Below are positions 1-64,000 of a stretch of DNA of 64,000 bases, piece by piece (position 1 is the stretch's first letter; each line of letters begins with the position of its first letter). The notes under the pieces are model-generated. The model was not told the origin of the DNA and did not search any database. It saw only the letters and a program-made list of their open reading frames with translations. A program made the position numbers and the translations under genes. Source of the DNA: Guillardia theta CCMP2712 (lineage: Eukaryota; Protista; Cryptophyta); contig NW_005434605.1 of NCBI RefSeq assembly GCF_000315625.1, positions 362,407 through 426,406 on the forward strand. The letters run 5' to 3'.

Positions 1-79
1 GCGAGGGTCGGGATCGGGATCAGGACGCGCTGTGTGCATGGCCTCGTTTCGTTCGGCTCCTCCCTCTCCTCCCCCCCAG

Positions 80-142
80 GTCAGCAGGCATGCCACAAGC
101 ACCGTCCTAGCGACCGCCGGCATTGCCCGACAATCTCAGTAA
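80..142 (+). CDS. Probable terminal exon of a gene starting before the window (VSRHATSTVLATAGIARQSQ*)
   Basis: A pyrimidine tract and CAG acceptor at 77-79 are followed by a short frame ending TAA at 140-142. The reading frame is not independently confirmed. Confidence 0.3.
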   Translation, partial: VSRHATSTVLATAGIARQSQ

Positions 143-351
143 GTTAACTGAAAGTTGGATAGTTGAGTAAAAGAATGAGTACACTTCCCCTGTCGGGGAA
201 CTGCCAGGGCAGGCCTGTGCGCGGCGAGAGAGGGAGAGGAGGGAGGGAGGAAGAAGAGGGAGAGAGGGAGAAAGGAAGAGGAGGAGGGAGGGAGGGAGGG
301 AGAGAGGGAGGAAGCGAGACGCTGATATCCTGAGATAGAGGCAGAGGGAGG

Positions 352-3113
352 ATGGGAGGAAAGATCGGGAAGCTTCTCCTTGCATCCACGTTGCTCCCCG
401 GGTTCGCCGGCATGACCTGCTGGGCGAGCGACCAGAGGAGGGGAAACGCTGTGATCCTGTCCCGCGACTACGAGAGGCTGGAGACGCTGGGAGCGCAAGG
501 ATCCCTCATGAGGGGGCACGAGGTGACCGGCAAGGCCCGCTGGCTTGGAGGGTGGAGGCTTGCAGCGGGGGTTTCTTATGAAGTGCTGCCGGAAACGGGG
601 AGCATGCGTGTGACGTGTAGCCGGGAGTCAGGGTGTGGGACAGACTTCTCGAGGGAGGACAGGCAGGTGAAGGTACCCCGAGCATGCTGCAGTTGCTTGA
701 CCTTCCCCGTGCAGAGAGAAATTTGGAGTTGGCAAGGGCTGGTGATGATGAACGTGACGCTGCCAGGTGACGTCCCGTACATCCTTAAGGTCTATGGAAG
801 TGCTCCAGAGCATCGGAAGGTGGGCGCAAGCGCAGGGCACCCCGAGCCGTTCCTTGCCTGTCCCATCGTTGTGTCCGAGAGCAAAAAAGTAGTAGGGAAA
901 CACTCACCCGCCTCCATGGTGCTGGTGGGAGGATGCCAGGTAAGAGGGGGGGTTGGCTCTTTCTGGGGGTTCTGATGCCCCTGTCTGCTTGCTAGTCTCC
1001 TCTCTCAGAGGACGGGAGCTTCGTCTCTACCTCCGCCTTCCGCACGCAGCAGGGATTGTTCACCAGGTCTCGGAGGACGCAAGTCTGCGGGGCCTTTGGC
1101 GATGACGACCCGCGCGCAGGTTTCACGTAGGAGTTCTCTTCAACGATCGAGCGAAGCAAGGAGATTCTTTCACGGTGGTCGACATGATCCTTCAAGTTGT
1201 CTTCGCGTTCCAGCCGGAAAACATCCAGATCGAACCAAAGAAGTTCTACGAGGACTCAAACCTGCTGGCACGTGGAAGAGAGGTTGCCTCGGGATTGCGC
1301 TGATGAGACGTTCCAGTCGGAGGCCGCGCGGGGAGAAAGGAACGAGCCAATCGACAAGCAATACATCGAGCTGCTGGCTGGCAGTTTCGCTTGCCCGGAC
1401 ATCATATCGTTGACGAGACGCCAGGTTGAGGTGCAGGTAGAGCAGGAGGAGGGGACCTTGTTCAAGGTCTCAAGGGTTGCTTTGTCTGCAGGAGATGTAT
1501 GACGGACTAGTGACAAGACTGAGGGGAACTACTCGACCGCTGCATTTCTACTCCTTCTACGGCCGAACCAGCAGGTGTCGTCACTCCATTCCTCCTCCCC
1601 CTCCTCAGGAGATTGATCCTCTCCAGCCACGATTGGGATCAGATCGTACGTATGCACGTTGGGAACTTGGGATACAAGGTGTCCCACCTCCTCCTCCTCC
1701 TCCTACTTCCGCTCCTTCTGAGCAAAGCGATCAGAGGGGAGACAGGGTCTTCGAAGCTGGATGTGCAGCAGGAGCTTTTCTTGAATCTATTGCTCGCCAG
1801 GTGCGGGCAGTCTCCTGTTCCCAGCTCCTCGTGACCTGGCGTGACCTTGATGCAGTACGGGTCCTACGTGGCTGGAGTCGACATTGCTGGCGCTTTGATC
1901 AATGTGATCCTCCCCCCCTGCGTGATGTTGGCTGACGCCAGACGCGCAGATAGCGCGTAGTCGCGTCCCGGGGCATTTTTGTGTGGCTGTGAGCTGAGTT
2001 GTGGCAAACCCCCGACAGGTGCTGATCCCCTTGAGCAGCCAGCGCAGAATCTCTCCTTCATCCGCAGGGAGACTTTCGATCACAGCCTGAGGTGCCGCCC
2101 CTTGCTGGCGAGCGGCTGCCCGTAACTCTCTGCCCCTGTCGCAGTTTCGGCGTCCTCACGTACGCGGAGCACGCGATCCAAGCCTGCGAGGTGGCGCGCG
2201 AGCTGGTGCGCGTCACCAAACCAGGTGGGCAGAGAGCAGAGGGATGAAGGAGAGGACGATATCTCAACGGGTCCCGCAGGCGGGACGATCTTCTTAGGCC
2301 AGCTCAACGACCCTGACATGGCTCCCTACCGCCCTGAGCAGATGCAAGGCAGCACCGGGGTACCTCCCGACTTGTGGTGAGCAGCAGCGCAGGTTCTTCC
2401 CCTCCCCCGCTGACGCCGCCGGCAGGTTCAAGTTTGCGCTCGCTCTTGACCTGGAGGTGGATGTTGCGAGAGGGGAGGAGGTGTACTCGCGCCGGGTCAT
2501 CCCCGACCTGGAGCACTACGACCTGCATGCCTACTACCGCTACAACGTCTACCTCAGGTCCCACCTCCCCCTTTCTCTCAGCTCTCACGCGCAGCCGGCA
2601 GGAAGAGAAGGGAGCAGGAGACAGGCAGGAGGGGGAGGCCGCTGGACGTGGACTGCGGCGCCTTTCGCTCCGAAAGGTGCGCCTCCTCCCTGCCCCGTCT
2701 TGCCATTTCTCAACAGTCGTGTGCAGGTCGATGGAGCGATACACGGTGGACGGCAGAGGATGCGCCATCCCGTTCCGGTACAGGTGAAGCCAGGAGGAGC
2801 CGCCATAGTGGTTTCTCCTCAGCTTGACGCTAGAGTTGCCAGGAACGTCCTCTTCGACGACTGCACCCTTGTGGAGAGGGGGGTAGGAGAGTGGTGCTGT
2901 ACCGACCAGGAGGTTTGCCTGAATGCACCTGCTTCCTCTTGCTCATGGTCCCCTGCAGTGCAACACTACCAACTGGAGAGAGTGTGCTCCTGTCTACCGG
3001 AGACAAGCCTGAACAGCAGCACGCCAACCTCTAGACCCATCCTATCTCAAAAGCCAGCTCATCCCATTTCAAGTGAGCTGGCTGGTTCTCCCAGAAGCAG
3101 AAAGGTTGCTTGA
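352..3113 (+). CDS. Multi-exon protein with class I SAM-dependent methyltransferase domain and possible N-terminal signal peptide
   Basis: Joined exons give motif I GDRVFEAGCAAGAFL (~1738), then VAGVDIAGALI, ETFDHSLSFGVLTY and RELVRVTKPGGTIFLG. The N-terminus MGGKIGKLLLASTLLPGFAG is hydrophobic. Start and end are approximate. Confidence 0.65.
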
Positions 3114-3861
3114 CGTCATCGCAAAGACACGACAATTTGTGAAAAGGTTTCACCCACTAACTTGAAAGAATGGAGTCGTCAAAAAGGTCTCCGAAGGAAT
3201 TGAAGAAGTTAGTGTCGATGTCCACCTATGCAACATTCGTCACAGGGCAGACAGGACAGCATGCCATCATGCTGAGCAAACCACATACCAATCGCACAGA
3301 ACAAGCTACACTATAGAAAAGATCATGTTTGCAATCAATTAACATCAACTTGATGCTGAGAATTTCGATGGGAAAACAAGAGCACGTCACAGCATGAAGG
3401 AGAGGAGAGGAGGACAGGTGGCATTCTCTCTCCCTACAACTCTTAAATCACTTTGTCTCACCTTGTCGCCCGTGTCCACGTCCTGCATGCTCATCTCCGG
3501 ATCAAGCTGCATCTCCGCGTCCTCTATCCCCTCCACCTCCATCCCCTTCCCTCGACCGCGCAGCCGCTGCATACCCGGTCAATCACTCAGCACTACCCTA
3601 CCCCTTCATTTAGCCTCGAGTTCCTATGGAGTACCCACCCCTATTAACCACATCACCCGATCCACCCCCTGCTCTCATCCACTACCCCCAGAACTCATCT
3701 GTTGGTACCCCTCATACCCTGTTTCTACACGCGACATCAGTACCCCTTCAATTACTATTGATTACCCACCCTTATCCCTCCACCCACTTCCCAATCGAGT
3801 GATGACCCCTCCTTTAGCCACAAGCTCACCCCACCCCCCTCGTCCACTCTAAGGTGTAACA

Positions 3862-5279
3862 ATGGTGGCTCGCGCGATCCTCTCTTTCGTCGCGCTCTTC
3901 GGCGCCGCCCATGCCTTTCAGCTCGGGACTCCCGTGCGCCATGGCCTCTCCTCCTCCTCTTCTCCTCTCCTCCGCACTTGCCTTCACCGTTCGGCTTCTT
4001 CCTCTGCACCGACGGTCTCCCCTCGCCTGCGAAGCCTTCGCATGGCTGACGAGGCCAGGGCAGTGGGATCTCGCGATTCCGGACGACACATGGAGGACAC
4101 GAGCGAGAGGAGCGAGGCAGTCAGCGACATCTACAAGCCGTTCTGGGAATGGGCGGCCAAGACCATCAAGGAAAGACTGGGAGACGACCTTGTCTCCTAC
4201 CCGATCCCCGACGGATATCTAAGGAAAGAAGCCATGGTCGGCAAGGGGAAGAGAGAGAGCCTGGCCTGGACGCAAAGTTACGGATACCAGACTAAAAAGA
4301 TGAGGCAGATCCGAGCCGCGCACGTCAATGGAGGAGCTTCCCTTCAGGTCCTGCTCTTTCTGTGATGCACATACTCTTGATAGTTCCCTCAGGTGCTGAA
4401 CCTTGTGTTCTTCCCGCACATGAACTACGACTTGCCCTTCCTCGGACTAGATCTGGTGACCCTTCCCGGCGGTCACCTCATCGCCATCGACATGCAGCCG
4501 CTGTTTCAAACTGAGGAGTACAAGAAGAAGTACGCCGAGCCATGCATGGACATGTATCAGAAGCACGTGAAGAACTTGCCATGGGGGGGAGACTTCCCTG
4601 AGGAGGCGAAGCAGTACTTCTCCCCCGTTTTCTTGTGGACAAGACCGCAAGAAGACAAGCAGGTGTGGCCTTGACTGGCAGCGTAGGGAGGAGAGGCTGA
4701 TGCATAGATGTTGCAGGTAGAGACATATGTGTTTGAAGCCTTCAAGGATTATATCAACAAGTATCTCGACTTTGTCGAGGCTGCAAAGGTTGACGATGAT
4801 TCTGCCTGTTTCTGATGTGTCGTGGTGTATCATTTTGCTCACATGTTTTGTTTGTGTCGTCATGTATGATTGCTCTGCGAGGCTCTTCAGCATGATGATC
4901 TTTTCTCACCCTAACGGTTGCTGCAGCCAGTGACCGATCCTGATCATCTAGCTCGCATTCGCGAGCGCCAGCTCTCATACCTGCAGTACAGAGCAGAGAA
5001 GGATCCAGGTAGCCACGTCATGTTGTCTCGTGCTCATGCTCCCTGACGCCGCTCGCTCCCCTCCCCCGCAGCACGAGGAATGTTCACTCGCATGTATGGA
5101 CCTGAATGGACCGAGCGCTACATCCATGGCTTCCTCTTCGACCTGGAGGTGATGGCGACCATTGGATCTTATCGTGTCTCTCATGTCCTCCGCAGGAGAA
5201 GATGGAGAGCGGCGAGTACAAGACAGGGGAGTTGCTCCCATGCTCGGACCCCCTCAACTTCCAGCCCACGCCCCTCTGA
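3862..5279 (+). CDS. PEBB: Phycoerythrobilin:ferredoxin oxidoreductase (ferredoxin-dependent bilin reductase), plastid-targeted, 6 exons
   Basis: Exons 3862-4347, 4393-4662, 4717-4788, 4927-5008, 5072-5148 and 5196-5279, all with GT-AG introns. PebB signature [51 protein letters not shown] and [28 protein letters not shown]. Signal peptide ends AHA-F and is followed by a Ser/Arg-rich transit peptide. Confidence 0.95.
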
Positions 5280-5540
5280 ACGCCTCAAGGAAGAGCGGCC
5301 GTATCAGCGGAAGATGCGTTTATTAGCATCAGTTGAAGTTTGTAACATCAGATGAGACCTCTGGCTTCACCAGAATCCGAAAAAACAAAAAGGGATTCGA
5401 CGAAATCAAAATGTATCCCGAGAAAAAGGTCAAAAAGGTCAAAAAGAGCAGTGAAAGCTCTGAAGCTCTCCATTGAAGGTTGGCCATCAGGGAGCACAAG
5501 AATGTGTGTGTGAGTGAACAATGGCACGAAGCCGCAAACG

Positions 5541-6602
5541 TCATTGAATTGCGGGATTCTTCTTCTTGGTCGGAGCAGCAGCCTCTTTGAGCTTCTCTTT
5601 CTCCTGCTCGAGCTGCATCCAACCCCGACCATTTGCCAGCTGCTTCCTCCTTGCAATCGCCTCTGCCTGGCTTTGCCAGTAGAGCGTCAGCACGTTGGTC
5701 TGTGAGAGCTGTAGCGGCAAGGTCAGGTTGTTGCCTCCTCGCGCAGCCGTCTCTGCCACATCATCACCTGCTTCGGTGGTCCGACAATGCGAACAGAGAA
5801 GAGTCCAAGGGCACCGAACTACTCGAGCAAGTCAGAGGCGCTGCCAGCTCTGTCTTCAGTCCTCCTCACCCGCGACCTGAACGCCCTGTGCGCCTCCGGG
5901 GACCGCAGGTCCTCCGCCATGATGATCTTCGAGTCCGGGGCGGCCACCGCGCACATGGAGTCGAGCAAGGCAGCATGGATGGAGGTGCCGTAGGTGATGT
6001 CAGCTCCGCACACGATGTCATACCCCTCCCCGCCAGCGAGCTGACTCAACTGAGACGATTGGGAGCGTCAGTCAGAACTCGCACAACACGCAGGAGAAGC
6101 TTGCTCGTACCTTGTCAACATCACTCCAGTCGACCTCGAGGACTTCTACCTTTCCCGTCAGAGCAGCGCATCCCTCGGGGAGGATCGACTGCCCTTGTTG
6201 CCGCGCAGCCTCCAGGAAGATCTCCACGTTCTGCCTCAACATCGGGAGCACCTCCTCCTTGTCCGTCAGGACGACCCGCTCGCACCCGAGTGCCGCCATC
6301 GTCAACCCCACAAGGCCCGCGCATCCGGACCCCAGCTCTATCACGCTCCTTCCTCTCAGGCCCTCAGGTCCAAACTCATGAGAAGCTCCTGGCGCTCCAG
6401 CCTGGAGGTATTGCGAGAGCACCACGGACGAGTTCCAGATCGTCGAGCCGATCATCATCCCCTTCTCCTGGATCTCCATGGAGCCCTTGAACTGCTGCAC
6501 TCTGAAGGAGATGCCGCATATCTGTATGTCTTTTTCCTCCTCGTTGTGCATTGTGTCGAAGGCTATCTTCATCTCTCCGTCGGCGAACAGATCGAGCATC
6601 AT
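5541..6602 (-). CDS. METTL21/Methyltransf_16-family protein-lysine methyltransferase (multi-exon)
   Basis: GSTIWNSSVVLSQYL, GRSVIELGSGCAGLVGL, VVLTD..VLPMLRQNV, VLEVDW and YDIVCGADITY. The last exon ends KKKNPAIQ* at 5541. Confidence 0.85.
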
Positions 6603-7307
6603 GTTGCCTGACTCTGCTGAGAACAAGTGCTCGATGCCACCAACGGGATGCTCGAGAGAAGTCTTGACCTTCTTCGCGTCCTCCTCTCTCTTGCTCTTGC
6701 TCCTTCTCCCGCTCCTCCACTAGCTTGTTCAGTGCTCGCCTATCCAATCCTGCTCAGTCGACTAGCCTACTAGGGCCCACGAGCCCCCGAAACTTAAAAC
6801 TCTCCTGCAGGATTCTAAAACTATTTTCACTAATCCTCCTACAGATTTGTACTGAGAATCTGTGTAAAACTATTTTAAATAATTATAAATCAAAAACACT
6901 TTTCCCTCTGGCCATCAGCTCCAAAGGCGCCCCCTAGGCAGAGTTCCCTACGCAGACTATGAACTGAGGTCGTAGATAGGTCCTAGAAAGATAAGGAAAA
7001 AGGCCTAGGAGGTACTACCCCCTCAATGTTCTACTGTTGGAGGGATAAGCACTCACCCCCCTTCATCACTGAAAAAGGACCCCTACATGACCTAGTACCC
7101 TTCTGGCTCACCACCCCCTATAAGAGAGCGAAACTATTCAAGTACCCCTGCTCTATCAATATGACCCCTACTTTTCATATGAAAAAAAGGGGTAATAGAG
7201 TACCCTCAAGGGCATGACCCAAGATTTTCCATCCCCTGTACCCCCTGGACACACCTGAGGCCCTCATCCCCGTACCACACCTGCCTGGAGGTACCGCACG
7301 TGCGATC

Positions 7308-9059
7308 ATGGCGCGAGCGCCGAAGAAGAAGGGGAAGACGGGGGAGGCAGCGAGCTACGTGACGAGGAACCAGGCGATCAAGAAGCTGCAGGTGACGCTG
7401 GGAGACTTCCGGCGCCTCTGCATCCTCAAGGGGGTCTACCCCAGAGATCCCAAGAAGAAGGCCAAGGGCAAGGACAAGACTTACTACGCCACCAAGGACA
7501 TCTTGTTCCTTCTGCACGAGCCTGTGCTGTCAAAGCTGAGAGACATCAGGGCACACAAGAGGAAGATTATCAAGGCGAAGTCGAAGAAAGATTTTGTGCT
7601 GGTCGAGTACCTGGATAAGCGCAAACCCTTCTACTTGCTCGACCGTCTTGTGAAAGAGAGGTTCCCTACCTTCACGGATGCTGTGCGCGACATGGACGAC
7701 GCTCTGTCAATGGCAACCTTGTTCTCCAATCTCCCAAGCACAAACTTGATTCAAAGCAAGCGAACGTTGAACTGCAGGCGTCTCTGTCTCGAGTTCTTCA
7801 ACTACGTCGCCCTGTCACATTCTCTGAGAAAGGTCTTCTTGTCCATCAAGGGATGTTACTTCCAAGCAGAAGTGCAAGGGCAGTCAGTGACGTGGCTCGT
7901 TCCTTACAACTTCGTGCAGGAAGTTCCCCCCGACATCGACTACCGCGTGATGATGACCTTCCTTGAGTTCTACGAGACCCAACTTCACTTCATCAATTTC
8001 CGCCTGTACAACACGCTCGGGCTCAAGTATCCGCCCCAGGTTGATTTGCAGAAAAGCGACGCAAACTTGGGCATCAATGCCTTTCTTCTTGAGCAGATCT
8101 CTTCGGAAGACCCAGAGGCTACTCCAGCAGCCCCTGATGCAGCCAAGACTGTCACGGCACAAAAGAAAGCTTCTAATGGGGAGAAGAAGCAGCAGCAGGC
8201 TAAGATCAAGTCGCTGCAGGAGAAGATGCAGGACATTCTTGAGAACGAGAACGAATCAAAGTCGCAGGAGGACGTTGGGGAGGACATCAATGCTGACCTC
8301 GAGGACGAGGAGGCCGAGGAGGAGGAACAGGAGCAAGGGACTGAGACCCTCCTCTTCAAGAAGCTCAAGTTCTTCTTGTCAAGGGAAGTCCCCCGAGCTC
8401 TCCTGGAGCTGATGATCAAGTCCTTTGGAGGAGCTGTGGGGTGGGAGGGGCCCGGAAGTCCCTTCCCTGAGAGCGACGAGTCCATCACCCACCAGGTGGT
8501 AGACAGAGACACTCAGCGACACATGTTCCTGAGCCGCGAGTACGTCCAGCCTCAGTGGGTCGCAGACAGCTGCAACGCTGGCTTGCTTCTCCCTGTGGAG
8601 GAGTACGGGCCCGGAGTCTGTCCTCCTCCGCATCTTTCGCCCTTCGTGGATGATGAGGAGGAAGGATACCTGCCGGAGCGGCGCAGGTTCATCCTGTCGC
8701 TGCAGGAGAAGTCGAAGAACCATGCTGGAGCTTTCGATGACATGCCACAGGACCCTGCAGAAGGCGATGAGGCAGATGCCAAGATGAAGGATGAGGACGA
8801 GGAAGAAGAGGACGAGGAAGAGGACGAGGAGGTTGACGCTGCTGAAGCGCAATATCAGAGCGAGTTGGCAAAGGAGTCAGGCAAGGAGGAAGCAATATCA
8901 GCGCCCAAGTCGACGAAGACCAAGAAGACTAAGGCAGAAATCGAAGAGGAGCGAGCTAGGATGATGATGTCGAAGAAGGACAGACGGCTGTACGATAAGA
9001 TTATGTTCGCCAAGGAGAGGAAGCGTCAGAGGGTGCAGAGGTTGGAGAACAAGAAGTAA
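7308..9059 (+). CDS. PES1: Pescadillo/NOP7 ribosome biogenesis protein (BRCT domain), single exon
   Basis: YVTRNQAIKKLQVTLGDFRRLCILKGVYPR, DYRVMMTFLEFY, BRCT FFLSREVP..YVQPQWVADSCN, PPHLSPFVD, and an acidic/basic tail. Confidence 0.97.
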   Translation: MARAPKKKGKTGEAASYVTRNQAIKKLQVTLGDFRRLCILKGVYPRDPKKKAKGKDKTYYATKDILFLLHEPVLSKLRDIRAHKRKIIKAKSKKDFVLVEYLDKRKPFYLLDRLVKERFPTFTDAVRDMDDALSMATLFSNLPSTNLIQSKRTLNCRRLCLEFFNYVALSHSLRKVFLSIKGCYFQAEVQGQSVTWLVPYNFVQEVPPDIDYRVMMTFLEFYETQLHFINFRLYNTLGLKYPPQVDLQKSDANLGINAFLLEQISSEDPEATPAAPDAAKTVTAQKKASNGEKKQQQAKIKSLQEKMQDILENENESKSQEDVGEDINADLEDEEAEEEEQEQGTETLLFKKLKFFLSREVPRALLELMIKSFGGAVGWEGPGSPFPESDESITHQVVDRDTQRHMFLSREYVQPQWVADSCNAGLLLPVEEYGPGVCPPPHLSPFVDDEEEGYLPERRRFILSLQEKSKNHAGAFDDMPQDPAEGDEADAKMKDEDEEEEDEEEDEEVDAAEAQYQSELAKESGKEEAISAPKSTKTKKTKAEIEEERARMMMSKKDRRLYDKIMFAKERKRQRVQRLENKK

Positions 9060-9608
9060 GATGAGACAACATGCGCGCTCCTACAGACAGACTGTTATTG
9101 TTTCTAGAAAACTTGAGTTTTCATGCCTTGCCATGCACGAGCCAGAGATGTCATCAAAGACGATCGTGTTGTTCATAAAGTGGAAGAAGTAAAGTTTGAC
9201 ACAATAGTTGCCATTTGGGTCCTTACTTACACTCCACAAAAAGAAAATACTCTAAGAGCACACACTCATCTCTGTCGGCCGGAATGGGGAAATACAAAAA
9301 TCATGGAACGCGGAAACTACAGTCATCCTGTATGATCAATCTTAATGTGATAGCGCCTTGGAGAGAACATAAACTAAGACAATAACTTGAGGCTAAGCAT
9401 TTAAAGTAATTCACCATTCCACAAGATTGGAGCCAACTTGGAAAATCATCTAGCCCTTCAACAATGCAATACATCTGGAGATGAAGCATGGCCCTCCGTA
9501 GCTTCGTAAGGTTGCCCGCCATGTTATAGAAGATATTCGCAAGTCAGCAAATGAGAAACTTTGCCGCCAATTACACTACATCATTGCAAACAGAGACAAT
9601 TTCTGGGA

Positions 9609-10194
9609 TTAAGCTCCTCCAAGGCTTTCTTCCGTCAGTCTTCTCACCCTCTTATTGTATGCTTTTCTGTCCTGGAGAAACAGCTCCGCAGCTTCTGGGT
9701 TTGCTGGGCTTCCACAATTCGGATCCGTCAAGAGCGACTGAATAGAGGTTAATACAGAGCTGACTGTGTATGAAGGACTCCATTTGTTCTGAATGATGTC
9801 CAGGCACAAAGTTCCATCTTGATAGACTGCAAAAATCGAATTAGTTTCAAGCCCAGGCCAGGAGACAAGGACATGCAGAACAAACAACCTACCGTTAGGG
9901 TGAAAAACTTTTGTTGTAAAGCGAACTTTCGGGGGCTTATCTGGATACTGATCGCAGAAGGTCATCCGCAAGCTGAATATTCCCCCTTCCCAAGGCGTAT
10001 CTGCTGGCCCAAAGATTGTCGCTGTCCAAACAAAAATATTTTCTTCACTAAGGGGTGCCGCACTTGCTCCCTACAAAGCATACATCACAAAATCGCAGAG
10101 GTTTATGGTGACATGCTCGACTCACCTCTGGCGCATCTTTTTGCATTTCACGAAGATCACTCATTAAACGCAAGGTTGCGGCATTCTGCGACAT
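9609..10194 (-). CDS. UBC2: Ubiquitin-conjugating enzyme E2, RAD6/UBC2 type, 3 exons
   Basis: Spliced MSQNAATLRLMSDLREMQKDAPE|GASAAP..WTATIFGPADTPWEGGIF..YPDKPPKVRF..FHPN|VYQDGTLCLDIIQNKWSP..SIQSLL.DPN..SPANPEAA. The catalytic Cys is present. Confidence 0.9.
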
Positions 10195-13100
10195 TTCACC
10201 TAACTGGCTCTACTGGATACCGCGTTCTGAAAGGTATGAATGGAAAAGCTTCCGCAACAAGATTCAGGGTCCTCGAGGATTACAAGATTTCTGATCTGTA
10301 AAAAATTGTCAAATCAATGCACAAATCAAAATTCACATTCAAGTGGATACAAGGAAGGTCAGAGATTTTTTCAGTGCAGGGAAATTACAACATACGGACT
10401 GAACATGCTCAGCAAATGAGCGCAGCATGTAAATAATGACCGGAGAACACTCCAACCACATCGAAAAAAATCGTCTTTAAAGAGAAAAAACGAACTACGA
10501 TCAGGGCTAACAAGGATTCCCATCACAAAGAGGCAACATGTAGCGGACAATCATCCGTAGGATGATATAAATAATCAAACGAACACGGGAAAACGTTTCA
10601 GTTGTACGAAGCATCAATGGCTGTGTGCTGTTCTGCTCTCCGATCAAAACTAAAAAAGTCATCTGCAGGGATGGGCAAAGTTGGTCTGGAACGCGCAACA
10701 GACAAAATTGGCTGGCGAAGCAAACCACAAGACATAAAGAACATTCGAGGTCCCAACCATAGTCAATTTTGGAAGCAAAGACTATGCATGTCATGCTTGC
10801 CTATCCCACAAGCTACTTTCGACGCAGATCAGGAGTGGGTAATTTCAAAGTAGTTCCTTGCGAACCCCAAAGTCGCCATGAAGGGGTTTACAGTCGAAAC
10901 GCACAATCCCTTCAGCAGTAAAATGGTTTTTGACTTGAGATGAATTCAGAAGCTGCAAAAGTGCGAGGAGCGATGCGAACACAGCTAGAAGGGTGTCGAT
11001 CGAATCGGCAAACTAAGCTGCTCAAGTACAATCCGCTACATGGTACAAGGAGCGCGCTCTCGAAAATCGTGCAGATTGACAGACCACAACATTCAAGAAT
11101 GTCGAGATCCACAAGAAACGATATAACAGTACAATGTACAGGAGGAGGAGGAGGAGGCAGATGAGCGGTGGCATTGAACCTGCTGTCGGCGGGGGGGGGA
11201 GGAGCGGCGGAATGGTGGAGGATGAGAGGGGTGGGGGTGGTTTGTGGTACACGAGGGGGTGAGGAGGGTACTCCGCCTTCCAAAGTTTGGTAGGGGTGGC
11301 ATTTGGGAGTATTGCGGTGAGGGTTGTCTACAACATGGGGGTGGGTGGCAAAATCAATTAGAGGGTAGGTGAACAGACAGGTGGGGTGAAAAAAAGATGA
11401 AGCATGAACAGGGGGTACATTACATCTTGGGGGTTATCAGGGCCCTAGCAAGCCAATGAGGTCTGGACAGTGAGATATTTATATTGATCAACAATGATGG
11501 ATTTCCTCAGTCTGCAGCACCCATCCGGGATCATGCCTTTGTCCTTTTTCGGAGAGGTTGGGGTCATGAAGAAGGGGTGCCGTGACTAAATGTGGGGTTA
11601 GTGCTGAGAAGGGGTCCATTGAGGTCTAGGGTGGGGCACCCTAGGAGTGCAAATTCAGGGTGCAACACTAGTTAGAGGGGGTGGAGTAATCATGGGGGTG
11701 GGTTTGAGGAGAAGTTGGTGGTGGGGTGGTACAAACTCGTGGTGGGTGAGGAACCCGATTTGTCTTATTTGTGAGGGGTAGTGAACGGAGGTGGTACTTT
11801 AACAGGGGTAGAGGGTGAGTGACTCAATATAATCGGGGGTACTAAAACAAGGAGTTGTGAATTATGTATTTCAAGGTGGGTAGTAACGACTGAATTCATT
11901 GGGTATAAAATTCATCAAACAAAACTAGAAGGGTAGGGTGGTATTATTGGGGGTCAGGGGGTTATGGTAATTTCAAATTGGTTTGCCAAAGATAGGTAGT
12001 ATTGGAGACAAAAAGGGGTGGGTTGTCCAATCGAGGTTCCATGGGTGGGGTGATCCAAGAAGAGGAGATCGCTCTAGAAGATCTTCTGTATCTAGGGGTG
12101 GGGGTAGGGGCATGAGGGGTCCGGGTTGAAAAGGATGGTAGGGGGTAGAATTATTCGAACCTTTCAGGTGGTAGGGTACTTTCACAGGGGTAACATTCTA
12201 GGAAATAACCAAGGCAGTCCCTTCCAAAGGGTGGGTACTTTTGCAACTCAGCCACTGGGGTGGAAGTCGGTTGGCTATAGATGGGGTAGTGGCTACATAT
12301 GACTGGGAGAGGTGGGTAATAATAATCCATTCGAAGGTGGGGTAGTCCCAAGGGATGATCGAGGCTTTTGCAAGGAGGTCATACCTATCTAGGTAGGGGT
12401 GGAACAGATTACTCATCGTTGTAATGGGGTGGGGTAGTGAAGAGGGTGGTAGTCAGTCATCGGTCAAGGTAGAGGAGGGGAGGTTTGACCTTCGAGTGAG
12501 GGACACATGGGGGTGTCTTGGAAAGGAGGGTACCCATGTGGGGTAGGGGTTATTGTGGTCAGCGGTACTTGATAGGGGACATACAGAGGTGTCTGGTAGG
12601 GTACTATTGCTGACCCCACCCCACCCCTTTGAATTGACAAATTACACCCCCACTTTGCTATCATTTCTTACCGGTGCTGAATGAACAATCCTGGCCTCCT
12701 TTTTACCGACAGAGCCTGCCCCAACGAAAGATTTGAAACCATCTCGAAACTTATTGATCAAAAATAGATATCGGACTCTTTGCACGTGTAAAAGGCAGCC
12801 TCAAATCTGAAATTTTATGGACCATTCTGACGGAATGAATGCCTTTCTACCTCAAACAGATACGAGGGGGTGGGGTGGGGAACTTAAGCATGGCCCCCCT
12901 CAGATACATTTATGTCTCAAACCGTGCCCCGGCTGAGACTCTCCGAGGCTCAGTGCCACTGGCTGGCCGGGCCGGGCCCAGTCGCCGGGCCCGGCTAGTC
13001 ACGACTCGTGGCACCCGGTGACCAGGCTCGGCATTCTTCAAGTGAGTCTGTCTTGACTGACTCAAAGGTAAACGGCCTGACTGGTTAACTTGAAAACCGT

Positions 13101-14217
13101 CCCGGCAGAATGGCCCGGCCGCCGCCCAGCGAGCCTCGGAACGCACGGCCCTGTGGCACCGTCTGACTCACTGACTGAGTCGCGTGGCGGGCCGCCGCGG
13201 TACTGTACACGGCTCCCGGTATCCGGGCCGTGTGGCCGCGGCAATGAGTGGGCCGCCGCGGCCGATGATCAGCATCCGATCATCCGGCCGCGGGGTCCGA
13301 AAAAACTCCGGGCCCGGGCCGGGACACTGACAACGGTGCCCGTAAAGCTAATTGCCAGTTCCAGTACAAAATTTGAAGATTACTCCTAAGAATGATGGTA
13401 CAAATATAATAATAGTTTTCTTCTCATTATCGAGTCTCGGTAGAGATTTATATATAGTAATTTAATATTCTTACCATTGCGATTAAAAATTTCTACAAGT
13501 TTTCTTAAAACAAATCTAAACATGCGCATAAAGGTACAAATTTACATTGCCCTTGTTAAATTGCTGACCGCCACAATGCAGGACTCAGACGAGAGGAGTG
13601 AGGTGAGCGGGGGAGGAGGAGGAGGAGGGAGAGGAGGATGATCAGGATAGGGAGCTGAACCAGATTCAATTGTGGAAGATGAAGGGGACAGGTGAAGAGG
13701 TGAAACAGTAGATTCATCAGGAGACGAGAGGTGATGGTGAGCGGATTACGAACGATGCAAGGTAGTGGTATGCACTTTTAAGCTCGAATCAGGGTGAAGA
13801 GATGCAAGGGGGGGAAGATCACACATGACTGGAGAGCGGAATGCTGTGCCATGGAGGGGCGAGGATTGAGTCCAAGGAGATTTAGTGATACACGGAGGCA
13901 CAGCAGCAGGTTAGAGGTTTCCCAGTCGATGTCTTAGAGCGTAGACGATGCCCCCAAACTGTTCCAGAGCTGCTGGACTGGCATTCAAGACGAGTGGTAT
14001 CTTTGCTCTATTCATTGAAACAAAATCGTTCAGAATCACCAGCAACCGTGTTTTTGCACTTTGTTCGTATCCCATTTCCGTATGTGGTAGGAGAGATGAA
14101 TGTTGTTCATATGCTTGTATTTCCGTGTTGTGATGAACTTGAAGCCACGTCAATGACGGTCTCGCAACATATCAAGCTCGTGGGAAGTACCCCGGCGTTA
14201 ATATTCGGTGGCAGGAC

Positions 14218-15496
14218 ATGAAGGTGGATGTCGTTCACTGTGCTGGGCACAAGCGCAAGCTCTGCTCGCTGGGGACGGGCGAGGTTGTGCATGTCTTGAA
14301 CTTTCGGGCACATCCGGACAAGACGCAGGAGTTCGAGAGGATCGCGCAGAGGCTGGCCCACTGCTTCTACCACATGGAGTCGGGGATCAGCGACGTACGG
14401 GTCTGCCATCCCAAGTGCGGAGAGGTATGCTTCGTGCTCACGTTCCTCAGCAAGAGCGACCTCGAGAGGTTCCAGGCCGGGCCCGAGCGCGACGCGACGG
14501 AGGCGCTGAAGTCATGCATCGAGGGGGGGATCCCCTCGTTCGCGGTGTCGGGGACGCTGATGCCGGATACGCACACTTTCTCCTCCCTCCTCACGTTCCT
14601 CAAGGCCAACATCAAGGGGAGCAACTACAACGCGCACGACTGCGAGGTTGTGAAGCGGGAGATGGCGAAGTGGTTCCCGAGGAAGGAGGAGTACGAGAGG
14701 TACGTGTACTGGGACCCTGCCGACCCCACCAAGTACACGAGGAATCTGGTGTTTGCCAATGAGCACATGGACGTCCTGCTCATGTGCTGGCCGCCCCACT
14801 CGAAGAGCGCGATCCATGGGCACGAGGACAGCAGCTGCTGGGTGGTGCTGGTGGAGGGCGAGGTGCACGAGATCCAGTACAACGTGCCGAAACTGGACAA
14901 GAAGTTCATCGAGACGCAGATGAAGAACCCGACGGGGGCGATCGGGAGGTGCTCGAAGCTGCGGGTGATCCACGAGGTGAAGCTTAGCGAAGACGGCCTG
15001 ACCAACACGTACGCCAACGACGACATCGCCGTCCACCGCATCGAGAACAGGTCCGACCGGCCGGCCTTCACACTGTGAGTCTCTTCCCTCCCTCTTTTCC
15101 TTTGCCCTCCTCCTTACCGGCTCTCGGTAGGCACGTGTATGCGCCCGGGCTGAGGAAGATGAAGATCTTCAAGGACAGCGGGGAGGTATCGCTCCGATCG
15201 CTCTCCCTCCCCTTCCTCGTCTCCTCATCCCCTCCCATCCCCTCCCCTCCTCTCCTTGCTGCTGTTTCCCTGGCTGTCACGCTGATCCGGGGCTCCTCCT
15301 CCAGGTGTTCGTCTACTCGGTCGCTTCCATCCCCTACATGTCCGAGCATGGCAGTCGCACGGGGAGATGGGGGAAAGACACGGACCCTGACGGCATCCTC
15401 GACATCGAGGCCTGGAACAAGAACCAGCTCGGCAGCTCTCCTGTCATCTCCTCCATGCCCAACCCCCCAGACATGGAAGTTGGTCCTTCGATCTGA
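14218..15496 (+). CDS. Cysteine dioxygenase (cupin) with N-terminal ABM-like dimeric alpha/beta-barrel domain
   Basis: Exons 14218-15074, 15131-15185 and 15305-15496. CDO motifs YTRNL, CWPPHSKSAIHGHEDSSCW, VHRIEN and TLHVYAP. An acceptor-like GCAG just before the ATG means upstream exons are possible (for example from the ATG at 13576). Confidence 0.85.
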
Positions 15497-15771
15497 GAGC
15501 ATTGGAACAGGGATAAAGATGATGAGGGAGAGGAGGAGGAGCAGAAGTCGTGGTGGTGGTGGTGGGAGGTGAGGAGGAGAAAGGAGATTAACGCTTGAGC
15601 TGGTGGAGACATCTATTGTTGGTCCACCATGCAACTTCCTAGACGCTGGGGATGGTGCCATCAGACCTTTTTTCCCTCCTCCTCCTCCTCCCCTTCCTCC
15701 CCCTCCTCCCCCTCCTCCTCCTCCCTCCTCCAGGACGGGCACAAACATGCTCGGAGCGCACCTGCATCGTG

Positions 15772-21994
<6,223 letters not shown>

Positions 21995-22769
21995 CGTCAG
22001 GAGGAAGGAGGTCTCCGACCGTCTCGTCGCGCGACAACTCAGTCAGCTCGGATGCCTGCTTCATCTCATGCTGCTCGTCTCCTCTTGCTCCTTCATGTCC
22101 CCGCGTTCCTATCCTCACCTCCGGTCCTTCCCTGCATTGCGACGTTTGACCATGATTTGACCCAATAGGCGTTACGGAAAAGGGAAATACGTTACCTTGT
22201 TGGCTCGGCCGCCGCGGGCAGCAAATGCAAGCACTCGGGAAGCAGTGACCGTGGAGGGTAGAGGAGGAGGGGGAGTGGGGGGGAGGGGAGGAGGAGGAGG
22301 ATATGAAGCAGATGGGGAGGATGACCATGACGAGCGTAGGTTTTCACATGGGGAATCATGAGAAAGAACAGGAAGATAGAGTGAATTGAACTGAATAGTA
22401 TACAGGCATAAGCAGAAAGTTTTGTGTGTTTGGGGGCAGGGATTCAATCTTAATCTTCTTGGGAGTCAATATTAGTCTGTTCCACCACGTAGCTATGAGA
22501 AGCTGCAGAGAGGTTTGGTGTTGAGATGTGAGGCGTGGGGCTGGTAGGTGGAGCGGGCAGAGGTTGGTCATTGATGAGAACTTGTACAACATGGAGGACT
22601 GCCGCAGTATGACAAAGGACGTAGTGAACACCGAAGAGAGAAGAGCCTTCTGACACCTTACAGCTCTAGCTTGTAACTGACTTCTATCGCCAGGTGATCG
22701 CTGTTGGGCGATTCAGAAGACGAGTGAGACGAAGACGGGGCCCTTAGGGACTGGAGACCACAAGCGAGC

Positions 22770-23677
22770 ATGGCAGAAGAGTTCACAAACTTTAAACTGA
22801 AGATTGGGAGCACAATACGGAAGACGGGAAAGAGAGACGCAGGCGCAGAGCAGTACGAGACGCTCCTCTTCACCTTCAGGCCGGACTCGATCAAAGATCA
22901 GTCCGGCGTGCTCTGGAGAGGGTCTGCAAACCCCAGCGACAAGAAGAAGGAAGGCAACAAGGTATACGTCAGCTTCGAGAACCAGGACGTAGCAGCGGAT
23001 GGCAAGACAAGCAGCGGGCACTACTTCGAGGGGAACATGGTAGCAGCCAAGGACGACTGCATCCTCATCGTTGACGAGAGCACCGGCGAAGCTGTTCTCG
23101 AGAAAATCTCTGGGAGCACAAGGTTGACCAAGTTGTCCAAGGTCTCACTTCCAACGAGCAAGCCTGCTCCTCTCCCCGACTCCCTCAAGAGGATGTTCTC
23201 ACATGTGGACCAGTCGGAGCCAGCGGATGAAAGACCATCCAAGGCTCCGTACCAGCAGTACTACAATCAGAACAATGATGAAGCATCGTCCTCTGACTCG
23301 TCCTCTGATTCATCTGACGACGACGACGACGAGCCTGTGAGCGCTTGCTTGCGAGTCTGCCGCGATGCTATCTGACACCAACAATGTTACAGGAGACGGC
23401 GCCTCGTCAAGGTGGAGGCAAGGGGTTGATGGGATCTGGTGGAGGGAAAGGAACGATGTCGGGAGGGAAAGGAACAATGTCAGGAGGAAAAGGGTTGATG
23501 AAGGTTATCTTGAGACGCATCCTGCTGCTGAAACTTACTGCCTTACTCCTACCTAGCCTCCCGAACCTCAGTCATCCGAGTCGAACTCCGACAGCGATTC
23601 AGGTCTGCGAAGAATTCCCGACCACTCTCGATCTGATGTTTGTTGCAGATTCGGATGAAGATTCAGACCCGGAATGA
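22770..23677 (+). CDS. ELL-associated factor (EAF) family transcription elongation protein, multi-exon
   Basis: FKLKIGSTI..YETLLFTFRPDSI..YFEGNMVAAKDDCILIVDESTGEAVLEKIS matches the EAF N-terminal domain. The tail is Ser/Asp-rich and ends DSDEDSDPE*. Confidence 0.8.
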
Positions 23678-24325
23678 AATGATTCATCATCTTTTCAAAT
23701 CTCAGTCAGTGCCCCGTCAGATTCTCCCCCGATGTCACTGCGGTGGCTTGCCAACCCCTGTGACTGAGTCCGCTCCTCACTCTATCGGACTCCGTGGCCG
23801 CTTTCTGGAACCGTAGAACCGCCGTGTAGTACTAAACCCTGCCCGCCGCCGGCACTGTGAGAAACTTGCAAAGTAAATAAGTCCAACTGACTGTGAGGGG
23901 ATCATGGCACTCATCGTCCGATGGCGGCGACCGTACTGATCGGACGCCGGGGTGACCGTCCAGCCTGGCAGGTCAGGTACTATGCCAAGGCTGATGGACT
24001 CACATTCTGTACCGTTTTTGCCCAGGAAAAACAAAGCTCCCGAAAAGACGGTGGCTTTTCTCAGTTCTTGGTGTCCCCCAGCCGGGCTAGCCTAGTAGTG
24101 ACCGTACCTGTTATATAGTTTATGACCGTACCCGTCATTCAAGGCTGCCACCGACTCAAAGGCCCGGCCGCCGCCCCGTCGGACTCCCCCGACTCGGACC
24201 AGGCCGACCGTGACGCCCGGGGGCCGGCCGCGGCCTCAGCGGCTGCCCTTCAAGTTTTTTTGCGCGGCCACTGTGACAGTGCGGCCTGTGAAGGGCCAGG
24301 CTGGCGAGTCACTGGCACTGGAAAA

Positions 24326-24371
24326 TCCGAGGCCCGGGTCACCGGGAAGGTCCGAGGCCCGGGTCACCGGG
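24326..24371. repeat. 21-bp direct repeat TCCGAGGCCCGGGTCACCGGG, two copies
   Basis: Copies at 24326-24346 and 24351-24371 inside a non-coding GC island. Confidence 0.9.
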
Positions 24372-26604
24372 CCGGGGTTTTGTCAACTGTAAGTTCATGG
24401 TTGTAACTTAACACCATACGGTACGTCCGGGGGGGGGGGGGGGGGGGCGGCCTCAGCCCGGCCTGTGACGGCGTACCCGGGTCGGAGTCGCCAAACTTGA
24501 AACTTGAAACTCAGTTCAGACTTTCCGAACCATTCCGACCTGGGCCGGTGGCAGGCCGCGCCCTCCGCCCTGAATGCGACAGTGCCCGCGGGTGGTCAAA
24601 CTTTGGTCAATTCATGGTCATTCCATGTCCGACAACTTGTGGCAACACACGGTGACCGTGGTCAAACTCTTTACTTAAAAAGTTAAGTTAAAAATCAAAG
24701 TTCACATATGGGAAGGGGGGGATGGGGGGTTGACGGTGACGAACTTGTGGGGTAGGGTAGGTTGAATATGAAGATTCGTATCTGGGACGAAAAGACGAGT
24801 TTTCGATTCGTAATCGTTTCTTTCCTCTGGGGAGTCCCAAGCAGTGGTCTCCCCAGCTTTCCTTGGGGACGTGCCGCACCCCCACCCCCATACAGTCATA
24901 TTGTCTACCCCCACCCTTATTTAGACATTAGTTTACACGGGGGTAACCCCCACCAAGAAAGACCCACCGGTGTGATGAATGTCCCCTGCTACCACCCCCG
25001 CTTGCACCTTCTTGTGCCCACCCCCCCTCATTTTCTTTGCTTTGGTTACCTGTCGTGCCACACCCAATATGATCGTAAGAACTTTCCGACATTCTTCGTT
25101 CAATAGTTCCTCTTTTTTCAAACTTGAAGCCCTTCAAAAGTACCGTTACCACCCACCCACGACTGATGGGATGGACCCCACCACACCCTTCATTACCTGG
25201 AATTACCACCCCCACCCCCTCGTCTTCCCACGAACCTCTTCAGATTTGGATCAATCCTCACACACTACCCCAACGATTCCCATCAGCCCCACTGACCTTA
25301 TCTAAGTAATACCCCCACCCCTATTTGCTTTTCCTATACCCCCCTATATTCCCCTGATTGCCTTGGAGAATCATCCTACTGTAACTGACCCCTACCCCCT
25401 CAATTTTACCCATCCCCGACCTTGCTCTACGTCCCTCCCCTCACAGATGACCTGGACTTGCCTAGTTTCATAGCTTCAATTGACTTGCGAGGCACCCACC
25501 CATGAGATCTGAGGGACCCTTCACGCTATCCGAACCCCCTCCACCCCTCTATCCGATTCGGACTTCTCTCATAAATTAACAAGGTTTGGTTGGATTGGAG
25601 GTTGCAAACTTCAGGGGTGGGGTAGTAAATTGACCGGTTCTTTGATATAAAATAGTGGGGTAGGGTACCCTTTGCAAAAAGGGTGGGGTACTCCGAAATA
25701 TTGTCCAAGTTTTCTCATTGGTGGGGTACTTCGGTGAAAACGGGGGTGGTACGATTGACGGCGCATTACATCAAGAGAATAGATAGGGGGTAGGGTCATT
25801 CACTAGACCCCTTCCTTGCTACGACGCACCATCCTTTTCGGGAGGGAACCCCAGTACCCCAATGATTATTTTCCTGTTGCGAGAATAGTACCCGTACTTT
25901 ACTCTTTCAAAATACCGGTCATAATGGATAACAAAGTACCCCCGTACCCCCACTATCATGGAAGGCTACGACATCTGCTCTTGCCCACAAGGTATACCCT
26001 ACCCATCCCACCACCCTCCACCCCTTACCGACATTCCCCACCCCGCATTTAACCCCCACCCTTTCACAAACCCCCTGTTTTCAATCACCCTACATTTGAT
26101 AACCCCTACCCCAATATTACATTCTTTGTACCCCCCTTCTGTCCTTTCCTTCCATCGAAGTTTGTACCCCCACCCTACTTATTGTTATGACCTCCACCCC
26201 TCCATCTTTACACCCCCAGATTGAAGCTAAGAGTTCAGGACCGGTACTTTCGTAATGCAATCACCCCACCCCCTCGATCTGGCGGTGGGTATAAATAGGG
26301 AGCCGAGGGTGATAGGGAGGGTTCTGGTTTTCCCTCCGACTGCACCCACGCACATCGGTCATCGACCTTTCTGTGCTCCTTCCTGTCTCCCTCCTCTCCC
26401 CCCCCCCCTCCCTTCTCCCCAGCACCTCGTTAACTGTGCTTCCCGACCCTTCTCTGCATCCCCCTCCCCTCCTCTCATTTCTTGACCCGAATCCCGTGCC
26501 TCTTGTCAGCACTTAAAACTCCTGACTGCTGGCGTACCTACACATCGTGGTTGGGTTGTTGGGGATTGGACAAGAACCTGAAGGGGCAGCGTGTTGAGAG
26601 TGTT

Positions 26605-27108
26605 ATGAGCATCATGCAACCGATGCAAAGTATGGAGCATAGTCAGTCGCTAAGCTTATTGATGCCAAGCCAGCAATATTCTCACGCATCAGACGCCACG
26701 ACAAGACACGAGTGGAATGCTAGTGTATTGACTGTGGGTGAAGACGGACAAGATCTATCAGCATGTGAACAGCAGGTGTGTTGTTGTCTTTGTGGTGCAA
26801 ATACCTCTTTCTCACTGTTCTTTCCTCAGTTAAGCGACCTCAAGTTAAACGACAAACCATTCCTCTGTAGAATATTCTTTAGATCTTCCAAGACTGACTC
26901 ACGAGCGGCGGGCATGTCGCAGAGATCTGCATGTGCAGAGCGAACCAGCATGGAGCTAGAAATGGACTTCACAAGTATCTGTGATGACGAAGAATACTGT
27001 GAAGCGATCAAATCAGATATTGTGCATGCTGTGAAGACTAGAGCGTATGGGTGCTATCTTTACGGGCATGGATCGTACTTCCAGCTGCGACGGGCTGCTT
27101 CTTCTTGA
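26605..27108 (+). CDS. Small hypothetical protein (probably 2 exons)
   Basis: ATG at 26605 and an in-frame GT-AG intron at ~26776-26829. It lies downstream of a TACCCC tract and a pyrimidine-rich leader. No recognised domain. Confidence 0.55.
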   Translation: MSIMQPMQSMEHSQSLSLLMPSQQYSHASDATTRHEWNASVLTVGEDGQDLSACEQQVCCCLCGANTSFSLFFPQLSDLKLNDKPFLCRIFFRSSKTDSRAAGMSQRSACAERTSMELEMDFTSICDDEEYCEAIKSDIVHAVKTRAYGCYLYGHGSYFQLRRAASS

Positions 27109-27199
27109 TCAGTGTGAAGATGTAGAGAACGTGTATTATCTTGTGCAAAAGAACCTTACATTATTATTGTAAATTATTATTCAAAGAATCATGACACCG

Positions 27200-29827
27200 T
27201 TAAAAGATCAGATTGCTCAGCCCTTCCATGTCGATCACCCGGTCCATGAGAAAGACGCCAATCTGTTTCGCAAACACCTTCATCCCTCCGTCAGATTTCC
27301 AACACGTTTCAACGACATCCAAACCTTGAGAACTATTTCGTCCTCCTCGCTGAAACAAGGGGTCTTGTTGAGAGCCTGCCAATGCTTGTATCAACTTCCC
27401 CCCCCCCCCCCCTCTCTGAGGTCTTGCGCTTACAACAGACCTCAAGCACGGCGATGGTGGTGGCGTCTTCCTCGGAGATGACAGGGACACAGCAGATGTT
27501 GGTGCAAACTTGGGACGGGAAGACTCGGTCGAAGGTGGGGCTGAAGAAGGGGTGCGCGAAGGCGTCGTTGCTTCGCACGCACTGAGTAGTCTCGGCCACA
27601 TGCCCTGTGATGCCCTCCCCGACAAAATGCTCTATGCTCGGCGGGGCTTCCCTTGCCTGCTCCATGGAGGCCGTCCTCGACATGCCCGACTCTCTTCCTG
27701 CAGAGACGAGGGTCACGAGCGTGCTCTTGGCCTTGGACGAGTCAGCGGGGGCCTCAGGGTTCTCATCCGGTTGCTTGATAACAAGCAGTCGCAAGCTCTC
27801 CACCTGCATGGAGCGCTGGAAGTCTTTGATCATGCCGGTGATGGAGGTGGAGCTGTTCCTCCGCTGAACCGACTTGGTGTGACGGATCGTTCGACTCCTC
27901 CTCGTCACTGACGTGGAGGCCAAGAGCTGCTCGGATCGATCCATGGTGGAGATGACGTCTTCGTCCGCGCGGGTCCAGGGCACGCTGTGTTTGCTGACCT
28001 GGAACACGCAGCTCACCTCCCCGTACATGTTCTTGAGCGGCACAGTGCAGATCCCCCTAGCAGGCAAGTCGGTGGTGCCACGGAGGTCGCGGGTGGCAGA
28101 GTACTTGGACTCCTTCCCCACGTCGTTAGTTGTGTTCATCATGGCCGTCTGGGCGGCAAGAGAGATGAGGCCGATCCCGTCGTTGGGTACCCGCTGCTCC
28201 AGCCCCAGGGTGATGCTCTCGTCGTCGAAGAGGGTGTGGAGGAGGCGGAACTCGTTGGCAACCTTGTCGAGGTAGAAGATGCCGCATTGATCCACTGAAA
28301 TGACGTTGACCGTCATGTCGTTGAGCATCTTGAGGACAGAGACAAAGTCGGAGGAGTTGCTGACGATCTTGGTGAACCTCAGGAACCTCTGCAGGAGCTG
28401 CTGTGCTCGCCATGACGCCGAGAATGCTCTGCACTGCTCGAATTCCTTCCCGCAAACTCTTGCAAACTCCTCGCAAAGTATCTGCATGATGCAAGAGCGA
28501 TCAGATTCGGCGTTGGATGCACAAGTGACTCGGTTTACCTGTAGCTCCTTATTGAAGAAGTTGAGGATTCTGTCGCCTTCCTGCAACTTCTTCTCCGTCA
28601 TGTGGTCGAAGAGCTGCAGGCAGCCCAGCAAGCTTCCGTCGGCATCAAGGATGGGACTGCAGACGAAGGGGGTGGTTTCCTGCCCCATAATCACGTCTGT
28701 CGTCTTGTTGAAGTCAGCTGCAAGGTCGTTCCCCATCTTATAGTTCAGCGTCTTTCCCTGCTTCAACACTTTGCCAACGATCCCGTCGATGGGCAACGGG
28801 CGATTGTTCACACCGATATCCACGTACCCGTCCTGTTTTGACTTGGATAGCGCAGCCATGACCACCAGGTGATCTCCTTCCAAGAAGAGTATCCGCCCTG
28901 ACCTCGCCGCACACAGATCCATCGCGATCTCGAGCATTCGGCTCGTCAGGAGCGGAAGATCCATGATGCTTCCTGGAATCTGCGCAATAAGAATGTCACC
29001 GACCCACCAGGCATGAGCAACAAGTGCATGGCCAAGGATGGACAGCGGGAGCAGGAGTGGGAGCAGGATAAAGTCTGGAATCTCCATACCTCCAGCATTG
29101 AGCTCATGCAGGTCATCACTTTGTTGAGGCAGGAGATCTGGTTGTATAACTCGACCAGTGAAGAGTTCCTCGCACTCTGTTGAAACTGACTGTACAGCAT
29201 GTTCATCGCAAGGATGAAGTCGTCAGCCTCCATCTGCCTGCTCAATGCTCTTTCGAACAAGATCCACATCGGGGAAACTCTGGTTTCCTCGGCAGCTGCA
29301 GGGCTCGGGGACTTCGTCTGGCATTCCCGGAAACGGAAGTACAACTGCTGCCAGATGGGGATGTCGTCATAGTTGTCCGTCTTGAACATCTTGTGGTGTT
29401 TGCTTGTGTACTGGCCATCGAAGTCAGAGCTGTTGCTGTTCCTCCCGCTCATCTTCATCCACGTGGACAGCTCCTGTTGCTTCTGTTTGCGTAAGTCCAG
29501 TTTTTGCCTCAGCAGGTCTGACTCAGCCTCGATGAGAGAGATCTTGTTGCGCAGCTTCTGAATCAGGTTCTCCTGCTCCCTGATCTTCGCCCAGGCTCGA
29601 GCGAGAGACTTGGAGGACGACTTCTTGAGGTCCTCGATCTCTTGCGCCTGGTGCTGCAGCACAGTGTCCTTGGCCACAAGGATGGAGCCCTGAAGAGCTT
29701 CAAAGGCTGGGAAGGGGTATCGCCTCCTGCTCTCGCTCCCTCCTCCCTCATACTGATCTCTTGGGTTGCGTGAGGGTCTCCAGGGGCTGGCCGATGACAC
29801 TGTGCGCCGCCTCTGATGGCTGCTCAT
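27200..29827 (-). CDS. Coiled-coil + tandem GAF-domain protein (PDE-type GAFs, no catalytic domain)
   Basis: Three GAF-like units: GIVGKV..FVCSPI..LLGCLQL; GLISLAA..ICTVPL..VFQV..EDV; GEGITGHVA..DAFAHPFF..NICCVPV..VLE|ALNKTPCFSEEDE. The stop at 27200 follows directly. An intron lies at 29089-28980. Confidence 0.8.
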
Positions 29828-30072
29828 GCTCCTCGACTGCCAGCCGCTTCCCTCCTCCTCGAGCAACCCCCGCCCTGCTGCTGGCTGCTGTTGCTCATTA
29901 GTCCGACAAGGTTCGACTCGCTTCTCCTGAAGGCCATGGCGCTCCGTGCCCTCCTCCTCCGCTGCTCCTCCTCGCAGTCCTCTACAACCTTCACCGCCGC
30001 CATCCCGTACGGCACTCCGAGGCTCCGGGCAATGAGCAAACAAACCGTAGCACGGCAGGTCAAGTCATTTAC

Positions 30073-30128
30073 TGTAACGGTCCGTAACGATGTTGGGATA
30101 CTAGGAAATAATAACGGTTTTGTAACGG
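30073..30128. promoter_or_regulatory. Cluster of four TAACG (Myb-like) motifs upstream of the GAF gene
   Basis: tgtaacgg, cgtaacga, ataacgg and tgtaacgg within 56 bp. Function is inferred only. Confidence 0.45.
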
Positions 30129-31620
30129 TAAATCAACCCAAAACTATGTTTCGGAAAAAGGTTAAAATGTTAGGGTGGGTGGGCTTTCAGTACCGGGTCC
30201 TTGTACTAGAGATGATTATCTTATACAGGGGTGGTCATTTCAAATTGAACGAGAGGGAGGTAGGGTATAGAGCAATGGGGGTCCTAATCCGGTAGGTGTA
30301 AGGGGTATGTTGCCCTGGTCAACCCATCGAAGACCAAAAGTTACCATCGAACCGAGGGGGTGGGGTGATGGGGGTACTGGTAGTACTGAATATACTTACA
30401 AGTTAGGGGTGGTCGAATGAACGGATGCGTTATGAATAGTAGTAGGGTAGGGTGGGGTCGGATGGTGTGCGTAAGGTCACTAATGGGGTGGGGTGGGTGG
30501 GTGTGTAGGTCACTACGGGTACCGTATGTTGAATTGGATCTGATAGAGGGGTAGGGTATATCCTTGGTTGGTTGAGCTGGAAGATGGTGGGGTCCTTGGT
30601 CTAAAGTTTGAATCAGTACTGTAGGAAAACATTACCACTGATTTCTTCAGTAATACTTTTAAAATATTACACCCCCTTATTCCTCTGCAAAAAGCTGTTG
30701 AACTACCCGGGTAATACTCGAATACCTTTGTCATTTCTAGCCAATTTTGAACTATTACTGATAAAATAATATATATCAATATTATTCAAACTGGTTTTGG
30801 TAACACCTTAAATTATTATAGAAATAAAGTTTTCAATATGGAAGTGTAAAACCACTCATGGTACTAATTTATTGTACCACTAAGCTTCCAGTACACCTGT
30901 CCTTCCCGCCGCCGCTCCCAATGCCGCGCAGGAGGGGCCAGGGAGGGAAGAGCCAGTGATGGCAGAGCCAGTCTTTCTCGGCATGAAGCACCTGCGATGT
31001 CGTTATTGATGTGCTCATGATACTGAAAGTCATTCCATCCTCGTTCGATCTGAATATCATGTGCTCACCATCGCAACCCCTTGTCCTTATCATTGTGGTG
31101 AGCTGGCAAGGGTCTTGATTCGATGTTTTCTATGGTGTGATGTGGAGTGTGAAGTAGCGGCCCAAACGTTTGTCAGTAAAGAATTTCCTTCGCCTTCTGT
31201 TCTTTGTGCCTTTGTGATGGATGCTGGGCTAAGTGGTGTACTTGAAAGTGTGTGTTGCGTGAGTTTTCAAACTAGGTGAATTGATTGCGATCTATGATCC
31301 TATCACCTTTCGTCTCTTGGGAATTTTTGATATATTGAGCAAAATTCAGAAAGTTTCAGTTGCTTTGAGAAGAGTTTGTTCCTATGTAGTTTCACGATTT
31401 CTAGTCAAGGTCAACAGGAACCGACATGTCTTACAAGATTGTGATGATGTGGCTCTCTTCACGTGTTATGGCATACTTCACTTAGACCATGCAGCTGCCA
31501 AATCTTTGTCATCCAAGTCTTCATCTTGTTCATCGCAATCCTCTGATTTTTTGGCCCATCTGTTGCATACAAAGCTTTTCTGACCTTTGCACTTCAGTTT
31601 CAACCGCACCGATTGTGAGA

Positions 31621-33328
31621 ATGAGCGAGGGCAGCGTTCCTCCAACAGACTTCAAGGTGGCCATCTCGCGATGATGTGAACTGTTGTTCTGATGGGTTTG
31701 TTCAGACTCTTTTCGGAAAGACTCTCTACAAGGATGGAGTTGGCGAAGTTGGTACCGAGAGCAGTTTGAAGGACGTCCAGCACATCGGAGTCTTTTTTGG
31801 AGCGGCTTGGTCGGGCTCTTGCAAACAATTCATGCAGCCTCTCGTGCAAGTGTACAAGAAATTGACGGAAGAGAAGAAGAAGTCCTTCCAGATCGTTTAC
31901 GTTCCAGCGACAGTGCCCGGCCGCCCTGCAGAGGATGAGGCCTCGTTCAAAGAGCTTATGTCCATGATGCCTTGGCTTGCTGTCCCGTATCATCGCAAGG
32001 CAACCCACAAGAAGTTGACCCGAAGATTCCAAGTGCGCCAGATCCCCATGCTGGTCCTCCTGGACACGGAAGGAAAGACCATCCACCGTGACATCACTCC
32101 TGCTGTCACACACATCGTTGAGGACCATGATGGAGACTCGTTTGCCGATCAGTTTCCATGGGCTGAGAAGAGACATAGCAACATCAAGAACATGCTTGGA
32201 AGCCACTTCTTGAAGGGTGACAACAGCCAGGTACCACTCTCGGCCCTCGACGGAAAGTACGTTGGTGTCTTGTTTTCTGCAAATTGGCACTGGCAATGCC
32301 GCCGATTCCAACAGATGTTGGAGTACATGTATGACAAGCTCAAGCAAGATGGAAAACCATTCGAGATTGTTGACATGGTAAGCATGGATCGCGGCCTTTG
32401 AGAAGCTGACAATTGCTTCAGGACTTTTCTCCAGAAATGCAATGGCTTTCAATGCCTCACGATTCTTTTGAAGCTAAGCACAAGCTGGGCGAAGCGTTCC
32501 GTATTGATCAGTGCCCAATGCTCGTGATCATCGATCCTGAGGGCAACGTGGTCACAACGGAAGGTGTTGAAATTGTGAGCAAGGACACTGATGGGGAATG
32601 CTTCCCATGGACACCCAAGGCACGATGGCCATCATACTTGCTTGTCATCTGACCTTATTACTGCAGCCGCTTTACGATCTTTCAACACTTGAACCAGAGA
32701 TTCTTGGAGAGATGAACGACACCGTCACCTGTGTGATTTTGTGCGAGGGCTGCGATGAGAACACCAAAGCAGAATTGGCCGACGCTATGATGGTGTGAAA
32801 GGTTGTTCTGTTCGTTGAGACCTTATTTTGCTTCGTAGCCCGTCGCAACTGAGGCGTTCAATGCTGCCAAAGCAAGGTATGCCCGTTTGTTGTGAGAGGC
32901 GTCTAGCTGATTCTTCTGTAGTGGATGTGAAGCAGGAATGCTGTTTTTCACTGCCACGGAGACCAGCGAAGTGGTTTCGCAACTCCGCATGTCCTGCGAG
33001 TTGGGAGAACCAACAACAACACCTCAAGTATAGCTCGATGTGTGGTTTGCTGATGTTTCTGATTTTTCCTGCAGCTTGTAATCCTTGACATCCCCGACTC
33101 TGGGGCATACTACGTGTTTGGTAGAGTTGTGATGTATGCTAACCGATCTTCTGACATGGAACATAGATGGTGATAATATTACCACTGAGAACATCTCGTT
33201 ATTCATCGAGGACTATGATGAAGAGCGTCTTGAGCGCAAGGAGCTTCAGGTGAAGTGCAACCGGTTCCATTGCAGACCTGAATTTGATCTCGCAGGAGGA
33301 GGAGGAAGAGGAGAATGGAGACCAGTAA
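31621..33328 (+). CDS. Nucleoredoxin/tryparedoxin-like multi-thioredoxin protein with atypical active sites
   Basis: IGVFFGAAWSGSCKQF..FQIVYV..MPWLAVPY..FQVRQIPMLVLLD, FPW, GKYVGVLFSANWHWQCRRF and FPWTPK. Multi-exon, with an acidic end EEEEEENGDQ*. Confidence 0.88.
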
Positions 33329-33356
33329 CTGACCCTACTTGCACTAGCTCTGCTCT

Positions 33357-34969
33357 CTATGATTTGCTAGTTAACTTCTGTGATCCTTTGGCTTTGTATC
33401 TTTTTCTCGCTCGCATGCACAACATTGAACGGCAAGGGGCCAAACTCTGATGAGCTCTGAAGACTCCATGAGAGTTTATTAGAGTGACATGGCTGGCAGT
33501 GATGGGGGGGCGCAGCAGCTGCTCCTCTACCCGAGACACTTGCAGCTTCCTTGAACATACTCGTCGATCGAACATGTGGGAGGGATGGCAGGAGACCTGC
33601 GGCGTGTCAGGAGGAGGGAGGAGGAAGGAAGAGGCTCTCACGTCTTGCCAGCGAGGTTGGGATCGTGTCCTGCTGGCGCGGCTCCTGCGATCTTGTCGAC
33701 GAGCAGACCGCCGCATGTAACTCCGCACATGTTGATGCCTAGGAGGCCGTGATAGACGTCCTCTCCTGCTGCTTGTTAGGACTTGGTCGGAGATCTCTCT
33801 CTCACCGATCACTCGACCGGCTCGCGCGTTGGTGCCAAGAAGGATTTGCGCTTGTTGGTTGACTATAGAGGTTGGCCATGTAAGTGAGGAGGAGAACAAT
33901 TTCGTTCCACCTCGTTGCAACAAGAATCCTGTAGTGTCTGACGTGTCAGCAACGGGAGGGCAACGAGCAGCAGCTGACCTGCGCTAGCGGGGACAAAAAT
34001 GTCGATGAAATGGTTGGCGCTGAGAGAAGAGAATGAGGGAAAGAGGTAGAGGGATGAGAGGAGAGGAGATGAGACGATGAGAGGACTTCGAAGAGGAATG
34101 AAAGGGGTTGGGAAGAGAGGAGAAGGAGGTAGAGGAAGATGAGTAGACCTGACGTTGACGTCCAGCAGAAACGACAATTTGAGATTTTCCGCATCCCATG
34201 TGGCAAGGGAAGTGTACTGAGAGGGGTCAGGGGGGGGGGAATGGAGCAGGAGGATTTCTACCGCGTTGTTCATGAGGGAGAAGGAGCTCGAGTTGCAGCT
34301 TATGTTGTAGATGTCAAGACACTGAAGAATAGCCGTGAGGACATCATCACAACCAGTATCCTCATCGTCATCAGAATGATCGAGTTTGCAAATACCGTGG
34401 CTGGCTCCAAACTTTCACAGATGTGCTGATACCCGACGACGTTGGTGTCGCAGAACTTCTGCAGCAGCAGCGCGTGAGTGAAGGAGGAGAGGCAGGACCC
34501 GTCACCATCGTCCGCTGGAAGCCGTTGAGGTAGAGGAAGACTTCTTCTCCCGCCCGCAGCTCCACGTTGAGGCTCAGCGACAGCAGCAGCATCATCGGGG
34601 CGCTCTCGAGGCTCCATGCTGGCTTGAAGGTGAAACTGGACGCGCACACGTCAGCTTCTTCCTTGTCTCCCTGTTATCCCAATGCTCCTCCCTCCTCCCT
34701 CCCCTCCACCAGCTCCTTCAGCTCCTCTTACCCACTCGTTTCTCCCATCTATCTTATCGTGCCCCTCATCAACATCACCGGCTGTCTTGGCCAAAGTGGC
34801 CGATGAGCGGGAAGAGCGTGAGGGGAGAGGAGTCAACGAGCGCGTTTATGGCCTCGGATGTGATACGGAAATCATCTGAAAGAAAGTGACGATCAGTAGG
34901 GTGAGCAGGAGGAGGAGGACAAGCGTCCGCCAGGTGCAACAGGTCCACAAAGAGCGACAGGCGCACAAG

Positions 34970-35035
<66 letters not shown>

Positions 35036-37597
35036 TGAGGCAGGGGGTCTCTTACGTCCTTGCTGAATGCCGGTAGGGGGCAGCTGGAGGACGTCTGAGC
35101 AGTTGACGAGGAGGAGGACGAGAGACTTCTTGCTGACTTGGACGAGAGCGCGCAGGTTCAGCCAGACGCCACTGGAAGCGTTCGGACTGTAGGAGGAGAG
35201 GCTGACGTTGAACACTTGCTGCCTTCCAACTCGTCCCAGAGAGATTCTCCGAGCAAAAAGACCGTCCAGCACCTCCCCAGCTTGCGAGATGTCGCTGACG
35301 CCGAACTTCTCCTGGAGATAGGAATAGGCGTCCGCGCCAGCAGCTGAAGAGGAGGTGATCGAGGAGGCATTCAGCAGGCCGAAGCCAGGCAGGAAGAGCT
35401 TGATCGTCTCTCCCGGCAGGATGACGTCGCTGAGCGTTAGGGCCAGCAGCAGGTTCGACCTCCAAGTGCCCGCGAGAGGGACGTCAAATCCCAGCAGGCT
35501 CAGCTCGAACGAGCCGAGCCCAGCAGACCACCCACCTGTCGGGAGGATCTTGCCATTGCGAGCGGAGGTTGCGAAGGTCATGTTAGGATCCTTGGCGGGT
35601 ATCCCGTCAGCCGGCAGGAGGACGTTCTTGACGCAGACCACCAGCTCCTCCCCGGCTCCCACCTGCTCGCCGAAGTGGAGGAGGAGCGTCGAGCCGTCTC
35701 CCTGCCAGGTGGGGAAGTAGCGAGAGGAGGAGGAGCAGTTGTTGGAGGCGAGCTGGTCGGGGAGGATGAGCTTGTCGAGCGCGAACTCTATAGTCTCTCC
35801 CTGCTCGAAGCTCATGACACAGCTGACAAACAGCTGGAAGTCGCTCCGCGTGCCGGCGACCGCGTTGGAGATGTCCATCCTCACGCTGCAGTAGCCGACG
35901 GAGTCCACCAGCGTCACGGGCTGCCAGGAAGAGGAGGCGGAAGTTGGAGAAGTCGGAGCGACGACCTCGACGAGCGGGGTATGGAGGGAGCTGCTGACAC
36001 CGTCCTGGGGAATGAGCAGGGAGACGAGGGTAGGGGAGGAGAGAAGCACGGGCTCAAGTGCGGGGATGGTGGCAGTAGGGCGGAACAGGAGAAGGAGGAA
36101 GCCTTGAGCTGAGAGATCTCCGAGGAAGAGATCCCAGCCGTTGTCGAGGGGGAGGAAGCAACAGGTGACGTTGACGTCTGTCAGGAGCATGCTAGAGGGG
36201 AAGTAACAGCTGCTCGTCGCCTCCTCCGCTGAGAGCGCCTGGCAGTTCGCTCCCTCCTGCGAGCGGAAGCCGAAGGCATCGAGGCGGAGGATGACGGAGC
36301 TGTTGGGGGGGAGCGACTCGGTGTAAGTGAAGTTGAAGAAGACGCGGGAGGGCTGGCCTGGGAACCTGCGCTCCTCGAACGAGACCCGCGACAGCAACTT
36401 GCCGACCCCCTCCACGTGGGTGAAGAACTGCCCGCTGACCTGATGCTCCACTTCCAAGGTGAAGCCGATGGAGTTTGGATGGATCCCGGTCGAGGGGAGG
36501 AGGAGGTTGAGGTCTGAGGGCAAGGAGAGGGCAAGGAGGTCGCAGGCGCTGACGTCCCTCCTCGGGCTCAGGCAGAGAGCGGAGCTTGAGCAGTTCCAGC
36601 GAGCGAGGAGGACGTCACTAACCTCGTGCCAGCCGTCGGAGACGTTGCAGGAGGACGTCACAAGCTCTGTCACCTTCACCTCCACGAAGCTTCCCTGCTG
36701 CAGCCTCATGCCTGGATACAGCTCCATCCGCAGCGACGAGGCGGCGCCAGGCAGGAGGGGCGAGAAGGAGAGGGAAGAGCCAGGGAACAGTCCAGCCGCA
36801 TAGACGAGCTCAACCCTCGCGCGTCCTCCCTGGTCAAAGGGAGCTGGGATGGAGGTTGGGACGGCGGCTGACCTCACTTGGATCGAGATGCAGGGGGAGG
36901 AGCTGGGGATCGCCGCCCAGGGGAGCAGCAGGGGAACCAGGAAATCGAATCGCACAGGCACGTTGGCGCCAACGCTCTGCGTCATCTGCACCATGAGCGT
37001 GCTCTCCCCTTGGCACTTCGCGCTCGTCGTGTCTCGTCCTGCTGGACTTGCCGTGATGTTGTCTCTGCAGGTGACGAACCCGCAGTCGACGCTGAGCTGG
37101 GAGATATTGCGGTAGCTCAGCTCAGCTGTGGCGTAGCTGGACTTCTCCTCCCCATCCAACGAGAACGTCAGCTCGACCCCTCCAGCTCCGTCGCAACTCG
37201 TAGGGGAGAAGGGGAGCGTCAGGTTCACCCCGTCCCCCTGCTGGAGAGCAAAGCTCAAGGTCAGCTCGAGGCTGACTTGACGGGCCAGCTGGTAGAGGCT
37301 TGTGGCTCCTGCCTGGAACTCTCGGTCGAAGGACAAGACGGAGCGAGGCACCTGTCGCATGTTCAGGCTCTCCCCTCCTCCTCCCCTCCTCCTCCCCTCC
37401 CGTTGCTCTCCTCCTCGCCACTCACCTCGAGCTCGGTCTGGATAGGAACATCGTACTGTTTCCCATCAGCAAAGACGAGGCGCATCCTGATGCCTGAGTT
37501 TCCTGCCTGGACCCCCGAGGAAGGATACCTAATGAAAGAGCAGAGAAGAGAAGATCAGGAGGGAGCAAAGAGAGATAGGTAGTATGGGGGAGGGAGC

Positions 37598-37685
<88 letters not shown>

Positions 37686-38920
37686 AAGGAGCACAAGGAG
37701 CACAAGGAGCAGGAGGAATCCTTGTTGCGTCACCTGATCTCACTGGTCGAGGACAAGGAGATGCAGATCGACTCGTCAGGCTCGTGCTTCTCGTTCACCA
37801 GGAAGGTCAACTTGTTTTCGTCCTGCGATCACGCCCAGTGTCAGCCGGAGAAGCGAAGCAGGCGGTTCAAGAAGAGAAGACCTCGATCCAGTTGGCGTGC
37901 TGGATCTTCGACATGATTTGGGACAAGAGCTGCTTGCCGGGACTTGAGCACGAGGAGGAGCTTGCGACCTCGCACGATGAAACGGCGATGCCCTGCACGC
38001 TCCCGCCTACCCTCGAGAAACGAGGGAGGAAGAGGCTGACTGCATCCCCGTAGTCCAGCTTGCGATTGATCTGAAACTGCAGGAAGAGCTCGACTCTCCC
38101 TGGCCGCCAGTCAGAAGAGACGCGGATCGACAGGTCGCCTACCCGCTGCTATCACTGTCTCGTTCGCTCCGAAGTCCAGGCGCACGTCTCGGACCCGGAC
38201 AAGGTCGTCAGACACTCTGCAGAGCTCTTGATCGGCCCGGAAGATGGCGAGCGAGAAGTTGCTGGTCGTTCGGTAGTTGGTGTCTGTAGGAGGGCATGAG
38301 GAACGAGTAGACACACCCCTCCGGCTCACTCAGAAATCCATAGCTCCTCGCCACAACCATCAACACCCTAGTGTTGGGAGGGATTTCTGACTGGTCCAGG
38401 TATACGATGGTCAACGTTTGCTCTGATTGCGTCCATGATGCAATCCATCGGCTGCGAGATGTGCTCCCATGGCTGACGACCATCTCATTCTCAGAGCAAC
38501 AAGCGCAACCTCCGCCTCACCTCACAAAGATCGCCCCTGGATCCGTGATACTAGCGAGCTCGAACCCTGCGGTCGCCGTCAGAGAACAGGAGGGAGGATG
38601 CTGTGCTTGCCACCTGGGAGAGTCACACGGACTTGGTCCGAGCTCCTGATGGTCAGAGAGGTGTTAAACTCCACCTGCACCTCAACCGACGAGTCTATCA
38701 GCATCGGGTTCACGGCGATCGATGCCCAGACTGAACAGTCTTGCTGCAGGAGGCTCCTGGCACTGCTCGCATGTGCTGCTGCTCCTATCCCAGGGGATGA
38801 GGAGACCAGCAAGAGCTGCCGCTGGCTGCTGCTCGATGAGGGAGTGAAGCTGTTGGCCAGGCTGAAACTTAGCAGCATCATGCATGTGATGAGTGCGCGG
38901 CAGGCAGTGGACATGACCAT
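33357..38920 (-). CDS. Large secreted/surface protein with tandem beta-rich repeats (multi-exon)
   Basis: Signal peptide MVMSTACRALITCMMLLSFSLANS, an 861-codon open exon (34775-37360), and a recurring motif SF...(P/A)G...L.L.F....L..G(E/D).I.L.LPGF. The 3' end is uncertain. Confidence 0.65.
34972..35033. repeat. (GCA)n trinucleotide repeat, probably intronic
   Basis: Tandem array between a minus-strand donor (~35055) and acceptor (~34877). Confidence 0.85.
37597..37686. repeat. (GCAGGA)n hexanucleotide repeat, intronic
   Basis: Tandem array read directly from the sequence. Confidence 0.9.
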
Positions 38921-39788
38921 GAAGCTTGCGACAGTCTCTTGCAATGGTGTTGCTCTCAGTCTTTCATCTCTGGAAGTCTCGCCCTCCCTCCCTCCTCCCT
39001 CTCTCCCTCCTCCCTCCCTCCTCGGCTCCTCCTCTCGCCATCGCGTCTCATCGCCGGCATGGGGCAGGCTCTTGACTACGTGATGTAACGGTCATTTGTA
39101 ACGTAAAATCACTCCGCCTCAGAGTCTTACTTACACTAGGCTATCACTGCTAGGCTATGGCCCCGCGGAAGTTCAAGTGCAGTGCGTCGCCGTGACTGCT
39201 GCTAACCGTTCCTGTCCGACAGCTGCTCCCGGTGGCACAGTCACTGGGTTACCCCCTGAGACTCCGAGCCTCGGAGGCTGAGCAGCCTGTGACAGCCGCT
39301 CGCCGCCCGGAGGCTTAAGTGAAACGGCGACGGCTGTGCTGAGTCCGATGGCAGCGTCGGACCCTGGTCCAAGGCACTTCTGTTTTAGGCACTAGTCACA
39401 TCGATTGGTGTGAAGATGAATCAGCTGCCAGTGACTGATCATTGAACCGGGTTAAAGTCTCCACAGTTTCGCATTGCATCATGACCGGGACTATCACGAG
39501 CGTTCACTGAACAGTGCCCACGGTTGGCGCGCCATTGCTGAGAGCCGGACCCTGGCATGTCGAACGGCCAAACGCAACAACCGTAAACAACAACAATGAA
39601 GGCACTTCAGAGCATCAGGGGAACATAACAATGAAATTCATTACACTACACGGCGGCGACAGCTTCGAGACGAACTTTCGAGTCGCCGGCCACCAAATTC
39701 TGTCAAACCAATCGCCACCAGGACGCAGGCTCCCCCCTTTTGCTTCTACGCGCCTTCATTGCAGTGTCTGCATCATCAGGTTGGACGA

Positions 39789-40699
39789 TCATTCCTTTGC
39801 CTTAGACTTAGATTTGCGCATAGCGATAGAAGCAGATACAATGCAGAGAAGGGAATCAAGAACGGCTTTCCCTCCCCCTATAAAGGATAAACCTTCATCG
39901 CTCTGCATTCCACTGTAGATCTCATTGGCTGCTGCAAGTCCAAAGGTCCAGGCAAGCGCCATCGGAATGAAATTGTCTTTCGACTTCTTCTCTGTATTTC
40001 CACGGCTCTTCCACCACATTGGACTGTCCAGCTGTTTCTTCAACTCTTCGATGTTGGATGCCTCTTGCCGTATGATGTCGCGCTGCTTCATCATGTCTTT
40101 CAAGATGGCTTGTGTCTTCTGATCATACTCCTCAAGAAGCTCCAGCTGTGCGCCTTCCATCGCAAGGTTTATCTCCTGTGACATGACAGAAACGACATTC
40201 AGTCATGAACATGAGAATGGCATGTTGGGTTAGAAGGCAAGAGGACATTACAAAGGAAGTAGGAAGATTAATGTGATGTGAAGGGCGGATGAGATCGTGA
40301 AGGCACCTCTTCAATCTTCTTTTGAAGTGTCTGAACCTCGGCGTTAGTGAGCGTTGCGAGCTCTGATATTTGCTTCTGGCCCTTTGCAACTTCGAGTTCC
40401 AAAATCTTGTCATCCAAGACTTCAGCCTTTCCAAACAAAGACTGTGATTTACTATCATCTGCATCCTGCACCTTCTCCTTCTCATTCGGCTCCACAATAG
40501 AAGCACGTAGAACAATCGCCTTGGCGCTTCTGACCCTCGCAGCGCGCGAGGAGCACCTTAGGATCGTAGGAGAGGCGCGTGGATCTCTATCAACCAGAGC
40601 TGAGAGAGGTAGAGGCGAGAAAGACAGAGCGCAGGGCAGGACCAACAGCATGGTCACCGCGAGACAGCTCGAGCTCACGTGGCTGCGTCGCTGCATCAT
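39789..40699 (-). CDS. Plastid-targeted coiled-coil protein with C-terminal hydrophobic segments, 2 exons
   Basis: Signal peptide ending CALS-F, an Arg/Ser/Ala-rich transit peptide, a coiled coil, and two hydrophobic helices (FIPMALAWTFGLAAA; AVLDSLLCIVSASIAM). Intron at ~40306-40176. Confidence 0.75.
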
Positions 40700-43148
40700 G
40701 GCGGCAGGGGGGCCGGAGATTTAAAAGGGAGTAATAGATTGAGTGGTACAAACAAAGAAGGTCATAAGTACTACTGGTACTGCAGAGTGTACCAGAGTTT
40801 TACATATTGGTACAAACTGATTAGAAAGATATTCTACTGCCCTCCTACTACTTAACTCTGGATGAGTAAACATTTTCCGAGCCCGGCGTATGGCGGTCCG
40901 GCTCCGGCGGTCACTGAAAGCTTGGGCCGGGCCGACGGAACGACTCCCGGGGATGGCCAGTGACCCGGCGGCCCAGGACTCAGAGGCTGCCACGGGTGAA
41001 ACGGTGCCAGTCGGATCTTTTAGTCATCTTTTAGTCACGAGAAGATCCTGTAACGCAAATTTTAAAATAATCGCACAGTACAAATCTAAAACATTTTATT
41101 AGATCTCCCTCCCTGCAGTAGAAATTCTGATCTGCATATTAGGTCAGATTGGGGGGTAGAGGTACCATGTAATGAAATACTCCATAGACATTTGTACCAA
41201 GTACTTACACGACTCTCCTAATCCAGTACCATGTATCTTTATAAACTGTTTTAATCATGGCGGGCTATGGTGGTAAACTCAAAATTTTAAAAAGGCAGGT
41301 TGCAAGCAGCCACTACAAGGCCCCACCCCTACCCCCTACTTTCATGGTCTTGTAGCTGTTTGACCACCTCCACCACATGAAAATTTCAGCGGCGCTGGTC
41401 CACCATAACTGAATGACCCATCACCCTACCGATCATCTATTCAACCACCCACCAAAGTATCAACATCGGTACCACCCACCCTGTTTATATCCATCTGACA
41501 CTCCTTGACCCCCTCTTTTCGCCCCACCCAGACGGCCAGCAACTTGTGAAGGTGCAGATCACAGTTCAGGTATTGACCACCCTCCATTGCATCGCTAAAA
41601 GTACCCCTGTCCCATACCACGCCCACACTGGCCCCTCGTGCGTCCCAGACGTCTCCGTCCCCTTAAAAATAAGTTTTTTTATTCTGGTACAGTGGGGTGA
41701 GGCCGTGCCTGTATAACCTGGTAGTTCACTTCGAAAACACTTGTTTTGGTAGATACAAATTCCCACAAGAATCTTTTTCAAAAACAATTGAATGCCACAA
41801 CTTATCAGAGCACATCGTTTCGTTTTCTTTTTTTGCCAGCTCAGACTAAGCGGCCTACCTATTCCCATGACTATGTGGTGGTTAGGGACCTAAACACTTC
41901 CTAGGGGTCCAATCGTATGGTGGTAAGACCCTGTATCAGTAGACTTGTTGGAGGCCTAGGAAGCGCATCCCTTCCGTTCAACTCCGACGCAACCAGAGTA
42001 GTGCTTCCCACGACCTCCTGACGGGAAAGAAGTGATTCATTAAGTGAGGTATTATACAGAAAGGGCTATCCCTCCCGCTCTCAATCCACTCTCCTATCCC
42101 CCCACCTCGTGCTTTGTCCACATTCTCTCCACCCACCACCCCTAGCCTATCGATTTATCAGCAAAGACACTAATGCCATGCTCCTATCCATGACCCTTCT
42201 TCTCTTGCCACATCGTGCGAAACCGTCACATGGTCGGGCGTCTAGCAGGTGTCAGACTAGGGTCTGTTCTCTTCATTCTATCGGATATCGTACTAAGATC
42301 TGGAGGCTATCCCCGCACCCTCAACCTCTCGCACCTCTTGCCGCTGAACCAATGAGGTCTGTCTACTAGTCAGCACGTACCTCCTTTACTACGGAGCTAT
42401 CGAATCTCTGACAAGACCTCTTAGTCGAAAAGAGATCTTTTCGCGCCCCTCTCCATGCTGCAAACACGAAACACCCCTTCACCCCCTGGGGGTACCCGTA
42501 CTTTAGGACATTATCTTGCTGTCTGCCTCCCCGCCAATACCCTACTACCCCCAAAATCACCTTCATGTACCCCCTCTTCTCCCGTAGCTCCTGCATCCTG
42601 TAAGCGCCGCTGTCATCGTACTACCCCCTTGGAAGGCTGCCACTCATATGACCCACCCCCAGTAGAGAGACCTGCTAATGATCCTCATGCAGTCCTTTCA
42701 CATACCCTCCATAGTACCTTCATCCTTCAATTACAGTATTGAATAAAATGGGTATCCAATAACCTTCAGGTCTTGTATCGGGTCTCAAACCCTTTGGTAC
42801 CACCCCCACCCCTCTTTTTCAGTTCTTTGTTTGGCGTAGCTTTGCTCCAACCCAAGGCCACCTCCTTCCCGCCGACCTCCTTGGCTTTCCTCCTTCCTCT
42901 CGAGGTTCATCTTGTACCTATCCTTCTAGAGTCTTCCTCCTTGACTCGCTGTCTCGTCTCTGCTCATCTTACAGTGCTTCCCCTCTTTTCGGTCTCCTTC
43001 CCACAAGGCTAGGCCACTCCCTCCCCACTACAAAGTCTACGCAAGGTGCAAGATTCAGGGTGCGAATCCATCAAGCGTTGAATCTTTTTCCTTCGTTGTG
43101 ACCAGAGGCTCGTTTGTTGTTTGATTTGGTTCGGTTCCGCTGCAAACG

Positions 43149-44072
43149 ATGTCGACATGGAACGAGTTCACAGATGAGGCCATCAAGGTTTGTGTTCAGG
43201 CATGCAAACACAGAAAAAGGACGCGGTCTACTTCAGTGCGTTCCTCTTCAACTTCCGCCAAACGACCGAAGACGATGCCTGAGAAGGATGAATGCTCTCC
43301 GGTTGCCAGGAGTTTGGAGTATGCAGAATCCCCTTACTTCAACTCGGCGTTTCCGTTGCCAGAGCCGCCTTCCAACTACGTCTTGGAAGAAGACGAAGCT
43401 CTCGTCAGCGAAGCCTCCAGACGGATTGTTGAGTTCAACCGTTTGCTCCGCTCCTTAGAGGAAGGCCCTGTCTATGCAGGAGGACTAAGCCGTTATTTCA
43501 TCTCGGAGCTTCTTCGCCGAATCAGAGCAAGCGAGAGCGATTCCGCTCCTGCGGCTTCTGCATTTGCCATCCACACGTTGCCGACCACAGAAGCTACCGG
43601 TAGTGAGACATCGATTGCGTGTGTGATATGCCAAGAGAACTTGAGTGGCACCCTCAAGCACATGCCCTGCTCGCATGGTTTCCATCAAGATTGCCTGGAA
43701 AAGTGGTTGCAACAGCACAACAGCTGCCCGACTTGTCGTTGTGAAATCGAGTCGTGCTGTCCACGATACAACACGTTTAACAGAAACAAGATCCGTAGTG
43801 TAGTTCGTGCAGAGGCGATGTACGATGAGAACTATCTCACGGAGACTCGTCCTCAGGATGTGATGCTTTCAGTCTGCAACAACGCTAGTGCACAGGAGCC
43901 TTCCGTTCTTCTTTCAAACGAGCAAGAGACTCACAATGGCGAGGACGAAGCTTCAGAAGAACAAGTCATTGCACGATACCGCCAGTCTCTTGTTTCTGTC
44001 AAGCCTGTGATGATACAGTCGCGTGATGCTGACTTCTTGCATCTCCACAGAGATGACGAATTCTTTTTCTGA
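43149..44072 (+). CDS. RING-H2 E3 ubiquitin ligase, single exon
   Basis: CVICQE..MPCSHGFHQDCLEKWLQQHNSCPTCR (C3H2C3 pattern). Confidence 0.9.
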   Translation: MSTWNEFTDEAIKVCVQACKHRKRTRSTSVRSSSTSAKRPKTMPEKDECSPVARSLEYAESPYFNSAFPLPEPPSNYVLEEDEALVSEASRRIVEFNRLLRSLEEGPVYAGGLSRYFISELLRRIRASESDSAPAASAFAIHTLPTTEATGSETSIACVICQENLSGTLKHMPCSHGFHQDCLEKWLQQHNSCPTCRCEIESCCPRYNTFNRNKIRSVVRAEAMYDENYLTETRPQDVMLSVCNNASAQEPSVLLSNEQETHNGEDEASEEQVIARYRQSLVSVKPVMIQSRDADFLHLHRDDEFFF

Positions 44073-44155
44073 TTGTTTTGTGAATACCGTGATTATTCTT
44101 TGGACTGTAGAGAAAAAATCTAGCAAACCTCGGGATTTAATAAATTGCAACTCTC

Positions 44156-45675
44156 TCACGCAGCAATCACGTATCTTGAGACTCCTTCTTTTGTGATACT
44201 CGATTCCAATACAAGCAGCGACAACGCACTCTCAATGCTGCGATGCCCTACAAAGCTACAGGAGGTCAAGGAAGCAAGTTTGATGTCGCAGGAGACGCAC
44301 CGAAGCGACGGATGGTCCTGCACGCCTTGGATAATCTCGTGCAGGGCAATGGATAAGGGAGAGTCGAAGGAAGCAAGTTTCTACAAGAGGATGGTGAGCC
44401 GATGGCGAGGAGGCGAAAGCGTACCTTCAAGTACTGCAGGAGAGTCTTGGCGACTTCTTTGGTGGTCCCAACGTAGGTGTAAAGGTCCTGCTCTTGATCA
44501 CAGAGTGCTATCCAACCCTGAGAGACTCGTAAGGTCTTGCAAGAAGAATTCAAACTGTCTACGTCTTTGCGCAGCCTTGCAATAGAGTGTGCCACTGAAG
44601 CACGAACTCGGAAAGCCTCGAAATTGGGAGAAGCTTTCGGCGGATTAAATCTGTACATCCAAGTGTTAACCTTGCTTGAAAGCTGCGACATCAAGCGCTG
44701 TACTGCAATGCAGAGGCTGCTCGAACAACTTCATGATCTTGGAGAACCCTCTCAAACGAGAAGATGCAGTTGTCACAGCTATAGCTTGACGCAAACTTCT
44801 TGATCGCTTCATCCAACTTCATAGCAGGAGTTTCCACCACAAGAAGAGCCTCTTCCATCTCGTCACACGCCGCAGAACGTTGCTGGCCGAGTTCGCTGGA
44901 CGAGAATTTTCCCCGTTTGGACCTCACCTGAGGTTGCTCAAGATCTGTAGCAAGATCAGGAATTTCGTTGCAGAGAGTGTTTGCTTTGGAATAGTGATTC
45001 AGATGAAGGTCCACCATCTTCAATGGATTGTCAAGACTCGAAGTAGCAAGAAAGGACGTACCTTCACCCAGAAGTACGACATCGCATCGACATTCTCTTC
45101 AATGGAGGCGAACCAGACAGAAAGCTGAACCTTATCAAAGAATCAGATTGAGCGCGTCAAGGACGTGTCCGCCCTTCCCCTCCCTTGCCAGGCTCCGCTC
45201 ACCTCTCCTCGGTACTGAGAGAGCTTCCCTCCAACGTGCAGGTGCTTCCCCAACTTCACTCTACAAGACTATCACACGACAAGATGTCAGCTACACCTTA
45301 CCCTTCATAGCCGAGCCCAGGCTTCATGGCGTCGGACTTCCAGAGGATGCAGGTGATGATGTCGCTCGAGTCATCGAGCTTGAACTCAACGAAGTTGTCG
45401 CGGTCCTTTACCGCCACCACATCTCCTAGCAGCCGAACTCTTGAAATCACTCGGTTTCTTCCCACCACCATGATCCCCACCCCCTCGCTCCCTCTTCGTG
45501 CTGGCAGCTCTCCATCAGCAGCGCATACGAGCCCGTGCTTGGTCACCATGCGCGAGTAGGCGGAGTGGACCATGGAAGCCGTGACGGGCACCATTGTGTT
45601 CCACAAAGGGTCTGAACCCCAACTGTGTATCGGAGGGACCTCGTCCACACGCTGGTACATCCGAAGCCCGAGCAT
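44156..45675 (-). CDS. STN1: CST complex subunit STN1 (OB fold + winged-helix region), multi-exon
   Basis: WGSDPLW, ISRVRLLGDVVAVKDRDNFVEFKLDDSSDIITCILWK, VKLGKHLHVGGKL, and C-terminal GWIALCDQEQDLY...IESALSLLVLESSITKEGVSRYVIAA*. RPA2 is the less likely alternative. Confidence 0.78.
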
Positions 45676-45829
45676 CGCTTCAAGGTTGCGGGTTGAGGTG
45701 CCAGGAGACACGAGGTCTCATTTCACCCCCTGCCTCTCCGTTCCATCTCCACGTTCATCAAGGCGCGTGAGTGCTCAATGAACCGTGCTCTCCTCCTCCT
45801 GCCATCTTCTTCCTCTCCCCTCCCTCCCT

Positions 45830-45970
45830 CACTCACTCCCTCCCTCACTCACTCACTCACTCACTCACTCTTTCCCTCACTCCCTCCCTCCCTCACTCAC
45901 TCACTCACTCACTCACTCACTCACTCACTCACTCACTCACTCACTCACTCACTCACTCACTCACTCACTC
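45830..45970. repeat. (TCAC)n tetranucleotide repeat in the STN1/VPS41 divergent intergenic region
   Basis: Tandem array read directly from the sequence. Confidence 0.92.
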
Positions 45971-46037
45971 GCACTCCGCCTACCCACTTACGCGATCCCA
46001 TTTCTCTCCTGGCGGTACCATTGCAGATGAAACGTTC

Positions 46038-46073
46038 TGTAACGTTGAAAGTGTGTGTAACGATTTCTAACGG
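46038..46073. promoter_or_regulatory. Cluster of three TAACG motifs just upstream of the VPS41 ATG
   Basis: tgtaacgt, tgtaacga and ctaacgg. Function is inferred only. Confidence 0.45.
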
Positions 46074-46090
46074 TCGCTGATCTGGTGGCA

Positions 46091-49000
46091 ATGTCGGATC
46101 AGGAGCGATCACGAAACGGTGACCAGGGGGAGGAGATGGAGGAGGGGGAGGAGAAGGAGGAGGGGGAGAAGAAGGAGGAGGGGGAGAGGGACAAGGATGA
46201 GGAAGAAGCAGAGCAGGAGGAGGAGGTCACAGGAGGAGAGAAGAAAGATACAGACGCCGACAGAGAGAAAGGAGAGGCGGAAACAGGACCTGTTGCGGCA
46301 GGCGAGAATTCGAACATGGCGGAGAGTGATCGGGATGAAGAAGGAGAGGTCAAAGGTGACGAGGAAGACGACAAGGTAAGAGGGATGGCAGCTCGAACTC
46401 GCTGTCCATGATTGCTCCTTGATGATGTTGACATTAAACCTGTCTTACTTGATCCGATAGAGAGATTATCCTGGGGAGCCACACGACGTGAACTTGAAGG
46501 TGATGGCAGTCAGACTCTGCTCGAAGCTGAGCCAAAGATTGCAGCCGGAAGAGAATCAGAGCCAAGCTCGTGCTACGGAGGATCAAAATAATGCAGCAGG
46601 AACTGAGAAGTGTGAGGAGGAGGACGAGGACGAGGAGGAGGACGAGGACGAGGAAGGCGACGAGGATGAAGATGATCAAGAAGACGGAGACAGCTTGGGG
46701 GGTGATGACGAAGATGATGATGAAGAGGAAGAGGAACCCCGTCTAAAGTACCAGCGGCTTGGGAACAGCGTTTCTGATATCTTGAAACGAGAATCTGCAA
46801 GTGCCGTTCGCTTGCATGACAAGTTCTTGGCGCTGGGGACAGCAGAAGGATGGATCTACATCTTGGACTTCGATGGCAATGAGATTCGGCGGTTCGGAGC
46901 ACACACGGCGGTAGTGAACGACTTGAGGTGAGGCTAGGGTTAGCTGAGCAAGAACAATGACGTCATCCTCCCTTGCAGCATCGACCGCGCTGGAGAATTC
47001 ATTGCAAGCTGCTCTGATGATGGGACGGTGAGAGCAAGAAGCTGATGCTGGAGGAGGAGGAGGAGGAGGAGGAGGAGGAGGAGGTGAGACCCGTGCCTGA
47101 CCTGCCTCCTCAGGTCGTCATCAACGGGCTCTTCAGTGCAGAATGTGAAAGCTTCACTTACCAGCGGCCCGTGAAGTCCCTTGCACTCGACGCCAAGTTT
47201 TCGAGAAAGGGGAATCGTCACTTTGCCAGCGGCGGTCTGGCGGGACAGGTAGAAGGAGACAGGGAGGTCCTGCCAGTCGTTGACGTGAGCGGGTCAGCTG
47301 CTGCTCAACGAGAAGGGATGGTTCACGAGCAAAGACAAGGTCATCCATGCTGGTGAAGGACCAGGTTCCTCCCCTTGCCCTCTGCTCGAGACCTGCTGAC
47401 TTCTACTTGTAGTCTACTCGATCGCTTGGGCAGACTCGCTTATCGCATGGACCAACGACGTCGGTGTGAAGGTGAGGAGGAGGAGGAGGACACAGGGAAG
47501 GAGTTGATGGATTGCGACAGATCTTCGATAACGCGACCAATCAAAGGATCACCTACATCGACAGGTCTGACCCTCCCTTGCTTCTCGTCGCTGCCTCACG
47601 CAGTCGCAAGACCCAAGGGATCTCTTCGACCGGATGCGATGAAGTGCCACCTCTGCTGGGAGACTAACAACACCCTCCTCATCGGCTGGGCGGATTTCGT
47701 CAAGATCGCTCAGGTGCGGGTGCCTTCCGTCCCCTTGAAGACCTGAGGCGGAGGCGCTCAGGTCAAAGAGCGACCAGCTCGCGACGGCATGCAGGCGGCC
47801 AAGTACGTCGAGATCATCGCGTTCTTCCATACCGGTGAGCCTGCGACTCGTCGGGGAGGCTGAACTGAAGCAACGACGTTGATGGACCTGGTGATGACGC
47901 GCCTCTGGTTCAGATTACTTCATCAGCGGACTCGCTCCCATGGGTGAGAACCTGGTGATCCTCGCGTACATCACGGAGGAGGAAGGGAAGTCGAAGGGGC
48001 AGGTGAAGGATGGGAGGAGAGGGAGGAGGAGGATGAGACTTGTCGCAAGGCTGAAAGACCCGAGCTGCGTATCGTGACAAGGAACAACGACGAGGTGCTT
48101 GCTTGCTTGCGATCTACATGATGCATCCTCGCCTGTTGGTGCGAGAGAGATGATGATCTACGAGTGCAGCTGTCGTCAGACGCGCTCTCCATGCACGGAT
48201 TCGAGAAACTGACAGCAAAAGATTATCACCTGGCGTTCTTGGAATCAGATTCAGTTTTCTTCATCGTCTCCCCACGGTCTGAACTCGCTGACATGCGACG
48301 GCCACTGATGCTGCTGGCCTGTAGAGACATCGTGGTGGCGCGACAGCGAGACTTCGACGATCACGTCACATGGTTGCTCGATCGGAAGCTCTTCGAACAG
48401 GCGGTCACTGAAGCTGAGGAGAAGGTGAGGAGGGAGAGGGAGGAGGGAGAGGGAGGAGGGAGAGGGAGGAGGGTTTTTTGCTAGACTTGTCTGCTCATTT
48501 CATAATGCGCAGGCGAGTGTGTTGAAGCGACACAAGCTCCAAGACATCGGGGAGAAATATCTCGGTCAACTTATTGAGGCTCGAGAGTTCCAAAAAGCTG
48601 CTTCGCTCTGTCCCCGGTGAGGAGCAGGAGCAGGAGCAAGAAGAGAAGGAGCAGGAGAAGAAACAGGAGCAGGAGCAGGAGCAGGAGCAGGGGATTGGAG
48701 CTGACAAGGAGCTGGCAGTTTGTTGAGGGACAACGGCTCGCTATGGCACAAGTGGGTGGACGTCTTCTGCAAGATCCACCAGCACGCCGTCATCACCCCG
48801 TTTGTGCCTCTGAGAAGCCCCCAGCTCCACGTGCCTTCTGCCCCCCTCTCCTCCCCTCCTGACCTCGCGCCTTCAGATGGAGAGCTACACGACTATCCTG
48901 ATGTGCTTCCTCGAGGCCGACCCTCCCGCCCTCCTGCAACTCCTACGTGACCCTCTCGATCTGCTGGGAGGCTCCTGACGCCATGGCAGACGAGTGGCCG

Positions 49001-51283
49001 CACTCGCTCTACGACGTGCAGAAGATGATCGACGCGGTCAAGGCGAGGGTGGCGAAGATGCCGGAAGATGGGTGAGGGGAGAAGAGGGGAGCAGAGGAGG
49101 GCAGGCAGGCAGTAGGGGGGAGGTGAGGGAGACAGGAGGAGAGGTGACCTGAATCGACAGGACGCTGCTACAATCCCTGGCTCGTCTGTCAGTCAGTGCG
49201 GGCAAGTACAACGAGGCTCTGGACATCTTCCTCAGACTGCGATGTTCAGAGGTCCACTCCTTCCTCGCATCCTCAACCCTCAGTCTTCTCTCTTCCTCTC
49301 CTGCTCCCCCTCCTCCCACGCTCACGTCGAATACGAGCAGGAGGCGTTCGACCTCATCGAGAAGTTCGACCTCTACTCGTTCGTCAAGGGGAAAGTTGCC
49401 TCCCTCGCCAAGTTCGACGAGGATCGGGCGGTCAAGATGCTCGTCGGGTGTCCCGATCAGATTTCTCCCTCCTACGTGGTGGAGCAGGTGAAGCTGAAGG
49501 CCTACGGAGAGGCGGAGCTGACGAGCAGCAGCTGCGGGACAAGAGGAGCACCCTCCACGCCTACCTCGACGCTCTCTTCGACAAGGACCCTCGCGCTGGC
49601 GCAAACTTCCATGAGCTGCAGGTTGATGCTCCTCGCTCTTCCCTTCCTCCCGCCTCCTTGTGTTGCGCTTCCTCGGCCCTCCCCATCTCCTTCCTCCTCA
49701 TACGCTCTCGATGCTCCCTGACCTCCCGCACCGCGTTGAGTCTCCTCCTCGTCCTGAGCCTCGGGTCTACAGATCGAGCTGTACGCAGACTTCGACAAGT
49801 CGAAGCTCCTCTCCTTCTTGTCTCAGAGCAACAACTATCGGTCTCCTCCTCTCCTCCTCTTCCTCTCTCACCCGGTCCCAACAGCTTGGAGAACGCCCTC
49901 AAGCTCTGTGAGAACAGAAAGCTCTACCCGGAGATGGTCTTCGTGCTCGGTCGGATGGGCAACACTCAACAGGTGAACATCTCTCCTCTCCTCTCGCTCC
50001 GTTTTCTTGCTTCAAGCTGCTCTCCTCTTATCAGCTTTGTCCCTCCCCTCTTTCACCTGCGTGTTGCTGGCTCCCTCTCCTTTACTCTCTCCTCCTCTCT
50101 CGTCGTTTCAGCTTCAGCTTGCAGGCTTTGCGGCTGCTGCTCGAGCAGATGCAGGACGTTCCCAAGGCGATCGAATTTTGCCAAGCGCAGGTGAAGGAGG
50201 AGGGGAAGGAAGGGAGAGGAAGTCACGGGTGGTGAACCGAGGGAATGTCGAAGTTGGATTGGGATGGAAAAAAAGGGAAAACCGAGGGAAGGGNNNNNNN
50301 NNNNNNNNNNNNNNNNNNNNNNNNNNNNNNNNNNNNNNNNNNNNNNNNNNNNNNNNNNNNNNNNNNNNNNNNNNNNNNNNNNNNNNNNNNNNNNNNNNNN
50401 NNNNNNNNNNNNNNNNNNNNNNNNNNNNNNNNNNNNNNNNNNNNNNNNNNNNNNNNNNNNNNNNNNNNNNCGCCGCCGCCGCCGCCGACCACCACCACCG
50501 CCGCAGCAGCAGCAGCAGCAGACGACGACGACGACCTACAACGACCACCACCCCCCTCCTCCTCCTCCTCCTCCTCCTCCTCCTCCTCCTCCTCCTCCTC
50601 CTCCTCCTCCTCCTCCTCCTCCTCCTCCTCCTCCTCCTCCTCCTCCTCCTCCTCCTCCTCCTCCTCCTCCTCCTCCTACAGATGTCATTGCGTGAGGGCT
50701 GCGAGCGTATCTTACGGTCAGATGTTGTTCTCTTGGAGAGGCGGCTCAACAAGGTGAAGTTTGAGGAGGAGGAGGAGGAGGAGGAAAGTATCATATCGTG
50801 CTTTCTAACTTGCTTGCAGGCTCAGAGGAGGGCGACGAGGATCGACGGGAGGGTGAGTATGAGCAGGAGGGAGGAGCGGGTTACAGACTTGGTTGCCTGA
50901 CATCGCCCTCTCCCTCTGCTGCTGCAGACGCGATGCTGTTTGACAGGAGCGTCGCTGACGGGAGATGCGAGCGGGAGGTGCTCGCTGACGTCTCGTCGCT
51001 TGACCTCCTCAGCTCCATGTACGCAGGATCTTGTGGCCATACCCGGACCTGGTCGTCTTTCATGGCGGGAGAGTCTTCCAGGCACGGCTGCTCGCGCGTC
51101 GCTTCTGCTGATGCAGCCGCAGGAGGCAGCGCTGATCGATCACTGCTCGGACCCTCTCAACATGCAGGCGCTCATGGGCGCCGGTCCTGCACCCTCGCAG
51201 CCTGTGACGTGCTGACCCTCTCGCAGGCAAGAGCGGGAAGCTACAGGAGGGGGCGAGTGGAGGAGGTCAAGCGCCAGGGGTGA
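46091..51283 (+). CDS. VPS41: HOPS subunit VPS41 (acidic N-terminus, WD40, clathrin-repeat), many exons, spans a gap
   Basis: EEPRLKYQRLG, KFLALGT, ASCSDDGTV, LLIGWADFVKI, DYFISGLAP, SSDALSMHGFE, DIVVARQRDFDDHVTWLL and YPEMVFVLGRMGN. The 3' end is approximate. Confidence 0.92.
50294..50470. other. Assembly gap (177 N)
   Basis: Run of N. Confidence 0.99.
50555..50677. repeat. (CCT)n trinucleotide repeat, intronic, just before an acceptor
   Basis: Tandem array ending ..ctacag. Confidence 0.92.
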
Positions 51284-52025
51284 AGGGGACGGGGACTGGA
51301 GGAGATGGAGCAGCAGCAGCGAGGATTATCTTTCAGAAGGGCTTTCAGATCAAAGACAAGAGTCTGTACAAAGATGGCATGTTGCATGGAAGGGATTGGT
51401 GATCTAACTCTTGCGATTCATGAAAGATACAAGAACAAAGACTGCTCCTTCCTCTTTCTCCTCCTCATCCCTCCTCGTTCTTCTCCTCCCTCCCTCCTCG
51501 TTCTTCTCCTCCCTCCCTCCTCGTTCTTCTCCTCCCTCCCTCCTCTCTTCTTCCTCCCTCGCGCTCCTTTCCTGTTCCCTCAGCTTCTCCCCTGCCACTG
51601 CCACATCCTACCCGCCATGCGGCTGTTGATCCGTTTGCTCACAAGCTTCCCCGACTCTCCTAGCAGTGCCCCCTATTGAAAATTACTTAGAGTCTGACTC
51701 GAGAAAATGCTCCGGTAGAGGGCACCCTTGATAGCTACCACCTTTGACAAGGAACTGCCATGGCGCAGGGTCGGGAGGAGGAAGAGGGCAGGAGGGGGGG
51801 AGGGGAGGAGGGGAGGAGGGGAGGAGGACGAGGACGATTGAGAAGAGCAGAGGTGCTGATGAGGGAGGGAGGGAGGGGGAGCACATGAGGAGAGGAGAGT
51901 AAGGAACGAGAGGCAGAGGGGAGGAAAGACGAGAAGGTTGTAGAGCGGGACGATGGGAATTAACGCCATGAGGAGGAGGAATGGCAGAAGATTGAGTTGA
52001 GCAGCGATCGCTGTCATCAGCTAGG

Positions 52026-55000
52026 ATGGAGGATGATTCTCTCAACGGAGTCGAAGAGGAGGAGGACCAAAACAATGACAGCATGCAGCCCCCTGCTCCC
52101 CCGCACGACGAGACCGACACGGTTATCGCGGGCTCCTTGCTGTGGTTCCGCGGTCGCGTGCAGTCGATGCTGCGTCTTCGATCGGACAAGGTGGACAACC
52201 TCTTCGACAGGGCTCACTCCAAGCGCGTCTTCCTCGACTTCATCCGCGAGCCAGCGAGGCGACGGCTCATGGTATGGCCGGACGTACAAGATGAGCTGAG
52301 CGTGGGGTACGAGCTGCCGCCAGGCAACCAGCGCAAGTCCATCTTCTTCCTGAAGCAGCGGAGCTTCCGGGTAGAGGAGGACGGGAGCCTGTCGGGGATC
52401 ATGATCGGCGACCTGCCTGCGGACGTACTGGAGCATCTTTCAGTGATCTCGCACGAGGTGCTCTATCCCATCCTGGTGGCTGGGCGAGGGAAGGAGTCGG
52501 AGTCACTGAGCAAGGAGATTCTCGACGTCTTCCACAAGTTCCTCTCCCAAGTCTTCCTCACCGTCGGGCAGACGCAGGGGAAGACGCTGCTGCCGCTCCC
52601 CCCGCGAGACCCGAACCAGAAGGACGTGTCGGAGCAGAGAATCGTCAAGGATAAAGAGAGGGTCCACGTGCTGGAAAGCTGTGTGGTTACCTGGACGCAG
52701 CAGATCAGAAATGTGCTCAGGCACGAGCCTCCGACGTTCATCATCCCCGGGGAGAGCACCACAGGCTCCTCCTCCGAGTTCGCCTACTGGAGGAACCGAG
52801 CCAAGGACCTGACGTCGATCAACGAGCAGCTGTGCAGCAGCAAGGTGCAGAAGGTGCTGCAGGTGCTGGAGGTCACCAAGAGCACGTACGAGAAGCCCTT
52901 CCAGAAGCTCGTCAAGGAGGTGACGCTCGCCAAGCAGGAGGCCTGCAACATCGACCTCCACCTGAAGCCGCTGGAGAAGCTGCTCGCCGAGTATCGAGAC
53001 ACTCCCTTCACAGACATCGGTCGCATGTTCGCGCCCGTCATGCTCGCGCTCTCGCTCATCTACGCGCGTCCGACTCAGTTCGCCAACCCCGTGAGGCTGC
53101 AGAGCATCCTGGAGAAGATCTTCAACGACGTGATCTGCGCGGCCCTCAAGTTCGTCAATGGATCTCAAGTCTTCTCGTCCGATCCTGACGAGATGGAGAG
53201 TCGGCTCAACGAGACCATCGCCATCTTCGGGCAGCTGAGGCGAACCTACCTCGAGTACAAGGCGCGATCAGAGCAGTCCAAGGTGCCATGGGCCCTGCAG
53301 GACGAGCTTGTGTTCAACCTACCCGACCAGTTCGTGGAGCGATGCTACGACATGATCGACCTCGTGCAGATGACCTCGCGGTTCTCAACCCTCAAGTCTG
53401 TTCAAGTTGGCGGTGAGATGCGCATCTCGCGATCCATCGACCAGATCACCGCAGAGTTCCACGAGGCGCTCAAGCACGTGCAGGACACGGGGTACGACCT
53501 GCTCGACATCTCGGCGAGGAAATACGACGACGATTTCTTCGAGTTCAGGCGGATCATCCGAGACTGCGAGAGGCGGTTGGGCTCGCTGATCGCAGAGAGG
53601 ATGGAGGAGATTCACACGCTCTCCGCCTCCTTCAGCTTCCTTGCCTGCTTCGAGGGCATGCTCGACCGCAAGATCATCCAGGACAGCCTGGGCGAGCGAG
53701 AGCTGAGCTTGCTGCGAGCCTTGCAGGAGGAGGTGGAAAACGTGCAGGAGGCGTTCACTGGGGGCAAGGAGAACCTCCCTTTCTACTACAACATGCCCCC
53801 TCACGCCAGCCGCGTCCTCTGGAGTCGCTCCCTCAGCGATCGGCTACGAGGGCCCATGGAGTGTGCAAAACGGATGATAAGGAACGCGATGACGTCAGAG
53901 GCAGGGCAGGAGACTCTGAGGAGGTACGATGAGCTACTGGAGGAGCTCAAGGGCTTCGAGGAGGAGGAGATCAGGGCGTGGCTGGAGGGCATCGACTACA
54001 AGTTTGGGGAGAAGATGAAGCAGTCGCTGCTGATCCGCGAGATCGGATCGAAGCGACTCAGAGTGAACTTCGACGCAGGTGTCTGGGCCCTGCTGCGGGA
54101 GACAAAGTACCTCAGCCTGTGCGAGGTTGAGATCCCCGAGATGATCCGCGGGCTCTTTCAACGAGCTGAAATCTACCAGCAGCACGCGCGGAACCTGGAG
54201 ATCATCGTGAACGACTACAACGTGCTGCTGTCCTCCATGGCAGAGGTAGAGGCTCCCCTCATGTCGCAGAAGATGGAGCTGGTGGACGAGGCGCTGGAGG
54301 AAGGGATCGAGCACCTCAACTGGAGGAACCACTCCATCTCCTCCTTCCTCAAGAAGACCACCTCCTACATCACAGATGCGGCGGCGCTGCTGAAGCTGCT
54401 GCAGAAGAACGTGAACAAGGTCTGCAAGCTGCTGCAGGGCTGGTCCAACAGCAGCCTGCACTCGGTGAGGAAGAAGACTCTGGGAGCCGAGGAGTACCTC
54501 CAGTTCTACCAGCATGCGCTGGAGAGCCGTTACAACGGATTCCGAGAGGAGAGCCGGCAGATCCATGCGCTCATCGCTGAGATCCACCTGGCACTAGAGT
54601 TGAGCAGGGGAGACCCAGGCTGGAAGCACTACGTGACGCACGTGAACCAAGTGATCGTGGAGACGCTGAGAGCTGCAGTGCTCGACTCGCTCGACAGCAT
54701 CGTCAACATGCTCGACCCCTCCAAGAGGAAGGACTCCCTCCCTCCCATCGTCGAGATCCGGCTGGAGCTCATCGCCCCTGACGTGTTCTTCAACCCGGAC
54801 ATCGGATCCAACATCTCAGGCACAGGACTCGAGGACTTGCTCGAGCGCTGGATCGCCTCCTCTCTCGACGTCACTCACGTCCTGCAGAGGATCGACGGCA
54901 GTGACAGCACCTACTACAACGACGTGGTCGTCAGCTCCGAGGTGCAAGGAAGGATGGCGGAGATTCGGAGCCTGGCGGCGGGAGTGTTCAGGTCGCTCAA

Positions 55001-58000
55001 GGATCTCAAGTCTCGCTTCGAGGAGTTCTCCTCCTTCTGGCTCCAGGAGCCTCTCGACCAGTTCGCCGTCTTCCTCAACGACATCAGGAACTCGAACCTC
55101 AGCGCCGAGGAGGAGCTCACCAACTTCGAGGATCAGATCCGCGTGCTCAAGGAGACCGAGGGCAGGATCAAGCTGCTGAGCAACAGAGAGACGCACGTGT
55201 GGGTAAGCGTCGACGCGAAGCCGATGAAGCAGGCGCTCTTCACGGTGCTGTCCAAGTGGACCTTCACCTATACCAACCACCTGGTGCAGAAGCTGCTGGT
55301 CGAGACCGACGAGATGCAGGGCTTCCTCGCTCGCGCCTCCTCCAAGCTCCGCGCGTTTGCGGAGGAGGTGGACGAGTCGTCGCTGAAGGAGATCATGACG
55401 CTGATCAGCGACGTGAGGAGAATGTCGGCCAAGTTCGAGGACCTGCACAGCCCGTGGGTCTCCTCCATCTCCATCCTCAAGAGCTACAACGTCGAGGTGC
55501 CGCAGTGGGTGCACGAGCATGTCAGCTCGTCGGGAGCTCAGTGGTCGCAGCTGAAGAAGCTCATGTACCAGTGCCGTACGATGCTGGAAGACAACTGTCT
55601 CCGTGAGCAGGCGAGCGAAGCCTCCCCTTGTCCTGCTTGCTTCACCCTCTCCTCTCCTCCTTTCACCTCCTTCTCGCTGATCCGCTGCCTCAGGTCCGGC
55701 TCAAGGAGGTCAGCAGCAACTTTGCAGCGCGAGCAAGCTCCTACCGCTTGTGGTTCGAGTCTCATATGCCCTTCACTAACTCCTTCGACAGCGACTTCGC
55801 ATACAGCATGATCGACGCGCAGCATCGAGGACTCGCTGCTTCCCCCAGACCCGCACGAGATCGCACGGGGAGCGAGGGGGCGGTGACCTTCAGCCTGCCG
55901 TCGAGCTCGCACGAGAGAAGCTCGGTGCCGTCACTGGCGCAGATGCTGGAGGAGCTGAAAGAGCTCAACGTGGAGGAGGAGATCTTCGACCTCCCGCTGA
56001 CCTTCCATGAGGGTCTGCTCGAGTGCAGGGAGGAGGTTGGGATTCTCAAGCACCTCTGGGACCTCGCCTCGCTCCTCCACTTCGCCTTTGCGCACTGGCA
56101 TGAGATCGCGTGGGTCGGGGTAAACCTGGAGGAGGTGGCGGAGGAGATGAGGGGGGTGTGGCGAGTGATCCGAGAGGTTCCCAAAGAGGTGGGCATGAGC
56201 GAGTACAAGCAGGGCGTGTTCCAGCAGTGGCCCCTCTACTCCTACATGAACGAGCGCATGGCAAACGCGTTGCAGGCGGTGGAGCTGATGAAGCAGCTGC
56301 AGGCGTCCAACATCCGGCAGAGGCACTGGAAGCAGCTCATCCGGGTGACCGGGTCGAACCTCATCTCGGAGATAGACATCAACCTGCGCGAGATGTTCTC
56401 CTTGAACCTCGTCCAGCACGCCCGCGAGGTCGAGGAGCTCGTGCGAGGAGCGGAGAAGGAGAGCGAGATCGAAGCTCAGCTCGCGAAGTTGGAGAAGGAG
56501 TGGTCCCAGCTGGAGCTGGCCTTCCAACGCGAGGAAGGAAAAGTCTTCCTCCTCCCCCCCGACAGCGTGCTCTCCCTCCTGCACGAGTCTCTCATCGAGG
56601 TTCAGCTCCTCAGCTTCAATGTCTACGTGGTCAGGAACGCCTCCTTCTCCGACCAGGTCGCCACCCTCCAGCACCAGCTCGGCACCACAGAGTCGCTTCT
56701 CAACTTGTGGCTGCACGCGCAGCACAGACACTCGACGCTCGAGGCTCTCTTCGCCACCCGCGCGGCCGCCAAGGGATGCGCGGACAAGGCTGCGGACTTC
56801 GAGGCGATCGACCAGTCATGGCAGACGATGATGGCGCAGGCAGCCGCCATGCCCAACGTGGTGGAGACATGTACGAGCGAGGAGCGCTTCAAGCAGATCA
56901 AAGCCATTCACAGCAAGCTCGAGGAGATCGAAGCGGCGATGAGAGGCTTCCTGGAGCAGGCGCGGGATCAGTTTCCTCGCCTCCACCTGCTCTCAGACGA
57001 GCAGCTACTGATGCTGATGAGCTTCGAGGGTCAGCCTAAGGAGACGATGGAGTACCTTCGCTTCCTCTTCCCCGGGGTGCATGAGCTGGGCATCGACTTT
57101 CAGGACGGGGGAGAGGCTCAGGTCTTCACGTCGGTGAGGGACAAGAAGGGCGGGAGAGTCAGCCTCACTCCTGTGCGGTGCGATGGGACCATCCTGGATT
57201 GGATCAAGGAGCTTGACAGTAAGACGACCGAGTCGATGCGACGCCAACTGTCGGAACTCATGCGGGCGACGCTCGAGTCGAGCGAGTCGCTGGCGAGCGG
57301 AGCTCATGTCCAGCTGGCGCTGGTCTGCCTCTCCATCGATAAGAGCGCGAAGATCGACGGGCTGCTGCAGGAGATGCTCACGGCAGCTGGAGAGCAGGTG
57401 AGGAGCTTCAAAGACGCTCAGAGGGCAGAGGTGGACGCCTGGACATCCCAGCTGAGGGACAACCAAGTGCACGAGCTGGAGCGCGACCGGCTCTCGATGC
57501 TCCTCCTCGCCGCCCTCGACTGGATGCACCTGATGGAGCTGCTCGAGACGATCCCGTCCTGCAACCCCAGCAGCTTCGAGTGGAAGATGCAAGTCCGGTA
57601 CCGGATGGTGGAGGACTCGTGCGAGGTGCTGGTGGGCGATCGAAGCCTGGGGTATGGATACAGCTTCATCGGACACAACCTGAGCTGTACGCTGAAAACC
57701 CCTGCCTCTCGTCCCGCCTTCTACTCTCTCATCCGCAACTTCAGCGAAGGAGCAGCAAGCCTTGTGACAGACGTCAGGCAGGAGAAGCTGCAGACGGTGA
57801 CGTCCATCGCTCACTCTCTAGGCGTCTTCCTCCTCCTTCACCGAGGAGGAGGGCTGACGACCGACAGAGACTTTTTGCTCAAGGAGCTCATGGGGGTCGC
57901 GAGTGCAGGCGGCTGGTACGTCATCACCAACCTTTGGGCTCTGCCCCCCAACGTGCTCGCCATCGTCCAGCAGGCTGCCAGGAGCTTCATCTTCGCCGTC

Positions 58001-61000
58001 CGAGCCATGAGATCGACGAGCATTGAACCTCAGCTGATCCCCAGCTTGAGCCTGTTCGGGAAGACGATGAGCTCGAGCTCCTACTTCTCTCTCGTTGCTA
58101 CTGCCAGCGAATCTTCCGCACAGCAGCAGAAGCCCTCCTGGTCCTCAGCCCCCTCCTCACCCTTGCAGCAGCAGCGGCGGCAAGAAATCTGCCTGCCGTC
58201 GTTCCGACAGATTTTCCGCCCACTGAACATGCTTCTTCCCGACCTGCTTACCGTCGCCTGTATCTGCCTGATGGAGCAAGGATTCCCCGACGCTGCGAGC
58301 TTGGGGAAGCGAGTTCACGACTTCTTCCTCCTCGCCCGCAAGTCGCTGAGCGAGTGTCGGCACTACCAGTGGAACGGGGAGCTGCTGCGAAAGATCATCA
58401 GGGTATCCGGGCAGAAGAGGAGAGAGATACTGTCAGAGACGTTGCAGACGACGCGCGAGGGAGAGGCGGAGAAGGAGAAGCAAGACTCCTTGCAGATTCT
58501 CGGACAGACAGCGCTCAAGGTCCTCCAGCCGCAGCTGCTCGAGCAGGATAAGTACACCTTTGCGCTGCTTGTCGACCTGCACCTGCTCAGCCCTGAGAAG
58601 GCTGACGAAGTGAAGGCGAAGGAGGAGGAGACGGGGGAGCGCGAGGGAGAGGTCTCAGGTATCAGCCCCCCCTCCACCATGGCGGCGAGTTTCAAGGGAA
58701 CTCTCGACCCCTCTGACGCCTCGCAGCCCGCGAGCGCGTCGGTTGAGCTGAACCTGCAGGCAGCGGCGGGGGAGCTGCAGCTGGAGCTGAGCGAGGACTT
58801 CTACAGGCTGTGCGTGCACTTCACCACCTTGTCAGCTCACTTCCCAGCTGTTATCCTCCTCGGCCCTCCTGGCTGCGGCAAGTCCTCCATCGTCCGCACA
58901 TGCGCAGTGCACAAGAGAATGTCCAAGGTGCCGGTGTCGCTGAGGACGGTGACCTGCAACATGATGGAGGTGCGCGAGCTCTACGGCTTCTTCCCCGACA
59001 AGTCCATGCGATGGCAGGACGGCATTCTCTCCTCTGTCCTCCGTGACTTGAGCGCTGCTGCCCTCGCCGACCCCAACTCGCAGCAGTGGCTGCAACTGGA
59101 CGGAGAACTGCATCCGTCATGGAGCGAGCCCATGGGAGAGGCGCTGGAGGAGGAGGGGGAGGTGGTGTTGCCTTCGCATGAGAGGATCGTCAAGCCCCAG
59201 CAGGTCAAAATCCTCTTCGAGGGGACCAGCCTCAAGCATGCAGACCCCAACATGGCGGCGCGATGCGGCATCCTCTACGTGCCCCCGAGCGAGGATGGCT
59301 GGACCAACACGACGAGATGCTGGATGAGGGGCATCGACGACACGGAGATCTTGTCTCTCTTAGGAGACCTGCTGGGCGATGCGCATGACGACCTGCTCCC
59401 CAGCGCCATCAAGTTTCTCGCACGGGAGTGCACGTTTGCTTCTGCAGCACGAGAGGTAGACGGAGGCTCCGTCAACGCGCTTGCTCAGATGTTCTGCTCC
59501 ATCCTCAACGGAACAGACCTGATCAAGAAGACGGAGAGCGAAGCTGACAGCCATCGCGGCGGCGTGAAGGGCAACGTCTCCATGCTTGACGCGCTGCCAA
59601 CCAGGAGCCAAGAGGCTTCCTTCAACGAGAAGAGAGTCGCGTGGCTGGGGAACCTGCTGATCTACTCCATGCTCTGGAGCTTCGGCGGGCTGCTAAACAA
59701 GGACTCGAGGTTGAAGTTCAGCTCGTGGACGCGAGGAAAATTGATGGAAATGGAGGGGAACAAGGAGCGCTTGAAAACGCTGATCAGTTTGCCTCCTACC
59801 GGCAACTTGTACGACATGTACTATGACGTCGCCGACTCCACCTGGAAGGTCTGGAGCGACTCGCAGCGGGAGCATCACTACCTGACCGGAGGGAACGAGG
59901 AGACCAACTCCGAGCTCTTCCTCGTCGCCCTCCCGCAGACCATCGCCATCCAGAGCTGCCTCTCGCTGGTACACAAGGCGGGCCATCCCTTCATGCTGCA
60001 TGGATCCGTCGGCTCCGGCAAGTCTGCCATCCTCACCGACTTCTTGTCGTGCCTGGACCCGGAGCAGACGATCAGCGCGAAAGTTCCCGTCACGGGCAGC
60101 ACCCGGCCGCGAGACCTGCAGGCGGCCATGGCGGTGGTGCTGGAGCACAAGAGCGGGAGGCTGTTCGCTCCCAAGGGCACGAAGCGAGTCACCTTGTTCG
60201 TGGACGACCTGCACCTGGTGCGCAAGGACGCGAGCGGGATGAAGCGAACGCTGGAGCTGCTGCGGCACATCCTTGACAACGGCAACTGGTTCGACCTGAC
60301 CCTCTGCGCCGAGTGCATCCTTCAGAACTGCCTCTACGTCGCCGCCATGTCGCCATCGCTGACGTGGGTCGAGGATGGGAGACTGCGCCGTCACTTCGCC
60401 TGCCTGCACGTAGAGGAGCCAAGCAAGGAGGCGCTGCAGGCCATCTACAGAAACATCGCTCTCTCCATCTTCCGCGTGCATGACGCTGAGGTACAGCGGA
60501 TGGCAGAGCCGTTGGCGCACACGTCAGTGAAGCTCTTGATGGACTTGTCGTCTGTCTTCACGGCCTCCAACGATCGCCCTCACTATCTCTTTAACCAGCA
60601 TGACCTCGCCAAGATCTTCACCGCCCTTCAAGCTCGCTCAGACCTCTGCTCCTCCCCAGTCTCACTCGCGCAGGTCTGGGCGTTCGAGTGTCACTGCGTC
60701 TTCATCGGCAGGTTGACCAGCCACGACGATGTGAACATGAGCACGAGGATCATCTCCCGCGCCGTCGAGACCATCGACGAGCATCTGGGGCTGCGAGAAT
60801 CGCAGACGGAGACGTTGAAGAAGACTTCCTTCCTGTGCGTGCGAGAGCAGGGCAACGGCCTCACTGTGCTCCCCGTCCACGAGCAAGCCGATCTCCAGGC
60901 GAAGATCGTTAGCCATCTGAGCGACTCCTTCCCCTCCCTGGGGGTCCCCTGCTCCCGCACCCCCTCGCTCGTCGACTTTCAGAGCATGGCGGCTCTCTAC

Positions 61001-64000
61001 GCAGAGAGCATCGCCAGCATCTCAGTTGCTCTCGGACAGCCCGGGGGGCACGCGCTGCTGCTGGGGCCAAGGGGGAGCGGGAAGACGACCTTGAGCCACG
61101 TGACTGCCAGGCTGTGCGGCCTGACCCTCGTCGACCTCTCCTACGACCCTGACAAGGAGGAAGAAGCGAACCTGCGCAGCCGCCTATGCGACCTCTACTG
61201 GGACGCAGGAATCAACCGCGTGAGCATGGCGGTGCTCGTGAAGGTCAGAGGCAGGTCGTCGCACCGCATGCTGTCCTACGTGAGCGACATGCTCAACGCT
61301 GACGGGTACGCGCACATGATCTCCTTGTTTCCTGACTCGCGGCGGAACGAAATCTTCGCGTCCTTGAGAGGAGAAGTGCGTAAGCAAGGCCTGGTTGACA
61401 CCCCAGAGAACTGCTGGACTATGCTCAAGTCGATGGTCAACGCGAACCTGCACGTGATACTGAGGGTGTCGGTGAGCGAGAGCTCGTCGCTCCTCCAGGT
61501 CTTGTCCTCCTTCCCCGCCCTGGTCTCCCGGATGTCCGTCCACTGGGTCGGGAACTTCGTCTCGGACAACCTGCAGGCCTTCGCAAAGCACTACCTGAGG
61601 AGCGTGTGGGAGGGCGAGGAGGACGAGGAGCTGACGGTGCAGGCGGCCCGACACATGTCGCTCGTCCATCACGCGGCCAGCGAAGCAGCGCGGCACGACC
61701 ACGAGAGACACTCGCTAGCGCTGCATCCTGCCTTGTCTCCCTCCCTTCACAAGGATCGTTCGCAGCTCGCCTCCTCGCAGTCGGTCGCTCCCTTCACCTG
61801 GTACAACCTTGCCTTCGTTAGGATCTACCAGGAACGCAGTCGCTCTCTCCGTGACAAGTGCGACATGGCCGGCCGCGCCAAAGTGAAGCTTGAGAGTGCA
61901 CTGGCTCGGCTCAACGACCTGGAGACCATCATCGAGGACCAGAAGCAGGTGGTGGAGCAGAAAAAGATCGTCGCCAACCGCCTCCTCGCGCAAGTTGGTC
62001 AGGAAACGGCGCTGCTGGACGAGCAGCGAGCGGTGCTGGTGGAGGACGAGAAGAAGCAGGGAGCGCTGAGCGAGGTGCTGTCGGAGCTGCAGGCCAACCT
62101 CAAGGAGCGAGTCGATCTCGCGGCTCCGCTGCTGGAGAAGGCTGAGTCAGGACTGAACCGGCTGGACTTTTCCAACTTGTCGGAGCTGCGAAGCATCACC
62201 AGCCCTTCAGAGAGCTTGCTGGCTGTCTCCCGCTCCCTCGCCATCCTCCTGACGCAGCGAGGAAAGTCTCTGCCGGAGGTGGAGATGCTGGTGTGGAAGG
62301 AGGTCAAGAAGATGTTCTCGAAGGTCGACTCCTTCCTCAACCTCCTGACTCGCTTCAACGTGAAGGACGCCAACGCTGACGCAGTGCGGGTGGTGGAGGA
62401 GGAGTATCTGGTGCTTGCAGTGTTTGCCGAGGACGTGAAGGATCCCCCGGTGGTTTCAGGGCTCAAGACGTGGGTGACCAACATCATCGCCATGTTCCAC
62501 ATCTACGAGGAGATCAAGCCCAAGCAGCACGAGCTCAACATCCGCAGCAAGGAGTGGGAGCTGATGGCCGCCAAGGTCGCCGACCTCTCGACGCGCGTCA
62601 AGACGTTGGAGTCGCGGCTGACGGAGCTCATGGCCAACTTCCAAGACGCCACCGAAGAGAAGAACGCCGCAATCAAGACGCTCGAGGACCTGGCGGCAAG
62701 CTGTGAGATAGCTGGAAGACTCGCCAAGGCTGTGACGAGCAGCGACGTCAACCCGATCGAGGAGGCCAAGGAGAAGTACGACAGGCAGCTGCAGTGCCTG
62801 CTGGGGGACTCGCTTGTCGTCGCGGCGATGGTGGCGTATGCGGGAAGGCTGGACGTGATGGGACGGCGCTTCTTTCTTGAGGAGAGCGTGGAAGCAGATC
62901 TGAGAGCTCAGAAGCTCCCCCTCTCCGAGGGCTCTGAGCTCAAGCTGCAGGCCCTCGTGCGCACAGCGACGATCGCCAAGTGGCACGTGGAGGGGCTGCC
63001 AACGAGCCGCTTCCTTCTCGAGTCTGCCATCATTGCGCTCTACTCGCCTGCTTGGCCCCTCCTGCTCGATCCCGAGGGTGTTGGTCTCCGGTGGACCATC
63101 TCGCTCCATCGGGAGGAGAGCCAGAAGCGAGGAGGAGAGGCTGAGTGCGTGGTGAGGAAGGACGATGACGTGGAGCTGGTCAGGACGATGAGACTCTGCG
63201 TCAGCACTGGCAAGACTCTCGTGGTGCATGGGACGCTGAGGCGACTGAGCGGCGACTTGTGCTCCCTCCTGCATAGGAAGCTGTACATGCTCAAACGAGT
63301 TGCGGTCGTCGACCTCGCAGGCGAGCCTACGGTCGTGCACCCTGAGTTTCGGCTTGTCTTGGTAGCGGCGTGCGATCGAGATCGTTTTGAGGAGGAGCTG
63401 GAGTCGGCGACGACGCAGATCAAGTTCTCGAGCAGCTTCTCAGGCATCGTCCGAGAGAGGATCCTTGAGATGGTGATCCGGCTTGAAATCCTCGAGAGCT
63501 CTGCCAACTGGCTGGGCCTGCTGAGTCGTCGCCACAAGATGTTGCAGGTAGGACGTCATACCTGTGTGTGTGCAAGAGGCTGACGCGATGGCAGGAGAAG
63601 CAGGAGCTTGAGATCTCCATCCTCCGCATCCTGGGGGACAAGGAGGGTCAAGTGCTGTCAGACGAGCGTGCGAAAACCGTCGGAGATGACTTGGGTAAGA
63701 TGTTCCAAGTGAACTCACAGCTCCACGAGACGATCTCTGAGAACAGGCGAGAACCTTCCTCTTCAATTTCTCACCATCAACATGACGCTCCTCCCTCCCT
63801 CCAACCCTCCATTCGCCCCCTCCTTATGATCCTTATCCTCATCCTGTCGAATCAAACATAATGACCTGACTAGTCAGTTTGCAGGGCAATCAATGCTTTC
63901 AAGCATTCTTATCGCAAAGTTGCGATGGCAGGAAGTTTGCTCATCAAGACAGCGATGCAGCTTCAGTCGATGGATGCGACCTACGTCACTTCAGCTGAGT
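52026..64000 (+). CDS. Divergent axonemal-type dynein heavy chain (outer-arm-like tail), runs off the window
   Basis: DHC_N1 tail motifs (GKTLLPLPP, EFAYWRNR, MPPHASRVLWSRSL, LRVNFD) and linker (IRQRHWKQL, ARDQFPRL). P-loops at AAA2 GPPGCGKS, AAA3 GSVGSGKS and AAA4 GPRGSGKT. Stalk/MTBD and AAA5 WPLLLDPEG are present. Exons 52026-55610, 55694-63547 and 63595 onward. Confidence 0.93.

What the first reader, a model, noticed from the sequence alone, without database searches (positions are those of the whole stretch)
57650..58420. Dynein heavy chain with a catalytically dead AAA1: a probable pseudo-motor
Seen: in the AAA1 register, anchored by FEWKMQVRY/YGYSFIG upstream and FRPLNMLLPD/HYQW downstream, four catalytic elements are replaced. 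Walker A (canonically GPAGTGKTE) reads VTDVRQEKLQ. Walker B (WGCFDEFNR) reads WYVITNLWA. Sensor-I (ITMNPGYAGR) reads VATASESSAQ. Sensor-II (WGLRAIK) reads WNGELLRK. The AAA2, AAA3 and AAA4 P-loops, the AAA2 arginine finger (AARCG), the stalk/MTBD and the full tail are all retained in very long stop-free exons. Known: AAA1 is the principal ATPase site that drives the dynein power stroke. Inference: this is a maintained, non-motile dynein that may act as a scaffold, brake or tether. It is possibly analogous or orthologous to the degenerate animal DNHD1.
Basis: partly seen in the sequence, partly recalled or inferred. Interest (0 to 1): 0.85.

Follow-up and report, generated by a model that had tools for sequence, protein, structure and literature searches.

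The report
Motor-dead outer-arm dynein, intact stalk
This alga expresses a full-length flagellar dynein whose main ATP-burning site has been erased while its microtubule-gripping stalk stays unusually conserved, so it is most likely a non-motile structural or regulatory part, a kind of dynein so far characterised only in animals.

Summary
In a 99-sequence alignment AAA1 has lost all three P-loop glycines, the Walker A Thr, Walker B Asp-Glu, sensor-I Asn and sensor-II Arg (now Glu); only the Walker A Lys remains in place. The AAA fold is kept (pLDDT 86). Two spliced cDNA contigs carry this AAA1 unchanged, and a second strain shows pN/pS about 0.1, so it is not a pseudogene or assembly error. 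Tail and motor place it with outer-arm beta chains; nothing ties it to DNHD1 (untested) or gamma-derived DNAHX. A marine ortholog shares a GC-AG intron and also lacks Walker B and sensor I. Between the two, stalk identity (66%) exceeds AAA1 identity (32%), the reverse of all 630 canonical pairs, and stalk lengths are exactly canonical. Six further paralogs have degenerate AAA1 sites (2 beta-, 4 gamma-tailed). Non-motile dyneins are known in animals (DNAHX, DNHD1), and the scan noted other dead dyneins in this genome before. Verdict: new variant of a known kind; static axonemal link about 45%, DNAHX-like transport partner about 30%.

The parts
52026..55610 (+). Exon 1: N-terminal tail of outer-arm beta type (Pfam DHC_N1 about 52662-54347)
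   Evidence: Pfam E=1e-135; best PDB hit Chlamydomonas OAD-beta 606 bits against 195 for the next class; cDNA contig X1 is long enough to reach about 230 nt upstream of the ATG (computed from record coordinates)
55611..55693 (+). Intron 1, 83 nt, phase 0, GC-AG; same position and GC donor in the marine ortholog
   Evidence: Skipped in contigs of runs X1 and X3; ends placed; ortholog intron read from sequence
55694..63547 (+). Exon 2 (2618 codons): neck/linker, AAA1-AAA4, stalk, start of AAA5
   Evidence: Pfam DHC_N2, AAA_6, AAA_5, AAA_7, AAA_8, MT, AAA_9; 55694-61200 covered by spliced cDNA with 0 differences
57767..57793 (+). Erased AAA1 Walker A (TDVRQEKLQ for GPAGTGKTE); Lys kept at 57785
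57914..57940 (+). Erased AAA1 Walker B (Asp-Glu replaced by Thr-Asn)
58094..58213 (+). Erased sensor I (Asn to Ser) followed by a loop insertion also present in the ortholog
58361..58393 (+). AAA1 sensor II, Arg replaced by Glu at 58379
58862..59269 (+). AAA2: intact P-loop (58862-58885) and arginine finger (59261)
60002..60718 (+). AAA3: P-loop kept; Walker B is Asp-Asp as in axonemal chains; sensor-I Asn and sensor-II Arg lost
61064..61087 (+). AAA4 P-loop (GPRGSGKT)
61712..61786 (+). Segment holding a 17-18 residue insertion in AAA4S just before the helix that becomes CC1; shared with the ortholog
   Evidence: span is 50-51 aa against 33 aa in nearly all other chains aligned
61880..62800 (+). 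Stalk: CC1, microtubule-binding domain (62153-62476), CC2; canonical lengths; most conserved part of the motor
63548..63594 (+). Intron 2, 47 nt GT-AG (inferred)
   Evidence: sequence and continuity with the ortholog ORF; not covered by the read-laying run
63595..63746 (+). Exon 3 (AAA5, inferred)
   Evidence: 37% identity to ortholog
63885..64000 (+). Exon 4 start (inferred); the gene continues beyond the window through AAA5S, AAA6 and the C-sequence (L032)
   Evidence: 24% over 565 aa to a canonical beta chain, E=5e-18

Best explanation
A duplicate of the outer-arm beta heavy chain that has become a non-motile structural subunit. Shown: full length, transcribed, spliced, under purifying selection; AAA1 catalytic residues gone; AAA fold, beta-type tail and canonical-length stalk kept; AAA3 lacks the residues to take over. 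Follows from established dynein enzymology (PMC4879348, PMC2533788): without Walker B, sensor I, sensor II and a glycine P-loop, AAA1 cannot hydrolyse and very probably cannot bind ATP, so there is no linker power stroke and no ATP-driven release (about 90% that it is a functional non-motor). Inferred: its tail assembles with a gamma-type chain and intermediate/light chains at outer-arm sites, and its stalk and microtubule-binding domain act as an ATP-insensitive link or damper between doublets in part of the flagellar apparatus.
For: Motif loss; fold kept; cDNA with 0 differences through AAA1; 29 synonymous to 8 non-synonymous differences in a second strain, pN/pS 0.10, P=3e-11; ortholog also lacks Walker B and sensor I; identity window/ortholog CC1 75%, MTBD 63%, CC2 59% against AAA1L 33%; AAA1 minus stalk identity is -33 points here and at least +12.8 in all 630 canonical pairs; CC1 84 aa and CC2 72 aa as in 36 of 36 canonical chains; stalk model pLDDT 95, rmsd 1.9 A to a solved stalk; an empty AAA1 site corresponds to the open-ring, straight-linker state (PMC4879348); beta-type tail.
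Against: No localisation, protein or binding data. The ortholog keeps a P-loop and sensor-II Arg, which would favour an ATP-trapped weak-binding state instead. The loop before MTBD helix H6 is about 3 residues shorter and altered, so affinity is unknown. The AAA4S insertion sits where DNAHX has its locking insert (by helix nomenclature, not by alignment). AlphaFold models lean on alignments of canonical chains and do not report conformational state.
Confidence: 0.45

Rival explanations
1. DNAHX-like phi template: a motor locked in the pre-powerstroke, weak-binding state that pairs stalk-to-stalk with an active heavy chain to silence and ship it during flagellar assembly.
For: Model proposed for DNAHX (PMC11785096). 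The ortholog's pattern (P-loop and sensor II kept; Walker B, sensor I and arginine finger lost) is what an ATP trap looks like. CC1 identity of 75% includes exposed positions, suggesting a partner on the stalk. Shared AAA4S insertion.
Against: The window protein has lost the ATP-binding residues needed to close the ring. DNAHX lets its stalk and MTBD decay with insertions, whereas here they are the best-conserved part. The AAA4S insert is short and poorly conserved in sequence.
Confidence: 0.3
2. Non-axonemal structural role: a static microtubule tether in the cell body (flagellar roots, basal body, furrow/gullet).
For: A rigor-like head with a conserved stalk would serve any tether role; seven such chains suggest varied jobs.
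Against: The tail is a well-conserved outer-arm beta tail (50-65% to the ortholog), which normally means outer-arm assembly and docking (PMC5100056).
Confidence: 0.12
3. Still a slow motor, driven from AAA3 or AAA4 instead of AAA1.
For: P-loops of AAA2-4 are kept, AAA3 is 50% identical between orthologs, and both carry an Arg at the AAA4 arginine-finger column that cytoplasmic dynein-1 has and most outer-arm chains lack.
Against: AAA3 has no catalytic Glu, no sensor-I Asn and no sensor-II Arg; AAA1 is strictly required for motility in all tested dyneins (PMC4879348).
Confidence: 0.05
4. Decaying pseudogene, assembly error or mis-registered alignment.
For: Long branches; only 5 reads in one raw RNA run.
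Against: About 11.4 kb of coding exons without stops, spliced cDNA identical through AAA1, pN/pS 0.10, indels seen in the second strain are in frame (6 and 3 nt), intact ortholog, structure-consistent register.
Confidence: 0.02

Closest known systems
Outer-arm dynein beta heavy chain (Chlamydomonas ODA4/DHC14; DNAH9/11/17; Kollmar class 4-beta)
   Same: Tail type, domain order, stalk lengths, tree position of tail and motor.
   Different: AAA1 catalytic set erased; AAA3 sensors lost; insertions after sensor I, in AAA4S and in AAA5; conservation shifted from AAA1 to the stalk.
DNAHX / dynein-X of sea urchin and other aquatic animals (PMC11785096)
   Same: Outer-arm-derived, full length, degenerate AAA1, proposed non-motile; an insertion in AAA4S before the stalk helix.
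   Different: DNAHX comes from the DNAH5/8 lineage, keeps Walker B and traps ATP, has a disrupted folded-back stalk and is reported absent from protists. This chain is beta-derived, has lost Walker B and the P-loop, and keeps a canonical stalk.
DNHD1 (Kollmar class 11)
   Same: Lacks AAA1 Walker B residues and is proposed non-motile (PMC11785096).
   Different: Metazoan; no sequence link found here, and it was not available for my trees.
Kollmar 2016 class 13 and the Guillardia/Thecamonas orphan dyneins (PMC5100056)
   Same: Class 13 has beta-type tails and a longer AAA5; Guillardia orphans were reported to group basal to classes 12 and 13. This gene has a beta tail and an AAA5 insertion, so it is probably one of those catalogued orphans.
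   Different: That paper states that ATP sites were not analysed; I could not identify which orphan this is or test class-13 membership.

Membership tests
Dynein heavy chain family | Tail, linker, six AAA modules, stalk/MTBD, C-sequence in order | tested here: met
   AAA5S-AAA6 only weakly similar (24%)
Active dynein motor | Complete AAA1 set: GxxxxGK[T/S], Walker B DE, sensor I N, sensor II R, AAA2 arginine finger | tested here: not met
   7 of 9 scored residues lost; Lys and arginine finger kept
Active dynein motor | Microtubule-stimulated ATPase and gliding | not testable with these tools
   needs biochemistry
Outer-arm beta lineage (class 4-beta) | Beta-type tail with DHC_N1 and no kelch propeller | tested here: met
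   tail tree clade support 96
Outer-arm beta lineage (class 4-beta) | Motor (AAA3 to CC2, AAA1 left out) groups with outer-arm alpha/beta chains | tested here: met
   support 100 under LG+G, 99 under the mixture model; quick trees, long branch
Outer-arm beta lineage (class 4-beta) | Located in outer dynein arms | not testable with these tools
   no imaging or proteomics
DNAHX | Derived from the DNAH5/8 (gamma-type) lineage | tested here: not met
   tail scores 606 bits to beta and 164 to gamma
DNAHX | Insertions disrupting CC1, CC2 and MTBD | tested here: not met
   canonical CC1 and CC2 lengths; straight stalk model
DNAHX | Folded pre-sensor-II insert in AAA4S | tested here: inconclusive
   17-18 aa insert at the matching position; the one DNAHX-like sequence held lacks this region
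DNAHX | AAA1 degenerate but with Walker B kept and ATP trapped | tested here: not met
   Walker B and P-loop lost
DNHD1 (class 11) | Phylogenetic grouping with DNHD1 | not tested
   no DNHD1 sequence was returned by any search
Kollmar class 13 | Beta-type tail and lengthened AAA5 | tested here: met
   necessary, not sufficient
Kollmar class 13 | Monophyly with metazoan class-13 motors | not tested
   no class-13 sequence available

The most novel reading that the evidence does not exclude
This alga builds complete motor-dead outer arms: its three beta-tailed and four gamma-tailed AAA1-degenerate chains pair into heterodimers that replace active outer arms on chosen doublets or on one of the two unequal flagella, acting as passive ATP-insensitive cross-links that shape the waveform.
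Probability: 0.2. Interest if true: 0.85.

Novelty: new variant of a known kind. Interest (0 to 1): 0.58.

Why it matters
Non-motile dynein heavy chains were described only recently and only in animals, and the DNAHX paper reports that family absent from protists. This is an independent, beta-derived case in a culturable alga with a more complete erasure of AAA1 and, unlike DNAHX, a stalk that has become the most conserved part of the motor. With its ortholog it gives a natural series (hydrolysis residues lost first, binding residues later). It makes two open questions testable: what orphan dyneins do, and whether axonemes use passive dynein-shaped cross-links. It is not a new category, and the gene was probably catalogued as an orphan in 2016 without its ATP sites being examined.

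Tried and rejected
Mis-registration: rejected by four alignments and the model. Cryptic intron, alternative exon or RNA editing restoring AAA1: none in two cDNA contigs (contigs drop rare variants). Further orthologs: word-index searches with AAA1 found none; two JGI metagenome scans found nothing; only one ortholog lineage was found (P0064, P0180; loci L039-L044, L047, L048) plus a tail-only fragment (P0179, 51%). Naming the ortholog's organism failed: no synteny, neighbours uninformative. P0006, a mildly degenerate beta-type chain of unknown source, joined the pair at 87 under LG+G but not under the mixture model, so no claim is made. An apparent 7-residue CC1 deletion was an alignment artefact. 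The careful bootstrap trees did not finish.
Full report
Setting. The window is G000:C69:362407-426406 of an 87.1 Mb, 669-contig eukaryotic genome. That size fits Guillardia theta from my own recollection, and earlier scan notes name that species; I did not confirm it independently. The finding lies in a dynein heavy chain gene on the + strand. Exon 1 (52026-55610) encodes the tail and exon 2 (55694-63547) the linker to the start of AAA5. The gene runs past the window end through AAA5S, AAA6 and the C-sequence. Searches were made exon by exon; the joined model was left out.

Observation. In a 99-sequence alignment the three P-loop glycines become T, R and E, the Thr becomes L, Walker B Asp-Glu becomes Thr-Asn, sensor-I Asn becomes Ser and sensor-II Arg becomes Glu; each of these columns is 87-99% conserved in the other 97 sequences. 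The Walker A Lys stays in register and the AAA2 arginine finger is kept. An AlphaFold2 model of AAA1-AAA2 has pLDDT 86 with each motif on the expected element and matches dynein motor domains (TM up to 0.80). The domain is folded but disarmed.

It is a live gene. Contigs from two runs skip the 83-nt intron and then match the genome with no differences through AAA1 (13.1 and 10.6 kb). The intron is GC-AG, phase 0. This excludes an assembly error and gives no sign of editing or a rescuing exon. A metagenomic strain shows 29 synonymous and 8 non-synonymous coding differences among those listed (pN/pS 0.10, P=3e-11; 71 more were not shown), and its listed indels are in frame. One raw RNA run gave only 5 reads, so expression level is not established.

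Origin. The tail scores 606 bits against Chlamydomonas beta and 195 against the next class. Tail and motor trees, the latter without AAA1, both place it among outer-arm alpha/beta chains (support 96, 100 and 99). These are quick trees with a long stem, so the position inside that clade is unresolved. It is not of the gamma-type lineage that gave DNAHX. DNHD1 and class 13 were not available for testing.

Ortholog. A profile-free search of cluster representatives gave one fragment at 42% identity over the linker region, which led to full loci from Tara marine metagenomes. This ortholog shares the intron position and GC donor. Its AAA1 keeps a P-loop and the sensor-II Arg but lacks Walker B, sensor I and the AAA2 arginine finger. 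The simplest reading is that hydrolysis was lost in the common ancestor and binding residues were lost later in the window's lineage. Strains of the ortholog's organism give pN/pS about 0.37. Its taxon is unknown.

Where the constraint went. Identity between the two is 33% in AAA1L, 33% in AAA2L, 50% in AAA3, 75% in CC1, 63% in the MTBD and 59% in CC2. In all 630 pairs of 36 canonical chains AAA1L is more conserved than the stalk, by at least 12.8 points; here the difference is -33 (the pairs are not independent). CC1 (84 aa) and CC2 (72 aa) have exactly canonical lengths, and the stalk models as a straight coiled coil with a normal MTBD. AAA3 cannot obviously take over: it has no catalytic Glu, no sensor-I Asn and no sensor-II Arg, although both proteins carry an Arg at the AAA4 finger column. 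Both also have a 17-18 residue insert in AAA4S before the stalk helix, which by helix nomenclature (my knowledge) is where DNAHX has its locking insert.

Not alone. The genome holds six more heavy chains with weak AAA1 scores. All lack Walker B Asp-Glu or part of it and sensor I, with variable damage to Walker A and sensor II. By tail, two are beta-type (C69 at 99.7 kb; C21, weakly) and four gamma-type (C93, C1, two on C11). The trees do not join them into one clade with the window's gene.

Mechanism. AAA1 is the only site strictly required for motility, its residues have defined roles, and the ring closes only when ATP binds there (PMC4879348; PMC2533788). A power stroke is therefore very unlikely (about 90% non-motile and functional). 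With a conserved outer-arm tail and a stalk under strong selection, my best reading is a static outer-arm-type subunit whose stalk links or damps adjacent doublets (0.45). The main rival is a DNAHX-like locked partner that silences and ships active chains (0.30); the ortholog's ATP-trap pattern and the AAA4S insert favour it. A cell-body tether (0.12), a motor driven from AAA3/4 (0.05) and a pseudogene (0.02) follow. Location, partners and binding state are all inferred.

Relation to what is known. It works like DNAHX and DNHD1, the proposed non-motile animal dyneins (PMC11785096), but fails the DNAHX membership tests on lineage, stalk and Walker B. Kollmar (PMC5100056) listed Guillardia orphan dyneins near classes 12 and 13 and said the ATP sites were not analysed; this gene is probably among them. 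The scan had already noted other dead dyneins in this genome and this same stretch; those notes are leads, not evidence. What is added here is the beta origin, the ortholog with complementary losses, the inverted conservation of stalk over AAA1, and the count of three beta- and four gamma-tailed chains.

Verdict. Real, maintained and very probably non-motile; a new variant of a recently recognised kind. Interest 0.58. The most novel reading not excluded, wholly dead outer-arm heterodimers used as passive cross-links, has probability about 0.2.

Noticed in passing
G000 C93 (L037), C1 (L038), C11 (L034, L035), C21 (L036), C69:99739-100677 (L033): Six more heavy chains with degenerate AAA1: two beta-tailed, four gamma-tailed; two are on C11 about 60 kb apart and two beta-tailed ones on C69.
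   Followed up: partly
window 61505-61546; L042 equivalent: Arg at the AAA4 arginine-finger column as in cytoplasmic dynein-1, absent from most outer-arm chains, although AAA3 lacks its catalytic residues.
   Followed up: partly
window 55611-55693 and 63747-63884: GC-AG introns: the first is shown spliced and conserved as GC-AG in the ortholog; the second is inferred from sequence only.
   Followed up: partly
P0006 (residues about 1915-2100): A 4745-aa beta-type chain of unknown source with a mildly degenerate AAA1 whose Walker A resembles the ortholog's; relationship unresolved.
   Followed up: partly
P0113, P0033, P0160, P0124, P0131, P0137, P0074, P0086: Several database heavy chains, including a beetle protein (P0113), have 3-6 of 9 AAA1 catalytic residues changed, so degenerate AAA1 sites may be widespread and under-reported.
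   Followed up: no
run X10, window 55300-61200: A 1-2% divergent strain of this organism is present in a run labelled freshwater metagenome.
   Followed up: no
window 7308-9059, 9612-10070(-), 14218-15078, 22770-23375, 27333-30043(-), 43149-44072: Ordinary neighbours: pescadillo, ubiquitin-conjugating E2, cysteine dioxygenase-like, EAF, GAF-domain and RING-finger proteins.
   Followed up: no
window 34775-37360(-): 861-aa ORF with no Pfam match.
   Followed up: no
window 19753-19852 and 50294-50470: Assembly gaps (runs of N), outside the dynein gene.
   Followed up: no
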